The position numbers and the translations under genes were made by a program. From the NCBI GenBank assembly GCA_963840365.1, contig CAWIYQ010000002.1:78777-142776 (forward strand): a DNA stretch of 64,000 nucleotides. Direction: 5' to 3'. The stretch's first letter is position 1. The number at the start of each line of letters is the position of its first letter. This document shows, one piece after another, positions 1 through 64,000 of the stretch. Below the pieces are notes generated by a model. It ran no database searches. It had not been told where the DNA came from and saw only the letters and a program-made list of their open reading frames with translations. This DNA is from an uncultured Thermoleophilia bacterium. Lineage in GTDB: Bacteria > Actinomycetota > Thermoleophilia > Gaiellales > Gaiellaceae.

Positions 1-577
<577 letters not shown>

Positions 578-587
578 AGGAGGAGCC

Positions 588-1439
588 ATGGCCGGACCGC
601 GTTTCTCGGTCTCCGAGTTCACCACCATGCCGCTGTCGTTCGACGAGGACGTGGCGGCCTACACCGCCGGTGGGGCGGAGGGCATCGGCCTCGCAGAGGC
701 GAAGCTGCCGCAGGGTCAGGATGCGGCATCGCTTTCGACCCTGCGTGCCGCCGGCCTGAAGACGGTGATCTGCCTGCCCGAGTGCCTCTCGGTCCTGCCG
801 TTGCCTCCGTTCCCCGGGCCGGAGGAGCCCGAGGAGCGAGTCGCGTCGATCTGCGCCTCGGTGCGCCGGTTCGCCCGGTTCGAGCCCGTGGCCATGCTGT
901 GCCTGACGGGGCCGGTCGGCGACCGCGACCCGGACGCGGCGCGTGCAATCGCCGCCGAGGGTCTGCGCGAGATCGCCTCGGCGGGAGCGCAGGCCGGCGT
1001 CCGCGTCGCGCTCGAGCCGATCCACGCCTCGGCCCGCGACGACTTCACGATGGTCGACACGATCCCGGGTGCGGTCGAGTTCCTCGAATGGGCCGGAGCC
1101 GACATGGGGATCATGTTCGACACCTGGCATCTCTGGGACACGCCGAACGTCCTCGACGAGATCCGCACGCACGCCGGCCGCTTCGCCGGCGTCCACGTGA
1201 ACGACTGGCGCGATCCGACCCGCGGCTGGGACGACCGTGCCCTGCCGGGCGAGGGCGTCATGGACCTGCCCGCGATCTTCGGGGCGCTGGAGGCCGGCGG
1301 GTACGACGGCTGGTACGAGCTCGAGATCTTCTCGTCGGAGACGTATCCCGACTCGCTGCTGCAGCTCGACCCGGCCGAGCTCGTCCGGCGGGGCCACGCC
1401 GGCTTCCTGCGCGCCTGGGAGGCGCGGCACGGGGCCTGA
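588..1439 (+). CDS. Sugar phosphate isomerase/epimerase (xylose isomerase-like TIM barrel)
   Basis: 283-aa ORF with AP-endonuclease-2/xylose-isomerase-like pattern (VALEPIH..., FDTWHLW, GVHVNDW, YDGWYELEIFS). AGGAGG-like RBS ~7 nt upstream. Confidence 0.8.
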   Translation: MAGPRFSVSEFTTMPLSFDEDVAAYTAGGAEGIGLAEAKLPQGQDAASLSTLRAAGLKTVICLPECLSVLPLPPFPGPEEPEERVASICASVRRFARFEPVAMLCLTGPVGDRDPDAARAIAAEGLREIASAGAQAGVRVALEPIHASARDDFTMVDTIPGAVEFLEWAGADMGIMFDTWHLWDTPNVLDEIRTHAGRFAGVHVNDWRDPTRGWDDRALPGEGVMDLPAIFGALEAGGYDGWYELEIFSSETYPDSLLQLDPAELVRRGHAGFLRAWEARHGA

Positions 1440-1712
1440 GTGAGGCAAGACCGCGAAATCCCACCCATGCCGTAAGGCTCTCGTAAATTGTACGAGGGCT
1501 TCGGCGTGGGACGGGGTACAACGGATCTCGGCGGCGGGGCCGGCCCTGGGGAGGGGGTCCCAGGCTAGGGTCGACCCCACCGCCAAACTCGAGAGCCGCG
1601 AGAAAGAGAGTCGGGGCGCGGCCCCGGAAGTCTCCCTCCCCCCAGGCCGGGCGCCCCGACCGAGGGAATATCGGCCGCCCGGCGGTGCCGCTTGAGCGCC
1701 CGGACGGGTGAG

Positions 1713-2603
1713 TCAGCCGACGCGGAGCGTCTGCAGGATCTCGGCTGCGATCTCGAGCGCGATCTCGGCCGGCGTCACGCCGCCGAGGTCGATCCCCACC
1801 GGGCCGTGCACCGAGTCGAGCAGCTCGCCGAGCTCGGCCCGACGCTTCTCGTGCGTCCGCCGCGAGCCGAGCGCGCCGACATAGAACGCGCCGCCCTCGA
1901 CGGCGGCGCGCAGGGCGGGGATGTCGAGCCGCTGCTCGTGCGTCAGCGAGACGACCGCCGTCTCCGGGTCGACCTCGAGCTCGTCGGGCCACGCGACGAC
2001 GATCTCGCCGGCACTGGGCACTCGCTCCGGCGTGGCCAGACCAGGGCGGGGGTCGACGACCACGGTGCGCCAGCCGACCGCGGCGCCGATCGCGCACAGC
2101 GCCTCGGCGATGTCGCCCGCGCCGACCACGAGGAGCCGGGTCGGCGGCGCGACCCGCTCGACGAACACGTCGCCGTCGAGGCCGGTCGCCGCCCGGGCGT
2201 CGTCGTGCCAGCGGCGCCCCGCGTCGGGCCCGCTCACCTGCACGTAGCTCGTGCCGCGCTCGATCGGCGGCGCGCCGGCGAACGGCTCGACGAACACGTC
2301 GATCTCGCCGCCGCACGACAGCCCCACCTTCCAGGCCTGCTCGTCCGTGATCCCGTAGGTGTGCACCTGCGGCGCGTCGCCCTCCAGCACCGCGCGGCAG
2401 TGCTGGGCGACGTCCGCCTCGACGCAGCCGCCGGACACCGAGCCGTAGAGGCGGCCCGAGCGCGTGACAGCGAGCTTCGAGCCGAGGGGCCTCGGAGCGC
2501 TGCGCCGCGACCCGACGACGGTGGCGAGTGCCACGTCCTCTCCCGCCGCGCGCCACTCCTCCGCCTTCGTGAGCACGTCTTCCATAGGCTGAATCGTACG
2601 CAT
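1713..2603 (-). CDS. XdhC/CoxI family accessory protein (molybdenum dehydrogenase maturation)
   Basis: ALATVVGSRRSAPRPLGSKLAV..., GSVSGGCVE and a Rossmann-like LLVVGAGDIAEAL are typical of XdhC_CoxI plus XdhC_C. The start may instead be the internal ATG at 2585 (MEDVLTKAEEW). Confidence 0.85.
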   Translation of the reverse strand: MRTIQPMEDVLTKAEEWRAAGEDVALATVVGSRRSAPRPLGSKLAVTRSGRLYGSVSGGCVEADVAQHCRAVLEGDAPQVHTYGITDEQAWKVGLSCGGEIDVFVEPFAGAPPIERGTSYVQVSGPDAGRRWHDDARAATGLDGDVFVERVAPPTRLLVVGAGDIAEALCAIGAAVGWRTVVVDPRPGLATPERVPSAGEIVVAWPDELEVDPETAVVSLTHEQRLDIPALRAAVEGGAFYVGALGSRRTHEKRRAELGELLDSVHGPVGIDLGGVTPAEIALEIAAEILQTLRVG

Positions 2604-2991
2604 GTCGGACGCCCTGGACGAACTCCTCGCGCGGATCGACGCCGGTGACCTCGGCGACCCGTTGCCGGTGCTCGCCTACGTGGCCGGCGAGGCGCTCGAC
2701 CTCGACGAGGCGGAGCTGAACGGTGCGCGCCGGCGCGCGCTGCTGCTCGTCGCCGCGGGCGGCGATCCGGATCGTGAGCTCGACGTCGACGATCGGGCTG
2801 TCAAGGCGATCGCCTCGGACCTCTACACCGACGAGCGGCGTGACCTGTACGCCCGCTCGCTCGACGCGGTCGTCGTGCGGGTGCGCGACCTGCCGCGCGC
2901 GCGGGAAGCGGCGCTGTTCCTGGCGGGCGACGTCGACCTGGCCTTTCGCCTCTACGCGCTCGGGCTGCTCGCCGAGGAGCTCGCCGGATGA
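2602..2991 (+). CDS. Hypothetical acidic protein (129 aa)
   Basis: Strong G/C third-position bias. Its stop overlaps the ybaK start (ATGA at 2988-2991). No motif recognised. Confidence 0.55.
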   Translation: MSDALDELLARIDAGDLGDPLPVLAYVAGEALDLDEAELNGARRRALLLVAAGGDPDRELDVDDRAVKAIASDLYTDERRDLYARSLDAVVVRVRDLPRAREAALFLAGDVDLAFRLYALGLLAEELAG

Positions 2992-3455
2992 CCCCGGCGG
3001 TCGAGGCGGCGAAGCGCGCAGGCATCCGGTTCGAGCTCCACGAGTACACGGGGGTCGCGGTGGAGGACGGCGACTATGCGGTTGCCGTCGCGGCCGCGCT
3101 CGATCGGCCGGCGGGGCAGCTCTTCAAGACGCTCGTCGCCTCGGTCGACGGCTCGCCGGCCGTGTTCGTCGTCCCGGCTGACCGGCAGCTCGACCTGCGC
3201 GCCGCCGGCAAGCGCACGACGCTGGCCGACCGGGCTGAGGCCGAGCGTGTGACGGGTTATGTCGTCGGCGGCATCAGCCCGCTCGGGCAGCGTCGGCGGC
3301 TGCCGACGACCGTCGATTCCTCGGCGCTCGAGTGGCCGACGGTCCTCGTCAGCGCGGGCCGTCGCGGCCTCCAGATCGAGCTCGCTCCGGACGATCTCGT
3401 GGCGCTCACGGCCGCGGCCGTGAAGCCGGTCGCGAGAGTCCACTCGTCCGAGTGA
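2988..3455 (+). CDS. ybaK: Cys-tRNA(Pro)/Cys-tRNA(Cys) deacylase, YbaK/EbsC family
   Basis: 155 aa. FKTLV, VVPADRQLDL and GYVVGGISPLGQRRRLPT are hallmark YbaK editing-domain motifs. Confidence 0.85.
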   Translation: MTPAVEAAKRAGIRFELHEYTGVAVEDGDYAVAVAAALDRPAGQLFKTLVASVDGSPAVFVVPADRQLDLRAAGKRTTLADRAEAERVTGYVVGGISPLGQRRRLPTTVDSSALEWPTVLVSAGRRGLQIELAPDDLVALTAAAVKPVARVHSSE

Positions 3456-3482
3456 TCGCCTCCACTCGTCCGAGTGATCGGC
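3439..3482. repeat. 22-bp tandem duplication (2 copies, 21/22 identical), each carrying the near-palindrome CACTCG-TC-CGAGTG
   Basis: tccactcgtccgagtgatcgcc / tccactcgtccgagtgatcggc. Copy 1 contains the last 5 codons and the TGA stop of ybaK. Confidence 0.9.
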
Positions 3483-3513
3483 TCGCCGAGCGGGCGCGCC
3501 GATCTGTGGATCG

Positions 3514-4401
3514 ATGCGGCTCGTGTGCCTTCTGGCAATGGTCCTCGCTGCCGCCGGCGTGGCCGGCACGGCGCGCGCGTCTCAGCTCGTCGACCGGAAC
3601 GCGAAGGACGTGAGGCTCGCCGTCAACGCGAAGGGCGAGGCGCTGATCACCTATCGCGACGACGGTGTCCTGAAGCATGTGCTCGCGTGGGGAGGGGTCA
3701 ATGCGATCGCCCCGACGAAGGCCCGTAAGCAGGTCGAGTTGAACCTCGACTACGCGGGCGGCTGGGGCAAGTACCACACGACCTACTGGAAGACGTTCGG
3801 CTCGGCCTGCGGTGCATACGACGGGCCGGCGCTCGCCTGGGAGGTGACCGCCTGCACGGCCCCCGACGGCTCGTACTGGGCGCTTCAGGCGTGGCAGCGC
3901 GAGCTCCCGAACTACGGTCATGCCCCGGCGGCAGCACAGGCGGTGTGGGAGCTCCGGATCTCGCACTGGACGGGCGACCTGCCGGTGCTGACGATCTCGA
4001 CCGACTGGGCCTGGCACCAGTGGGATCACCTGTACGGCACCTTCACCTACCTCGGCTCGCCGGTCTACGGCTTCTCTGCGACGCGGGCCGGCAACCCGCT
4101 CGACTCGTTCGGCCGCAACATCTACGTCGACACGTATGACTCGGCGTACGGCACGGGCTGGAAGCGCGAGAACAGCTTCCTGACGCACGTCGGCGACGGG
4201 GTCTTCTGTTACAGCTTCAACCCGCACGGCTCGAATCCGGCCGGCAAGGGGACGAAGTACCGCGCGACAGTCGAGGGGCCGGGCGTCACGCCCGACGTGA
4301 TGTGGGAGGGCACCTCGCCCGGCACGTACGACAAGACGCTCGACCTGCAGGCGAACGACGCGATCACCGCGCTCGGCGACAAGCAGTGCCGGGCGAACTG
4401 A
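3514..4401 (+). CDS. Secreted protein of unknown function (Trp/Tyr-rich)
   Basis: Signal peptide MRLVCLLAMVLAAAGVAGTARA. The mature part has many W/Y and four Cys. No family recognised. Confidence 0.7.
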   Translation: MRLVCLLAMVLAAAGVAGTARASQLVDRNAKDVRLAVNAKGEALITYRDDGVLKHVLAWGGVNAIAPTKARKQVELNLDYAGGWGKYHTTYWKTFGSACGAYDGPALAWEVTACTAPDGSYWALQAWQRELPNYGHAPAAAQAVWELRISHWTGDLPVLTISTDWAWHQWDHLYGTFTYLGSPVYGFSATRAGNPLDSFGRNIYVDTYDSAYGTGWKRENSFLTHVGDGVFCYSFNPHGSNPAGKGTKYRATVEGPGVTPDVMWEGTSPGTYDKTLDLQANDAITALGDKQCRAN

Positions 4402-4430
4402 CCCGGTAGCCATCGTCTAGTCTCGCCCCC

Positions 4431-4901
4431 GTGATCGAGCAGGGGGCAGACCAGCGCTCGCTCTTCCGCCGCTGGCCTGCCGGCGTGTCGGTCGTCGTCG
4501 CGGAGGCCGACGGGCGGCGCCACGGCCTCACCGTCTCCTCGCTCCTCTCGCTCTCGCTCGAGCCGCCGCTCGTCGGCATCTCGATCGCCAAGCAGGCGTC
4601 GCTGCACGAGCTGCTGCGCAGCGCGGGGGAGTGGGCCGCATCGTTTCTCTCGGGCGACCAGGAGGAGCTCGCGAAGCACTTCGCGCGCAGCGTGCCGCCG
4701 ATCGCTCTCTGGGAAGGCATCGACCTGCGCGGCGACGACCCGCGCCTGCTGGTCGGTGCGACCGGCTGGCTCATCGCCCGCACCGTCGACGAGCTCGGGA
4801 CAGGCGACCACACGTTCTTCGTCGGCGAGATCGTCTCGATCGAGGAGGGCACGGCCGCCACCTCGCTCTCGTACGTTCACCGCGAGTACCGCGCGCTGTG
4901 A
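4431..4901 (+). CDS. Flavin reductase family protein (FMN-binding split barrel)
   Basis: FRRWPAGVSVV, GLTVSSLLSLSLEPPLVGISI and DHTFFVGEIV fit the HpaC/NtaB-type flavin reductase pattern. GTG start. Confidence 0.85.
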   Translation: MIEQGADQRSLFRRWPAGVSVVVAEADGRRHGLTVSSLLSLSLEPPLVGISIAKQASLHELLRSAGEWAASFLSGDQEELAKHFARSVPPIALWEGIDLRGDDPRLLVGATGWLIARTVDELGTGDHTFFVGEIVSIEEGTAATSLSYVHREYRAL

Positions 4902-5542
4902 CCGAGGCGGTCGTCTTCGACCTCGACGGCGTGATCGTCGACTCCGAGCAGGTGTGGGACGACGTGCGCGAGCGCTACACGAAGGAGGTCGGCGGCACGT
5001 ACACGCCGTCGGCGGCCCGCGACATGATGGGGATGAGCTCGCACGAGTGGTCGCGCTACATGGCCGACCGGCTCGGCGTGCCCGGCACGCCGGAGGAGAT
5101 CAACGCCGAGATCGTCCGGCGCATGCTCGCCCGCTACGGCGAGGCGCCGCCGCTGATCCCGGGAGCGGTGGAGGCGGTGCGTCGCATCGCGGGTCGGTGG
5201 CCGCTCGCCATCGCGTCGTCCTCGAACCCGGAGCTGATCGACGTGGTCGTCGCCGCGGCCGGGCTCGACGACGTCTTCCCCGTGCGGGTCAGCTCACAGG
5301 AGGTCGCCGCCGGGAAGCCGGCGCCGGATGTGTACGTCGAGGCAGCGCGCCGGCTCGGGGTCGAGCCGACGCGCTGCGGGGCCGTCGAGGACTCGCACAA
5401 CGGCATCCGCTCGGCGAAGGCCGCCGGGATGTTCGTCGTCGCCGTGCCGAACCCGCACTACCCGCCCGACGCCGAGGCGACCGCCCTCGCGGACGTCGTC
5501 GTCGACTCGATCGCCGATCTCGAGCCCGGCCTGTTTCGCTAG
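4898..5542 (+). CDS. HAD-superfamily hydrolase (beta-phosphoglucomutase-like, subfamily IA)
   Basis: VVFDLDGVIVDSE (motif I), AIASSS (motif II), GKPAPDVY and EDSHNGIRSAKAAGM (motifs III/IV). GTG start overlaps the upstream stop (GTGA). Confidence 0.85.
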   Translation: MTEAVVFDLDGVIVDSEQVWDDVRERYTKEVGGTYTPSAARDMMGMSSHEWSRYMADRLGVPGTPEEINAEIVRRMLARYGEAPPLIPGAVEAVRRIAGRWPLAIASSSNPELIDVVVAAAGLDDVFPVRVSSQEVAAGKPAPDVYVEAARRLGVEPTRCGAVEDSHNGIRSAKAAGMFVVAVPNPHYPPDAEATALADVVVDSIADLEPGLFR

Positions 5543-5784
5543 CGGGACTCCGGGCGTCGCAGGCGCTTCCGCGCCGCAGCGATCTGGTCGACGTAATCCT
5601 TTGAGAACGCCGTGCCGTCGTCCGCGCTTTCTAGGAGGGCGAGGAGGTTGTCCAGCGCGGTGCGCTCGGCCTCATCTTCCAATGCCATCTCGTTCGACTC
5701 CGACCAGCGATGGAGGCAATCGGCTAGGACGAGTGCCTCGTCCCGCGTGAGCGTGATCGTCCACTCCGTCGCCACGCCAAACAT
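5539..5784 (-). CDS. Hypothetical small acidic protein (81 aa)
   Basis: Only sizeable ORF here. Acidic, helical-looking sequence with a basic tail (KRLRRPESR). Its stop shares CTAG with the HAD stop. Confidence 0.5.
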   Translation of the reverse strand: MFGVATEWTITLTRDEALVLADCLHRWSESNEMALEDEAERTALDNLLALLESADDGTAFSKDYVDQIAAARKRLRRPESR

Positions 5785-5840
5785 TCTGCCGTCTCCGTCA
5801 GGGGCCGTTGCGGAACGCCCGCGCAGCCGAGCGCCATTAG

Positions 5841-5963
5841 CTACGGACGGGGCGGGCGCCTTCGTCGGCCGCCGCGGGGTAAGACGTATAGGGCGACGAG
5901 GGCGACGACAATTACTGCCGCTGCGACGGCGACAACCGCGACAGTCGAGGCGGCCACGATCAC
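5841..5963 (-). CDS. Candidate micro-ORF: 38-40 aa single-pass hydrophobic peptide with an Arg-rich tail
   Basis: AGGAGG (5965-5970, minus strand) then GTG ATC GTG. Translates to (MI)VAASTVAVVAVAAAVIVVALVALYVLPRGGRRRRPPRP*. Below the length cut-off of the supplied ORF track. Confidence 0.3.
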   Translation of the reverse strand: MIVAASTVAVVAVAAAVIVVALVALYVLPRGGRRRRPPRP

Positions 5964-6073
5964 GCCTCCTATGCTATCCCGGAGGCCTGAACGGAAACTA
6001 GGCCACGAAACGATCGAGGCTGCGCTCGGGCGTCATCGAGGAACACTCGGGCACGCGAGGTACTGACGCCTGA

Positions 6074-6101
6074 ACCTGGTTCGGCCATGGCCGAACCAGG
6101 T
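6074..6101. repeat. Perfect 28-bp palindrome AACCTGGTTCGGCC|ATGGCCGAACCAGGT-type
   Basis: Read directly: acctggttcggccatggccgaaccaggt is its own reverse complement. It shares its arm sequence with the hairpin at 6140-6166. Confidence 0.9.
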
Positions 6102-6139
6102 CACGAGTCTCGAACCGCCGCCGACCTGCCGAGAATCGC

Positions 6140-6166
6140 AACCTGGTTCGACAAGCGAACCAGGTT
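6140..6166. repeat. Inverted repeat aacctggttcg-acaag-cgaaccaggtt (11-bp arms, 5-nt spacer)
   Basis: Read directly. Same arm sequence as the palindrome at 6074-6101. Confidence 0.9.
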
Positions 6167-6278
6167 CGGGGGTCATTACCGAATACTCGCGCAGCCGAGC
6201 GCTTCGTCACCGAGGAGGCCGGGGTCCTCAGGCCCTGCGACGGCTGCGACGCGTGCCGCTTCCGGACGAGGCGGCCGT

Positions 6279-6611
6279 CTACCGGCCGGCCGACGAGCCG
6301 GCAGTGCGCAAGATCGTGTACTTCGAGCCATGGATGGCAACAAATACCGGGATCCCTTTGCGCCCGTTCGACGGCACCACGATGCACTTGTACGAGGCGC
6401 CTGTCACCGAATGATCCAGGTTGCAGCGCACCGCCCTCACGGCTTCAGTCCCAACGTAGCCGTTCGTATCTGCCTTGATCTTGTTCTGTAAGCCCGTTCG
6501 ATCAAGGCTGCCGCAGGCGGCAAGGAGAAAAGCGGTCGGTACGAGTAGCAGGGCCTGTCTTGAGATTCGGGGCACGACACGAAACGTCGCTTCCCGACAG
6601 TCGCCGTTCAT
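6279..6611 (-). CDS. Small lipoprotein, DUF4333-like
   Basis: Lipobox LLAAC|GS. The mature part has the two-Cys pattern (VRCNLD...YKCIV) seen in actinobacterial DUF4333 lipoproteins. The start is uncertain and may be downstream of 6611. Confidence 0.6.
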   Translation of the reverse strand: MNGDCREATFRVVPRISRQALLLVPTAFLLAACGSLDRTGLQNKIKADTNGYVGTEAVRAVRCNLDHSVTGASYKCIVVPSNGRKGIPVFVAIHGSKYTILRTAGSSAGR

Positions 6612-6853
6612 CGGCGCAGGGACGTATCACGATCCGTAGGAGTCCGCAGTGGCGGCTGCCGCCCGCGTTCGGCTGTTGGCGATCGCGATCACAAGGACTT
6701 TTCCGCTTACGCATCCTGAGCCAGGTGCAGATGCAGCCTCACGTCTTCAGGGGACGTGAGCCCGCGTCGTTCGACAGCGTCGGCACTCGTGAATCGAGGA
6801 GACTTGACAGTCGCCTCGATAGGGGTAGAAGTTTGGCGTCGAGGAGGCGCGAG

Positions 6854-7201
6854 ATGCATTCATGCGTTGGATGCGGTTGCGCAGTCGAGGATGAGTTCCG
6901 GTACTGCCCGTGCTGCGGCGAGCCGCTTCGATCGAAGATCGTCGAGTACTTCCGGGGCGAGCGCGAGCTCGGGGACGGAGGTTTGCGCGTCTCCGTCTAC
7001 CTCAGGGAGCCACAGCATGTTCGGCTCAGCATCTGGCGAGGCTCGGAGGCGCGGGCGGCACTCTCGCTCGACCCATCCGAGGCCGATCGGCTCGTGCGGT
7101 TCCTGCAGAGTGTTCGCCGCACGCGCCTGCGCGACTTCGAGACCGACGTTCGCCGGAGCGTCCGCGCACTCGCCGCGTCGATGTCGCGGCTACGCGGCTG
7201 A
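6854..7201 (+). CDS. Zinc-ribbon domain protein (115 aa)
   Basis: MHSCVGCGCAVEDEFRYCPCCGEPL gives CxxC...CPxCG. GAGGAGG RBS at 6841-6847. The longer 6560 start in the track is rejected. Confidence 0.6.
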   Translation: MHSCVGCGCAVEDEFRYCPCCGEPLRSKIVEYFRGERELGDGGLRVSVYLREPQHVRLSIWRGSEARAALSLDPSEADRLVRFLQSVRRTRLRDFETDVRRSVRALAASMSRLRG

Positions 7202-7558
7202 CCGGCGCGGGGCGTGCGAGGACGAGTAGACGTCCTTGCGCGCGATCTTGCCGTCGACGATCGGGAAGACGTCGATCCCGTCCCACTCGAGGCGCTCGCC
7301 GTCCTTCGTCGCGCTCGCCGTCCACTCGCTGACGGCGAAGTCGTCGCCGACGCGCAGCGAGCGCCCCTCGAACCTGAGATCGGGCCAGCCGGAGAAGATC
7401 CGCCCGATGTGCTCGCGCACCGCCGCGGCACCGTCGACGCGCTCGCCCGCCGTGTGGTTGTGAAAGACGATGTCGTTGGCGTGCATCGCCGCGACGGCGT
7501 CGAGATCCTGGCGGTTCCATGCGTCGTTGTAGGCGTCGATCAGCTCGCGGATCGTCAT
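7190..7558 (-). CDS. SnoaL-like / NTF2-fold protein
   Basis: IDAYNDAWNRQDLDAVAAMHANDIVFHNH... is typical of SnoaL_2-like proteins. ATGA overlap with the upstream MBL gene. Confidence 0.8.
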   Translation of the reverse strand: MTIRELIDAYNDAWNRQDLDAVAAMHANDIVFHNHTAGERVDGAAAVREHIGRIFSGWPDLRFEGRSLRVGDDFAVSEWTASATKDGERLEWDGIDVFPIVDGKIARKDVYSSSHAPRRSAA

Positions 7559-8253
7559 GGAAGATCCAGTGTCTCACCGTCGGCCGGCGCGCGCACGGCC
7601 GTAATGCCCGTGTAGGCGGTGCGCGGCTCCAGGCAGTGGTTGATCGCCTCGAGGTGAACGACGACGATCGACGCGTCGGTCGCCTCGCGAACGCGGCGCA
7701 CGTCGTCGGCGGTCATCACGATCGGGTCGCCGACGATGAAACGCGCGCCGCCGCCGTTGACGACGACCGCCCGAGGCTTGTGGTCGGCGAGCGCCGAGGC
7801 GACCTCGTCGCACCAGATCGTGTCGCCGGCGACGTACACGCCGTCGATCACCCAGCCCGACACGGGGCCCATCTCCTCGCCGATCTCGCCCGTGCCGTGG
7901 CGGCCGCGCGTCATCGCGATTTCCTCGTGCTCGGTACGGACGTCGGTGAAGCCGAGCCCGCGCAGCTCGTCGGCGCTCTCGGGCTGCGTGAGGATCGGCA
8001 GGTCGCGCGGGAGCAGTGCAGCCGCCGCCTCGTCGAAGTGATCCTCGTGCAGATGCGTGACGATGCAGAGGTCGACGCCGGCGACGACCTGCTCCGCGGG
8101 CAGAGGGAGCTCGACGAGCGGGTTGGGGACCTGGTTCGGCGTGTCCTCGATCGGCGGCGCAGTGCCGGCGGCGCCGAGCATCGGGTCGACCAGCACCCGG
8201 CCGTGGCTCGTCTCGAGCAGGAGCGTCGCGTGGCGGACGAGCGTCAGCTTCAC
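7555..8253 (-). CDS. MBL-fold metallo-hydrolase
   Basis: CIVTHLHEDHFD (HxHxDH motif). GTG start at 8253 overlaps the fabF stop (GTGA). The N-terminal extension of track ORF 7555..9534 is rejected. Confidence 0.8.
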   Translation of the reverse strand: MKLTLVRHATLLLETSHGRVLVDPMLGAAGTAPPIEDTPNQVPNPLVELPLPAEQVVAGVDLCIVTHLHEDHFDEAAAALLPRDLPILTQPESADELRGLGFTDVRTEHEEIAMTRGRHGTGEIGEEMGPVSGWVIDGVYVAGDTIWCDEVASALADHKPRAVVVNGGGARFIVGDPIVMTADDVRRVREATDASIVVVHLEAINHCLEPRTAYTGITAVRAPADGETLDLP

Positions 8254-9479
8254 GACGCCCGCCCGAGCAGCACGCAGCCGTTGTGCCCGCCGAGCCCCAT
8301 CGCGTTCGAGAGCGCCACGTCGACCTGCGTCTCGCGGGCGACGTTCGGGACGTAGTCGAGGTCGCATTCCGGGTCGGGCTCGCGGTAGTTGATCGTCGGC
8401 GGCAGCACGCCGTCGCGGAGGGCGAGCACGCAGAGGATCGCCTCGATCGCTCCTGCCGCCCCGAAGGTGTGGCCCATCATCGACTTCGTCGAGGAGACGG
8501 CGAGCCGGTCGGCGTGCGCGCCGAAGACGGCGCGGATCGCGCGCGTCTCGGCCGCGTCGCCGAGCGGCGTCGATGTGCCGTGGGCGTTCAGGTACCCGAC
8601 GCGCTCCGGCTCGACGCCCGCGCGTGCGAGTGCGGCGCGCATCATCGCCGCCACGCCCATCGCCTCCGGCTCGGGCTGCGCCATGTGGTGCCCGTCGTTC
8701 GACGCGCCGTAGCCCAGCACCTCGGCGTGGATCTCGGCACCGCGCCGCTCCGCGTGCTCCCAGTCCTCGAGCAGCAGCGCGCCCGCGCCCTCGCCCATCA
8801 CGAACCCGGCGCGCGTCGCGTCGAACGGGCGCGAGGCGTGGGGCGGGTGCTCGTCCTCGACGGCGAGCCCGCGCATTGCGGTGAACCCGGCGAGGATCAG
8901 CGGGATGATGCACGACTCGGTGCCGCCCGCGAGCACCGCGTCGGCGTCGCCGCGCTTGATCATCTCGGCCGCCTCGCCGACCGCGTGCGACCCGGTCGCG
9001 CAGGCCGAGACGACGGCGTAGTTCGGGCCTTTGATCCCGAGCGAGATCGCCATCTGCCCGGAAGCGGAATCGACGAGCACGTTCTGAAGGAAGTTGGGCG
9101 AGACGCGGTCGGGGCCGCGGTCGCGAAGGATCTCGGCCTGCTCGACGATCCCCGGCACGCCGCCGATCGCCGAGCCGAAGATGATCCCCACGCGGGTCGG
9201 GTCGAAGCCGCTCAGACCGGAGTCGTCGAGCGCCTCGCGACCGGCGGCGACGGCAAGCAGCACGTTGCGCTCGAGCTTGCGCGCCTCCTTCGCCGAGACG
9301 ACGGACGTCGGGTCGAAGCCCTTCACCTCGGCGGCGACGCGCACGGGCAGGCCGTCGGCGTCGAACGCGCGGATCCAGTCGATCCCGCTCTCGCCGGCCT
9401 TCGCGGCGCGCCAGGTCGAGGGCACGTCGAGGCCGAGCGGCGTCACCGCCCCGATGCCTGTCACCGCAACGCGCCTCAT
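8250..9479 (-). CDS. fabF: Beta-ketoacyl-ACP synthase II
   Basis: 409 aa with catalytic Cys (VVSACATGSHA) and His/His (NAHGTSTPLGD; MMGHTFGAAG). No acpP, fabD or fabH is adjacent. Confidence 0.95.
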   Translation of the reverse strand: MRRVAVTGIGAVTPLGLDVPSTWRAAKAGESGIDWIRAFDADGLPVRVAAEVKGFDPTSVVSAKEARKLERNVLLAVAAGREALDDSGLSGFDPTRVGIIFGSAIGGVPGIVEQAEILRDRGPDRVSPNFLQNVLVDSASGQMAISLGIKGPNYAVVSACATGSHAVGEAAEMIKRGDADAVLAGGTESCIIPLILAGFTAMRGLAVEDEHPPHASRPFDATRAGFVMGEGAGALLLEDWEHAERRGAEIHAEVLGYGASNDGHHMAQPEPEAMGVAAMMRAALARAGVEPERVGYLNAHGTSTPLGDAAETRAIRAVFGAHADRLAVSSTKSMMGHTFGAAGAIEAILCVLALRDGVLPPTINYREPDPECDLDYVPNVARETQVDVALSNAMGLGGHNGCVLLGRAS

Positions 9480-9506
9480 CGCCCGGTGAGACTAGCCTTC
9501 GCCCGG

Positions 9507-10516
9507 ATGCCGGCACCGGTCGTCCCGTTCCCACCGATGGAGGCCGAGCTCGTGCGCGAGCTGCCGGAAGGCGACGGCTGGCAGTACGAGCCGAAGTGGG
9601 ACGGCTTCCGCGGCGTGCTCGAGAATGCGGGCGGCGAGCTGGCGCTGTGGTCGCGCAACGAGCGGCCGCTCCTGCGTTACTTCCCTGAGCTGCGGCCGCT
9701 CGGCGAGCTGCTCCCGCCGGTGTCGGCGCTCGACGGCGAGATCGTGATCGCCCGCGACGGCGCGCTCGACTTCGACTCGATGCAGATGCGGCTCCATCCC
9801 GCCGAGTCGCGGATCCGGCGGCTGTCGGCCGAGATCCCGGCGGAGTACGTCGTCTTCGACGTGCTCGTGTGGGACGGCGAGGAGGTGTGGCGCCTGCCGC
9901 TCGAGGAGCGGCGGAAGCGCGTCGAGTCGCTGGAGGGGTTTCGCCTCTCCCCGGCGACGCGCTCGGCCGACGAGGCGCGCGGGTGGCTCGCGCGCTTCGA
10001 GTCGCTCGGGCTCGACGGCGTCGTCGCGAAGCGGCTCGCCTCGACGTACCTGCCCGGCTCTCGTGATGCCGTCGTGAAGGTGAAGGAGCACCGCACGGCC
10101 GACTGCGCGGTTGTCGGCATCCGCTACCGCGGCAAGCCGAGCGAGCTCGCGACGCTCCTGCTCGGGCTCTTCGCCGAGGACGGCCACCTCGACTACGTCG
10201 GGTCGTGCGCCGTCGCCGCGCGGTCGCGCGCCGGAGATCGCTGCCCGCGTGCTTCCGCTGCTCGACACGAGGTCGGACCGGCGGTTCTCCGAGCCGAACC
10301 GGTGGGGCAGTGGTGAGCTCGAGGAGGCCGCCGCTCCTGCCCGGGCTCGTCGTCGAAGTGCGCTACGACAAGGTGCAGGGCAACCGCTTCCGGCACGGAA
10401 CGAAGCTGATCCGGTTCCGCGACGACAAGAGCCCCGAGGACTGCACGTGGCGCGAGGTGCGCCCGCCGCGCGACCTGAGCGCCGGCGGCGTCGAGGCGCT
10501 CTTCGTGCGTTCCTAG
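9507..10516 (+). pseudogene. ATP-dependent DNA ligase (LigC / LigD ligase-domain type) with two apparent +1 frameshifts
   Basis: EPKWDGFR adenylation motif I, LDGEIV, VVFDVL and GVVAKR lie in one frame up to ~10205-10233. ...PEIAARVLPLLDTRSDRRFSEPNRWGSG is in the +1 frame. ...LLPGLVVEVRYDKVQGNRFRHGTKLIRFRDDKSPEDCTW is in the +2 frame from ~10311-10335. The span is 1010 nt, i.e. 336 codons plus 2 extra nt. Confidence 0.8.
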
Positions 10517-11759
10517 CGGACCGTGAGCACGTTGCCGTACGCGTGCTGCGACGGGACCCACAGGCGGAAGCGCGCGCCGGGGCCGGCCCGGACGACGCGC
10601 GTCACATAGCCGCGCGCCGTCGTCGTCGCCGCCGCGCCGACCGGGAGCCACGAGCCGTCGACGTACCGCTGCAGCACGTACGTCTGCGCACCGCCGCCGG
10701 GGCGGACCTGACCCCACAGCGTCGTGCGCAGCCCGGTGCGCGACGCCACGGCGAGCGGGAAGCGGAACGTCTCGTACGACGGCTTCTCGCGACCGGCGGC
10801 GGTGAGCAGCCCGCTCTGCCAGCGGTCGACCTCCGGCTCGTCCTCCACGAGGTACTGGATCAGCATGTCGACGCGCGGCTCCTCGTAGGCGCGCAGCGCC
10901 GCGTCGGCCAGGTACTGCGCCTGGGCGCCGTCCGAGATGCCGAGCAGCCGATCGGGCGGGTCGTCTGGTAGCCGTACTCCGTCAGCCAGATGCGCGTCGC
11001 GGGCCCGAAGGCGACCCGCACGGCGGAGAGCAGCCGTCCGATCGTCGCCATGGTGACGGTCGTGCAATGGCCGCAGCCTCCGCTCGTCGGTGTCTCACCG
11101 GGGGCGAGCGGATACGGATGGTGCGCATACGCGTCGAGGTGCGCGCCCGCGGCTTTCATGCCGGCGATCCAGGCGAGCGGGGAGACGCCTCCGGTCGAGC
11201 CGCGCGGCGCGGTCGCGCCGCCCGCCACCTCCGAGCCGGGGCTCGCCCGGTGGATCGCCGCGACCGCCGGGTTCAGGAGCACGTGCGTGTACACGGCGGC
11301 CGAGGTGGGGCGGAGCCAGCGTCGCTGGTTCGGCTCGTTCCAGATCTCCCACCGCTTGACGAACGGGAAGCGCTTCGCCGCCGCGGCGGCGAACGCGGCA
11401 AACGGGCCGCTGCTCGTCGGCGCCCAGTTCTCGGTGCGCCCGCCGTTCGCCCAGCCGGGCGTCCCATAGAGCGTCAACAGCACGGCGATGTGGCGGTCGT
11501 GCAGCCCCTGGAGGATCGGGGCGATCGCCGACCAGTCCTCCTCGCCGCGCGACGGCTCCGCCGCACGCCAGTCGAGCGTCACGCGCACGATGCCGGCGCC
11601 GAGCGACTGGAGGCGGTCGAGCCGGTCGGCGAGCGTCCCCGGCCCGTACTGAAGCCAGGCATCGTCCTGCACGCCGTACTGCACATACGGGGAGGCGGAC
11701 GCCGCCGAAGGCGCGAGCAGTGCCAGAGCGAGCAGAGGGAGAAGGACGAGCCGGCGCAT
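10513..11759 (-). pseudogene. Secreted clan GH-A glycoside hydrolase (GH5/GH39-like) with an apparent 1-nt deletion near 10962-10968
   Basis: Signal peptide MRRLVLLPLLALALLAPSAASA. Acid/base motif EIWNEPN and nucleophile IWLTEYGYQT. The continuation DPPDRLLGISDGAQAQYLADA... is in another frame (ORF 10513..11067). The span is 1247 nt, i.e. 416 codons minus 1 nt. Confidence 0.7.
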
Positions 11760-11794
11760 GCGATCCACGGTAGGCCCGTGCCCTAAGAAGGCTG

Positions 11795-12709
11795 TTAGGA
11801 CACGTAAGGATCCGGTTTGGGCAACCCAAGAGCCGTGAAACGTGAGCGCAACGAGGGTGGATTGCGCCACATCCCGCGCATCGGGTCCCCCACGGCGGAC
11901 ACCCGCGCAGGCATCGTCTCGATCGTGAACGCGGCCGGGTCGACGGCAGCCACCTCGTCCCAGTGCAGCGGCGCCGAGACGCGCGCGTCCGGGGTCGGCC
12001 GCACCGACCACGCCGACGCGATCGTGCGATCGCGCGCGTTCTGGCCGTAGTCGACGAACACGCCGACGCGGTCGGCGACGCGCCACGTCGTCGTCGCCAC
12101 CGCCTGGTCGTCGATCCGCCGCTCGACCTCGACCGCGATCGCCTTCGCGAGCCGCCGCACCTCCGGGAACGGGAGCTCCGGCCTGATCGGGCACAGGACG
12201 TGCAGGCCGGTCGCACCGGACGTCTTCGGGTACGAGCGCAGCCCGAGCTCGTCGAGCACCTCGCGCACGACGAGCGCGATCTCGCGCACGAGCGGCCACT
12301 GCCCCTCCGCGCTCGGGTCGAGGTCGATCAGGAGGTAGTCGGGGCGCTCGATCTCCGGCACGCGCGAGTGCCACGTGTGCAGCTCGATGCACCCGAGGTT
12401 GACCACCCAGGCGAGTGCGGCGGCGTTGTCGACGATCGCGAACACGGTCGAATGCCCGCTCGGGAACGACACGTGTACCTCGTCGACGTACGCCGGGTGC
12501 TTCGCCGGCACGCGCTTCTGGTGGAAGAAATCGCCCTCGACGCCGTTCGGGAACCGCTTCATGTGAAACGGACGGCGGCGGAGGTGGGGGAGAACGAGCT
12601 CGGCGACGCCGAGGTAGTAGGCGACGAGATCGCCCTTGGTCAGCCCGCGCTGCGGGAAGAACGGCTTGTTCTCGTTCGAGATCGGGACGTCGTAGCGGCC
12701 GACGCGCAC
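11795..12709 (-). CDS. ligD: Stand-alone NHEJ polymerase/primase (LigD Pol domain)
   Basis: KPFFPQRGLTKGDLVAYY, FHQKR, LIDLDP and YPKTSGATGLHV are LigD-Pol/archaeo-eukaryotic primase motifs. GTG start. Confidence 0.9.
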   Translation of the reverse strand: MRVGRYDVPISNENKPFFPQRGLTKGDLVAYYLGVAELVLPHLRRRPFHMKRFPNGVEGDFFHQKRVPAKHPAYVDEVHVSFPSGHSTVFAIVDNAAALAWVVNLGCIELHTWHSRVPEIERPDYLLIDLDPSAEGQWPLVREIALVVREVLDELGLRSYPKTSGATGLHVLCPIRPELPFPEVRRLAKAIAVEVERRIDDQAVATTTWRVADRVGVFVDYGQNARDRTIASAWSVRPTPDARVSAPLHWDEVAAVDPAAFTIETMPARVSAVGDPMRGMWRNPPSLRSRFTALGLPKPDPYVS

Positions 12710-12729
12710 AAGGCGAGTATCGTGGAGGC

Positions 12730-13026
12730 ATGCTCGACGAGCATCAGCCGACCGCGAACGTCACGCTCGAGCCACTCGACGACTTCGTCGTCGTGGAGCC
12801 GCTCGACGAGTCCGAGCTGCCGAGCGGCCTGATCGTCCCCGCGAACGAGGCCTCGCACGTGCAGAGCGGGATCGTCGCCGCCGTCGGGCCGGACGCCGCG
12901 GCGATCGAGCCGGGTGACAAGGTGCTCTTCCCGCGCGACGCCGGCTACGAGGTCCGGCTCGCGCGCTCCTCGCACCGCGTGCGCGTCCTCAAGCGCGAAG
13001 AGCTGATCGCCCGCATCCACGATTAG
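12730..13026 (+). CDS. GroES/Cpn10-fold co-chaperonin-like protein (divergent, orphan)
   Basis: LEPLDDFVVVEPLDE...SGLIVP...SGIVAAVGPD...GDKVLF...EELIARI follows the GroES beta-barrel pattern. GGAGG RBS at 12724-12728. No groEL adjacent. Confidence 0.7.
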   Translation: MLDEHQPTANVTLEPLDDFVVVEPLDESELPSGLIVPANEASHVQSGIVAAVGPDAAAIEPGDKVLFPRDAGYEVRLARSSHRVRVLKREELIARIHD

Positions 13027-13066
13027 CCACCAAGTCCGGCATTTGCAGGCACAATGCCGCGCGGAC

Positions 13067-16000
13067 ATGGTGAAGCGGCTCATCCCTGCGTTCGCGATGG
13101 CGGTGGCGCTTCTGGTGTTCCTGCCGGCCGCGGTCGGGGCATCGGCCGGCCCGCCGGCCTCGATCTCGTTCGATCCCGAGCCGCTTGGTTCGTGGGCAGC
13201 TGTCGGGAACACGCTGAACGTCGACCCCGGCGTCTGGACCGGAGACCCGAGCTCGATCACGGCGCAGTGGTATCGCTGCGACGCAGCCGGCGATCACTGC
13301 GCCGCGATCACCGGTGGGAACAGCCTTTCGTGGACGCTCGTCGCGGGCGATCTCGGCAAGACGCTGTTCGCGCAGGTGACCGCGAGCAACGCCTACGGCT
13401 CGCAGTCGGTGGCGACGTACGCAACAGGCGTCGTCGGCGCTCCGACGATCTCGGCGCAGCCGGTGATCAGCGGCGATGTCAACGTCGACGGATCGACGGT
13501 CAGCGTCTCGACCGGCACCTGGACCGGCTCGCCGACGAGCTACGACTACCAGTGGTTCAGCTGCTCGTCGTCGACGTTCGACTGCTCGCCGATCTCCGGC
13601 GCGACGAGCTCGAGCTTCCAGGTCGACGACACCGCGTTGAACGGCGACTACCTGATGGCCGAGGTCACCGCCTCGGATGCGTCGGGGTCGGCGACGAACC
13701 TCGCACAGCCGTCGTTCGCAGTCGGGATCGTCCGATCAGACGTGATCGGCCCGTTCGTCACGGCTCCTCAGGCTCTGATCACGCCGACGTGGACCGGCGA
13801 CCCGAGCAAGACCGGGAACGTGCTCGTGGGCGACCGCGGCGTGTGGCTCGACCGCCCGACCACCTTCTACTACCAGTGGGCCGACTGCCCCGACTCGAGC
13901 CTGGACAACTGCACCCCGATCGCCGGGGCGAACTCGCTCACGTACGTCGTTCAGTCGAGCGACGCCGGGAAGACGATCGCGTTCGAGGTCGAGGCGCAGA
14001 ACCTCGCCGGCATCGGGCCGAACTACGTCGGGGGAGGCTCACTGGTCGACAACACCTACACCTCCGATTCGGGCCCAGCCTGGGCGCCGGAGCCGAGCGT
14101 GCCCCCGCAGCTCTCGGGTGACGCGGAGGGGGTCGGCAGCGTCCTCCATGTCGATGCGTCTTGGACGGCGCCGCAGGACTCGAACATCACGGTGACCTAC
14201 CAGTGGGCGCGCTGCGACGCGAACGACGCGAACTGCGTCGCGATCGCGGGCGCGACGTCGGCTGACTACACCCTCACCGGCAGCGATCTCGGCAACACCC
14301 TCTACGCGATCGTCGAGGCGACGAACTCGTATGGAGCGACCGCGGCCGTGTCGACGACGATCACGCCGCCGATCGGTGCGCCCGTCAACACCGATCCGCC
14401 GGAGATCACCGGCGACACCGGCGCCTCGGGGAACACGCTCTCCGTCTCGAACGGAACCTGGACGAACAGCCCGGGCTCCTTCGTCTTCCAGTGGTACTCC
14501 TGCGACGCGAACGGCTTCAACTGCTCGGAAATCACGGGTGCGACGACCGACGCCTACCAGACCGTCGGCGGCGACGTCGGCTCGACGCTGTACGCCGAGG
14601 TCGACGCCACGAACGGCCACGGCACCACGTCGACCTTCTCGGCGCTGACCGATGTGATCGGCAGCCCCTTCGATCTGGTCGCCCCGACCTTGAGCTCCAC
14701 CGACGAGTTCGTGGACGAGACGCCGCTTGCCGAGCTCGGGGACACGCTGACCCTCAGCCAGGGCACCTGGAGCGGCAGCCCGAACGCCTTTGCGTATCAG
14801 TGGTACCGCTGCGACCCGAGCTCGCCGACGAAGGCGGATTTCGCCAACTGCAGCGCGATCCCCGGCGCGACGGCGGCCGGCTACACGACGACGAGCAGCG
14901 ACCTCGGCCACACGATCTACGTCGAGCTGAGCGCGACGAACGGCACCGGGACGACGAACGTCTACGCGAACCCGCACGGGTCCGTCGGCGTGCCTCAGCC
15001 GCTCTTCGACGACGGCTCGATCAGCGGCACGCCGAAGGTCGGCTCCGTCCTGACGCTCGTCAACGGCAGCTCGTGGGTGGGAGACACGCCGATCACGTGG
15101 AGCTACGGCTGGAAGCGCTGCGACTCGGGCGGTGCGAACTGCGCGACGATCGCCGATGCGACCTCGCAGACCTACACCCTCACCTCCGACGACCAGGGGC
15201 ACGTCGTCCAGGGGTTCGTCTCCGGCACGAATGTCTGGGGCGGGAACGGCTGGGGGCTCGCCTACGACAGCGCGGTGATCGCCGGTTCCGGCGGAGGCGG
15301 AGGCGGTGGTGGTGGCGGTGGTGGCGGCGGCGGGAGCGGCGGCTCGGTGCCGAACCTCAAGGTCACCTGGACCGCCTCGAGCGCGAGCCCCGCGCCGGGG
15401 GCCGAGGACGACTTCACGATCACCGTCACGAACAACGGCGGAGCGGGTGCGCTCCAGACGCACCTTCGAATCACGCTGCCGAGCACGGTGACGCTGCTCG
15501 GCCCGCCGTATTACGAGCGTGGCTCGGGCTGTACGGGCACGCAGCAGCTGGACTGCGATCTCGACTACATCCCGAACGGCGCCTCGACCGTCGTGAAGTT
15601 CTCGACGAAGGTCAGCGGCAGCGGCTCCCAGGTGCTCAGCGCAACCGTGACGTCCGACCGCGAGTCGGACCCGAGCGACAACACGGCGACCGAGACGATT
15701 CAGGTCGGCTCGGGCTCGGGCTCGGGCCCGCCGAACGGCGGGACAACGGCACCGCCGCTCGCGGCCCCGGTGCTCAAGCAGGTCAAGGCACGAACGCTGA
15801 CCGGCGTCGTCCAGACGCATACAGAGACCGTCGACGGCTCCTTCACCGCGAACGAGCCGCTGAAGCTGACGATGAGCGTCACCCGGCGCTCCTCGACCCG
15901 CAAGCTGAAGCTTCTCAAGGGAACTCGGTTCGCCGGGGGATCGGCCCGCGCAACCTCGACGACCGTCACGAGATCGATCACGCACGCCGGCACGGTCAGC

Positions 16001-16117
16001 TTCCACGCGGTCATCGCCAGGACGTCACTCGCGGCCGGGAAGCGTTACGTGATCCACATCACGGCCAAGAACGCGCACGGCAAGACGGCGACGCTGACCA
16101 TCGCGTTCCGAGCCTGA
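13067..16117 (+). CDS. Large secreted repeat protein: 7 x ~95-aa Cys-pair repeats, poly-Gly linker, DUF11-like domain, unassigned C-terminal domain
   Basis: Signal peptide MVKRLIPAFAMAVALLVFLPAAVGASA. Repeats share W-T-G/S-x-P...Y-Q-W-x-x-C...C-x-x-I-x-G-A-T/N...Y...D-x-G...V-x-A-x-N. G15 linker follows. NLKVTWTAS...ITVTNNGGAGA...SDPSDNTA resembles DUF11. Confidence 0.85.
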   Translation: MVKRLIPAFAMAVALLVFLPAAVGASAGPPASISFDPEPLGSWAAVGNTLNVDPGVWTGDPSSITAQWYRCDAAGDHCAAITGGNSLSWTLVAGDLGKTLFAQVTASNAYGSQSVATYATGVVGAPTISAQPVISGDVNVDGSTVSVSTGTWTGSPTSYDYQWFSCSSSTFDCSPISGATSSSFQVDDTALNGDYLMAEVTASDASGSATNLAQPSFAVGIVRSDVIGPFVTAPQALITPTWTGDPSKTGNVLVGDRGVWLDRPTTFYYQWADCPDSSLDNCTPIAGANSLTYVVQSSDAGKTIAFEVEAQNLAGIGPNYVGGGSLVDNTYTSDSGPAWAPEPSVPPQLSGDAEGVGSVLHVDASWTAPQDSNITVTYQWARCDANDANCVAIAGATSADYTLTGSDLGNTLYAIVEATNSYGATAAVSTTITPPIGAPVNTDPPEITGDTGASGNTLSVSNGTWTNSPGSFVFQWYSCDANGFNCSEITGATTDAYQTVGGDVGSTLYAEVDATNGHGTTSTFSALTDVIGSPFDLVAPTLSSTDEFVDETPLAELGDTLTLSQGTWSGSPNAFAYQWYRCDPSSPTKADFANCSAIPGATAAGYTTTSSDLGHTIYVELSATNGTGTTNVYANPHGSVGVPQPLFDDGSISGTPKVGSVLTLVNGSSWVGDTPITWSYGWKRCDSGGANCATIADATSQTYTLTSDDQGHVVQGFVSGTNVWGGNGWGLAYDSAVIAGSGGGGGGGGGGGGGGGSGGSVPNLKVTWTASSASPAPGAEDDFTITVTNNGGAGALQTHLRITLPSTVTLLGPPYYERGSGCTGTQQLDCDLDYIPNGASTVVKFSTKVSGSGSQVLSATVTSDRESDPSDNTATETIQVGSGSGSGPPNGGTTAPPLAAPVLKQVKARTLTGVVQTHTETVDGSFTANEPLKLTMSVTRRSSTRKLKLLKGTRFAGGSARATSTTVTRSITHAGTVSFHAVIARTSLAAGKRYVIHITAKNAHGKTATLTIAFRA
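15284..15346 (+). repeat. (GGN)n simple sequence repeat encoding GSGGGGGGGGGGGGGGGSGGS
   Basis: Read directly: ggttccggcggaggcggaggcggtggtggtggcggtggtggcggcggcgggagcggcggctcg. Confidence 0.95.
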
Positions 16118-16151
16118 GCGCGCAACTCGGGCCGCTACTCTTGCACGGCTC

Positions 16152-16240
16152 GGAGGGGTGGCAGAGCGGTCGAATGCGGCGGTCTCGAAAACCGTTATCC
16201 GTCGTTAGGCGGATCGAGGGTTCAAATCCCTCCCCCTCCG
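16152..16240 (+). tRNA. tRNA-Ser (anticodon CGA)
   Basis: Acceptor GGAGGGG/CCCCTCC, anticodon loop CTCGAAA, long variable arm (class II), T-arm GAGGG-TTCAAAT-CCCTC. No encoded CCA. Confidence 0.95.
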
Positions 16241-16244
16241 CTTC

Positions 16245-16285
16245 GGCGTGTCGGGTCTCGCTCTAGCGCGGGGACCCGACACGCC
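16245..16285. terminator. 13-bp inverted repeat between the convergent tRNA-Ser and ferredoxin gene (possible bidirectional terminator)
   Basis: ggcgtgtcgggtc ... gacccgacacgcc. It spans the ferredoxin stop codon (16263-16265). No U-tract. Confidence 0.35.
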
Positions 16286-16490
16286 CGGCAGCCGCGAGTC
16301 TCAGCGCCTGCTTCGGGCAGCTCGCGACGGCGCGGCGCGCGTGCCCTCTCAGCGTCGGCGGGATCGGCGCCGGGTCGACGATCGGGTACCCCCAGTCGTC
16401 CACCGAGATCCGCTCGGGGAAGAGCTCTGCGCAGAACCCGTGGCCGTCGCACGCGATCGGGTCGACCGAGATGGTCTCGAACTGTCTCAC
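16263..16490 (-). CDS. Small ferredoxin (CxxHxxC...CP cluster motif)
   Basis: VRQFETISVDPIACDGHGFCAELFPE...ASCPKQAL. GTG start overlaps the upstream stop (GTGA at 16487-16490). Confidence 0.75.
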   Translation of the reverse strand: MRQFETISVDPIACDGHGFCAELFPERISVDDWGYPIVDPAPIPPTLRGHARRAVASCPKQALRLAAAGRVGSPR

Positions 16491-17728
16491 CGGCGCGCCT
16501 TCGGCACGGGCAGGATGCCGCGCGTCCGGCGCCGGCACGCGCGGCGGCGATGGCGGTCGACCTCGTCGGTGAGCACGTCGAGCGCGCTGTCGACGAACCG
16601 TGCCACGCCGTCAGGGTGGCGGCAGGCGCCGCGTCGGCGCACCTGGCTCGTCCAGCGCCTCAGCTGCTCCACTGCTTCCCCGTCGCCCTCCGCCAGCCGC
16701 TCGAGGGCGCCGGCGATCGCCGGCAGCCCGTGGGTGCACGGCCCGCACTGTCCGGCGCTCTCGCCCGCGAGGTAGCGCACGACGCGCGCGCACTCGCCCA
16801 GCCCACAGGTGTCGCGGGGGAGCGCGACGATCGCGCCGGCTCCGAGCATGTCGGGCGTCAGGCGAAGAGACTCGGCGCCGTTGGGCGTGAGCCAGGCTCC
16901 GAAGTAACCGCCGACCAGCACGCCGGCGAGGTCGGCCGTGAAGCCGCCCGCCCTCCGGACGAGCTCTCCCAGCGTGCTGCCGAAGGCGATCTCGTAGACG
17001 CCGCGGCGGGCGACGGCACCGTTCAGGGTCACCAGCGCCGTTCCCGGCGCGTCGGGCGTGCCGACCGAGCGGAACCACTTCGCACCGAAGCGAGTCACGA
17101 GCGCGAGGTGGGCGAGCGTCTCGACGTTCTGAACCAGCGTCGGCGCACCGCGCAGCCCGCGCTCGAACGGATACGGCGGCTTCGTCGTCGGACGCGCGGG
17201 GCCGCCTGCGAGCGCCTGGAGCAACGCTGTCTCCTCGCCGGTCACGAATCCGTCGGGCACCATCGCGACCTCGACGCGTATGTCGTCGCGCCGCTCCTGC
17301 AGCGCCTCTTCGAGTGACTGGCGCTCCGCATGCGCGCTGCGCGCGACGGCCACGATCGCCGTGCGCGCGCCGACGGCGCGCGCGGCGGCGACGACCCCGT
17401 CCACGACCAGATGAGGCGCGAGCCTCATCAGCACCTTGTCCTTGCCGCTCGCCGGCTCGCCCTCGGCGCCGTTCGCGACCACGATCGGGCGGCCGCGGGC
17501 GCTTGCGACGCTCCGCAGCTTCGTCGCGACGTCGAACGCCGCGCCGCCGCGGCCGCGAAGCGACGCGCGCTCGACCACGGCCGCGAGGTCGCCGGGGTCC
17601 GGCAGCGGCCCCAGCCGCTCGAGATGGCGAGCCGCCGTCGTCCGGCCGTTTGCGTCGATCCCGGCCAGGAGACGCTCGGTCCCCACGGGTGCGCGGCTCG
17701 CCGCGCGCGGCCGCGTCTTCGTCGTCAC
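16487..17728 (-). CDS. NuoF-like protein (NADH dehydrogenase subunit F-type FMN/NADH and 4Fe-4S binding domains)
   Basis: LRGRGGAAFDVATKL (GxGGAGF-like), PIVVANGAEGEPASGKD, SLBB-like middle part, ESAGQCGPCTHG plus a distal Cys (4Fe-4S). GTG start overlaps the upstream stop. Confidence 0.85.
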   Translation of the reverse strand: MTTKTRPRAASRAPVGTERLLAGIDANGRTTAARHLERLGPLPDPGDLAAVVERASLRGRGGAAFDVATKLRSVASARGRPIVVANGAEGEPASGKDKVLMRLAPHLVVDGVVAAARAVGARTAIVAVARSAHAERQSLEEALQERRDDIRVEVAMVPDGFVTGEETALLQALAGGPARPTTKPPYPFERGLRGAPTLVQNVETLAHLALVTRFGAKWFRSVGTPDAPGTALVTLNGAVARRGVYEIAFGSTLGELVRRAGGFTADLAGVLVGGYFGAWLTPNGAESLRLTPDMLGAGAIVALPRDTCGLGECARVVRYLAGESAGQCGPCTHGLPAIAGALERLAEGDGEAVEQLRRWTSQVRRRGACRHPDGVARFVDSALDVLTDEVDRHRRRACRRRTRGILPVPKARR

Positions 17729-18822
17729 TGGTCGTCTCCCTGGGCCGTTGCCGCGGCGATCCCGGTCACCGAGTGCGCTGCGGCGTCGATCCTCAGCCCG
17801 AAGTCGATGCGAAGGCGATGGCCGGCGCCGTCGCGCACGAGCGCGACGACGCGCGACCCCTCGAGGGCGACCACGGACCCTGTGTAGACGGAGCGCGTCG
17901 TCGCAGGGACGAACGAGACGCCGCTCGCGGTCATCGAGACGCCCCCGCCGTTCGGCGCCCCGCGCAGGTCGATCCGTGCGGCGCCTTTCGGCCCGCCGCG
18001 GAGCCGCACCTGGATCTGTACGTCGACGAGCCCGTTGGCGGCCTGGCGCTCGGTCACCGTCCCGGCGATCGCGGACACGAACGAGGTGGGCGGCGCGGGA
18101 GCGTGTGCGACGCCGACGAGCGACACGCTACGGGTTACGCCCGAATGCGCGCGAGCGAGCACGGCCGTCGGCGTGCCCGCCCGCCGGGCCCAGCCGCGCT
18201 GCAGCGGCCCGTTCTGATACCAGGCGGCGATCGCGAGCGGCGCCGCGAGTGCCGCCGCAGCTGCGAGGGCGCGGATGCCGGGCCGGCCGCGGCTCCGCAC
18301 GACACGCGCGAGCACCGCGAGGACGACGGCGCCGAGGCACGCGAAGCCGAGCAGCGCGAACCAGCCGAAGCGGGCGTCGCTGCCCGTCCCGAAGGCGTGC
18401 AGGAGGGCGACCGGCCAGGCAGCGTACGCGGCCCAGTGGACCAGGCGCCACGCGCGCGCCGGCACGCGTCGCCGGGCGAGACTGGTGACGACGAGCGCGA
18501 GGAGCAGGTCGAGCGAGATCGCCCCGAGCGCGAGCCAGAGCGGCCGATACGGAGAGGCGAACGGCACGACTGCGGCGGCGAGCGAGATCGGCGCGAAGCC
18601 GTCGGCGACCGTCGTGACGACATGCACGGCGACAAAGACGATCGCGAGCAGCGTCAGGTTGCGATGCGCGTCGGCGACGGCGAACCGCGGCCACTTCCGC
18701 CCACGCAGGCGCACGGCGACGCCGACGCCCATGACAACCGATGCCGTGAGCAACAGCAACGCGACGGTGCCCGTGCCACGCGTCACGAACCACAGCGTCT
18801 TCGTGCTCGCGAGGATCAGCAT
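17725..18822 (-). CDS. Ferric-reductase-like transmembrane domain protein (di-heme b, MsrQ/YedZ-like) with an unassigned ~150-aa C-terminal domain
   Basis: Six hydrophobic segments. His pairs HRNLTLLAIVFVAVH and HWAAYAAWPVALLH are spaced 13-14 residues apart. ATG at 18822. The N-terminal extension in the track ORF is rejected. Confidence 0.8.
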   Translation of the reverse strand: MLILASTKTLWFVTRGTGTVALLLLTASVVMGVGVAVRLRGRKWPRFAVADAHRNLTLLAIVFVAVHVVTTVADGFAPISLAAAVVPFASPYRPLWLALGAISLDLLLALVVTSLARRRVPARAWRLVHWAAYAAWPVALLHAFGTGSDARFGWFALLGFACLGAVVLAVLARVVRSRGRPGIRALAAAAALAAPLAIAAWYQNGPLQRGWARRAGTPTAVLARAHSGVTRSVSLVGVAHAPAPPTSFVSAIAGTVTERQAANGLVDVQIQVRLRGGPKGAARIDLRGAPNGGGVSMTASGVSFVPATTRSVYTGSVVALEGSRVVALVRDGAGHRLRIDFGLRIDAAAHSVTGIAAATAQGDDQ

Positions 18823-19748
18823 GCGATCGCCTCGCGGTCGTCGGGCCAGCCGCAGAGCGTGACGACCGCGCCGTCCAAGCCGACGAGCCGCGCCGGCAGG
18901 CGCCGGCGCCCGAGCCAGGCCGGTGCCTCCTCGCCGAGAACGAGCGCGGCCGTGGTCGCGACGTTCGCGTCGACGCAGGTGGCTGCGGCGACGGAGACCG
19001 TCCGCCACGGGGCCGCCGCAGGCGCCCCCGTCAGCGGGTCGAGGACGTGGTGTGCCTCACCCGCGTCGGTGCGCCAGCGACGGCCGGTCGTGCTCGAGGT
19101 CGCGAGCCCGCCTTGCGTGATCGCGACGCGCGGGCCGCGCCCGTCGAGGCTCGTTTCGTGGAGCTCCGAGACGAGGATCGACCAGCCGCCCTCCGGTGCC
19201 TCGCCGGCGACGGCGACGTCACCGCCGAGCCCGACGAGGACGCCGGTGTGCAGCTCGCGCGCGATCCGCGTGGCTGCCCGGTCGGCGGCGAACGCCTTTG
19301 CGGTAGCACCGAGATCGAGCTCGACGCCCGAGGGCACCCGCACGCCGGGCGGGTCGTCGTAGAGCTCGATCTGCCGCCAGCGGCGGGGAGCCGGTGGTCG
19401 TGGCACGACGTGCCAGGTGTCGCGCGCGCGCACGAGAGCGAACGTCATGTCGTAACCGGCCGCGCGCAGCTCCGACCCGAGCGTCGGGTCGACGAGGCCG
19501 TTCGTGACGTGGGCAGCACGCAGGCCGACCGCGAGGGCCTCGTGCAGATCGCGCCCGATCTCGACCCGGCGACCGCGGGCCCGGTTGACCTCGGCGAGCT
19601 CGGAGTCGTCGCGGAAGCGGCTGCAGGCACGGTCGATGCGGTCGACCTCCTCCTCGAGCAGGCCGCGGGCGCGCTCGAGGAGCCGAGGCGTCGGGACGGC
19701 GACGACCGCGGTCGTACCGAGCGCGGGGAAGGAGGCGCGTGACGTCAC
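18816..19748 (-). CDS. apbE: FAD:protein FMN transferase (ApbE family)
   Basis: FPALGTTAVVAV, GLVDPTLG, LDLGATAKAFAADR and LVGLGGDVAV are ApbE signatures. GTG at 19748 overlaps the upstream stop. No signal peptide or lipobox is visible from this start. Confidence 0.85.
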   Translation of the reverse strand: MTSRASFPALGTTAVVAVPTPRLLERARGLLEEEVDRIDRACSRFRDDSELAEVNRARGRRVEIGRDLHEALAVGLRAAHVTNGLVDPTLGSELRAAGYDMTFALVRARDTWHVVPRPPAPRRWRQIELYDDPPGVRVPSGVELDLGATAKAFAADRAATRIARELHTGVLVGLGGDVAVAGEAPEGGWSILVSELHETSLDGRGPRVAITQGGLATSSTTGRRWRTDAGEAHHVLDPLTGAPAAAPWRTVSVAAATCVDANVATTAALVLGEEAPAWLGRRRLPARLVGLDGAVVTLCGWPDDREAIAC

Positions 19749-20089
19749 GAGCCACCGGAGACGACGACCGGGGATGCGGCCGGCGCCGGCGCGGGAGCAG
19801 GCGCGGGTGCCGGGCTCGAAGGAGAAGGCGCCGGTGCGGCTTCGCGCACGCCGACGAGTGGCGGTGCGGGTGCGACGACGGGCGCCTCGTGCGTCGTGAG
19901 TACCGGCGCCGTCGCGGGAGCCGGCGGCGCCGCCCGCCGCGGGTGGGTCGAGGCCGCCGCGAGCGCGGTGAAGATGCCGGCCAGCGCCGCCGTGATGGCG
20001 ACGAGGGCCCCGGTGACGCGGCGGACGCGCCGAGTGGCGGCGCCGCGGGCGGCGACGGCATGGATCTGGTCGGGGACGTGGTGCGTCAT
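19745..20089 (-). CDS. Membrane-anchored Pro/Ala-rich mini-protein (114 aa)
   Basis: MTHHVPDQ...RRVRRV then TM segment TGALVAITAALAGIFTALAAA, then a PAPAPAPAPAPA-type linker ending ...SPVVVSGGS*. High GC3. Fills the gap between the kinase and ApbE. Confidence 0.5.
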   Translation of the reverse strand: MTHHVPDQIHAVAARGAATRRVRRVTGALVAITAALAGIFTALAAASTHPRRAAPPAPATAPVLTTHEAPVVAPAPPLVGVREAAPAPSPSSPAPAPAPAPAPAASPVVVSGGS

Positions 20090-20142
20090 ACAAGACACCG
20101 TTCCCGACCCGAATGAGACGGTGATGAGGCGCGGGCAGGCCT

Positions 20143-21546
20143 CTACTCGGCGAGTGCCGCCATCGGCGCCTCTGGCCGTTCCGACCCGGAGGCGTCGAGG
20201 GGCACCGAGAGCCACACGTCGGTGCCGCCGCCTGCAGCTGTGCCGCCGACGCCGACGCGGCCGCCGTGGGCGCGGGCGATCGCGGCCACGATCGCGAGAC
20301 CGAGACCCGCGCCGGGCGTCGTGCGGGAGTCGTCGGCGCGACTGAAGCGGTCGAAGGCCCGGTCGGCGAACCCCGGCGGAAAGCCGCGGCCGTGATCGGC
20401 GACGTGGAGCTCGAGCGCCCCGGCCCGGCCGACGGCCTGCAACGAGACGGTGCCCGCCCCATGCGTGAGCGCGTTCTCGACGAGATTCCCCACAGCCTGC
20501 TCGAGCCGCAGCGGGTCGGCGTCGACAAGCGGCACGTTCGAGGGCCGCACCTCGATCGAGCGGCCGAGCTGCTCGGCCCGATGGGAGAAGCGGTCGCGTA
20601 CCGTCTCGAGCAACGCGCCGGCGTCGACCGCTTCGCGGCGAAGTGGGAGGCCGTTCTGGTCCGAGCGCGCGATCAGCAGCAGGTCCTCGGCGAGCCGGCT
20701 GAGGCGCTCGGTCTCTTCGGCGGCGGAGCGAACGGCAGCCTCGAGCTCTTCGTGCGAACGCGTCCGCCGCAGCGCCAGCTCGAGCTCCGCCCGCAGGAGC
20801 GCAAGCGGCGTCCGAAGCTCATGGCTCGCGTCGGCGACGAATCGCCGCTCGTGCTCGAGTGCGCTCTCGAGTCGACCGAGCATCTCGTTCAGCGTCTCCG
20901 CAAGCGCCGAGATCTCGTCGTGGGTCGGGGGGACGGGCAGCCTGCGGCCGGGCGTCGTCGCGCTGATCACGCTTGCGCGCCGTCGCATCGCCTCGACCGG
21001 CCTGAGCGCCGCCGCGGCGAGGGCATAACCGGCGAGGACGGCGATCAGGAGCGCGGCGGGCACGGCAAAGAGGAACTCTCGCGCCAGGCGATGCAACGTC
21101 TCCGACCGGGCCTCGACCGACCGCCCGACCACGAGCGCCGCAGGACGGCCGTCGACGCGGATCGGGACGGCGAGCAGCCGCCAGTCGCCGCGCAGGCCCT
21201 GGACGTCCCGGATCGCGCGGTGCTGGCTCCCATCGACGACGCGGCGCAGGTCGTTCCCTTCGAGCAGCGGCGGCAGGCTCGCCGGCGAGGAGTCCTCGGT
21301 CGTCCCGTTCGCCAGCTGGACCTGCGCGATCGTCGGGCCGTCGCTGACGTCCCGGTCGAGGAGCGCCTTTCCCTCGTCGGCGTGCGAGGTTGCTTCTGCG
21401 ACCTGCGCGCGCAGGTTCTGGTCGACGGAGGAGAGCAGCGCAGCGCCGACGCGCAGGTAGATGACGACACCCATGGTCGCGAACACGAGCACCATCGCGA
21501 CGGCGAACGGCAGCGTCAGCCGCACGCGGATCGGCAGCGAGCTCAC
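20143..21546 (-). CDS. Sensor histidine kinase (2 TM, HAMP, HisKA, HATPase_c)
   Basis: H-box FVADASHELRTPL, N-box NLVENALTHG, G-boxes DHGRGFP and GAGLGLAIV. GTG at 21546 overlaps the regulator stop (GTGA). Confidence 0.9.
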   Translation of the reverse strand: MSSLPIRVRLTLPFAVAMVLVFATMGVVIYLRVGAALLSSVDQNLRAQVAEATSHADEGKALLDRDVSDGPTIAQVQLANGTTEDSSPASLPPLLEGNDLRRVVDGSQHRAIRDVQGLRGDWRLLAVPIRVDGRPAALVVGRSVEARSETLHRLAREFLFAVPAALLIAVLAGYALAAAALRPVEAMRRRASVISATTPGRRLPVPPTHDEISALAETLNEMLGRLESALEHERRFVADASHELRTPLALLRAELELALRRTRSHEELEAAVRSAAEETERLSRLAEDLLLIARSDQNGLPLRREAVDAGALLETVRDRFSHRAEQLGRSIEVRPSNVPLVDADPLRLEQAVGNLVENALTHGAGTVSLQAVGRAGALELHVADHGRGFPPGFADRAFDRFSRADDSRTTPGAGLGLAIVAAIARAHGGRVGVGGTAAGGGTDVWLSVPLDASGSERPEAPMAALAE

Positions 21547-22220
21547 GAACCGTCCTTGCGCAGCCGGTAGCCGATCCCACGGACGGTCTCGATCGATGAT
21601 CGCCCGAAGGGTCGGTCGATCTTCTCGCGGAGGTAGCGGATGTACACGTCGACGACGTTCGAGCGGCTCTCGAACGCGATGTCCCACGCGCCTTCGATCA
21701 GCTGCAGCCGCGACAGGGTCTGGCCTGCACGCCGCATCAGCAGCTCGAGCATCGCGAACTCGCGCGCCGACAGCTCCACCTCCGTCTCGCCGCGCCAGAC
21801 GCGGTGCTGGGCGGGATCGAGCCGCAGGTCGCCGACGTTCAGGACGGCCGGGCGCTCGACCGGGCCGCGGCGGACGACGGCCCGGAGCCGCGCAAGCAGC
21901 TCCGCGAGCGAGAAGGGCTTCGTCAGGTAGTCGTCGGCGCCCGCGTCGAGCGCCCCGACCCGGTCGCCGATCGCGTCCCGGGCGGTGAGCATCAGCACCG
22001 GCGTCCACAGCTCCTTCTCGCGCAGCTGCCGCAGCACCTCGAAGCCGTCGAGGCCGGGCAGCATCACGTCGAGCACGATCGCGTCGTACGGCGCCGTCTG
22101 CGCGAGCAGCACTGCCTCGTCGCCGCGAGAGGCGACGTCGGTGGGATGCCCCTCCTCGCGAAGCGCCCGCGCGACGAGCGCGGCGAGCTTCGGCTCGTCT
22201 TCGACGACCAGCACACGCAC
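21543..22220 (-). CDS. OmpR/PhoB-family response regulator
   Basis: MRVLVVEDE...DAIVLDVMLPGLDG...LTARD...KPF receiver domain plus winged-helix output (VDVYIRYLREKID...IETVRGIGYRL). Confidence 0.95.
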   Translation of the reverse strand: MRVLVVEDEPKLAALVARALREEGHPTDVASRGDEAVLLAQTAPYDAIVLDVMLPGLDGFEVLRQLREKELWTPVLMLTARDAIGDRVGALDAGADDYLTKPFSLAELLARLRAVVRRGPVERPAVLNVGDLRLDPAQHRVWRGETEVELSAREFAMLELLMRRAGQTLSRLQLIEGAWDIAFESRSNVVDVYIRYLREKIDRPFGRSSIETVRGIGYRLRKDGS

Positions 22221-22299
22221 GGTGGGATTGTTCCTGCGTTCGTCGCGACTCGCCCGGCCCTCTCATGTGCGTCTCATCGAACGGTGCTGACCTGAAGGC

Positions 22300-22944
22300 A
22301 TGGACGCGCCCATCGAGGTTGATCGCCCACGTGTCCGGAGCCGGGGCGCCCGGCTGCTACGCGGGGGTGCGGAGGGCAATGCCCGCCTGACCGCGGTCAC
22401 CGCCGCCGTGCTGCTCGTTCTGCTCGCGGCCGAAGGAGCGACGATCCCGTTCGTCCATCAGCAGCTGACGCTGCACATGGCGCTCGGCCTCGCCCTGATC
22501 CCGCCCGTGCTGCTGAAGCTCGGCACGACCGGCTGGCGGTTCTTCCGCTACTACCTCCGCGATCCGGAGTACGTGCGGCGAGGCCCACCGCACGCGCTGC
22601 TGAGGCTCCTCGTGGCGCCGCTCACCGTCGCCTCGACGGTCGTCCTCTTCGGCACCGGCGTGCTGATCGTCGCCATGCACCCGCAGCGGGGTTTCGTCGT
22701 CGGCCTGCACAAGGCGAGCTTCATCGTCTGGTTCGGGGCGATGGCCGTCCACGTGCTCGGGCACGTGCTCGAGCTGCCCGGGCACGTTCGCGCCGACCGC
22801 GAGAGCGACCTCCCGGGTGCCGGCGTTCGCTCGTTCCTGCTTGCAGCCGCGCTTGTCGCCGGCGCCGTCGTGGCGATCGCCGCACTGCCTTCCATCCACC
22901 AGTGGGTTGACTGGGCCGCACAGCATCGTCAGTTCGACCACTAG
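22300..22944 (+). CDS. Integral membrane protein, 4-5 TM, conserved His residues, unknown function
   Basis: Hydrophobic segments with His in or near the membrane (FVHQQLTLHMALG; GLHKASFIVWFGAMAVHVLGHV). No family assigned. Confidence 0.65.
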   Translation: MDAPIEVDRPRVRSRGARLLRGGAEGNARLTAVTAAVLLVLLAAEGATIPFVHQQLTLHMALGLALIPPVLLKLGTTGWRFFRYYLRDPEYVRRGPPHALLRLLVAPLTVASTVVLFGTGVLIVAMHPQRGFVVGLHKASFIVWFGAMAVHVLGHVLELPGHVRADRESDLPGAGVRSFLLAAALVAGAVVAIAALPSIHQWVDWAAQHRQFDH

Positions 22945-24901
22945 AACCGTTGCCGCCTTCGCGGCAGTCGTCGTTGCCGGCACGGCGCTCGTGGCGTGCG
23001 GTGCAACGCCTGCCCATACGGCCGCGACGACCGTGGCGACGACCAAGGCGAAGCAGATGGTGCGCCACGTGGTGCCAAAGCCGTCGTCGCCCGCGGCACG
23101 GCTGCTCGGCCTCCCGCCGGTGGCGGCGGGCCCGGTGCCCGGGTACGTGCTGATCGCCGATCGCAACAACGATCGCCTGCTGATCGTCTCGCCCGCAGGC
23201 CGCGTGGTCTGGCGGTTCCCGCGCCCGGGCGACGTGCGCGCGGGGCAGTCGTTTCACGACCCGGACGACGCATTCTTCACGCCCGGCTACCGCGCGATCT
23301 CGATCAACGAGGAGTTCAACGAGACCGCAAGCCTGGTGGCAGTTCGGGCCCACCGGATCGTCTGGAGCTTCGGCCACGCGGGCGTCGCCGGCTCCGCGTT
23401 CGGCTACCTCTCGAACCCCGACGACGCCTACCTGCTGAAGAACGGCCTGCTGATGGTCGCCGACATCAAGAACTGCCGCGTGTTGTTCATCAACCATGCG
23501 AAGAAGGTCGTGCGCGAGATCGGTCACGCAGGCGACTGCACGCATGACCCGCCGCTCGGTCTCTCGTCCCCGAACGGCGCGACGCCGCTCGCGGACGGCG
23601 GTGTGCTGGTGACCGAGATCGGCGGCTGGGTCGACCGGATCAACGCCTCGGGTCATCTGGTCTACGCGCTGCGCACGCCGACGACGTACCCGTCGGACGC
23701 GCAGCTGCTCCCGAACGGCGACATCCTGGTCGCCGGCTTCAACACGCCGGGCCGCGTCGACGAGCTGACGCCCACCGGCCGGATCGTCTGGACGTACGAC
23801 CCGCCGTCCGGCCCGGGCGCGCTCGACCGCCCCTCGCTCGCCGTGCGTTGGCCGAACGGGATGATCGCCGTCACCGACGACTGGCATCACCGGATCGTCG
23901 TGATCGATCCGCACACGAAACGGATCGTCTGGTCGTATGGCCACCTCGGGGCGCCGGGCACGGCGGCCGGATACCTCGACAAGCCCGATGGGCTCGATCT
24001 GCTGCCGGCAACGGTCGCCGGGCATCGCGCGCGCCGGCCCGCGCCGGTCCGGGCGTCGGCCGCCGCTGCGCCGGCGCTTCGCGTCGCGCGGGTCGGGAGC
24101 GTGCCGGCGCCGCTCGCGCGCGCTTCCGTCGTCGCCCTGCCCGGCGGACGTCTCGTCGTCGCGGGCGGCCTCGTCGGCGGCTCCTCGACCGACCAGGTGC
24201 TCGCCGGGCCGCCGCAAGCGCTGCGGCGGGTCGGGAGCCTGCCGGTTCCCGGCCACGATGCGGCTGCCGCGCTCGTCGGCGGCGGCGTCGACGTGTTCGG
24301 CGGCGGCCAGTCGTCGTCCGTCGACACGGTCGTCCGGATCGACCCGTCGACGGGAGCCGCGCGCGTGACCGCGCATCTGGACGAGCCGCTCTCCGATCTG
24401 GGCGTCGCCGTCGTCGGCCGCACGCCGTATCTGGTCGGGGGCTACACGGGCTCGCGCTTCGCGAGCGCCGTCCTCCGCTACGCCGGGACGGGCCATACGA
24501 CGACGGCGGCTCGGCTGCCGGCCGGGCTCCGCTACGCCGGCGTGGCGGCGCTAGGTGGGACGATCTACGTCGCCGGCGGCCTGACCACGTCCGGCGAGAT
24601 CGCCGCGGTCGAGGCCGTCGACCCGGGCACGGGAGCCGTCCGGCGGATCGCGACGTTGCCGACGCCGAACGCCTACGGAGCTCTCGTCGCGTTCCGCGGG
24701 GCCCTGTATCTGATCGGCGGCAAGACGGCCGCGGGCACGCCGGTGGCCACGGTGCTGCGCATCGATCCGGGCTCCGGACGCGTCGCGCGGGTCGCGACGT
24801 TGCCGTCGCCGCTTGCCGAGCCTGCCGCCGTTGCGCGCACCGTCGATGTGATCGTGGTCGGCGGCGAGGGCAGCGACGCGGTATACAGCCTGCGGCCGTG
24901 A
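22907..24901 (+). CDS. Lipoprotein with an N-terminal beta-propeller (NHL/ASST-like) and C-terminal Kelch-like repeats
   Basis: Lipobox AGTALVAC|G. Repeated ...DRLLIVSPAGRVVW / HRIVVIDPHTKRIVW blades, then GG..G........V / Y..GG Kelch-like repeats. The TTG start at 22907 is tentative (the track ATG at 22817 would overlap the upstream gene by 128 nt). Confidence 0.7.
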   Translation: MTGPHSIVSSTTRTVAAFAAVVVAGTALVACGATPAHTAATTVATTKAKQMVRHVVPKPSSPAARLLGLPPVAAGPVPGYVLIADRNNDRLLIVSPAGRVVWRFPRPGDVRAGQSFHDPDDAFFTPGYRAISINEEFNETASLVAVRAHRIVWSFGHAGVAGSAFGYLSNPDDAYLLKNGLLMVADIKNCRVLFINHAKKVVREIGHAGDCTHDPPLGLSSPNGATPLADGGVLVTEIGGWVDRINASGHLVYALRTPTTYPSDAQLLPNGDILVAGFNTPGRVDELTPTGRIVWTYDPPSGPGALDRPSLAVRWPNGMIAVTDDWHHRIVVIDPHTKRIVWSYGHLGAPGTAAGYLDKPDGLDLLPATVAGHRARRPAPVRASAAAAPALRVARVGSVPAPLARASVVALPGGRLVVAGGLVGGSSTDQVLAGPPQALRRVGSLPVPGHDAAAALVGGGVDVFGGGQSSSVDTVVRIDPSTGAARVTAHLDEPLSDLGVAVVGRTPYLVGGYTGSRFASAVLRYAGTGHTTTAARLPAGLRYAGVAALGGTIYVAGGLTTSGEIAAVEAVDPGTGAVRRIATLPTPNAYGALVAFRGALYLIGGKTAAGTPVATVLRIDPGSGRVARVATLPSPLAEPAAVARTVDVIVVGGEGSDAVYSLRP

Positions 24902-25680
24902 ACGAGCTCAAGCGCACCTTCGACGCGGTCGCCGACCGCTATGACGCCGCGCGCCCAACGTATCCCGACGCCCTCTACGACGACCTCGTCGAGCTGGCGG
25001 GGCTGCAGGCCGGGGCCCGCCTGCTCGAGGTGGGGTGCGGGACGGGGAAGGCGACCCGGCCGCTGCTCGAGCGCGGCTTTCGCGTCGTGTGCGTCGAGCT
25101 CGGCGGGCGGCTCGCGGCGCAGGCGCGCCACAACCTCGCCGGTCTCGGCGCCGAGCTCCACGTCGGTGCCTTCGAGGAGTGGCACGGCGACCCCGGCGGC
25201 TTCGACCTCGTCTACGCAGCCACCGCCTGGCACTGGCTCGACCCGCGGCTCGGCTACCGGAAGGCGCACGAGCAGCTCCGCCCGGGCGGCCACCTCGCGA
25301 TCTGGAGCGCGGCTCACGCGTTCCCGGAGGGGTTCGACCCGTTCTTCACCGAGATCCAGCAGGTCTACGACGAGCTCGACGAGTCGTACCCGGGCGAGTG
25401 GCCGCCCCCGCCGCCGGACGAGACGCCCGACCAGCGGGCCGAGATCGAAGGCTCGGGCCTCTTCGAGGCGGTCGAGACCCGCCGCCACGTCTGGGAGCGC
25501 CGCTACACCGCCGACGAGTACGTCGCCCTTCTCGACACGTTCTCGGGGCACATCGCGATGGAGGTGCAGAAGCGCCGGCGGCTCGACGGCGCGATCCGCG
25601 ATCTGGTCGCCACGCGGCCCGACGGCGCCGTCCGCCGGCACTGGCTCGCGATCCTCCACGTCGCCCGCCGCTTCGCATAG
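24898..25680 (+). CDS. Class I SAM-dependent methyltransferase
   Basis: LLEVGCGTGKATRPLLERG (motif I), DLVYAATAWHW, LRPGGHL. GTG start overlaps the upstream stop (GTGA). Confidence 0.85.
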   Translation: MNELKRTFDAVADRYDAARPTYPDALYDDLVELAGLQAGARLLEVGCGTGKATRPLLERGFRVVCVELGGRLAAQARHNLAGLGAELHVGAFEEWHGDPGGFDLVYAATAWHWLDPRLGYRKAHEQLRPGGHLAIWSAAHAFPEGFDPFFTEIQQVYDELDESYPGEWPPPPPDETPDQRAEIEGSGLFEAVETRRHVWERRYTADEYVALLDTFSGHIAMEVQKRRRLDGAIRDLVATRPDGAVRRHWLAILHVARRFA

Positions 25681-25698
25681 GCAAACTGTCCGGCGCCT

Positions 25699-25787
25699 GG
25701 AGAGGTGTCCGAGCGGTCTAAGGAGCGCGACTGGAAATCGCGTACGTGCCGAAAGGTGCGTCGAGGGTTCAAATCCCTCCCTCTCCG
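25699..25787 (+). tRNA. tRNA-Ser (anticodon GGA)
   Basis: Acceptor GGAGAGG/CCTCTCC, anticodon loop CTGGAAA, long variable arm, T-arm GAGGG-TTCAAAT-CCCTC. Confidence 0.95.
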
Positions 25788-25793
25788 CTGCAC

Positions 25794-25824
25794 GCACAGG
25801 GCCTGCTTTCTGCAGGCCCTGTGC
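25794..25824 (+). terminator. 13-bp perfect stem-loop between the two tRNA-Ser genes
   Basis: gcacagggcctgc-tttct-gcaggccctgtgc followed by cgtttc. Confidence 0.5.
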
Positions 25825-25855
25825 CGTTTCAGGCCTTCGCTAGCATGAGCCGCTC

Positions 25856-25946
25856 GGAGAAGTGGCCGAGTGGCTGAAGGCGGCGCCCTGCTAAGGCGTT
25901 AGGTGGGGAAATCCCTGCCTCGAGGGTTCGAATCCCTCCTTCTCCG
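25856..25946 (+). tRNA. tRNA-Ser (anticodon GCU)
   Basis: Acceptor GGAGAAG/CTTCTCC, anticodon loop CTGCTAA, long variable arm, T-arm GAGGG-TTCGAAT-CCCTC. Confidence 0.95.
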
Positions 25947-25949
25947 CTC

Positions 25950-27197
25950 TCAGCCGGCGTCGACGACGCGCACGGCCTTCCCCTCGCTCCGCGGCACCGC
26001 ACCCTGCTCGAGCACGTCGACGCGCACGCGGATGCCGAGATGCTCCCGCAGTGCGCGCTCGGCGGCGCGGCGCAGCGCCATCGGGTCGACGTCGGCGTCG
26101 ACGGGCTCGCACTGCACGCTCAGCTCCGCCATCGTCCCGGACCGGTCGACGACGAGCTGGTAGTGCGGCGCTGCGCCGGCGACGCCGAGCAGCGCATGCT
26201 CGACGTTCGACGGGTACACGTTCACGCCGCGCACGATGATCATGTCGTCGCGCCGGCCGCGCAGTCCGCGGATCCGGGCCGTCGTCCGCCCGCACACGCA
26301 CCGCTCGCGGGTGACCGAGCCGAGGTCGCCGGTGCGGTAGCGGAGCAGCGGCATCGCCTCCTTCGCGAGCGTCGTGAACACGAGCTCACCCTCGGCGCCG
26401 TCTGCAAGGGGCGCGCCGGTGTCGGGATCGACGACCTCGACGAGGAAGTGGTCCTCGTGGACGTGGAGGCCGTCGCGCGCCTCGATGCACTCGGTCGCCA
26501 CACCCGGCCCGCACATCTCCGACAGGCCGTAGAAGTTGACCGCCCGCAGGCCCGGGAGGACGCTCTCGATCTGCTCGCGCAGCCCCTCGGTCCACGGCTC
26601 GCCGCCGAAGAGACCGAGCTCGAGCCGCAGCGACCCCGGGTCGATGCCCGCATCCCGGACCGCCTGCCCGATCACGAGCGCATACGACGGCGTCGCGACC
26701 AGCACCTGTGCCCCGAGGTCGGCGAGCAGCATCGCCTGCCGCGCCGTCATCCCGCCCGAGACGGGAACGACCGGCGCACCGATCCGCTCGGCTCCCTGGT
26801 GGAACCCGTGCCCGCCCGTGAAGAGCCCGTAGGTGTTCGCGTTGTGCACGAGCATCCCGGGACGGACGCCGGCGAGGGTCAGCGAGCGGGCCATCAGCTC
26901 CGTCCACGCGTCGAGATCGGCTCGGGTGTATCCGACGACCGTCGGCTTCCCGTGCGTGCCGCTCGACGCATGCACGCGGGCGAGCTCGCTCACCGGGACG
27001 CGCAGAAGCCCGAACGGGTACGCATCCCGAAGCGCCGATTTGTCGACGAACGGAAGCTCCGCGACCTGGTCGAGCGAGTCGAGCTCGAGCCCGAACGTCG
27101 CCCGCAGACGGGTGAGCTGAAGCTCGTGCAGCTCCTCACGCGGCAGCTGCTCGGCCGGGTCCCAGATCAGGGTCTCAGAGTTGGCGCTCGTGGGCAT
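25950..27197 (-). CDS. paaK: Phenylacetate-CoA ligase family protein (PaaK-like aryl/acyl-CoA ligase)
   Basis: 415 aa. VHASSGTHGKPTVV (AMP-binding P-loop), YGLSEM, RYRTGD and IIVRGVNVYP match PaaK-type adenylate-forming ligases. Confidence 0.9.
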   Translation of the reverse strand: MPTSANSETLIWDPAEQLPREELHELQLTRLRATFGLELDSLDQVAELPFVDKSALRDAYPFGLLRVPVSELARVHASSGTHGKPTVVGYTRADLDAWTELMARSLTLAGVRPGMLVHNANTYGLFTGGHGFHQGAERIGAPVVPVSGGMTARQAMLLADLGAQVLVATPSYALVIGQAVRDAGIDPGSLRLELGLFGGEPWTEGLREQIESVLPGLRAVNFYGLSEMCGPGVATECIEARDGLHVHEDHFLVEVVDPDTGAPLADGAEGELVFTTLAKEAMPLLRYRTGDLGSVTRERCVCGRTTARIRGLRGRRDDMIIVRGVNVYPSNVEHALLGVAGAAPHYQLVVDRSGTMAELSVQCEPVDADVDPMALRRAAERALREHLGIRVRVDVLEQGAVPRSEGKAVRVVDAG

Positions 27198-28563
27198 TCC
27201 AGTGCGTCTCGAGGTTGCGAACGAGGGCGGGGCTCAGATGGCAGTACGCCTGTTCGCGGCAGAACGTCGCCATGTACCGGCGGAAGAGGTCGAGCGGCTC
27301 CGCGCCGACACGCAGTGCGCGGCGGTTGCCGGCCGCGTTCACGAGCCCGGAGCTCGTCAGCGCCTCGATTCGGCGCTCGACCGCCGCGTCCATCGCGCCG
27401 CCCGGCTCGACGATCTCGTCGCAGAGCAGGTCGCCGTGCGGTGTGCCTGCCTCGAACTCGAGCCCGGAGAGGATCGCCTGCCGCGCCAGCCTGTCTCCGA
27501 CGGAGCGGGCGAGGCGCAGGTTGGAGGCGCCGGGCAGGATCCCCTCCTTGCGCGCCGGCAGGTAGAGGCGGCTGCCGCGCTCGGCGATCACGTGGTCGAC
27601 GGTGTGGAGGATCTGGCAGGCGCCGCCGATCGCGAACGTCTCGACGGCCGCGATCCACAGCTTCTCGGTCGTCTCCTCCGGCTCGCCCGGGCGGTACTCC
27701 TCGGCGCTCAGCCCGCGGTAGAGCTTGTTCACGTAGCCGAGGTCGCGGGTGACGAAGAACATGTAGTCGATCCGCCCGCGGTAGAGATGCGTGAGATTGA
27801 GGCCGGCGCCGAAGATGCGGCGCCCCGCGTAGCGCGGATGGCTGACGACGGCGCCGCGAATGACCCCGACCTCCACCGTCTGGTCGAGCAGCGCGAGGTC
27901 GACCGCGACCTCGGTCGTCGGCAGCGTGACGCAGTCCTCGGCGTTCAGGTGGCGGTCGTTGCGGATCTCGAGGTGCGCCGCGGCGCCGCGCCGCTCGATC
28001 ACCGTCTGCCCGAGGTCGGCGACGCCGGTAGCCCGGAAGTCGTCGAGGCGGGCGAGCGCCTCCTCGGTCGGGCGCAGCATCGACCAGACGAGGTGGCCGC
28101 CGCAGCGCGGGGAGGCGAGGACGAACGAGAGGAAGAGGCCTTGCGCGATCTCGAGGCCCTCCTTCTCGGGGAGTGCCCGCTCGCGTTCGGCCGCCAGCTG
28201 GGCGCGCGTGGGAGTGAGGCCGGGGAAGCGCTCGGCCGCCGCGTACACGAGCTCTTCGTCGCGCACCGCGCGCCGCAGGTCGTCGGTGAGCGAGGCGTAG
28301 ACCGCCTCCGCGTGCACGCGCAGGAACCGCGTGCGTGCGTCGTCGAGCGCCTTCCTCAGGAAAGCCGCCGCGTCCGCCTCCGCCGCCGTCCGGCTCGGCC
28401 GGGCCGGCAGGCGCGCATGAAGCTCCTCGCCGCGCGTCAGGTGCGCGCAGGCAGCGGCGCTCGCGGCCTCGAAGTCGTCCGTCTCCGGCGGGATTCCCGC
28501 GAGCCAGTCGTCGACCTCCGTCCGCGAGAGGCCGGCCGCGTCGAGGACGGCGCGGTCAGGCAT
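27175..28563 (-). CDS. Crotonase-superfamily protein with an N-terminal helical extension, DpgC-like (candidate arylacetyl-CoA dioxygenase)
   Basis: 462 aa. Crotonase core (RRIFGAGLNLTHLY; AAVETFAIGGACQIL; ARKEGILPGASNLRL) after a ~190-aa extension (FPGLTPTRAQLAAE...EKEGLEI...LNAED...SHPRY). From memory this resembles (3,5-dihydroxyphenyl)acetyl-CoA 1,2-dioxygenase. Not searched. Confidence 0.6.
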   Translation of the reverse strand: MPDRAVLDAAGLSRTEVDDWLAGIPPETDDFEAASAAACAHLTRGEELHARLPARPSRTAAEADAAAFLRKALDDARTRFLRVHAEAVYASLTDDLRRAVRDEELVYAAAERFPGLTPTRAQLAAERERALPEKEGLEIAQGLFLSFVLASPRCGGHLVWSMLRPTEEALARLDDFRATGVADLGQTVIERRGAAAHLEIRNDRHLNAEDCVTLPTTEVAVDLALLDQTVEVGVIRGAVVSHPRYAGRRIFGAGLNLTHLYRGRIDYMFFVTRDLGYVNKLYRGLSAEEYRPGEPEETTEKLWIAAVETFAIGGACQILHTVDHVIAERGSRLYLPARKEGILPGASNLRLARSVGDRLARQAILSGLEFEAGTPHGDLLCDEIVEPGGAMDAAVERRIEALTSSGLVNAAGNRRALRVGAEPLDLFRRYMATFCREQAYCHLSPALVRNLETHWNAHERQL

Positions 28564-30064
28564 CGGCGAGCAGGAACTCCGCCGCGCGCTCGCCGATCAT
28601 GATCGACGGGGCGTTCGTGTTCCCGGTCGTCACCATCGGCATGACCGACGCATCGGCGATGCGTAGCCCTTCGACGCCGTGCACCCTGAGCCTGGGATCG
28701 ACGACGGCCGTCTCATCGCTACCCATCTTGCAGGTACCGACCTGATGGTGGTAGGTGATGGCGGTCTTGCGCGCGTACGCCCGCGTGCCGTCCGGGCCGT
28801 CGACGTCCGGCCCCGGGTAGCACTCGGTGACGCCCCAGTCGGCAAGCGCATCGGCGTTCCCGATTCGCCGGCAGAGGTCGATCGCGGCGACGAGGCTCTC
28901 CAGGTCGGCGTCGCACGCGAGGATGTTCGGGTCGAGTGCCGGCGGGTCCTCGGGCGTCGGCCCGGTGAGGCGCAGCGTGCCGCGGCTCGCCGGGCGAACC
29001 AGGCCGCCCAGGAGCGTGAAGCCGTTTTCGATCTCCTCCATCCACGGTTCAACCATCGGCACCATGAAGTGGATCGGCTGGATGTCGGGCACCGGGAGGC
29101 CCGGCCGCGAGCGCCAGAAGAGATGCGTCTGGCAGGCGGGCAGGCCGGGGGAGGGAGGGCCGATCTCCCGCTCGGCGGCGAAGACGACCGGCGACAGCAG
29201 ATGGTCGTGGAGGTTCTCGCCGACGCCGGGCAGATCGACCGCCACATGGATCCCCACCTCGCTCAGATGGCCGGCAGGCCCGATCCCCGACAGGAGAAGC
29301 AGCTGCGCCGACCCGATCGTGCCGCCGCAGACGACCACCTCGGCGGCGTGCCTGCGTTCCAGGCGACCGTCCTCCCACCACTCCACGCCGACACACCGGG
29401 TGCCGTCGAGATGGAGCCGCCGGGCGACCGCACCGGTGCGGAGCTCGAGCCCGGGATTCGCCTCGACCGGCCGGACGTAGGCCGCGGCGGTGCTGTGGCG
29501 GACGCCGTTCTCGATGCAGTACTGCATGAACGAGAAGCCGTCCTGGGATGCCCCGTTGTAGTCGGGGTTCAGCGGGACCCCGCACTCCTGCGCAGCCTCG
29601 GCGAGGGAGAGGTGGATCGGATCCGGCTCGAAGCGCGTGAGCAGGCTCACCGTCCCAGGCCCGTCGGGCTCGCGCCGCTCGATGCGCTCGTAGACCGGCC
29701 GCACGTCGTCCCAACCCCAGCCGTCGGCGCCGAGGTACGCCCAGGTGTCGAAGTCGGCGGGGGCGCCGCGGACCCAGATCATCGCGTTGAGGCAGCTCGA
29801 GCCGCCGAGCACCCGGCCGCGCGGCCAGGCGAGCCGACGGCCGTCGGCGTGGCTCTGCGGGACGGTCTCGTACGCCCAGTCGACCTCCGACTGCCAGAGC
29901 TCGTGCAGGCGGCCGGGATCGTGGATCGCGGGATTCTCGTCGCGCCCGCCGGCCTCCAGCAGCAGCACGCGCGCGCCGCCGTCGACGAGGCGCCGGGCGA
30001 CCACGGCGCCGCCCGAGCCGGCGCCGACCACGATCACGTCCGGGTCGGGGGCCTCGACGCTCAC
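28556..30064 (-). CDS. GMC-family FAD oxidoreductase (choline dehydrogenase-like)
   Basis: DVIVVGAGSGGAVVARRL...LLLEAGG (FAD fold), GGSSCLNAM, and C-terminal YHHQVGTCKMG...LRIADASVMP. Confidence 0.9.
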   Translation of the reverse strand: MSVEAPDPDVIVVGAGSGGAVVARRLVDGGARVLLLEAGGRDENPAIHDPGRLHELWQSEVDWAYETVPQSHADGRRLAWPRGRVLGGSSCLNAMIWVRGAPADFDTWAYLGADGWGWDDVRPVYERIERREPDGPGTVSLLTRFEPDPIHLSLAEAAQECGVPLNPDYNGASQDGFSFMQYCIENGVRHSTAAAYVRPVEANPGLELRTGAVARRLHLDGTRCVGVEWWEDGRLERRHAAEVVVCGGTIGSAQLLLLSGIGPAGHLSEVGIHVAVDLPGVGENLHDHLLSPVVFAAEREIGPPSPGLPACQTHLFWRSRPGLPVPDIQPIHFMVPMVEPWMEEIENGFTLLGGLVRPASRGTLRLTGPTPEDPPALDPNILACDADLESLVAAIDLCRRIGNADALADWGVTECYPGPDVDGPDGTRAYARKTAITYHHQVGTCKMGSDETAVVDPRLRVHGVEGLRIADASVMPMVTTGNTNAPSIMIGERAAEFLLADA

Positions 30065-30247
30065 GGGCCAAGCCTACGGCCCCGGCGCCCGGGCCTCAAA
30101 ATCACCCTTCCGGAGGATGCGCGGCACCGGGCGGTGGGGAAGGATCCGTGGCAAGCCGGCTCCCCCTGACACCGGCGGACTGACGTGACTGCGGCGATTC
30201 CCGCCCCCACCGGGCGGGTTTCGTCCGTTCAGGGCCCCTTTTGGGAG

Positions 30248-30826
30248 CTAGGAGTGGGTCGACGTGTAGACGAACGCGGCCACGTCGTGGATCTGCGTGT
30301 CCGTCAGCTGGCCCTTGAACGCCGGCATCGGCCCGCCGCCTACCTCGACCTGGTGGACGATCGTGTCGTACGCGGGCTTCAGCTCGTCGAGGTTCGGTCC
30401 GACCGTCCCAGAGGCGCCCGCCGCCTTCAGCGTATGGCAGCCGCTGCAGCCGGCCGAGGTGAACACCGTCTTGCCCGCCGCGGGATTGCCCTGCGTCGAC
30501 GCAGTGGTCGTGGTCGCGGCCCCCGTCGTCGTGGGGGCGGTGGTGGTCGTCGAGGGTGCCGTGGTCGTCGCAGCCGGCGTCGTCTCGGCGCTCGCCTCCT
30601 TCGGCTCCCGGCCGAACACGAGCACCGCGCTGATCATCGCCACGAAGAAGAGCGCGCACACGGTGATGAACAGGCCGAGATGCTTTCCCGGAAAGTCCGG
30701 GTTGCGGCGCGGCAGCACGAGTGACGAGACGAGCGCGAAGACGATGAAGGCGATCCCGACGGCCGCGAGCCCGATCTTGTGCCCCGTCGACAGGGCGGCG
30801 ACGACAGGAACGACCGTCGAGAGCAT
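30248..30826 (-). CDS. Membrane-anchored class I c-type cytochrome
   Basis: Two N-terminal TM segments, a Thr/Ala/Pro-rich linker, heme motif CSGCH and distal GGGPMPAF (Met ligand). Confidence 0.85.
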   Translation of the reverse strand: MLSTVVPVVAALSTGHKIGLAAVGIAFIVFALVSSLVLPRRNPDFPGKHLGLFITVCALFFVAMISAVLVFGREPKEASAETTPAATTTAPSTTTTAPTTTGAATTTTASTQGNPAAGKTVFTSAGCSGCHTLKAAGASGTVGPNLDELKPAYDTIVHQVEVGGGPMPAFKGQLTDTQIHDVAAFVYTSTHS

Positions 30827-30846
30827 CGGGGGCGAACTTACCGGAA

Positions 30847-31563
30847 CTAGACGCTTGCCGCGTCGGACGCGTGCGGCTCGTCCGAGCCCGACGAGCGCAG
30901 GTACAGCAGCTCGTACATCGCCGCCGCGATCACGGCGCCGGCGAACGGGCCGACGTACCAGACCCAGAAGTGCGCCCAGCGATTGCCGACGAGCTCCGGC
31001 CCGAACGCCCGCGCCGGGTTGACCGCCGCGCCGGTCAGGACGCCGCCCATGAGCACGTCGACGACGACCGTGAAGCCGACCGCGATGCCCGCGATCTGCC
31101 GGAACGCGCCGCGCTCGTCGACCATGGTCGCGAAGTAGACCCAGACGAGGAAGAACGTGAGCACGGTCTCGACCACGACGGCCGCCCCGGAACCGATGCT
31201 GCCACCGAGAGCCGGCACGCCGAGGTGCACCGAGTTCTCGATCGCGGTCGGCATCACCCAGTGGAGGACGAGCGCGCCCGCCGCGGCCGCCGCGAACTGC
31301 GTCACCCAGTAGGCGAGTGCGAGCGGTGGCGCGATGCGGCGCGTGACCAGGTAGCCGAGCGTCACCGCCGGGTTGAAGTGCCCGCCCGAGGTCAGCCCGG
31401 CCGCGGACACCATCGCGGCGACCACGAGGCCGTAGGCGAGGGCGATGTCCGTCAGCGTGCGGGCGAAGGCGAGCGAGCCGGCGGCGACGAAGACGAGCGC
31501 GAAGGTGCCGACGAACTCGGCCGAGCAGCGCTTGACGTAGTCGCCTGCGAGCACGCCCGACAC
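30847..31563 (-). CDS. MIP-family channel (aquaporin/glycerol facilitator)
   Basis: Two NPA boxes (GGHFNPAVT; AVNPARAFGP). The start is uncertain (GTG 31563 or 31554; the track ATG 31668 adds a non-hydrophobic extension). Confidence 0.9.
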   Translation of the reverse strand: MSGVLAGDYVKRCSAEFVGTFALVFVAAGSLAFARTLTDIALAYGLVVAAMVSAAGLTSGGHFNPAVTLGYLVTRRIAPPLALAYWVTQFAAAAAGALVLHWVMPTAIENSVHLGVPALGGSIGSGAAVVVETVLTFFLVWVYFATMVDERGAFRQIAGIAVGFTVVVDVLMGGVLTGAAVNPARAFGPELVGNRWAHFWVWYVGPFAGAVIAAAMYELLYLRSSGSDEPHASDAASV

Positions 31564-31606
31564 CTTAGGACCGGGGTCGGACGGACCGGAGCCGACGACC
31601 GCGCTG

Positions 31607-32578
31607 TCAGTCCCTGGAGAGCCACGCGTCGAGGATGCGGCGCTCCTTGTCGCGCTCGAGCCCGGCATCCACCGTCTCCGGGCCGTTCCCGGTCTCGAGC
31701 CAGGCGAGCGTGTCGCGTGCGGTCTCGGCGAGGGGCCGCGTTTCGAGGCCGGCCGCGAACGCCGCCGCCGGGTCGATCGCGAGCATCCCGGCGAGGGCCG
31801 GGTCGTGCAGCCAGAGCGGCAGCTCCATCCACTCGCCGACGCCCAGCTCCGCCAGGAAGCCGGGGTCGACCCAGACGAGCTCCGGCTCGGTGCCGACGGC
31901 CCGAGCGCAGGTGGCGAGCATCGCCGACCACGTCGTCGGCCGGTCGACTGCGTTGAACGTCCCGGCGATCCCGGTCTCCGCGGCCACGACGATCCACGCC
32001 GCGAGATCGCGCGCGTCGATCACCTGCGCCGGGGCCTCGGGCGGCGCCGGCGCGAGCACACGGCCCCCTTCGGCCAGCCTCTCCGGCCAGTACGAGAAGC
32101 GGCCGGTCGGGTCCCACGGGCCGACGATCAACCCGGGCCGGACGACGAAGGCGTCCGGGAACGCCTCGCGCACGACCTGCTCGCACTCGGCCTTCAGCTC
32201 GCCGTAGGCCTCGCGGCGGTCCTCGGTCGGCGCTTCCAGCACGCGCAGCGGCGACGACTCGGTGGGCGGGGTCGAGCAGTCGGCGTACACCGACACCGAC
32301 GAGACGAACGTGTAGTGCCCGACGGGCCCGAGCGCCTCGATCGTCTCGCGGACGACACGCGGCACATAGCCGCTCGTGTCCACCACCGCGTCGAACGACC
32401 GCCCGGCAAGCGGCTCCAGGCCGCCGTCGCGGTCGCCCCGCAGCTTCGCGAGCTCGGGATACAGATCGGGGCGCGTGGTGCCGCGGTTGAAGAGGGTCAC
32501 TTCGTGCCCACGCGCGAGCGCCGCGTCGACGACGTGACGGCCCACGAACTGGGTGCCGCCCAAAACGAGCAATCTCAT
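31607..32578 (-). CDS. NAD-dependent epimerase/dehydratase (SDR) family protein
   Basis: MRLLVLGGTQFVGRHVV (Rossmann GxxGxxG), YGELK (YxxxK). Confidence 0.85.
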   Translation of the reverse strand: MRLLVLGGTQFVGRHVVDAALARGHEVTLFNRGTTRPDLYPELAKLRGDRDGGLEPLAGRSFDAVVDTSGYVPRVVRETIEALGPVGHYTFVSSVSVYADCSTPPTESSPLRVLEAPTEDRREAYGELKAECEQVVREAFPDAFVVRPGLIVGPWDPTGRFSYWPERLAEGGRVLAPAPPEAPAQVIDARDLAAWIVVAAETGIAGTFNAVDRPTTWSAMLATCARAVGTEPELVWVDPGFLAELGVGEWMELPLWLHDPALAGMLAIDPAAAFAAGLETRPLAETARDTLAWLETGNGPETVDAGLERDKERRILDAWLSRD

Positions 32579-32590
32579 AGGCTGGAGCGT

Positions 32591-33034
32591 ATGTCGCGGG
32601 TCATCCGTCATGCCGAGCCCGCCGACTAACCGGGGGTGATCGCGGTCGTCGACGAGTGGTGGGGAGGCAGGCAGATGGCGGCGATGCTGCCGAAGCTCTT
32701 CTTCGTGCACTTCCGCGATACCTCGTTCATCGCGGAGGTGGACGGGGGGCTCGCGGGCTTCCTCTGCGGCTTCCGCTCGCAGACACACCCGGACGAGGCC
32801 TACATCCACTTCGTCGGCGTCGACCCTGCGCGGCGCGGCGACGGGCTCGGGCGCGCGCTCTACGAGCGCTTCTTCGCCGCGGTGGCGCCGCGGACGGTCG
32901 TCCGGGCCGTCACCTCACCGGTCAACGAGCGCTCGGTTGCCTTCCACCGAGCGCTCGGGTTCGAGGTGGAGAACATCGACGAGGACTACGACGGCACCGG
33001 CGAGGCCCGCGTCCTCCTCCTGAAGCATCTGTAG
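32591..33034 (+). pseudogene. GNAT-family acetyltransferase interrupted by an in-frame TAA at 32627-32629 (or truncated CDS restarting at GTG 32636)
   Basis: ATG 32591 (GGAG RBS) reads MSRVIRHAEPAD-TAA-PGVIAVVDEWWGGRQMAAMLPKLFFVHF... in a single frame. The first 12 codons look like the normal beta-1 strand of this family. Acetyl-CoA motif RRGDGLGRAL is present. Confidence 0.55.
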
Positions 33035-33093
33035 GTGCGAGGCACCCGTCCGAGGGATCGCCGGCGCTGTTGCCAGCGCCGACACACCTTCGC

Positions 33094-34437
33094 GTGGGGG
33101 TGCCGGTCTACCGCGGCCCGTTCGGCAAGGCGCAGGCGGAGCGTCTGCTTTGGCGCGCCGGCTTCGGGCCGCGCCCGGGCGAGGCGGAGGCGCTGGCGAA
33201 GCTCGGCCTGCAGGGGGCCGTCCACCAGCTCACGAATCCCGGCTTCGAGAAGCTCGTCGGGCCGAAGCCGCACGACGACAAGGGGCACCCGCTCGCCCCG
33301 TACGACGCGTGGGGCCACGACCACTGCTGGTGGCTCGACCGCATGGTGCGCACGTCGCGGCCGCTCGTCGAGCGGATGACGCTCGTGTGGCACGACTGGT
33401 TCGCCACCTCGAACGACGGCGTCGGCAGCCAGAAGCTGATGCTCGAGCAGAACGACCTCTTCCGCAAGCACGCCCTTGCCTCGTTCCACGACCTGCTGCT
33501 CGACGTGACGGCGAACCCGGCGATGCTGCTCTGGCTCAACGGCACCGAGAACGAAAAGGGCGAGCCGAACGAGAACTACGGCCGCGAGATGATGGAGCTG
33601 TTCACGCTCGGCGCCGACCGCGGCGCGTACAGCGAGCAAGACGTGCGCGAGCAGGCGCGGGCGCTGACCGGCTGGACGAACCGCTGGTCGCGGGGGCGCG
33701 GCGACTACGACTTCCACTTCGACAAGACGCGCCACGACAGCGGCGGGAAGCGCGTCTTCGGCCGCACCGGGGAATTCGACTGGCGCGGCGCCTGCAAGCT
33801 CTGCCTCGAGAACCCGAAGCACGCCTCGTTCTTCGTCGCGAAGCTCTGGTCGTACTTCGTCCCGGTGCCGCCGAACGGCCAGACGCTGGCGGCGCTGGAG
33901 AAGCTCTACAAGAGCGACTACCAGGTGAAGCCGGTCGTCGCGGCGATCCTCACGCACCCGGCGCTGTATCTCGGGCCGCGGATGGTGAAGCCGCCGATCG
34001 TGCTCACCGCCGGCCTGCTCCGCCGGCTCAAGGCCGGCGTCACCACGACCGACTGGGCGTGGATCGGCCAGATCTCGGGCCAGCAGCTCTTCTACCCGCC
34101 GAACGTCGCGGGCTGGGACGACACGCGCTGGCTCGACACGGCGACCTTCCGGGGCCGCTTCATCGGCGTCCAGCGCATCGTCGGCGACAAGAAGCGCCAG
34201 CTCGACCCGAGCAAGGCGAAGGAGACCGCCACCGCCGAGGAGGTGCTCGCGAGGGCGCTCAAGTTCTGGGACGGGCCCGAGCTGAGCGAGGGGACGCACT
34301 ACCAGCTGTTGCACTTCGCGAAGCGCGCGATCGCCGATGCCGGCAAGGACGACGGCCGGCAGAAGCAGTACCCCGTGATGGTCGAGCAGGCCCTGCGCCA
34401 GCTGATCGCCGTGTCCCCCGACCTCCAGACCGCATGA
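33094..34437 (+). CDS. DUF1800 family protein
   Basis: AERLLWRAGFGPRPGE, HDHWF-like WHDWFATS, NENYGREMMELFTLG and YPPNVAGW are characteristic of DUF1800. GTG start is 33094 or 33100. Confidence 0.85.
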   Translation: MGVPVYRGPFGKAQAERLLWRAGFGPRPGEAEALAKLGLQGAVHQLTNPGFEKLVGPKPHDDKGHPLAPYDAWGHDHCWWLDRMVRTSRPLVERMTLVWHDWFATSNDGVGSQKLMLEQNDLFRKHALASFHDLLLDVTANPAMLLWLNGTENEKGEPNENYGREMMELFTLGADRGAYSEQDVREQARALTGWTNRWSRGRGDYDFHFDKTRHDSGGKRVFGRTGEFDWRGACKLCLENPKHASFFVAKLWSYFVPVPPNGQTLAALEKLYKSDYQVKPVVAAILTHPALYLGPRMVKPPIVLTAGLLRRLKAGVTTTDWAWIGQISGQQLFYPPNVAGWDDTRWLDTATFRGRFIGVQRIVGDKKRQLDPSKAKETATAEEVLARALKFWDGPELSEGTHYQLLHFAKRAIADAGKDDGRQKQYPVMVEQALRQLIAVSPDLQTA

Positions 34438-35804
34438 GCAACGTCAACAATCTCAACCGGATCGTCTGCGACGAGTGCACGCGCGCCGAGGCGCTGCGGG
34501 CGGTGGCCGGCCAGGGCCTCCCGGCGATCGAGCCCGGCATGCCCCTCCCGGCCGGCACGGGTCTCAGTCGCCGCAGCTTCGTCGCCAAGTCGCTCGGGCT
34601 CGCGCTCTCGGTCTACGGCGTCGGCCGCCTCGGCCTCTTCGACGAGGGGATCGCCGCGGCGGCTGCCGCGAAGCCGTCGGGGAAGATCCTCGTCAACGTC
34701 TTCATGGGCGGTGGCGCCGACGCGCTCTCGCTGCTCTATCCGGACGGCGACCCGCTCTACCGGCAGTTCCGCACCGACCTCGCGGTCGACGGCGGCACCG
34801 CCTTCACCGAGGACCCGCGGCTCTTCTGGCACCCGGCCCTCTCGCCGCTCGCGACGCTGCACGACGAGGGGAAGGTGACGGTCATGCCGTCGATCGGCTA
34901 CGACCATCCCGACCAGTCGCACTTCACCTCGCGCCACTACTGGGAGGTCGGCGCCACCGACCCCCATCTGCTCACCGGCTGGCTCGGGCGCTATCTCGAC
35001 GTGGTCGGGAACGCCGACAACCCGCTGCAGGGCCTCTCGATGACGGGCTCGCTGTCGCCGACGCTCGCCACCACCAAGGTGCCGGTGGCGGCGATCGACG
35101 GCCCGAGCCAGTACGACTTCTACGTCCCCGGCGTCTGGGGGACGGTCGAGTCGCGCATGCTCGACGCGATGGGCGCGCTCGGGACCGTGAGGTCGCAGGA
35201 CCCGTCGTTCAGGACCGCGGCACGCGTGACCGCCCAGTCGAGCACGCTCCGCCGCCAGCTGTTGCCCTTCGCGAAGCAGGGCGCCTCGACGCCGGCGATC
35301 CCGTACCCCACCGATGACTCGTTCCCGCAGCAACTGCAGGGCGTCGCCGCGATGATCGGCGCCGGCCTGCCGCTGCACTGTGTCGCGCTCGACGCGAGCG
35401 GCTCCTACGACACGCATGCCGACCAGGTGTCGGCGCTGACACCGGCCCTCACGACGACCGCCGCCTCGCTCTTCGCGTTCCAGCGCGATCTCGAGGCGAG
35501 GGGCGTCGCGGACCGCGTGCTCACCCTCGTCTGGAGCGAGTTCGGGCGCCGGGCGAAGGAGAACGGGTCCGGGACCGATCACGGCGCGGCCGGGACGGCG
35601 TTCCTGATCGGCACGCGCGCTGCCGGCCAGCAGGTCGGCGAGTACCTCGGGCTCGCGAACGGCCTCGACGACGACGGCAACCTCAAGCCGTCGGCCGACT
35701 TCCGCGGCGTCTACGCGGCGCTGCTCGAGCAGTGGCTCTCGTTCGACGCCTCCCGGATCATCCCGGAGGCGAAGAGCTTCAAGCGGCCGACCCTCGTCAA
35801 GTGA
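34434..35804 (+). CDS. DUF1501 family protein (Tat-exported, sulfatase/phosphatase-like)
   Basis: Twin-arginine-like SRRSFVAKSLGLA, GGADALS, DHPDQSHF, SYDTHA, SEFGRR...GTDHG. ATGA overlap with DUF1800. Confidence 0.9.
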   Translation: MSNVNNLNRIVCDECTRAEALRAVAGQGLPAIEPGMPLPAGTGLSRRSFVAKSLGLALSVYGVGRLGLFDEGIAAAAAAKPSGKILVNVFMGGGADALSLLYPDGDPLYRQFRTDLAVDGGTAFTEDPRLFWHPALSPLATLHDEGKVTVMPSIGYDHPDQSHFTSRHYWEVGATDPHLLTGWLGRYLDVVGNADNPLQGLSMTGSLSPTLATTKVPVAAIDGPSQYDFYVPGVWGTVESRMLDAMGALGTVRSQDPSFRTAARVTAQSSTLRRQLLPFAKQGASTPAIPYPTDDSFPQQLQGVAAMIGAGLPLHCVALDASGSYDTHADQVSALTPALTTTAASLFAFQRDLEARGVADRVLTLVWSEFGRRAKENGSGTDHGAAGTAFLIGTRAAGQQVGEYLGLANGLDDDGNLKPSADFRGVYAALLEQWLSFDASRIIPEAKSFKRPTLVK

Positions 35805-36154
35805 AGCTCCTGCTCGCGTCGCTCCTCGCGTCGACGAGCGTCGCGGTGGCTCACGCATCGACCCCCGCACCGGTCCGCGTGCAGGTGGTCGCGCATGAGT
35901 ACTCGTTCACCCTGTCGCGCCTCAAGGTGCACTCGGGGCATGCGCTGATCGAGCTCGACAACATGGGGCAGGACCCGCACGACCTGCGCGTGCAGCGCGC
36001 CGGCTCCAAGCGCATCGTCGGCCTCGGCGTGATCAAGCCGGGGTCGCGCGCCACGCTGTCGCTGAAGCTGTCGCCCGGGCGATACTCGTTCTGGTGCTCC
36101 GTCGCGAACCACCGCGCGCTGGGGATGCAGGCGACCGTGATCGTCACGCGCTGA
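35801..36154 (+). CDS. Secreted cupredoxin-fold protein (type-1 copper site pattern)
   Basis: Signal-like VKLLLASLLASTSVAVAHA. Ligand pattern ...DPHD... and C-x4-H-x4-M (FWCSVANHRALGM). GTGA overlap with DUF1501. Confidence 0.75.
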   Translation: MKLLLASLLASTSVAVAHASTPAPVRVQVVAHEYSFTLSRLKVHSGHALIELDNMGQDPHDLRVQRAGSKRIVGLGVIKPGSRATLSLKLSPGRYSFWCSVANHRALGMQATVIVTR

Positions 36155-36900
36155 GCTACGACGACGTCGGCGACCCGGCCGGCCTCCCCGTCGTGTACCT
36201 GCACGGCGGCGGCGACTCGCGCGTCTCCCGTCACCCGGACGACTCGATCGCCGCGTCGCTCGGCATCCGCCTGCTGGCACTCGACCGCAGTGGGCCTGGG
36301 GCACGGCGCCCGAGCCTGCGGGCCTGGGCGGAGGAGGTGCTGCCCCGGCTCCCGGTCGAGGAGTTTGCCGTCGTCGGCTGGTCGGCCGGAGGGCCGCATG
36401 CCCTCGCGCTCGCGGCCGTCGCGCCCGAACGCGTGCGGCGCGTCGCCGCCGTCGGCTCGCTGCCGCCGGCCGACCTGCTCCACCACGTCTCGAGCGACGT
36501 CAGGGCCGTGATGCGGCTCGCGCGCGTCTCGCCGGCGCTCGCCCGCTTCCCGCTCGAGCGCTGGGGTCGCCAGGCCGCCCCGCCGACCGGCAGCCCGGAG
36601 ACCGACGACGCGTACGCGCGCGGCCGAACCGACTCGTTCCGCGCCGGCGGGCTCTGGCTCGCCTACGAGCTCGCCTACCTGGCGCGGCCGTGGGGCTTCG
36701 AGCTGGCCGACGTGCGCGCTCCGGCGACCCTCTGGTTCGGGGAGCGCGACACGACCTGCCCGCCGGCGATCGCGCGCGAGCTCGAGCGGCGGCTGCCGGA
36801 CGCGACGATCCGGCTCGTCGACGACACCCACCAGCTCCTGTTCAGCCGCTGGCGCGAGATCCTGGCCGACGCGGTGCAAGCACCGCGAACTGGTCCGTGA
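36094..36900 (+). CDS. Alpha/beta hydrolase
   Basis: VVYLHGGG (oxyanion region) and nucleophile elbow GWSAGG. The start is uncertain (ATG 36094 overlaps the cupredoxin gene by 61 nt). Confidence 0.75.
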   Translation: MLRREPPRAGDAGDRDRHALSYDDVGDPAGLPVVYLHGGGDSRVSRHPDDSIAASLGIRLLALDRSGPGARRPSLRAWAEEVLPRLPVEEFAVVGWSAGGPHALALAAVAPERVRRVAAVGSLPPADLLHHVSSDVRAVMRLARVSPALARFPLERWGRQAAPPTGSPETDDAYARGRTDSFRAGGLWLAYELAYLARPWGFELADVRAPATLWFGERDTTCPPAIARELERRLPDATIRLVDDTHQLLFSRWREILADAVQAPRTGP

Positions 36901-37435
36901 CCTCGAGCTGCGCGGACGCAAACCGGAACAACGCGGCCGGCCGTCCACCGGCCCGGCCGGGCGCGCGCGTCCCCTCGACGCGCTCGAGCACGCCGCGCCG
37001 GACGAGCACCCGCTGCAGGTTCGTCGCGGCCACGTCGTGGCCGAGTGCGGCGACGTAGATCTCGCGCAGCTCGGACACGGTGAACGTGGCCGGGGCGAGC
37101 GCGAAGCCGATGTTCGTGTAGGAGAGCTTCGCCCGCAGCCGAGCCGTCGCCGCGGCAACGAGCTCGTCGCCGACGTCGACCGGCGTCCACGCTCCCCCGA
37201 CCTCGCGGTCGGTGGGCACGAGGCCGAGGTAGACGGTCGCGAGCGTCCCGTCCGCGAGGACGCGTGTCTCGAGCTGCTCGTGGTGCGCGAGCGCGGCGAC
37301 GTCGACCGCGCAGGCAAGGGCGTCTTCGAGCGACTCGCCGCGGCGTAGGTCGACGCGGCTCGTCAGCGACTCGAGCCGCCGCTCGCGCACGCGCAGCACG
37401 ACGGCGACCACGGTGTGCCAAGTAAAATCGATCAC
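36842..37435 (-). CDS. NrtR-like regulator (degenerate Nudix-like N-domain plus winged-helix C-domain)
   Basis: C-terminal LSYTNIGFALAPATFTVSELREIYVAALGHDVAATNLQRVLVRRGVLE...GGRPAALFRF resembles the NrtR wHTH domain. GTG start. Confidence 0.55.
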   Translation of the reverse strand: MIDFTWHTVVAVVLRVRERRLESLTSRVDLRRGESLEDALACAVDVAALAHHEQLETRVLADGTLATVYLGLVPTDREVGGAWTPVDVGDELVAAATARLRAKLSYTNIGFALAPATFTVSELREIYVAALGHDVAATNLQRVLVRRGVLERVEGTRAPGRAGGRPAALFRFASAQLEVTDQFAVLAPRRPGSRASG

Positions 37436-37480
37436 CGGTTTTCGTCCCAGAGTCTAAAACCTCGGAGAGACCTCGAAGAC

Positions 37481-37864
37481 ATGGCGGAGCTGACGAGCGA
37501 GCAGATCGATCTGATGCGTGGCCGCGGCTTCGGCGTGGTCGCCACGCTCGACGGCCGAGGCGCCTTGCAATCGAGCATCGTCTGGGTCGACTCCGACGGA
37601 GAGCACGTCGTCTTCAACACGACGAACACGCGTGCGAAGGCGCGCCATCTCCGCGAGGACCCGCGCGTCAGCGTCACCGTCTTCGACGGCGACGACCCGT
37701 ACCGCTACTTCGAGGTCGAGGGGACGGCCGAGTTCGACGTCGAGGGCGCCGACGGGCATATCGACGAGCTCTCGCGCCGCTACGTCGGCGGGGACTTCAC
37801 CGGCCCGCGCGACCGTGTGATCGTGAGAGTGACCCCGCGGCGGATCTTCGACCATCTCGGATGA
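37481..37864 (+). CDS. PPOX-class (pyridoxamine 5'-phosphate oxidase-like) probable F420-dependent enzyme
   Basis: GFGVVATLDGRGALQSSIVWV...VVFNT...KARHLREDPRVSVTV... is a typical split-barrel PPOX pattern. Confidence 0.8.
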   Translation: MAELTSEQIDLMRGRGFGVVATLDGRGALQSSIVWVDSDGEHVVFNTTNTRAKARHLREDPRVSVTVFDGDDPYRYFEVEGTAEFDVEGADGHIDELSRRYVGGDFTGPRDRVIVRVTPRRIFDHLG

Positions 37865-38781
37865 GGCTCCCGCGCTCCTTCGGCGTGGTGTTCGTCGCGG
37901 TCGCGGCCGCCCTGTGGGGCCTCGACGCGTGGATTCGCGCCCCGCTCGCGCAGACGACGGCGGTTGCGACGATCGTCTTCGGCGAGCACCTCGTGCTCGT
38001 GCTGCTGACGCTGCCGTTCCTCGCCGGGGCGCTCGCCGCCGTCGTGCGGCTCGGCCCGCGTCACCTGCTGGCGGCCGTCGTGATCGGCGCCGGCTCGTCG
38101 GCGGTCGCGACGATCCTCTTCACGCAGGCCTTCGTCGACGGGCACGACTTCGTGACGCCCGTCGTGCTGCAGAAGGTGCAGCCGGTGATCGCAGTGGTGG
38201 CGGCGGGCGTGGTGCTCGGCGAGCGGCCCCGCGGGCGCTTCGCCTTCTACTTCGTGCCCGCGCTCGTCGGCGTCTGGCTGATGGGCGTGCCGCATCCGCT
38301 GCACCCGACCGTGCACGGGCTGAAGCCGACGCTGTACGCGCTCGCCGCGGCTGTCCTGTGGGCGCTCGGCACGGTGCTCGGCCGCTACCTGGCACGCGAC
38401 ATGCGCTTCGAGCACGTCGCCACGCTCCGCTTCGCGTTCGGGCTCCCGGCGAGCGCTCTCGCGCTGCTCGTCCTCGGTGCGCCCGCGTTCGCCTCGGTGC
38501 ACGACAGCTTCTGGATCGCCGTGCTCGCCGTGGTGACCGGGTTCCTTGCGCTCGGGCTCTACTACTACGGCCTGCACGTGACGCCGGCAGTCATCGCGAC
38601 GCTCGCCGAGCTCGCCTTCCCGGTGAGCGCGATCCTGGTCGGGTACTTCAAGTTCGGCCAGACGCTCACCGGCTGGCAGTGGGTGGGGGTCGGGCTCACG
38701 AGCCTCGTCGTCGTGCTGCTGCCGGCGCGCCCGGTCGAGGAGCTCGAGGTCGTGCCGGCGCCGGCTCCTGCCGCCGCGTAG
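37861..38781 (+). CDS. EamA/DMT-superfamily transporter
   Basis: Ten hydrophobic segments in a duplicated 5+5 arrangement. ATGA overlap with the upstream gene. Confidence 0.85.
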   Translation: MRLPRSFGVVFVAVAAALWGLDAWIRAPLAQTTAVATIVFGEHLVLVLLTLPFLAGALAAVVRLGPRHLLAAVVIGAGSSAVATILFTQAFVDGHDFVTPVVLQKVQPVIAVVAAGVVLGERPRGRFAFYFVPALVGVWLMGVPHPLHPTVHGLKPTLYALAAAVLWALGTVLGRYLARDMRFEHVATLRFAFGLPASALALLVLGAPAFASVHDSFWIAVLAVVTGFLALGLYYYGLHVTPAVIATLAELAFPVSAILVGYFKFGQTLTGWQWVGVGLTSLVVVLLPARPVEELEVVPAPAPAAA

Positions 38782-38784
38782 CTC

Positions 38785-39201
38785 TTACGTCTCGCCGGGG
38801 TCGCTCTCGGCCGCGAAGGCGCGCGCGACGTCGAGCGTCGAGAGCACGCCGACCGGCAGCCCCGAGTCCGCGGTGACGAGCAGGTGCTGCGACTGGTTCT
38901 CCTCCATCAGTCGCGCCGCGTCGACGAGCGTCGCCTCGGGCGTGACCGTGACGACGGGCGAGGCCGCGACGGCGCCGGCGTTCGCGTGCGTGCCGATGGC
39001 CGCAATCAAGTCGAGGTCGGAGACGACGCCCCAGGCGTGCAGCTGGTCGTCGTTGCCGAAGACGACGATCGCGTGGACACGATGCCGCGCCATCATCCGG
39101 GCGACGTCGCGGAGCGGGGTGACGGGCATGCAGGTGAGGACACCCGGTGTCATCGCCTCGCCGACAGTGCCGGTGCCGAGCTCGGGAACGGTGGTGCTCA
39201 T
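38785..39201 (-). CDS. CBS-domain pair protein
   Basis: VGEAMTPGVLTCMPVTPLRDVARMMARHRVHAIVV and VTVTPEATLVDAARLMEENQSQHLLV form two CBS motifs. Its ATG shares 1 nt with the malic enzyme stop (TGATG). Confidence 0.85.
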   Translation of the reverse strand: MSTTVPELGTGTVGEAMTPGVLTCMPVTPLRDVARMMARHRVHAIVVFGNDDQLHAWGVVSDLDLIAAIGTHANAGAVAASPVVTVTPEATLVDAARLMEENQSQHLLVTADSGLPVGVLSTLDVARAFAAESDPGET

Positions 39202-40619
39202 CACGGATGCACCTCCTCGGTCGTGGTGCGCGCGACCCCGGCGGCGACCGCCGCCTCGGCGACTGCCTTCGCGACGGCCGGCGCAACCGAGCGATCGAAG
39301 ACGCTCGGCACGATGTAGTCCGACGCGAGCTCCTCGTCGGGGATGACCGCGGCCAGCGCGTGGGCCGCCGCGACCTCCATCTCGCCGGTGATCGACCGCG
39401 CACGCACGTCGAGCGCGCCGCGGAAGACGCCGGGAAACGCGAGCACGTTGTTGATCTGGTTCGGGTAGTCGGAGCGGCCCGTCGCGATCACGGCCGCGAG
39501 GTCCTCGATCTCCTCGGGGTCGATCTCGGGACGCGGGTTCGCAAGGGCGAAGACGATCGGGTTCGGAGCCATCCGCTCGATGCCGGCGCGGCTGATCGCG
39601 CCCGGCACCGACAGGCCGATGAAGACGTCGGCGCCGGCGAGCGCCTCGTCGGCGCTGCCCGAGACGTTCTCGGGGTTCGTCAGCTCGGCGTACTCCTGCT
39701 TGGCCGGGTTGAGGCCTTCGCGTCCGCGATACAGCGCGCCGCCCTCGTCGCAGCCGACGATCACGCGCGCACCGGCGTGCAGCAGCGTCTTCGTCACGGC
39801 GGTGCCTGCGGCGCCGGCGCCGGTGGTGACGATCTTCACCTCGTCGAGCCGCTTCCCGACGACCTTGAGCGCGTTCAACAGTGCGGAGAGAACGACGATC
39901 GCGGTCCCGTGCTGGTCGTCGTGGAAGACCGGGATGTCGAGCTCCTCGCGCAGGCGCTCCTCGATCTCGAAGCAGCGTGGCGCCGAGATGTCCTCGAGGT
40001 TGATGCCGCCGAACCCGGGCGCGATCGCCTTGACGACGGCGACGATCTCGTCGGTCGATCGCACCGAGAGGCAGATCGGGAACGCATCGACCTCGCCGAA
40101 CTCCTTGAAGAGGATCGCCTTGCCCTCCATCACGGGCATCGCGGCCTCCGGGCCGATGTCGCCGAGGCCGAGCACGGCCGAGCCGTCGGTGACGACCGCC
40201 ACCAGATGCTGCTTGGCGGTCAGCGCCCACACCTTCTGCGGGTCGTCGGCGATCGCGCGCGAGACGCGCGCCACCCCGGGGGTGTAGGCCATTGAGAGGT
40301 CGTCGCGCGTCTTGATCGGCACGCGCGGCACCACCTCGATCTTGCCGCCCAGATGCATCAGGAACGTCCGGTCGGAGACGTGCATCACCTCGATGCCCGG
40401 CACGTTCCGCACGGCCGCGACGACCTGGTCGAGGTGATCCGCGTCGGTGGCGAGCACGGTCACGTCGCGCACCTTCGTCGTCCGCTCGACACGGACGATG
40501 TCGATCGCGCCGAGCGATGCTCCGGCCTCGCCGACCGCGGCCGCGAAGCGCGCGAAGGTGCCGGGACTGTCGTCGAGGCGGATGCGGATTGTGGCGCTGA
40601 ACGACGCGGAGATGTGCAT
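39201..40619 (-). CDS. NAD(P)-dependent malic enzyme with an N-terminal ACT domain
   Basis: ACT-like first ~75 aa, then LSMAYTPGVA, VAVVTDGSAVLGLGDIG, FGGINLEDI, VTTGAGAAGTA, NPRPEI, YPNQINNVLAFPG. Confidence 0.95.
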   Translation of the reverse strand: MHISASFSATIRIRLDDSPGTFARFAAAVGEAGASLGAIDIVRVERTTKVRDVTVLATDADHLDQVVAAVRNVPGIEVMHVSDRTFLMHLGGKIEVVPRVPIKTRDDLSMAYTPGVARVSRAIADDPQKVWALTAKQHLVAVVTDGSAVLGLGDIGPEAAMPVMEGKAILFKEFGEVDAFPICLSVRSTDEIVAVVKAIAPGFGGINLEDISAPRCFEIEERLREELDIPVFHDDQHGTAIVVLSALLNALKVVGKRLDEVKIVTTGAGAAGTAVTKTLLHAGARVIVGCDEGGALYRGREGLNPAKQEYAELTNPENVSGSADEALAGADVFIGLSVPGAISRAGIERMAPNPIVFALANPRPEIDPEEIEDLAAVIATGRSDYPNQINNVLAFPGVFRGALDVRARSITGEMEVAAAHALAAVIPDEELASDYIVPSVFDRSVAPAVAKAVAEAAVAAGVARTTTEEVHP

Positions 40620-40672
40620 ACCGGCAATGTACGGGCCTACGGCCCTGTCCTCATGAGGGAAAACTACGCCGG

Positions 40673-41551
40673 ATGACGCTGACGATCTGCGATGTGGGGC
40701 CGCGCGACGGGCTGCAGAACGAGGCCGTCGTGCTGGCGCCCGCCGCGCGCGCCGCGCTCGTCGGCGAGCTGGCGGCGGCCGGCGTGCCGCGGATCGAGGC
40801 GGTCTCGTTCGTCCGCGCCGACCGCGTGCCGCAGATGGCGGGCGCCGAGGAGGTGGTCGCCGCGGCGGAGCGCGGCTCGGCCGAGCTCGCCGGGCTCGTG
40901 CTCAACATGCACGGCTGGGAGCGGCTCGCCGCCACGACGGTCGACCGTGTCGACTGCACACTCGCCGCGACGGAGACGTTCAACCGGCGCAACGGCAACG
41001 CGTCGCTCGACGAGGCGGTCGAGCGCGTGAACGCGGTACTCGCCGCCGCCGACCGGCCGGCGACCGTCACGGTGTCTTGTGCATGGGGCTGTCCGTTCGA
41101 AGGCGAGGTCGACCCGGCGGCGGTCGCGGCGCTCTGCGAGCGGCTCGAAGGCCCGGGTGAGCTCGTCCTCGCCGACACGATCGGCGTCGCGACGCCGCTT
41201 CGCGTGCGTCGGCTCGTCGAGCGCGTGTCGATCCTCGGGCCGCCGATGGGGGCGCACCTGCACGACACGCGCCATACGGGCTACGGCTGCGCGTGGGCCG
41301 CCCTGGAGGCGGGCGCCTCGATCCTCGATGCGTCGGTGGGCGGGCTCGGCGGCTGCCCGTTCTCGCCGAACGCGACCGGGAACATCGCGACGGAGGATCT
41401 CGTCTGGCAGCTCGAGCGCGACGGGGTCTCGACCGGGATCGACGTCGACGCGCTGGTTGCGACCGCCCGCGGGCTCGAGCGGCTACTCGGTCACCGGCTG
41501 GACGGCGCGGTGCACCGCGCCGCCGACTGGCCGCCTGCCTACGACACGTAG
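40673..41551 (+). CDS. Hydroxymethylglutaryl-CoA lyase family protein
   Basis: [40 protein letters not shown]...GNIATEDL. Confidence 0.9.
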
Positions 41552-42024
41552 ACGCGCACGGGGTTGCCGCGCAGCTTCGTCTCGCGCTCGAGGACGGCGC
41601 CGAGCCGTGCGGCGACGGAGATCGAGCGCGCGTTCTCGGGATGGATCAGGTGCACGACCCGCTCGGGGCCGAGCGGGCGCAGCGCAAGCGCGGCCTCGGT
41701 CGCGTAGCCGTGGCCCCAGTGCTCCTTGCGGATCGACCAGCCCAGCTCGAGCTCGTCGCCCCAGGGCAGTGCCCGTCGCACGAAGCCGACCCAGCCGACG
41801 ACGTCGTCGCCGGCGAGCGCGGTGTACATCCCGATCGTCCCGTCGTGCTGCGCGGCCCAGCGGTCGAGCAGCGCGGCCGCCTCTGGGCGCGTGTGCGCCC
41901 GGGGCACGATCAGGTACTGCGTCGCCTCGTCGTCGCCGAGGAACGTGGCGAAGAGATCGAGGTCTTCGTGGTGGACGGGCCGGTAGCGCAGCCGCGCACT
42001 CCGGAGCTCGTGGACGTCGGTCAC
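41539..42024 (-). CDS. GNAT-family N-acetyltransferase (RimJ/RimL-like)
   Basis: [14 protein letters not shown]..., [33 protein letters not shown]. Confidence 0.85.
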
Positions 42025-42113
42025 GGGCAGGGCGCGGAGTGGCTCTCGACGCGGTGGACGTCGTTCGGAACGAGGCCGATGAGCAGTGCGAGCATCGCGC
42101 CTACGCTACCTCG

Positions 42114-43973
<1,860 letters not shown>

Positions 43974-43976
43974 CCT

Positions 43977-44486
43977 CTAGCTCTGCACGACCTGCGTCTC
44001 TTCGACCTCGCGCTGCTCTGCTGCCGTCGGCGCGTCGGCAGCGACCGGATCGACCGGCTGCTCGACCACGACTGCGGCGGGCGCAGGCTCGGCGACCAGG
44101 CCGAGCGCGTAGCCGACGGCGAACGCGAGCACGCCGGCCCACGTGCCGACATCGCGCACGAGGTCGTCCACGCCGATGTCGCCGGACCACGCGAGGACAT
44201 GGTTACGCGTCCACGACGCGTCGGGCTGGAGCGCGAGGAGCACCCAGCCTGCCACGACGAGGACGGGCAGAAACACGAACGCGAAAAACGCGCGCGGGTC
44301 ACCGGCCCGCCCGCGGAGCTGCGCGAGCCCGACCGCGAGCCCGGCCGCGCCGACGAGCAGGATTGCCTCCCAGTAGCCGGTGTTCGAGTCGCGCGCCGGC
44401 CGGGCGGCGACCCAGAGCAGGCACCCTGCCGCGCCCATCGCCACCAGCGTCATCGTGGCGCGTGTCCAACCTCGGGCATACGTCAT
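43977..44486 (-). CDS. Hypothetical membrane protein (4 TM)
   Basis: Strong RBS AAGGAGG 7 nt before ATG 44486. Hydrophobic segments and an acidic Pro/Ala tail. Confidence 0.6.
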   Translation of the reverse strand: MTYARGWTRATMTLVAMGAAGCLLWVAARPARDSNTGYWEAILLVGAAGLAVGLAQLRGRAGDPRAFFAFVFLPVLVVAGWVLLALQPDASWTRNHVLAWSGDIGVDDLVRDVGTWAGVLAFAVGYALGLVAEPAPAAVVVEQPVDPVAADAPTAAEQREVEETQVVQS

Positions 44487-44540
44487 TCGTCGACCTCCTT
44501 TTGCAGGAGAACGCACGAGCGGGCGCTAGAGTCACGCTCG

Positions 44541-45275
44541 ATGGCGCTCCTCTCGATCCGGAACGTCACGCGGCGCTTCGGCGGCATCGTCGCGATCGAC
44601 GACGTGTCGCTCGAGGTCGAGCAGGGGCGCATCGTGGGCCTGATCGGCCCGAACGGCGCCGGGAAGACGACGCTCTTCAACGTCGTCACGCGCCTGTACC
44701 GGCCCGACTCGGGCGAGCTCGAGCTCGAAGGGCGGAGCCTGCTGCGCACGCCGCCGCACCGGATCGTCCGCCGCGGCATCGCGCGGACATTCCAGAACGT
44801 CGAGCTCTTCCGCACGATGACCGTGCTCGACAACGTGCTGGTCGGAGCGCACACGCGCACGCGCCCGTTCGCAAGCAGCGCGGCGAACCAGCGCGCGCTC
44901 GAGGTGATCGACTACGTCGGCATCGCGTCGGTCGCGCACCGGCCGGTGGCGGGGTTGCCGTTCGGGACGCTGAAGCGCGTCGAGCTCGCCCGGGCGCTCG
45001 TCGCGCGGCCGCGTCTCTTGCTGCTCGACGAGCCGGCCGGCGGGCTGAACCACGAGGAGGTCTCCGCGCTCGGCGACTTCATCCGCCGCCTGCGAGTCGA
45101 CTTCGACCTGACGGTGCTGCTGGTGGAGCACCACATGGGCCTCGTCATGGGGCTCGCCGAGCACATCCACGTGCTCGACTTCGGGCGCATGATCGCCGAG
45201 GGGACGCCGGAGGAGATCCAGCGCGACCCGGCGGTGATCGAGGCGTACCTGGGTGCCGAGTCGACCGCGGCGTGA
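44541..45275 (+). CDS. livG: Branched-chain amino acid-type ABC transporter ATP-binding protein (LivG-like)
   Basis: Walker A GPNGAGKTT, Q-loop, LPFGTLKRVELARAL, Walker B LLLLDEPAGG, H-loop VEHHM. Confidence 0.9.
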   Translation: MALLSIRNVTRRFGGIVAIDDVSLEVEQGRIVGLIGPNGAGKTTLFNVVTRLYRPDSGELELEGRSLLRTPPHRIVRRGIARTFQNVELFRTMTVLDNVLVGAHTRTRPFASSAANQRALEVIDYVGIASVAHRPVAGLPFGTLKRVELARALVARPRLLLLDEPAGGLNHEEVSALGDFIRRLRVDFDLTVLLVEHHMGLVMGLAEHIHVLDFGRMIAEGTPEEIQRDPAVIEAYLGAESTAA

Positions 45276-45886
45276 CGCTCCTCGAGCTGCGCGATCTCCA
45301 CGCGCGCTACGGCGAGGAGCCGGCGCTGCACGCGGTCTCGCTGACGGTCGACGAAGGGGAGCTGGTGGTGCTCCGCGGCAACGCGGGCTCCGGCAAGACG
45401 ACGCTGCTCCGCGCGATCTCCGGCACGGTGCGCACCCACGGCACAGTGCTCCTCGACGGCGAGCGCGTCGTTCCGCACACGCCGGAGCACCTGGCGCGCG
45501 AGGGGGTTGCGCACGTCACGGCCGACCGCGGGACGTTTGCGCCGCTGTCGGTGCTCGACAACCTTCGTGTCGGCGGCTGGGTGCGCGGCGGCACGTCGGC
45601 GCGCGATCTTGCGAGGGTGTTCGAGCTCTACCCGGAGCTGTACGAGCACCGCGGCGTGCGCGCCGGGTCGCTCGCCGGCGACGAGCAGGAGCTCCTCGCC
45701 CTCGGCCGAGCGGTGATGGCGCATCCGCGGCTCGTGCTCGTCGACGACCCGTCTGAGGGGATGCACGAGCGGCTGCGCGAGCTGAACGAGCGTGGGACGG
45801 CGATCCTCGTCGCGACGCGCGGCGAGGCGCCCGCAGGGGGCCGCTGCTACGTGATCGAGGCAGGCATCGCCCGTCTCGTAGCGTGA
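45272..45886 (+). CDS. livF: LivF-like ABC ATPase with degenerate motifs (204 aa)
   Basis: Walker A GNAGSGKTT. Signature LAGDEQE (consensus LSGGEQQ). Walker B VLVDDPSEG (catalytic Glu replaced by Asp). The region after Walker B is shortened and there is no clear H-loop. GTGA overlap with livG. Confidence 0.7.
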   Translation: MTLLELRDLHARYGEEPALHAVSLTVDEGELVVLRGNAGSGKTTLLRAISGTVRTHGTVLLDGERVVPHTPEHLAREGVAHVTADRGTFAPLSVLDNLRVGGWVRGGTSARDLARVFELYPELYEHRGVRAGSLAGDEQELLALGRAVMAHPRLVLVDDPSEGMHERLRELNERGTAILVATRGEAPAGGRCYVIEAGIARLVA

Positions 45887-45951
45887 GCGTAGGCTTGACG
45901 GAGCTCAGCAGGAGCGGAGGTACCGGCTTCGCCGGTGCCGTAGCGGGATTC

Positions 45952-45976
45952 ATTGGGCAGCCGAAGGCTGCCCAAT
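45952..45976 (+). promoter_or_regulatory. Perfect 11-bp stem / GAA loop hairpin whose 3' arm contains the A and T of the livH start codon
   Basis: attgggcagcc-gaa-ggctgcccaat, ATG at 45975-45977. No Shine-Dalgarno is visible. A second imperfect hairpin ggtaccggcttcgccggtgcc lies at 45919-45939. Confidence 0.4.
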
Positions 45977-46820
45977 GAGCGGGCTCGGCGCGCAGATCGC
46001 CGACGGGCTCGCGGCGGGAGTCGTCTACGGGCTGCTCGCGCTCGGGATCGTGCTCGTCCACCGGGCATCGGGCGTCGTCAACGTCGCGCAGGGCGCGTTC
46101 GCGACCCTCTCGGCCTTCGTCTGCTCGAGCCTCGTGCTGCACGGCTGGGCGTTCTGGCCCGCCGTCGGCGCGACCGTCGTCCTCTCGTTCGCCGGCGGAG
46201 CGGCCGTGCACGCGGTGCTCGTCCGCCCGCTGCAGGACGGGCCGCTTCTGAGGGCGACCCTGCTCACGGCCGGCCTGCTGCTCACCGTCGACGGCCTCGA
46301 CGCGTGGATCTGGGGCACGTCGTCGCGGCCGTTCCCCCAGCCGTTCGCCGCGGGGTCGGTCTCGATCGTCGGGGTCGCGGTTGGACGGCGCGAAGTCGGT
46401 GCCGCCCTGGTCGGCCTCGGCGCCGCCCTGCTCCTCGGCGTCGTGCTGCGCAGCCGGATCGGGCTCGGGCTGCGGGCGGCAGCGGCCAACCCGGTCGCGG
46501 CGCGCTATTCAGGCATCCACGTCGTCCGGTTCACGATGACGGCGTGGGGCATTGCGGGCGCGCTCGGCGCCGTTGCGGGCACGATCGCGGCGCCGCTTTT
46601 CGGGCTGCGGCCGTCGATGCTTCATCTCGGCCTCCTGTACGCGCTCGCGGCCGCGGTCGTCGCAGGGCTCGACGCGACCACCCTCGCCGTCCCCGCCGGG
46701 CTCGGGCTCGGCGTCGCCCTCGAGCTCGTCGGCCGCCACGTCCACTGGCTCCACGGCGGCATCCGCCCCCTGACGGGGCTCGCCGTGCTCGCCACGGCGC
46801 TCCTTGCGAGGCGCGCATGA
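45975..46820 (+). CDS. livH: Branched-chain amino acid-type ABC permease (LivH-like)
   Basis: MSGLGAQIADGLAAGVVYGLLALGIVLV..., NVAQGAF. 8 hydrophobic segments. Confidence 0.85.
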   Translation: MSGLGAQIADGLAAGVVYGLLALGIVLVHRASGVVNVAQGAFATLSAFVCSSLVLHGWAFWPAVGATVVLSFAGGAAVHAVLVRPLQDGPLLRATLLTAGLLLTVDGLDAWIWGTSSRPFPQPFAAGSVSIVGVAVGRREVGAALVGLGAALLLGVVLRSRIGLGLRAAAANPVAARYSGIHVVRFTMTAWGIAGALGAVAGTIAAPLFGLRPSMLHLGLLYALAAAVVAGLDATTLAVPAGLGLGVALELVGRHVHWLHGGIRPLTGLAVLATALLARRA

Positions 46821-47647
46821 AGCTCCGTCGCGTGGCCGGAGCGGCGGTCGTGCTCCTGCTCGCCGCCCTGCCGCTCGTGCTCTCCCGCGCGCACACGGCT
46901 CGCCTCGCCGAGACGGCGGCGTACGTGATCGTTCTCGTGGGGCTCGACCTGCTCGTCGTCGGAGCGGGCCGCGTCTCGCTCGGCCAGGGTGCCTTCATGG
47001 CGGCCGGGGGCTACACCGTCGCGCTGCTCGCGGCGCGGGAAGGAGTGCCGGCGCTCGCGACGCTGCCGGCTGCAGCAGCCGCAGGTGCGGGGGTGGGCGT
47101 GCTCGCGGCGCTCCCGGTCGTGCGGCGGCCCGGCCGGTATCTCGCGCTGCCGACGCTGGGCCTCGCGCTCGCCCTGCCGCCGGTCCTCGCCGGTTACGCG
47201 CCCGTCGTCGTGCCGCACACGCCGGGCGTGGCGGCGGTCTACGCCGTCGCCTGGGTGCTGGCCGCGTGCGTGCTTGCCGCCGCGCCTGCGGCCCGCGGGC
47301 GGCTGCCGGTCCTCGCCGTCGACGCCTGCTCCGCCGCGTGCGCGGGCGCGGGCGGCGGCCTCGTCGTGCTGCTGCTCGGGCGGGCGGCGCCGGCAACGTT
47401 CCCGCTGCATCTCTCGCTGCTTCTCGTCGCCGCGGGAGCACTCGGGCTGTATGCGCCGCTTCGGCCGGCCGCGGTGCTCGGCGCGTTCGCCGTCGAGTAC
47501 GTGCCCGACCTGGTCGGGATCGAGCGGACGGGCCGGGCGCCCGCGACCACCGCTTTCGGCGTCGCGCTCGTCCTGCTGATGCTGCTCTCACCGCTTGCGC
47601 TCGCGGCTGCGCGCCGCCGCCGCCGTAGAGAACCCGAACCGGAATGA
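46817..47647 (+). CDS. livM: Branched-chain amino acid-type ABC permease (LivM-like, divergent)
   Basis: GRVSLGQGAFMAAGGY is the LivM hallmark. Very Ala/Leu-rich. ATGA overlap with livH. Confidence 0.7.
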   Translation: MKLRRVAGAAVVLLLAALPLVLSRAHTARLAETAAYVIVLVGLDLLVVGAGRVSLGQGAFMAAGGYTVALLAAREGVPALATLPAAAAAGAGVGVLAALPVVRRPGRYLALPTLGLALALPPVLAGYAPVVVPHTPGVAAVYAVAWVLAACVLAAAPAARGRLPVLAVDACSAACAGAGGGLVVLLLGRAAPATFPLHLSLLLVAAGALGLYAPLRPAAVLGAFAVEYVPDLVGIERTGRAPATTAFGVALVLLMLLSPLALAAARRRRRREPEPE

Positions 47648-47693
47648 AGTCTGCGCCGCCTGGTCGCGACGAGCGTCATTCCGGCTCGGGTTC
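47630..47693 (+). terminator. Long inverted repeat (18-nt arms, 1 mismatch, 28-nt loop) overlapping the livM stop codon
   Basis: gaacccgaaccggaatga ... tcattccggctcgggttc followed by ttg. Confidence 0.35.
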
Positions 47694-47733
47694 TTGAAGG
47701 AAGCTGCACGGCGAGCGCGAATGGTCCGGGTCC

Positions 47734-48819
47734 GTGCGCCGTCTCGCGCTCATTGCCGTCGCGGCCGCGCTCGTGCTGCCCGCGGCTGCCCATGGGGCCG
47801 TCAACCCGCAGATCGCCGGGTTGCAGGTCGCCCTGCGCGCGCACGGGCTCTACCTGGCGCAGATCGACGGCGTCTCCGGCCCCCGGACGGCGGCGGCGAT
47901 CCATCGCTTCCAGCGCGAGCACGGGCTGCCGGTCGGCTACGCGAACACCCGCACGCGGATCGCCCTCGGCCCGCTCGGCCGCCCGCTCTTCGGCTCGCGC
48001 GTCCTGCGGCGCGGCGATTTCGGGCTCGACGTCTCGGTGCTGCAGTTCCTGCTCACGCGCCGCGGCTTCTACTCGGGGGCGCTCGACGGCTACCTCGGCG
48101 TCGAGACGGCCCGAGCGCTCGAGCGCTATCAAAAGGCGCTCGACCTGCACGCGGACGCCGTGCTCGGCCCGCGCACGCTGGCGGTGATCGTGCGGCGTGA
48201 CGAGGTCCCCGTCAGTCCCCACTCGACCGCGTCGCCGCCGACCCGGACGGTCGTCTCGCTGCAGGTGCACATCGTCAAGGAGGGCGACACGCTGAGCGCG
48301 ATCGCGGCCTCCGTGCACACGACGATCGCGCGGATCGCCTCGCTGAACCACATCGACCCCGCGCGGCCGATCGTGATCGGCCAGCGACTCCGCGTTCCCA
48401 CGGTCTCGGTCGCGGCGTCGCTCGCCGCCTCGCGGGCGGACGTGCGCGCGCTGCTCGACTCGTGGTCGGGGCGGCTCGGCGTCGACCCGCATCTCGTGCG
48501 CGCGCTCGCGTGGATGGAGTCGGGCTACCAGACCCGGATCGTCTCGAACGCCGGTGCGCGCGGCGTGCTGCAGACACTGCCGACCACCCGCTCCTACGTC
48601 GAGACGGTGCTCGTCGGCCATCCGGTCGGCCGGACGGTGAGCGGCGACATCGAGGTCGGCGTGCTCTACCTGCGGCATCTGCTGCAGGTGTTCGACGGGA
48701 ACGAGCGGCTCGCGCTCGCCGGCTGGTACCAGGGCGAGCGGGCCGTTCGCGCGCGCGGCCTCTACCAGGAGACGAAGCCGTTCGTGACCGACGTGCTGGC
48801 CCTGCGCGCCCGCATGTGA
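47734..48819 (+). CDS. Secreted peptidoglycan hydrolase: 2 x PG-binding domain, LysM, lytic transglycosylase (SLT) domain
   Basis: Signal VRRLALIAVAAALVLPAAAHG. Two G.YLAQIDGV.GPRTAAAI..FQ-type PG_binding_1 repeats. LysM (HIVKEGDTLSAIA...LNHI). SLT catalytic region ALAWMESGY...GARGVLQ. Confidence 0.85.
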   Translation: MRRLALIAVAAALVLPAAAHGAVNPQIAGLQVALRAHGLYLAQIDGVSGPRTAAAIHRFQREHGLPVGYANTRTRIALGPLGRPLFGSRVLRRGDFGLDVSVLQFLLTRRGFYSGALDGYLGVETARALERYQKALDLHADAVLGPRTLAVIVRRDEVPVSPHSTASPPTRTVVSLQVHIVKEGDTLSAIAASVHTTIARIASLNHIDPARPIVIGQRLRVPTVSVAASLAASRADVRALLDSWSGRLGVDPHLVRALAWMESGYQTRIVSNAGARGVLQTLPTTRSYVETVLVGHPVGRTVSGDIEVGVLYLRHLLQVFDGNERLALAGWYQGERAVRARGLYQETKPFVTDVLALRARM

Positions 48820-48823
48820 CGCA

Positions 48824-50092
48824 CTAGCTTTCGAGCGCGAGCAGGTCGTCGACGGTCTCGCGCCGGCGGATCAGGCGCGCCTCGCCCCCCGAGACGAGGA
48901 CGGCCGCCGGGCGCGGCACCGCGTTGTAGCTCGACGACATCGCCAGCGTGTAGGCGCCGGTCACCGGCACCGCGAGCACGTCCCCGCGCTGCGGCTCCGG
49001 CAGCTCGACCCGCTCGATCAGCACGTCGCCCGACTCGCAGTGCTTGCCTGCGACCGCATAGGCGCCCGCCGCGGCCTCGTCCGCCCTCGTCGCGAGCAGG
49101 GCCGTGTAGCGCGCGTTGTACAGCGCCGGCCGCGGGTTGTCGGACATACCGCCGTCGACGGTCACGTACGTGGTCGCCGCGCTCGCCCGCTTGACGCCCC
49201 CGACGGTGTAGAGCGTCACGCCCGCGCGCGAGACGAGCGACCGGCCGGGCTCGAGCACGATCTGCGGCGCCGGTAGGCCGTGGAGGTCCCAGGCGCGCCG
49301 TAGCTCGGCGGTGAGCCCGCCGACGAACTCGCCGATCCCGAACGACGGCTCCTCGAGGACGTGACGCACGCCGAGGCCGCCGCCCAGGTCGACCGTGCGC
49401 GGCGCCCAGCCGAGCTCGGCGTGGAGGCGCGCCGCGAACTGCGCCACCCAGTCGGCGGTCATCAGCGAGGCGCCGAAGTGCTGGAGCTGCGAGCCGACGT
49501 GCACGTGCAGGCCCTCGGCCTCCGGCGCCCGCCGGACGGCCTCGACGGCGTCCTCGGGCAGAAGCCCGAACTTCGAGCCGTGGTGGGCCGTCTTCACCGC
49601 CTCGTGCGTGTCCGCCTCGATCCCGGGCGTCACGCGGATCAGGAACCGCGAGCCGCCCGCGGCCCGAACGCGGTCGAGCTCGTCGAGCGAGTCGAGGACG
49701 ATCAGCGCGCCGGCCGCGACCGCGCGCTCGATCAGCGCATCCTCCTTGTTGTTGCCGTGGACGACCAGCCGCTCGCCGCCGATCCCGGCGCGCTCGGCGA
49801 AGGCGAGCTCGCCGAGCGTGGAGACGTCCGCACCGAGGCCCTCCTCGGCGAGCAGGCGCAACACGGCGACCGAGGGGAACGCCTTCGTCCCGAAGACGAC
49901 GAACGCTCCGGGCGCGGCGTCGCGGTACGCGCGAGCCTGCGCCCGGATCGTCTCCTCGTCGTAGACGAGAAGCGGCGTGCCGAAGGAGCGCACGAGCTCC
50001 GTCGCGCCGAGGCCGCCGAGCTGCAGCTCGCCGTTCTCGACGCGCGCCCCGTCGGGCAGCAGGTCGGCCAGAGGATGGGTCACGTCGGGCAT
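48824..50092 (-). CDS. lysA: Diaminopimelate decarboxylase
   Basis: 422 aa. FGTPLLVYDE, FGTKAF (PLP Lys), HVHVGSQ, DLGGGLG, EPGRSLV, CESGD, GAYTLAMSSSYN. Confidence 0.95.
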   Translation of the reverse strand: MPDVTHPLADLLPDGARVENGELQLGGLGATELVRSFGTPLLVYDEETIRAQARAYRDAAPGAFVVFGTKAFPSVAVLRLLAEEGLGADVSTLGELAFAERAGIGGERLVVHGNNKEDALIERAVAAGALIVLDSLDELDRVRAAGGSRFLIRVTPGIEADTHEAVKTAHHGSKFGLLPEDAVEAVRRAPEAEGLHVHVGSQLQHFGASLMTADWVAQFAARLHAELGWAPRTVDLGGGLGVRHVLEEPSFGIGEFVGGLTAELRRAWDLHGLPAPQIVLEPGRSLVSRAGVTLYTVGGVKRASAATTYVTVDGGMSDNPRPALYNARYTALLATRADEAAAGAYAVAGKHCESGDVLIERVELPEPQRGDVLAVPVTGAYTLAMSSSYNAVPRPAAVLVSGGEARLIRRRETVDDLLALES

Positions 50093-50105
50093 TGTGCGCG
50101 ACGAC

Positions 50106-52118
50106 ATGCTGCAGTTGCTGGCCGACCTCGTGCTGCGCCGCCCCCGCGCGTTGCTCGCGGCGGCCTGTGTGGTCGGTGTGGTGGCGGCCGTCTTCGGCGT
50201 CTCGACGCCCGCGCACCTGCGGTCGAGCGACACGGACTTCCAGAACAAGAGCTCCGAGAGCTTCCGCACGCTGCAGCTGCTCGAGCGCTCACTCGGCGCC
50301 GAGCCCGGTCCGTCGATCCTCGTCGTCGGCACGCCCGCCCAGGCGGCCGAGGCGGCGGCAGCTCTGCGCCGGGAGCCGTCGATCGCGCGCGTGGTGCCGC
50401 AGGCGGCCGTGTCGGCCGACGGCCGCTACGTCCTCGTCACGGCGTCGTTCGCCGCCGACGCTGCGGACACGTCGGCGACCGCGAAGCGCCTGGCGAAGAC
50501 GCTCCCCGGCGCGGTCGGGGGCACGGCCGTCGCGAACCAGGAGGTGACGACCGAATCAGAGCGCGACCTCGTGCGCTCGGAGCTGATCGCCTTCCCGCTG
50601 CTCCTGCTGCTCGCCCTGTGGGTCTTCCGCGGGCTGGTCGCTGCCCTGCTCCCGCTCGTCGCAGGCCTGCTCTCGATCGCGGGCACGCTCGCCCTTCTTC
50701 GGGTCGCGAACGCCGTCACGCCGATCTCGGTCTTCGCGCTCAACCTCGTCACGGGGGCAGGGCTCGGGCTCGCGATCGACTACAGCCTGCTGCTCGTCTC
50801 GCGTTTCCGTGAGGAGCTCACGCGCGGCGACGACGTGCCCGGAGCCGTCCGGACGACGGTCGCGACCGCCGGCCGGACGGTCGCCTTCAGCGCCGTCACG
50901 GTGGCGGCCGCGTTCGGCTCGCTGCTCGCCTTCCCGCTCGGCTTCCTGCACTCGATGGCGATCGGCGGCCTGATCGTCGCGCCGCTCGGAGGCCTCGTCG
51001 CGCTGCTCGTCGTGCCGGCTCTCTTCGCGGTGCTCGGCCGCCGGATCGACGCGCTCTCGCCCGCGGTCCTCCGCCGCTTCGCCGAGCGCGCCGCCCGCCC
51101 GGAGCACAAGGGCGGCTGGTACCGCTTCGCTCACTGGGTGATGCGCCGTGCCGGGCCGGTCGCGCTTGCCTCGGCCGCGCTCCTGATCCTCCTCGGGCTG
51201 CCCGCGCTCGGCATCCGCTTCACCGGCATCGACGCGCGGGTGCTGCCGTCGTCGGCGAGCGCCCGCCGGGCGACGGAGGCCCTACGGGCGCACTTCCCCG
51301 CGGGGACCGACTCGCCGATCGAGGTCGTCGTCAGCGGCGGCGGTGCCGACTCGGTCGTCCGGCGGATCCGGGCATTGCCCGGGGTGGAGGCGGTGTCGGC
51401 GCCGCGGACGCTCGCACCCGGCCTCGTCACGGCACAGGTGGTGCCGAAGGCCGACGCGATGGCGTCGAGCACGAAGGCACTCGTCCGCTCGATCCGCCGC
51501 CTTCCCGGGACGTCGGTGAGCGGACGGACAGCGTGGTTCATCGACACCTCCCAGACGCTGCTCCGGCGACTGCCCGTCGCGCTCGGGATTCTGGTCGCCT
51601 CGGTGCTCGTGCTGCTCTTCCTCGTCACCCGGTCGTTCGTGTTGCCGGTGAAGGCGGTGGTGATGAACGCGCTCGGCCTGTTCGCGGCGTTCGGGATCCT
51701 CGTCTACGTGTTTCAGGACGGGCGCCTCGAGGGGCTCTTCCGCTACGTGAGCGAGGGAGCGCTCGAGCTGACCCAGCCCGTCCTCCTTGCGGCGGTCGCG
51801 TTCGGGCTCGCGACCGACTACGGCGTCTTCCTGCTCTCCCGCATTCGCGAAGCGCACGACGCCGGGCTCCCGAATCGCGAGGCGGTCGCGCTCGGGCTCG
51901 AGCGCACCGGTCGCGTGATCACGGCGGCGGCGCTGCTCTTCTGCGTCGCGGTCGGCTCGTTCGCCACGTCGAGCGTGCTGATCGTGAAGGAGGTCGGCGT
52001 CGGGATCGCCCTGGCCGTCCTGATCGACGCGACCCTCGTGCGGGCGCTCCTCGTACCAAGCCTCATGGCGCTCCTCGGCGACTGGAACTGGTGGGCACCC
52101 CGCCGGTTCCGCCGCTAA
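50106..52118 (+). CDS. MMPL-family (RND superfamily) membrane transporter
   Basis: Two 6-TM bundles with GLGLAIDYSLLLVSRFREE and GLATDYGVFLLSRIREA motifs. The start is ATG 50106 or GTG 50094. Confidence 0.9.
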   Translation: MLQLLADLVLRRPRALLAAACVVGVVAAVFGVSTPAHLRSSDTDFQNKSSESFRTLQLLERSLGAEPGPSILVVGTPAQAAEAAAALRREPSIARVVPQAAVSADGRYVLVTASFAADAADTSATAKRLAKTLPGAVGGTAVANQEVTTESERDLVRSELIAFPLLLLLALWVFRGLVAALLPLVAGLLSIAGTLALLRVANAVTPISVFALNLVTGAGLGLAIDYSLLLVSRFREELTRGDDVPGAVRTTVATAGRTVAFSAVTVAAAFGSLLAFPLGFLHSMAIGGLIVAPLGGLVALLVVPALFAVLGRRIDALSPAVLRRFAERAARPEHKGGWYRFAHWVMRRAGPVALASAALLILLGLPALGIRFTGIDARVLPSSASARRATEALRAHFPAGTDSPIEVVVSGGGADSVVRRIRALPGVEAVSAPRTLAPGLVTAQVVPKADAMASSTKALVRSIRRLPGTSVSGRTAWFIDTSQTLLRRLPVALGILVASVLVLLFLVTRSFVLPVKAVVMNALGLFAAFGILVYVFQDGRLEGLFRYVSEGALELTQPVLLAAVAFGLATDYGVFLLSRIREAHDAGLPNREAVALGLERTGRVITAAALLFCVAVGSFATSSVLIVKEVGVGIALAVLIDATLVRALLVPSLMALLGDWNWWAPRRFRR

Positions 52119-52192
52119 GATTTAGGGGGATGGAGCGCATCCTTACGTAGGGCAGGAGGCAAACGCGGGTCAGGCCCGCGTCGGCTTCCCAC

Positions 52193-52216
52193 GGCCTCTC
52201 GTTCGAGAGGCTTTTT
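52193..52216 (+). terminator. Intrinsic-terminator-like hairpin plus T5, 24 nt upstream of the leuS start
   Basis: g-gcctctc-gttc-gagaggc-ttttt. Lies 75 nt after the MMPL stop. The leuS RBS GGAGGAG is at 52224-52230. Confidence 0.55.
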
Positions 52217-52239
52217 CGTCTCTGGAGGAGATATCGCAG

Positions 52240-54612
<2,373 letters not shown>

Positions 54613-54629
54613 GCCGGCGTCGCGCGAGT

Positions 54630-55079
54630 CTAGAGGCGGGCGCGGAGGCGCTCGACGAACGCCGCGATCTCGTGCGCGTCCCCGTGCGGCGCATCCGGGA
54701 GACCGTCGACCTCCATCCAGCTGATTCCCGGCGGCACGCCCGGGTAGCGCGGGTACAGGTGCTGGTGGAAGTGCGGGACGCCCAAGCCGATCACGGCGAC
54801 GTGAACGCGTTCGATCCCCTCGGCACGGAGTGCCGCGGCGATCGCGTGCGACGCCCGGGCGACCGACGCAACCTCGCGCTCGGTCAGGTCGCCGAGGTGG
54901 TCGACGTGGCGTCGTGTTGCGACCAGGCAATGGCCGAGATAGGGGGTGGGGTTCTCGGCAATGGGTGGCAGGTGAAATGCGAGAGCGTCGTCGTCGTTCC
55001 AGAGGAGACCGCCCGGAAGCTCGACCTCTCCGCTCACCTCCAGGCAGACGAGGCACTCGACGGGAGCGCGGCCTGTCAC
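54630..55079 (-). CDS. HIT-family (histidine triad) protein
   Basis: VPHFHQHLYP histidine triad, CLVC zinc-like motif. GTG start overlaps the upstream stop (GTGA). Confidence 0.85.
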   Translation of the reverse strand: MTGRAPVECLVCLEVSGEVELPGGLLWNDDDALAFHLPPIAENPTPYLGHCLVATRRHVDHLGDLTEREVASVARASHAIAAALRAEGIERVHVAVIGLGVPHFHQHLYPRYPGVPPGISWMEVDGLPDAPHGDAHEIAAFVERLRARL

Positions 55080-55519
55080 CGCGGGGCGACCGTGGTGCCG
55101 CCCCAGTCCTCGGGCGCGACGTCCTGCACGGTCTGGGTCAGCTCCCAGCGGTGGCCGCCGATGTCCTCGAGCACGGCCGACCGCTCCCCGTACTCCCAGG
55201 TCGTCAGCTCCTCGACGACGCGGGCGCCGCGATCTCGCGCTCGCTCGAACGCGGCGTCGACGTCCTCGACCCGCACCTTGATCAGGTGCGTCTCGCCGTC
55301 GCCGCGTGGTGCGGCCCGGTCGCCGCCGACGTCGGCGACGACGACGGCGCCGTCCGAGCCAACCCGCAGCTGGGCGCGATGGGCCTCGCCGATGCGCACG
55401 CGCTCTTCGAAGCCGAACGCCGCCTCGAGCCACGCGACGGCGGCGCGCACATCGGGGTAGACGAGGACCGGCGTCACGGTCGCCGGCGGCGCGGAGCGAT
55501 TCGTCTGCATGCCGGGCAC
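55076..55519 (-). CDS. VOC/glyoxalase-bleomycin resistance family protein
   Basis: VLVYPDVRAAVAWLEAAFGFEE...VEDVDAAFERARDRGARVVEE...DIGGHRWEL. The start may be the ATG at 55510. Confidence 0.8.
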   Translation of the reverse strand: MPGMQTNRSAPPATVTPVLVYPDVRAAVAWLEAAFGFEERVRIGEAHRAQLRVGSDGAVVVADVGGDRAAPRGDGETHLIKVRVEDVDAAFERARDRGARVVEELTTWEYGERSAVLEDIGGHRWELTQTVQDVAPEDWGGTTVAPR

Positions 55520-55544
55520 CCTACGCCGCGGTCGCTTGTGGATG

Positions 55545-55568
55545 CTTCGTCACGCATTCGTGACGAAG
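55545..55568. promoter_or_regulatory. Perfect 24-bp palindrome in the divergent VOC / comEA promoter region
   Basis: cttcgtcacg-catt-cgtgacgaag (10-bp arms), 42 nt upstream of the comEA ATG. Confidence 0.35.
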
Positions 55569-55609
55569 GCGTCTCCCACCTGTGACACCTCGTCCGGCAA
55601 GGTCGAGGC

Positions 55610-56230
55610 ATGCCCGCGTTCTCATTCGGCCTCGGCTCCCGCCGCCTCGTCGCCGTCGGCCTGGCGGCAGTCGTCGTGGCGGTCGTCCTCTGGCAGCACG
55701 CCCACGCCGGAGGCGGCGCCGCCGCTCCCGTGCTGCGTGTCCAGCCGGTGGCCGGGGCGCGCCGTGCATCGGCATCGCGCGCATCGGCATCGCGCGCCTC
55801 TGCGTCGCTGCTCGTGGTGGACGTGGCCGGCGCCGTGCGGCGCGCCGGGCTCGTCCGGCTCCCTCCCGGCTCGCGCGTCGCCGACGCGGTCGCGCGCGCC
55901 GGGGGCTTCACGCGCTCCGCCGAGCGCGACGGCGTGAATCTCGCAGCGCCCGTCGCGGACGGGCAGCAGGTCGTCGTGCCGGCTCGCGGCGCGTCGGGCG
56001 CCGTCGCCGCCGGAGCCGGCGACGGGTCGGGCCCGGCCGCGCCGGTGTCGCTCAGCGCCGCGACCGCCGAGCAGCTCGACACGCTCCCGGGCGTCGGGCC
56101 GGTCACTGCCGAGAAGATCGTGCAGTACCGGACACAGCACGGCGCCTTCCACGCCGTCGACGAGCTCGACGCCATCCCGGGAATCGGCCCGGCGCGGATC
56201 GAGCAGCTGAAGGGGCTCGTCGTGCCATGA
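55610..56230 (+). CDS. comEA: ComEA-family DNA-binding competence protein (TM anchor, SLBB-like domain, helix-hairpin-helix pair)
   Basis: VNLAAPVADGQQVVVP (SLBB) and SAATAEQLDTLPGVGPVTAEKIVQYR...ELDAIPGIGPARIEQL (HhH). Confidence 0.85.
   Translation: MPAFSFGLGSRRLVAVGLAAVVVAVVLWQHAHAGGGAAAPVLRVQPVAGARRASASRASASRASASLLVVDVAGAVRRAGLVRLPPGSRVADAVARAGGFTRSAERDGVNLAAPVADGQQVVVPARGASGAVAAGAGDGSGPAAPVSLSAATAEQLDTLPGVGPVTAEKIVQYRTQHGAFHAVDELDAIPGIGPARIEQLKGLVVP
55766..55810 (+). repeat. 15-bp tandem repeat (2 exact copies plus 1 degenerate) encoding (ASASR)n inside comEA
   Basis: gcatcggcatcgcgc x2, then gcctctgcgtcgctg. Confidence 0.85.
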
Positions 56231-57666
56231 CGCGCGTGCTGCCCGCGCAGGTCGTCCTCGGCGCGCTCGCCGCGGGCCTCTGCGCTGCGAACGCGGTGCG
56301 TCCGGGCGGGGCGGCGCTCGCGCTGCTCGCCCTGCCGCCGATCGCGGCGCTCGCGTCGCCGCGTTCCACGCCGGTCGTGGTCGCAGCCGCGGTTGCCTGC
56401 TCGATCGGCTGGTGGTGGGGGTCGGAGCGGCTCGACGCGCTCGACCGTACGGAGCTGGCCGCCGACGTCGGCCGGGCGGGCGACTTCGTGGTCGTCACCA
56501 CGGCCGACGCGCGGCCCGCGACGTTCGTCCAGCGCCAGATGGCGCGGACCGTGTCGTTCGAGGGGAGGCGCCTCGGTGAACGGGTCGAGCTCGAGCTGCC
56601 GCTCGGCCGGCCGCCGCCTCAGGGCTCCCGCCTCGCCGTGCTCGCGCGCATCACGGCGCCCCGGGGGCCGTCGCACGGTTTCGACGAGCGCACGTGGCTG
56701 CGCCGCCAGGGCGTGCACGTGGTCCTTCGGGTCGACCGCTTCCGGGTCGTCGGGCGGCGTGGGGGAGTCGGCGGCGTAGCCGACCGGCTGAGGGCGTGGC
56801 TACGTCGCGCGTCGACGCCCGGACTCGCGGGCGATCGGCGTGCGCTCGTCGAGGGGATCGTGCTCGGCGACGACACCGGGCTCTCCGACAACCTGAAACA
56901 GGCCTTCCGGCGCTCCGGGCTCTATCACCTGCTCGCGGTCTCGGGCGAGAACGTCGTGCTGCTCGCCTCGGGGATGCTCGGGCTCGGGGTGCTGGCCGGG
57001 ATCCCGCGGGCGTGGTCGCACGTCGCGGCGCTGGCCGCGATCGGCGCCTACGTGCTCGCGGTCGGCCCGCAGCCGTCGGTGATCCGGGCGGCTGTCTCGG
57101 GCAGCGCGGTTTCCGTCGCCTGGCTGCTCGGGCGCGAACGCGACGGCTGGCACGCGCTGCTTCTCGCGGCGGTGGCGCTGCTCGCCTGGAGCCCGTATGC
57201 GCTCTTCGACGCGGGCTTCCAGCTCTCGTTCGTCGCCGTCGCCGCGATCTTCGTGCTCGGGCGGCCGCTCGTCCGCGCCCTCGAGGGCTATCCGCTGCCG
57301 CGGCGGCTGCGCGGCCCCGTGGCGATCGCGATCGCGTGCAGCGTCGCGACGGCGCCGATCCTCTGGTTGCAGTTCGGCGCCGTGCCACTGCTCGGGGTGC
57401 TCGCGAACGTGCTCGTCGAGGCGGCGGTAGGCCCGCTGCTCGCGCTGTCGTTCGCCACGGCTCTCGTCGACATGGTCTCGCCCGGGCTGGCCGCGATGCT
57501 GGCCAGCCTCAACGGGCTCGTCGCCGCGTACGTGGCGGCGTGCGCCGACGCCGTCGGCGCGCTTCCGGTCGCCCAGGCGGGCGGGGCGTGGTCGGCGTTT
57601 GCCGCGGCCGGCGCCCTGCTCGCGGCGGCGCTCTTGCTCCGTTCGCTCCGTCGGCAGGTCGCATGA
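56227..57666 (+). CDS. comEC: ComEC/Rec2-family competence channel (DUF4131 plus Competence domain; no C-terminal MBL domain)
   Basis: FRRSGLYHLLAVSGENV, PSVIRAAV, multiple TM segments. 479 aa. ATGA overlap with comEA. Confidence 0.85.
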   Translation: MTRVLPAQVVLGALAAGLCAANAVRPGGAALALLALPPIAALASPRSTPVVVAAAVACSIGWWWGSERLDALDRTELAADVGRAGDFVVVTTADARPATFVQRQMARTVSFEGRRLGERVELELPLGRPPPQGSRLAVLARITAPRGPSHGFDERTWLRRQGVHVVLRVDRFRVVGRRGGVGGVADRLRAWLRRASTPGLAGDRRALVEGIVLGDDTGLSDNLKQAFRRSGLYHLLAVSGENVVLLASGMLGLGVLAGIPRAWSHVAALAAIGAYVLAVGPQPSVIRAAVSGSAVSVAWLLGRERDGWHALLLAAVALLAWSPYALFDAGFQLSFVAVAAIFVLGRPLVRALEGYPLPRRLRGPVAIAIACSVATAPILWLQFGAVPLLGVLANVLVEAAVGPLLALSFATALVDMVSPGLAAMLASLNGLVAAYVAACADAVGALPVAQAGGAWSAFAAAGALLAAALLLRSLRRQVA

Positions 57667-57691
57667 GCAGGGCGCCGCCTATGCTTCTCGC

Positions 57692-58690
57692 GTGGCCGAC
57701 GAGCTGAAGCCCGTGTACCTGATTGCCGGCAGCGACCGGCCGAAGGTCGACCGCGCCGTCGCCCGGCTGCGCGCCCGCTTCGACGTGGATGCGACGGAGC
57801 TGCACGCCGCCGCCGAGACGACCGGCGAGGACGCCGTCGCCGCCTGCAACGCCCTCGGGCTCTTCGGCGCCGCGCGGCTCGTGCTCGTCGACGGGGTCGA
57901 GGCCTGGAAGGCACCGGATGCAAAAGCGATCGCGGCCTACCTCGCCGCGCCGACGCCGGACACGACGCTCGCGCTCGTCGGCGGTGAGCTGCGCAAGGAC
58001 GCACCGCTCCTCAAGGCGGTCGGGGGGCATGGCGACGTGCTCGTCTGGGACGTCTCGACCAAGGCGGTGCCGCGCTGGCTCGCGGAGCAGTTCAAGCTGC
58101 ACGGCGTTCGCGTCGAGCCTGAGGCATGCCGGCTCCTGGCGGAGCTCGTCGGCGACGACGCGTACGAGCTCGCCGGCGAGGTCGACAAGCTCGCAACGTG
58201 GGCCGACGGCGCGGAAGTGACCGAGGCGGACGTCGAGGCGCTCGTGGCGCCGCGCGCCGACTCCCCGCCGTGGAACCTCACCGACGCCTGGGGCGCCCGC
58301 GACGTTGCCGGCGTGCTGCGGGCAGCCGAGCGGACGCTCGACCGCACCGGCGATCCGCCGTCGCGCGCGATCCCCCGGCTCGTCGCGAGTCTCACCAAGC
58401 ACGTGCGGAACGCGCGCGCGGCGCATCGGCTCGAGGCCGACGGAGCGACCGTCGCCGAGGCTGCCGCCGCGCTCGGCGTCAAGCCCTACCCGGCCCAGAA
58501 GCTCTACGCCCAGATTCGCAACTTCAGCGGCGAGGAGCTCGCGGCCGCGGTGATCAGGCTCTCCGAGCTCGATCACGCGCTGAAGGGCGGCTCACGGCTC
58601 GCAAACGAGCTCGAGCTGGAACGCGCGCTGGTCGAGATCACCGAGCCGGCGGCCAGCCGGGCCGCCGCGCTTCAGAGCGCGTCGCTCTAG
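57692..58690 (+). CDS. holA: DNA polymerase III delta subunit
   Basis: VYLIAGSDRPKVDRAV..., LFGAARLVLV, position after comEC, C-terminal LSELDHALKG. GTG start. Confidence 0.85.
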   Translation: MADELKPVYLIAGSDRPKVDRAVARLRARFDVDATELHAAAETTGEDAVAACNALGLFGAARLVLVDGVEAWKAPDAKAIAAYLAAPTPDTTLALVGGELRKDAPLLKAVGGHGDVLVWDVSTKAVPRWLAEQFKLHGVRVEPEACRLLAELVGDDAYELAGEVDKLATWADGAEVTEADVEALVAPRADSPPWNLTDAWGARDVAGVLRAAERTLDRTGDPPSRAIPRLVASLTKHVRNARAAHRLEADGATVAEAAAALGVKPYPAQKLYAQIRNFSGEELAAAVIRLSELDHALKGGSRLANELELERALVEITEPAASRAAALQSASL

Positions 58691-58962
58691 GCGGCGTCGC
58701 TGCCGGTGCCGGCCGCGAGCTTCGCGGCCTGCGACTTCTTGCGAGCGCCGGCGTTTCTGTGCAGCGCGCCGCGGCTGACCGCGCGGTCGATCAGGCTGAC
58801 GAGGTCGCGGTGCTCCTCGTCGATCTTCTCCGCATCGCCTGCCTCGACCGCAGTCGAAAGGCGCTTCGCGAGCGTCTTGATCGTCGAGCGGTAGCGCAGG
58901 TTCTCGAGTCGCTGCTCGGCGGCGGTCCGGACGCGCTTGCGCTGTTGCTTGATGTTCGGCAT
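58687..58962 (-). CDS. rpsT: 30S ribosomal protein S20
   Basis: MPNIKQQRKRVRTAAEQRLENLRYRSTIKT... The start is taken at ATG 58962 rather than the track start 58977. Confidence 0.95.
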   Translation of the reverse strand: MPNIKQQRKRVRTAAEQRLENLRYRSTIKTLAKRLSTAVEAGDAEKIDEEHRDLVSLIDRAVSRGALHRNAGARKKSQAAKLAAGTGSDAA

Positions 58963-59012
58963 CCCAGAGGTGCCCACCGGGGGGCGGGCGCCCGCAGGGT
59001 ACCAGAGTAACG

Positions 59013-60632
59013 TTGAGCTGCGTGACCGACGAGCCGCTCATCGCGCCTGCCGAGCCAAGCTCTGACGGGACGCGGCCAGCCGAAATGCCGCGTCGCCGCC
59101 TTGCGGTCTCGACTCTCATCTTCGGCCTTGCGACCGGCGCCTCCCGGATCCTCGGGCTCGTCCGCGAGATCATCGCCGCGACCGAGTTCGGCGTCGCCGG
59201 GAAGATCAACGCCTTCACGGTCGCCTTCCAGATACCGAACCTCGTGCGCGCGCTCGTCGCCGACGCCGCACTCTCCTCGGCCTTCGTGCCCGTCTTCAGC
59301 GAGCTGCTCGAGAAGGGCGAGCGCAAGCGCGCCTGGCGGGTCGCCTCGACGCTCTTCTGGCTGATGCTGCTCGGCCTGTCGGCGCTGACAGCGCTCTTCG
59401 TCCTCGTTGCGCCGCTTCTCATCCGCCCCTTCCACACGATCGACCCGAACCTGGCGGCGAATCTCGCGCGGATCCTCTTCCCGATCGTCGCGCTGCTCGG
59501 CGTCTCCGGGATCGTGGTCGGGATCCTGAACAGCTACGACCACTTCACCGTCCCGGCGCTCTCGCCGGTCGTCTGGAACCTCGCGATCATCGCCGGCCTG
59601 CTGCTCGGCGTCCCGAACGCCTCCTCGACGAACGCGAAGCTCTACATCTACGCGACGTCGATCCTGATCGCGACCGTCATCCAGGTGTTCCTGCCGTTCC
59701 CGTGGCTGCGCGGCCTCGACGGGCGCCTCGAGATCGTGCTCGACTGGCGCGACCCGGCGGTCCTCCGCGTGTTCAAGCTGATGATCCCCGTGACGCTCGG
59801 CCTGGGGCTGATCAACGTCAACGCGGTGATCGACACGTACTTCGCCTCGCGCTTCATCGACCCCACGATCTCCCCGAGCGCGATCCAGAAGGCGTTTCTC
59901 GTCTACATGCTGCCGCAGGGGATGTTCTCGGTCGCGATCGCGACGGTGCTCTTCCCGACCCTCTCGCGCTATGCCGCCCGCGGCGACCTGACCGGGTTCC
60001 GGAGCACCGTGTCGCTCGGGCTGCGCGGGATCGCGTTCCTGCTCGTCCCGGCGGCCGTCGTCAGCGCCGTGCTGGCGGAGCCGATCGTCCGCATCCTCTT
60101 CCAGCACGGCAAGTTCCTTCCCGACCAGACACCGATCGTGGCCGGAGCGCTCGCCGCCTTCAGCGCCGGGCTCGTCTTCAACGGCGCGATGCTGATGCTG
60201 AACCGCGCCTTCTTCAGCCTGCAGTCGAACTGGATCCCGACGCTGATCGCACTCGGCAACCTCGGGCTGAACGCACTGCTCGACTTCGCCTTCTACCGCT
60301 TCGGGACGTGGGGGATCCCGCTCTCGACGGCCGTCTGCAACATCGCCTCGACGGCGGCGCTCGTCGTCCTCCTGCACCGGCGCCTCGGCCGGCTCGACGA
60401 CGGCGCGATCGTCTCGGCCGTCCTGCGCATCGCCGGCGCCTCCGCGCTCGTGGCCGTCGTCTCCTACGGCGTCTGGAAGCCGCTCGACTCGGCGCTCGGG
60501 CGGTCGCTCCCGGCCCAGTTCGTCTCGCTCGGGCTCGCGCTCCTCGCCGCCGGGACGGCGTACTGGGTGGGCTGTCGCGCGCTCCGGGTGCGCGAGTTGC
60601 AGTCGCTACTCTCCTTGCGGAGCCGCTCCTGA
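59013..60632 (+). CDS. murJ: Lipid II flippase MurJ/MviN
   Basis: GASRILGLVREIIAATEFGVAGKINAFTVAFQIPNLVRALVADAALSSAFVPVFSE with ~14 TM segments. The start is uncertain (TTG 59013 or GTG 59022). Confidence 0.9.
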   Translation: MSCVTDEPLIAPAEPSSDGTRPAEMPRRRLAVSTLIFGLATGASRILGLVREIIAATEFGVAGKINAFTVAFQIPNLVRALVADAALSSAFVPVFSELLEKGERKRAWRVASTLFWLMLLGLSALTALFVLVAPLLIRPFHTIDPNLAANLARILFPIVALLGVSGIVVGILNSYDHFTVPALSPVVWNLAIIAGLLLGVPNASSTNAKLYIYATSILIATVIQVFLPFPWLRGLDGRLEIVLDWRDPAVLRVFKLMIPVTLGLGLINVNAVIDTYFASRFIDPTISPSAIQKAFLVYMLPQGMFSVAIATVLFPTLSRYAARGDLTGFRSTVSLGLRGIAFLLVPAAVVSAVLAEPIVRILFQHGKFLPDQTPIVAGALAAFSAGLVFNGAMLMLNRAFFSLQSNWIPTLIALGNLGLNALLDFAFYRFGTWGIPLSTAVCNIASTAALVVLLHRRLGRLDDGAIVSAVLRIAGASALVAVVSYGVWKPLDSALGRSLPAQFVSLGLALLAAGTAYWVGCRALRVRELQSLLSLRSRS

Positions 60633-60647
60633 AGCGGCTGAGCGCAC

Positions 60648-62438
<1,791 letters not shown>

Positions 62439-62445
62439 CGCCGAC

Positions 62446-63558
62446 ATGGGCGGGACGGTCGAGCACCTCTACGTCCATCTCCCGTTCTGCTCGTCGCGCT
62501 GCGGCTACTGCGACTTCGTCACGGTCGTCGGGCGGACGGGCGAGCACGGCCGCTACGTCGACGCGCTGCTCGACGAGCTCGAGCTCGAGCGCGGGCTGCT
62601 CGCTCCCGAGCTCGCGTCGGTCTACCTCGGCGGCGGCACGCCGACCCTGACCGAGCCCGCCGCGCTTGGTCGGCTGCTCGGTGCGCTGCCGCGGGCGGCG
62701 GAGGTGACGGTCGAGGCGAACCCCGAGACCGTCACCGCCGGGCTGGCGGCGCTGCTCGCGGAGCAGGGAGTCGACCGGGTCTCGCTCGGCGCGCAGACGT
62801 TCGAGCCGCGGCTCCTTGCGGTGCTCGAGCGGCGCGCCCGGCCGGAGGACGTGCGCCGGGCGGTCGGCCTGCTTCGGGCGGCCGGGATCGACAACGTCTC
62901 GCTCGACCTCGTCTACGGCATCCCCGGCCAGACCGCCGCCGATCTCGAGCACGACCTCGCCGCGGCGCTGGCTCTCGGTCCCGAGCACGTCTCGGCCTAC
63001 GAGCTCGAGGCGAAGCCCGGCACCCGCTTCACGCACGCCCACGGAGCGGAGCTCGCCCGCCAGGGCGAGGCGATGGAGGGGTACTTCGAGCTCGTCGTCG
63101 ACCGGCTGACGGGGGCCGGCTACCGCTGGTACGAGACGGCGAGCTTCTGCCGGCAGGACGGCGGCCGCGACCTGCGCGCGCTCCACAACCTCGGCTACTG
63201 GCTCGGCCACGACTACCTGGGTCTCGGAGTGGGTGCCGTCAGCACGGTCGGCGACCGGCGGTGGCGCAATGCGCCGTCCCTCCGCAGCTATCTCGACGCC
63301 CTCGAGCGCGGCGAGCGGCCGGCCCGCGAGCTCGAGGGCCTGGACGACGGCACCCGCGCGATCGAGCGGGTGATGCTCGGCCTGCGGCTCGACGAGCCGC
63401 TGGCCCTCGCCGGGCTCGAGCAGGCGGTGGACGACGCGGCGCTCGACCGGCTGGCCGCAGCCGGCCTCGCCGTCCGAGAGCACGGGACGCTCGCGCTCAC
63501 CCGACGCGGCCGGTTTCTCGGCGGCGGCGTGACCGCCGAGCTCCTGTCATCCCGGTAG
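62446..63558 (+). CDS. hemW: Radical SAM heme chaperone HemW (HemN-like, oxygen-independent coproporphyrinogen oxidase family)
   Basis: LYVHLPFCSSRCGYCDF (CxxxCxxC), GGGTPT, position between lepA and hrcA. Confidence 0.9.
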   Translation: MGGTVEHLYVHLPFCSSRCGYCDFVTVVGRTGEHGRYVDALLDELELERGLLAPELASVYLGGGTPTLTEPAALGRLLGALPRAAEVTVEANPETVTAGLAALLAEQGVDRVSLGAQTFEPRLLAVLERRARPEDVRRAVGLLRAAGIDNVSLDLVYGIPGQTAADLEHDLAAALALGPEHVSAYELEAKPGTRFTHAHGAELARQGEAMEGYFELVVDRLTGAGYRWYETASFCRQDGGRDLRALHNLGYWLGHDYLGLGVGAVSTVGDRRWRNAPSLRSYLDALERGERPARELEGLDDGTRAIERVMLGLRLDEPLALAGLEQAVDDAALDRLAAAGLAVREHGTLALTRRGRFLGGGVTAELLSSR

Positions 63559-63590
63559 CAGTGTCCCGGTAGCCGCCTACCATGATCTCT

Positions 63591-64000
63591 ATGACCGTCC
63601 CGCTCACCGAGCGCCAGCGCGCGCTGCTTCGCCTCGTCGTCGAGGAGTACGTCGCGACCGGGCAGCCGCTCGGGTCGCGCACGCTCGTCGAGCGCGCCGC
63701 GCTCGGCGTCTCGCCCTCGACCGCGCGCGCCGACCTGGCCGAGCTCGAGCGGCTCGGGTTGCTCACGCATCCACACACCTCCGCGGGGCGCGTGCCGACC
63801 GAGTCGGGCTACCGCGCCTACGTCGACGAGCTGCTCGCCCGCGACGAGCCGCGCCCCGACAGCCTCGGCCTCGGCCTGCACGTGGAACGCGCGCGGGTCG
63901 ACGAGGCGCTGCAGGCGACGACCGAGGCGCTCTCGCACGTCTCCCGCCTGCTCGCGCTCGTCTCGGCGCCGCCGCTGCACGCGGCGACGGTGCGCGACGT
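63591..64000 (+). CDS. hrcA: Heat-inducible transcription repressor HrcA (5' part, runs off the window)
   Basis: Hand translation: MTVPLTERQRALLRLVVEEYVATGQPLGSRTLVERAALGVSPSTARADLAELERLGLLTHPHTSAGRVPTESGYRAYVDELL. Absent from the ORF track because there is no stop in the window. An alternative ATG lies at 63582. Confidence 0.9.
   Translation, partial: MTVPLTERQRALLRLVVEEYVATGQPLGSRTLVERAALGVSPSTARADLAELERLGLLTHPHTSAGRVPTESGYRAYVDELLARDEPRPDSLGLGLHVERARVDEALQATTEALSHVSRLLALVSAPPLHAATVRD

Follow-up and report, generated by a model that had tools for sequence, protein, structure and literature searches.

In Escherichia coli, the CopRS/CusRS-type two-component pair HprSR (YedVW) adjoins and controls MsrPQ (YedYZ), in which a ferric-reductase-family heme b membrane protein feeds electrons to the envelope. 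MsrQ is also cited in the survey of Meheust et al. (2021, eLife; PMC8238504), which defined MsrQ-like flavinylation-associated clusters in Actinobacteria, 31 of them including a NuoF-like PF10589 gene, and structures of this class were discussed by Huang et al. (2024; PMC11334425). The locus described here lies in a 64-kb window, which is the whole stretch of DNA analysed (64,000 nt from an uncultured, Gaiellaceae-like soil bacterium of the Thermoleophilia), and is a distinct, undescribed variant of the known MsrQ-like class rather than an unprecedented composition. Like the MsrQ-like clusters, which occur mainly in Actinobacteria, it places a PF01794 di-heme membrane protein beside apbE; it shares with a subset of them the NuoF-like (PF10589) protein as NAD(P)H entry, and the flow proposed for them, which starts in the cytosol and ends at an extracytosolic flavin, would apply here too. 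However, in typical MsrQ-like clusters FMN_bind (PF04205) is encoded by a gene of its own and an FAD/NAD domain is usually fused, whereas this locus has no FMN_bind domain, a tail-only mini-protein ending in SGGS, a novel β-barrel fused to the cytochrome, an ApbE without signal peptide and a two-component system of its own, for which a putative operator can be identified. The filter applied in PMC8238504 requires signal peptides or lipidation sites and would therefore drop the present ApbE. The initial annotation knew of no characterised system with this composition, which is correct with regard to experiments, but the class had already been described bioinformatically.

The similarity to E. 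coli lies in a two-component pair beside a heme b membrane protein, and HprR ranks high among the NCBIfam models matched by the regulator. In E. coli MsrPQ, the cytosolic donor is Fre or quinol, and ApbE, a barrel and a tethered tag are lacking. In contrast, the donor here would be the NuoF-like protein with ferredoxin, ApbE, the barrel and the putative tethered tag are present, and there is no gene for the MsrP molybdoenzyme.

Gene order and conservation of the redox module

As the initial annotation had stated, seven co-directional and mostly overlapping genes occupy 22220..16263 of the minus strand (Table 1). GTGA overlaps join the regulator to the kinase, the mini-protein gene to apbE, and the NuoF-like gene to both the cytochrome and the ferredoxin genes; the apbE/cytochrome junction is a 7-nt ATGCTGA overlap, and 53 nt separate the kinase from the mini-protein gene. 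All the family calls of the initial annotation were borne out by matches above Pfam gathering scores, and no product matched FMN_bind even at E <= 0.1, again as annotated.

Table 1 Features of the locus and its surroundings in the window
Feature	Coordinates	Strand	Basis or remark
Divergent polytopic membrane protein, 214 aa, His-rich	22300..22944	+	no Pfam/NCBIfam match
Direct repeat, second copy, CTCATGTGCGTCTCAT	22262..22277	+	22 nt upstream of divergent gene at 22300
OmpR/PhoB-type response regulator (RR), 225 aa	21543..22220	-	Response_reg + Trans_reg_C (Pfam)
Sensor histidine kinase (HK), 467 aa	20143..21546	-	HAMP + HisKA + HATPase_c (Pfam)
Direct repeat CTCATCACCGTCTCAT, yTCAT-N6-yTCAT, 11-bp period, putative regulator box/promoter	20113..20128	-	23 nt upstream of mini-protein ATG
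Mini-protein, 114 aa, proposed ApbE substrate	19745..20089	-	synteny + C-terminal motif
Codons for terminal Ser-Gly-Gly-Ser, putative flavinylation tag	19748..19759	-	sequence reading
ApbE-family FAD:protein FMN transferase, 310 aa	18816..19748	-	PF02424
Ferric_reduct protein (cytochrome), whole ORF	17725..18822	-	PF01794
Ferric_reduct (MsrQ/NOX/STEAP-type) membrane domain	18211..18822	-	PF01794, AF2, Foldseek
C-terminal 8-stranded β-barrel, residues 247-360 of Ferric_reduct protein	17743..18084	-	AF2
NuoF-like protein, 413 aa	16487..17728	-	Complex1_51K + NADH_4Fe-4S (Pfam)
Small ferredoxin, 75 aa, CxxHxxC...CP single-cluster type	16263..16490	-	Fer4_15 (Pfam)

The redox genes are syntenic across a species-level comparison set of at least 83 Thermoleophilia-type loci from Gaiellales, Solirubrobacterales, some Acidimicrobiales and one Limnocylindria. 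The mini-protein was found in 82/83 of them, ApbE in 69/81, the NuoF-like protein in 78/80 and the ferredoxin in 78, and a kinase lies directly upstream of the module in 55 of the 78 testable loci. Among the loci compared, no gene for a terminal acceptor is kept in the neighbourhood, which counts against the reading favoured below.

The NuoF-like protein matched Complex1_51K (120.8 bits) and NADH_4Fe-4S (59.1 bits), with SLBB slightly below its cut-off (26.5 against 27 bits), but reached only 212 against the TIGR01959 cut-off of 558.65, too low for a true NuoF. The protein lacks a signal peptide and comprises an FMN/NADH site, an SLBB and a Cys-rich FeS region, with conserved GRGG, GEP and GEET-type motifs. 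The annotated NuoF likeness thus holds, but the annotated 4Fe-4S site is non-canonical, with Ala at the first Cys position of the CxxCxxC motif of NuoF, which counts against the reading favoured below; Cys 308, 328, 331, 369 and 398 are invariant in 74 sequences. The ferredoxin (Fer4_15, 46.3 bits) reads C14-x2-H17-x2-C20...C58-P, the annotated motif; in 71 sequences, C14, C20 and C58 are fully conserved (100%) and H17 is conserved in 89%.

The di-heme cytochrome, the mini-protein and ApbE

The membrane domain of the cytochrome scored 33.7 bits against the Ferric_reduct cut-off of 28, and its AF2 model contains six predicted TM helices (7-36, 46-74, 93-115, 122-145, 153-176 and 181-204). The two annotated His pairs, H53/H67 (14 apart) and H129/H142 (13 apart), are invariant in 57 homologues. 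Foldseek matched the domain to SpNOX (8qta) and STEAP1/2 with a probability of 0.75-1.0, and the His-bearing helices correspond to those of NOX and STEAP. As in these proteins, two bis-His heme sites with 13-14 spacing sit on two helices of a 6-TM fold, and electrons would travel from NAD(P)H in the cytosol to the outer face; unlike them, the dehydrogenase is not fused, and the NuoF-like protein and the ferredoxin take its place as separate proteins. The cytochrome lacks the first NOX helix, and an extra C-terminal helix is predicted to carry the barrel outside. Loops 1-2, 3-4 and 5-6 hold 5-6 Arg/Lys each, and the sixth helix, of 24 residues, stands ahead of the barrel. The predicted topology thereby puts the C-terminal domain outside the cell, a matter of sidedness that the initial annotation had left open.

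The barrel was modelled as a confident 8-stranded fold (mean pLDDT 83.5, core >90) that belongs to no known family. It had no Pfam match, no PDB sequence match and no Foldseek match with E <0.03, the best TM-score being ~0.5 (PloI4, streptavidin and allene oxide cyclase barrels), and just 268 of 1.84 billion cluster representatives matched.

The acceptor had likewise been left open, but the mini-protein, overlooked in this respect, is the best candidate. It consists of a basic N-terminus (ARxAAxRRVRR), one TM helix and a Pro/Ala-rich tail ending in PVVVSGGS-stop, and its gene immediately precedes apbE or, where apbE is absent, the cytochrome gene. The N-flank of the helix holds more K+R than the C-flank (6.0 vs 3.1), from which an N-in/C-out orientation is predicted; a twin-arginine motif precedes the helix in only 48/72 mini-proteins. 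The tail is low-complexity and variable except for the near-invariant ...VVSGGS-stop, which follows the pattern [ST]-G-[GA]-[ST] in its last four residues. SGGS itself terminates 62 of 70 mini-proteins, the variants being SGGT, TGGS, TGGT, TGVS, SGSS and SASS, and one further mini-protein outside this tally (L062) ends in canonical TGAT.

The canonical ApbE motif is D-x-x-[S/T]-G-A-[S/T] (PMC12052999), from which SGGS differs by Gly in place of Ala and by the lack of Asp, a point against its being a tag. However, ApbE acts on 7-residue unstructured terminal tags, loss of the Asp has only a minor effect and an Ala-to-Val change retains ~50% flavinylation (PMC12052999, PMC9400968). In addition, flavinylation sites are known on unstructured C-terminal extensions of FMN_red proteins (PMC11334425). 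In these proteins and in the engineered Flavin-tag, as putatively here, a short terminal [S/T]G[A]-[S/T] beyond a folded FMN_bind domain suffices for ApbE, the modified residue being the last Ser/Thr (PMC12052999, PMC9400968, PMC11334425), but here the putative tag would by itself form the entire functional end of a natural protein that is tethered to the membrane and otherwise of low complexity, with SGGS as the motif and no residue after it. In a related locus (L084), the mini-protein slot is filled by a gene for a linker + FMN_bind protein with DIVSGAT, upstream of a signal-less ApbE. Since SGGS resembles the ApbE motif and an FMN_bind gene occupies the equivalent position, the mini-protein is likely the flavinylation target. 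The gene downstream in L084 also carries the barrel, which therefore need not be a flavin pocket. The arrangement recalls Listeria FmnB/PplA extracellular electron transfer and multi-flavinylated proteins (PMC9973259, PMC10339131), in which a Gram-positive ApbE-type enzyme flavinylates a membrane-anchored extracytosolic carrier relaying electrons outward; there, in contrast, the carriers are folded FMN_bind domains on lipoproteins, and their electrons come from a quinone pool via Ndh2/EetAB instead of a di-heme cytochrome fed by NuoF-like protein and ferredoxin.

The ApbE itself (PF02424, 152.6 bits) conserves LDLGATAKA, GGLATS, HHxLDP and DANxAxT among 63 orthologues. As read from the sequence, it is translationally coupled to the mini-protein gene, whose stop codon either overlaps the start codon of apbE or lies immediately next to it. 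It begins within the domain, only 9 residues ahead of the conserved (M/L)GT strand, and thus has no signal peptide, as annotated; the same applies to all orthologues, the mini-protein ORF ending at the apbE start. With a signal-less ApbE and a tail end predicted outside, the tail would have to be modified before it is exported, or an export route not yet recognised would have to exist.

The two-component pair and the direct repeat

The regulator matched Response_reg (104 bits) and Trans_reg_C (86 bits). Its closest NCBIfam model is cztR_silR_copR (241 bits, under the cut-off of 279), followed by HprR, PhoB and PmrA, and it did not reach the HprR equivalog level (208 against 353). The kinase has two TM helices, a ~125-aa periplasmic domain, HAMP (31.5 bits), HisKA (53 bits) and HATPase_c (84 bits), and scored 248.7 against the TIGR01386 (cztS_silS_copS) cut-off of 292.55. 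No His, Cys or Met is conserved in the periplasmic domain among 28 orthologues, and this domain gives no clue to the signal, which weighs against the favoured reading.

CTCAT-N6-TCTCAT matches only twice in the window, against 0.03 expected. Upstream of the mini-protein gene, this OmpR-type direct repeat is kept in 35/36 loci with an orthologous kinase, by which the regulator probably drives the module, and in 4 loci without an adjacent kinase. Since the 53-nt gap holds this conserved box and the kinase-less loci keep it, the redox genes would probably be driven from their own regulator-dependent promoter. The annotated link to the two-component pair is thus backed by both the synteny of the kinase and the box, whereas the description as fused in one operon needs correcting. 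The divergent gene adjoins the regulator in many loci, most loci having it carry the box in the CTCATGTGCGTCTCAT orientation, and it is probably co-regulated with the redox module. In its product, H59, H137, H151 and H155 are invariant, and all its 3381 homologues are named hypothetical.

Alternative explanations and the proposed electron route

The mini-protein may carry no flavin and act as a structural or assembly subunit, for example by docking its terminal hydrophobic strand and SGGS on the barrel or by anchoring the complex, with ApbE serving another target (e.g. an unlinked FMN_bind protein) or a non-transferase role. The departure of SGGS from the canonical motif, the placement of a predicted cytoplasmic ApbE and a predicted external tail on opposite sides, and the loss of ApbE from ~12 clusters that keep the mini-protein all speak for this and against the favoured reading. 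A further point in its favour is a conserved SGVS in the barrel (MTASGVSFVP), but this lies in a predicted β-strand and is replaced by SDVA or SRVR in distant barrels. Against a flavin-free mini-protein, its last residue is Ser/Thr in 70/70 and the first motif residue is always Ser/Thr, with only Gly/Ala-type changes in between, which is the variation pattern of an ApbE motif; moreover, the L062 mini-protein ends in canonical TGAT, L089 carries five canonical SGAT repeats in tandem, and the gene takes the position that an FMN_bind gene holds in L084. We therefore regard this explanation as unlikely, albeit with an appreciable chance of being correct. A frameshift, by sequencing error or programmed, might instead have split one gene for an exported ApbE with TM anchor, linker and ApbE domain, which would explain the missing signal peptide and the 421-aa fused call in L001. 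However, other frameshifts are evident in the L001 assembly, where the regulator and kinase are fragmented, and the mini-protein ORF ends in its own frame with a conserved SGGS-stop in the window and ~80 other loci. The junction with apbE varies among loci, with overlaps of 4 nt at one extreme and gaps of ~10-50 nt at the other, and SGGS-ending mini-proteins persist where ApbE is absent. The comparative data contradict a single frameshifted gene, which appears highly improbable.

In STEAP and NOX proteins, the outer heme is where metals or O2 are reduced, and E. coli HprRS controls msrPQ. In the same way, the outer heme of this cytochrome might itself act on the final substrate, forming superoxide from O2 or reducing Fe(III)/Cu(II) or an unlinked enzyme of the periplasm, for example MsrP, with flavin, tail and barrel as accessories. 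The SpNOX and STEAP folds of the membrane domain and the nearness of the regulator pair to the Cu/Ag and HprRS subfamily would agree with this, and some MsrQ-like clusters are tied to VIT1 iron uptake (PMC8238504). Nevertheless, genes for MsrP (Oxidored_molyb), VIT1 or metal transporters are not conserved beside the module, the kinase lacks conserved metal ligands, and the near-universal mini-protein and mostly kept ApbE argue that the flavin step is integral, making this explanation rather improbable.

The route from NAD(P)H through FMN/FeS, ferredoxin and di-heme membrane protein to a flavinylated acceptor, as initially annotated, is still the best reading. The NuoF-like flavo-FeS protein would oxidise NAD(P)H in the cytoplasm and release single electrons, which the small CxxHxxC..CP ferredoxin would hand to the 6-TM cytochrome b; there they would enter at the inner heme and cross the membrane to the outer heme. 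The outer face would present the fused barrel and the C-terminal tail of the single-pass mini-protein, and FMN, attached by ApbE to the last Ser of the ...VVSGGS terminus on a flexible 54-120-residue tether, would pick up electrons at the cytochrome or barrel for delivery to an extracytoplasmic acceptor. Expression would be driven by the OmpR-type regulator bound to CTCAT-N6-TCTCAT before the mini-protein gene and before the divergent His-rich membrane gene. With moderate confidence, we propose that the locus encodes regulator-controlled, NAD(P)H-driven electron export by an MsrQ-like variant whose flavin carrier may be reduced to a tethered peptide tag.

Gene content and conservation of the redox module

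Reading of the ORFs placed seven co-directional genes on the minus strand, with the order and overlaps described in the initial annotation (Table), and in an HMM search of the seven products each family call scored above its Pfam gathering score. That description was accurate overall, except that the FeS motif of the NuoF-like protein is non-canonical, the first Cys of CxxCxxC being Ala while five other Cys are invariant. This protein belongs to the domain families PF01512 and PF10589 but fell short of NuoF identity (212 against the equivalog TIGR01959, cut-off 558.65), and no NuoE-type gene was found in the cluster. The absence of signal sequences suggests that the NuoF-like protein and the ferredoxin are cytoplasmic.

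The surroundings of the module in the window are unrelated to it, comprising KAS, LigD, GroES, Ig/DUF11 surface protein, Kelch/NHL protein and PaaK-like genes. The predicted surface protein has about eight Ig-like repeats (AIR9/SCAB-Ig matches), in which W(Y/F)RCD...C..I.GA units recur, as well as a DUF11/CARDB domain and a stretch of about 20 Gly. A Kelch protein is found at the equivalent position in one related locus (L001) and not in another (L002). No conserved terminal-acceptor gene was found downstream of the module, and the genes past the ferredoxin vary among the loci compared; in the window, the neighbours are tRNA-Ser, the Ig/DUF11 surface protein, GroES and LigD.

Table. Coordinates of the module, its surroundings and selected features of related loci
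Feature	Position	Strand	Details
Response regulator (RR)	22220..21543	-	Response_reg/Trans_reg_C (Pfam)
Sensor histidine kinase (HK)	21546..20143	-	GTGA overlap with RR; HAMP/HisKA/HATPase_c (Pfam)
Gap			53 nt, between HK and mini-protein genes
Mini-protein	20089..19745	-	114 aa
ApbE	19748..18816	-	GTGA overlap; ApbE 152.6 bits (PF02424)
Ferric_reduct protein (cytochrome)	18822..17725	-	7-nt overlap with ApbE; 33.7 bits (PF01794), cut-off 28
NuoF-like protein	17728..16487	-	GTGA overlap; Complex1_51K 120.8 (PF01512), NADH_4Fe-4S 59.1 (PF10589)
Ferredoxin	16490..16263	-	GTGA overlap; Fer4_15 46.3 bits
tRNA-Ser (cga)	16152-16241	+	21 nt past ferredoxin stop codon; end mark of module
tRNA-Ser (gga)	25699-25788	+	
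tRNA-Ser (gct)	25856-25947	+	
Box, copy 1	20113-20128	-	23 nt upstream of mini-protein ATG
Box, copy 2	22262-22277	+	22 nt upstream of divergent gene
Divergent polytopic membrane protein	22300-22944	+	214 aa; invariant H59, H137, H151, H155
8-mer GAACGGTG	20096-20103 and 22279-22286		after both boxes, 9 nt and 1 nt off
Predicted surface protein	13043-16117	+	1024 aa; converges on module
Kelch/NHL beta-propeller protein	22817-24901	+	694 aa; 3' of divergent membrane gene
Locus L084	1-2807		Logan SRR33270667 contig; barrel fused to NqrB/RnfD-like protein
Locus L089, mini-protein	3662-4018	+	remote relative
Locus L063	873-4834		gene between RR and kinase

With the cytochrome as query, C-terminal domain included, more than 1300 homologues were retrieved from the protein database, and all of those with a named source were labelled Gaiellaceae. 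A scan of one genome per species gave 173 relatives, of which the best 80 were all from MAGs and belonged to Gaiellales, Solirubrobacterales and other Thermoleophilia, with a few Acidimicrobiales and one Limnocylindria. When the seven window proteins were compared with 83 loci by tblastn, the NuoF-like gene lay directly downstream of the cytochrome gene in 78 of 80 testable loci, ferredoxin was present in 78 loci, and in 69 of 81 the ApbE gene immediately preceded that of the cytochrome. Of 78 testable loci, 55 had a histidine kinase gene adjoining the module on its upstream side, 36 of these kinases having at least 50% identity and 19 having 30-50%. In a remote relative (38% barrel identity), a two-component pair with another sensor domain is still found upstream. 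The mini-protein gene is retained directly 5' of the cytochrome gene in the loci where apbE is not adjacent (L004, L006, L035, L039, L041, L050, L053, L055, L056, L061, L065 and L082). In L055, L056 and L082, tblastn detected neither the NuoF-like protein nor the ferredoxin, the contig of L056 stopping about 20 nt past the cytochrome gene and leaving no room for either. These tallies indicate that the module is conserved and is not a chance neighbourhood.

MsrQ-like flavinylation-associated clusters, in which a PF01794 protein adjoins apbE, are broadly conserved in Actinobacteria (PMC8238504). Since its PF01794 gene overlaps apbE, the present cluster falls under this operational definition. 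Among the MsrQ-like clusters, 31 contain a NuoF-like PF10589 protein, which is the likely entry point for NAD(P)H (PMC8238504), and di-heme AlphaFold models were discussed by Huang et al. 2024 (PMC11334425). In contrast to typical MsrQ-like clusters, which carry an FMN_bind gene (PMC8238504), no separate FMN_bind partner was found here, as first reported from the sequence: none of the seven products matched PF04205 at E <= 0.1. Besides lacking an FMN_bind protein, the cluster has an ApbE that, by inspection, does not pass the signal-peptide/lipidation filter of Meheust et al. The 2021 pipeline dropped ApbE and FMN_bind genes without a signal peptide (PMC8238504), and this locus family, with neither an FMN_bind match nor an ApbE signal peptide, may have escaped that census. 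The overall reading of the initial annotation was largely right. Its statement that no such system had been characterised is correct only in that none has been studied experimentally, whereas the class itself had been defined bioinformatically (PMC8238504). What is new is the variant, which combines a putative substrate consisting only of a tail terminated by SGGS, a novel barrel predicted to be extracytoplasmic, a signal-less ApbE and a sensor pair of its own with a recognisable putative operator.

The membrane cytochrome and its C-terminal barrel

Two His pairs spaced 13-14 residues apart had been noticed in the cytochrome, and these were confirmed as H53/H67 and H129/H142, which are invariant in 57 homologues. 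With its predicted bis-His heme sites, a full-length model of six long helices and Foldseek matches to SpNOX and STEAP1/2, the protein is placed in the ferric reductase superfamily. It differs from NOX in lacking the first NOX helix and in having an extra sixth helix. Furthermore, NOX has a fused cytosolic FAD/NADPH dehydrogenase, whereas no FAD_binding_8, NAD_binding_6 or NAD_binding_1 domain (Pfam) was found in the cytochrome, which instead ends in a beta-barrel predicted to lie outside. This topology was deduced from three features. Loops 1-2, 3-4 and 5-6 each contain five to six Arg/Lys and the remaining loops almost none. The His-bearing helices match those of NOX and STEAP (Foldseek), which run from the inside to the outside. 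Together with the helix count, these features place the barrel and an invariant GPxQxGWAxRAGTP segment outside.

The barrel (residues 247-360) was predicted confidently by AlphaFold2 from a 57-sequence alignment as an eight-stranded up-and-down structure with a mean pLDDT of 83.5 and a core above 90. A sequence profile search of the PDB with the barrel returned nothing, and Foldseek gave no match with E < 0.03; the top TM-scores of about 0.5 were to the small-ligand barrels PloI4, streptavidin and allene oxide cyclase. When all 1.84 billion cluster representatives were scanned with HMMER, only 268 relatives were detected, and most of those inspected were C-terminal to a Ferric_reduct domain or were fragments of such proteins. 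The domain might have been a hidden FMN_bind domain, but this is rejected by the lack of a match in Pfam as well as in the PDB profile search and by the all-beta model. The conserved SGVS of the barrel was also rejected as a flavinylation site, since it falls within a predicted strand and distant members do not keep it.

The barrel is not confined to this cytochrome. In locus L084, it is fused to P0227, a membrane protein of NqrB/RnfD-like type that also has an additional TM helix. P0227 scored 24.6 bits against PF03116, below the threshold; the barrel-less relative in L085 scored 32.9 bits. The slot 5' of the signal-less ApbE gene in L084 encodes a P/A/S-rich linker followed by an FMN_bind domain (PF04205, 30 bits) with the sequence DIVSGAT, and the stop codon of this gene overlaps the start of ApbE. 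The architecture of P0227 suggests that two different flavinylation-associated membrane modules have the barrel as an accessory, and it could serve there as a flavin dock, an acceptor-binding site or a cell-wall contact.

The mini-protein as a candidate flavinylation substrate

In 82 of 83 loci, a single ORF for the mini-protein lies directly 5' of the ApbE gene, or of the cytochrome gene if ApbE is missing. The mini-protein starts with a conserved basic N-terminus (ARDAAxxRxRRxT or RTRRW), followed by one TM helix and a short conserved motif (STHxKK or APGRS). Its tail of 54-120 residues varies freely and is of low complexity, with Pro/Ala, Ser/Gly, NTG or PQ repeats and a small PPL(V/A) motif, and its end is near-invariant, P(V/A)(V/A)(V/S)SGGS-stop. 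The 20 residues N-terminal to the TM helix contain 6.0 Lys and Arg on average, compared with 3.1 on the C-terminal side, an imbalance that indicates an N-in/C-out topology.

The final four residues are SGGS in 62 of 70 mini-proteins, the others ending in SGGT, TGGS, TGGT, TGVS, SGSS or SASS; SASS is the degenerate end in L004, a locus with no adjacent apbE. Outside this tally, the mini-protein of L062 ends in TGAT. Positions one and four of the tetrad are Ser/Thr without exception, and the Ala position is mostly Gly. This variation follows the pattern of the ApbE motif [S/T]GA[S/T]. In known substrates the motif is D-x-x-[S/T]-G-A-[S/T] (PMC12052999), and its last Ser/Thr is the FMN acceptor (PMC11334425; PMC12052999). 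The Asp is dispensable and an Ala-to-Val change leaves about 50% flavinylation (PMC12052999; PMC9400968); the window mini-protein, ending in V-V-V-S-G-G-S, has no Asp and has Gly at the Ala position. Unstructured seven-residue terminal tags are fully flavinylated (PMC12052999), and natural FMN_red proteins have flavinylation sites on unstructured C-terminal extensions (PMC11334425). In the remote relative L089, the tail consists of tandem GASGAT/GVSGAT repeats with five canonical SGAT motifs preceding a terminal SGGS-AP, which suggests possible multiple flavinylation. PF04205 did not match the mini-protein even at E <= 1. The mini-protein occupies the slot of a flavinylation substrate and looks like a substrate cut down to anchor, linker and tag. 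A profile of its N-terminus, too short to be informative, had three matches in 5.8 billion proteins, and no earlier account of small proteins ending in SGGS, nor of this cluster, was found in the literature searched.

The adjacent enzyme has the ApbE fold (PF02424) and active-site motifs, with AKA, ATS, HHxLDP and DANxAxT conserved in 63 orthologues, and did not reach the E. coli ApbE equivalog NF007774 (46 vs 498). It starts nine residues before the first domain strand with no signal peptide visible by inspection, and in all orthologues it begins within the domain, directly after the mini-protein stop codon. A reading of the two ORFs as a single anchored ApbE split by a frameshift was rejected, because the SGGS-stop frame is conserved everywhere, even without ApbE, and the only fused call (L001) stems from an error-prone assembly. 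By the usual criteria ApbE is predicted to be cytoplasmic, like the second ApbE of Klebsiella (PMC12052999). This leaves two options, modification of the tag ahead of tail export or passage of ApbE to the outside via an unrecognised route. Tat export of a mini-protein flavinylated in the cytoplasm would satisfy the first, but it is not a general answer because only 48 of 72 mini-proteins have twin arginines ahead of the TM helix and 19 lack them; it is a possibility for some clades.

Regulation and proposed mechanism

The 53-nt gap upstream of the mini-protein gene carries CTCATCACCGTCTCAT, a direct repeat with an 11-bp period. Direct repeats of this period are the geometry typical of OmpR/PhoB-family sites. 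The corresponding box, yTCAT-N6-yTCAT, occurs twice in the 64-kb window against an expectation of 0.03, upstream of the mini-protein gene and of the divergent gene. With a slightly looser pattern, in which the first half-site may end in either T or C, 76 matches were found in 1.1 Mb of related loci, nearly all at these two positions; in some loci one copy also precedes the regulator gene. The box lies 5' of the mini-protein gene in 35 of 36 loci with an orthologous kinase and in four loci without an adjacent kinase, and none of the 19 loci with a divergent kinase has it. These comparisons are good evidence for control of the redox module and the divergent gene by the regulator. The initial annotation had placed the two-component pair and the redox genes in a single operon, whereas the comparison of boxes indicates that the redox module is transcribed from a promoter of its own and does not rely on read-through. 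A simple scan of 16000-22500 for sigma-70 promoters and terminators gave nothing useful. Because the boxes lie close to the start codons, the mRNAs may be leaderless or have short leaders. The 8-mer GAACGGTG found after both boxes may be a chance occurrence or part of a promoter. In L063 and similar Solirubrobacterales loci, a gene of about 2 kb, receiver-GGDEF-EAL by eye, lies on the opposite strand between the RR and kinase genes; these loci lack the box, so the operator of their regulator is probably different.

Against the heavy-metal subfamilies of NCBIfam, RR scored 241 with TIGR01387 (cut-off 279.2) and HK 248.7 with TIGR01386 (292.55). Both scores are just below the cut-offs and the periplasmic domain of HK contains no conserved His, Cys or Met as ligand residues, so a Cu/Ag sensor of the CopRS/CusRS/SilRS/CzcRS type was rejected. 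The divergent protein had no match in Pfam or NCBIfam, and each of its 3381 homologues is annotated as hypothetical. The box upstream of both genes makes it probably a member of the redox module's regulon, and with 14 residues from H137 to H151 among its invariant histidines it may be another heme or metal protein.

In the proposed mechanism, which we consider somewhat the more probable account of the module, the two-component system would switch the module on and NAD(P)H would be oxidized by the NuoF-like protein (FMN, FeS). Electrons would then pass via the CxxHxxC..CP ferredoxin to the inner heme and the outer heme of the cytochrome, from there to FMN on the terminal Ser of the mini-protein, at or near the barrel, and finally to an external acceptor. 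The analysis shows the gene content, its conservation, the terminal motif, the predicted folds and the operator-like repeat, whereas the cofactors, the direction of electron flow, flavinylation of the tag, docking, binding of the regulator and the acceptor are inferred. The weakest link is the flavinylation of a tag with Gly for Ala by an apparently cytoplasmic ApbE. More tentatively, and with appreciable doubt, we suggest that the mini-protein is a natural "flavin on a leash", the first ApbE substrate without a folded flavin-binding domain. Loaded in the cytoplasm by the translationally coupled signal-less ApbE before export, the disordered tail of this single-pass membrane protein, with 54-120 residues and an FMN-bearing Ser end, would shuttle electrons between the outer heme and barrel and distant acceptors in or beyond the cell wall, under the switch of a dedicated envelope sensor.

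Nqr, Rnf, NosR and the extracellular electron transfer of Gram-positive bacteria all depend on flavinylation by ApbE. In the 2021 survey, no substrate was known for about 4% of the genomes carrying apbE (PMC8238504). The analysis also provides an unannotated extracytoplasmic barrel domain common to two different flavinylation-associated membrane modules, a putative operator for an uncharacterised CopRS/HprRS-like sensor pair and a compact four-to-five-gene set suited to heterologous co-expression. The variant is conserved across Thermoleophilia, an abundant, mostly uncultured soil class. If the SGGS mini-protein is a real substrate, the substrate rule would extend to tail-only tags, the orphan signal-less ApbEs of Thermoleophilia would be accounted for, and a membrane cytochrome would be wired to the outside in a mechanically new way.
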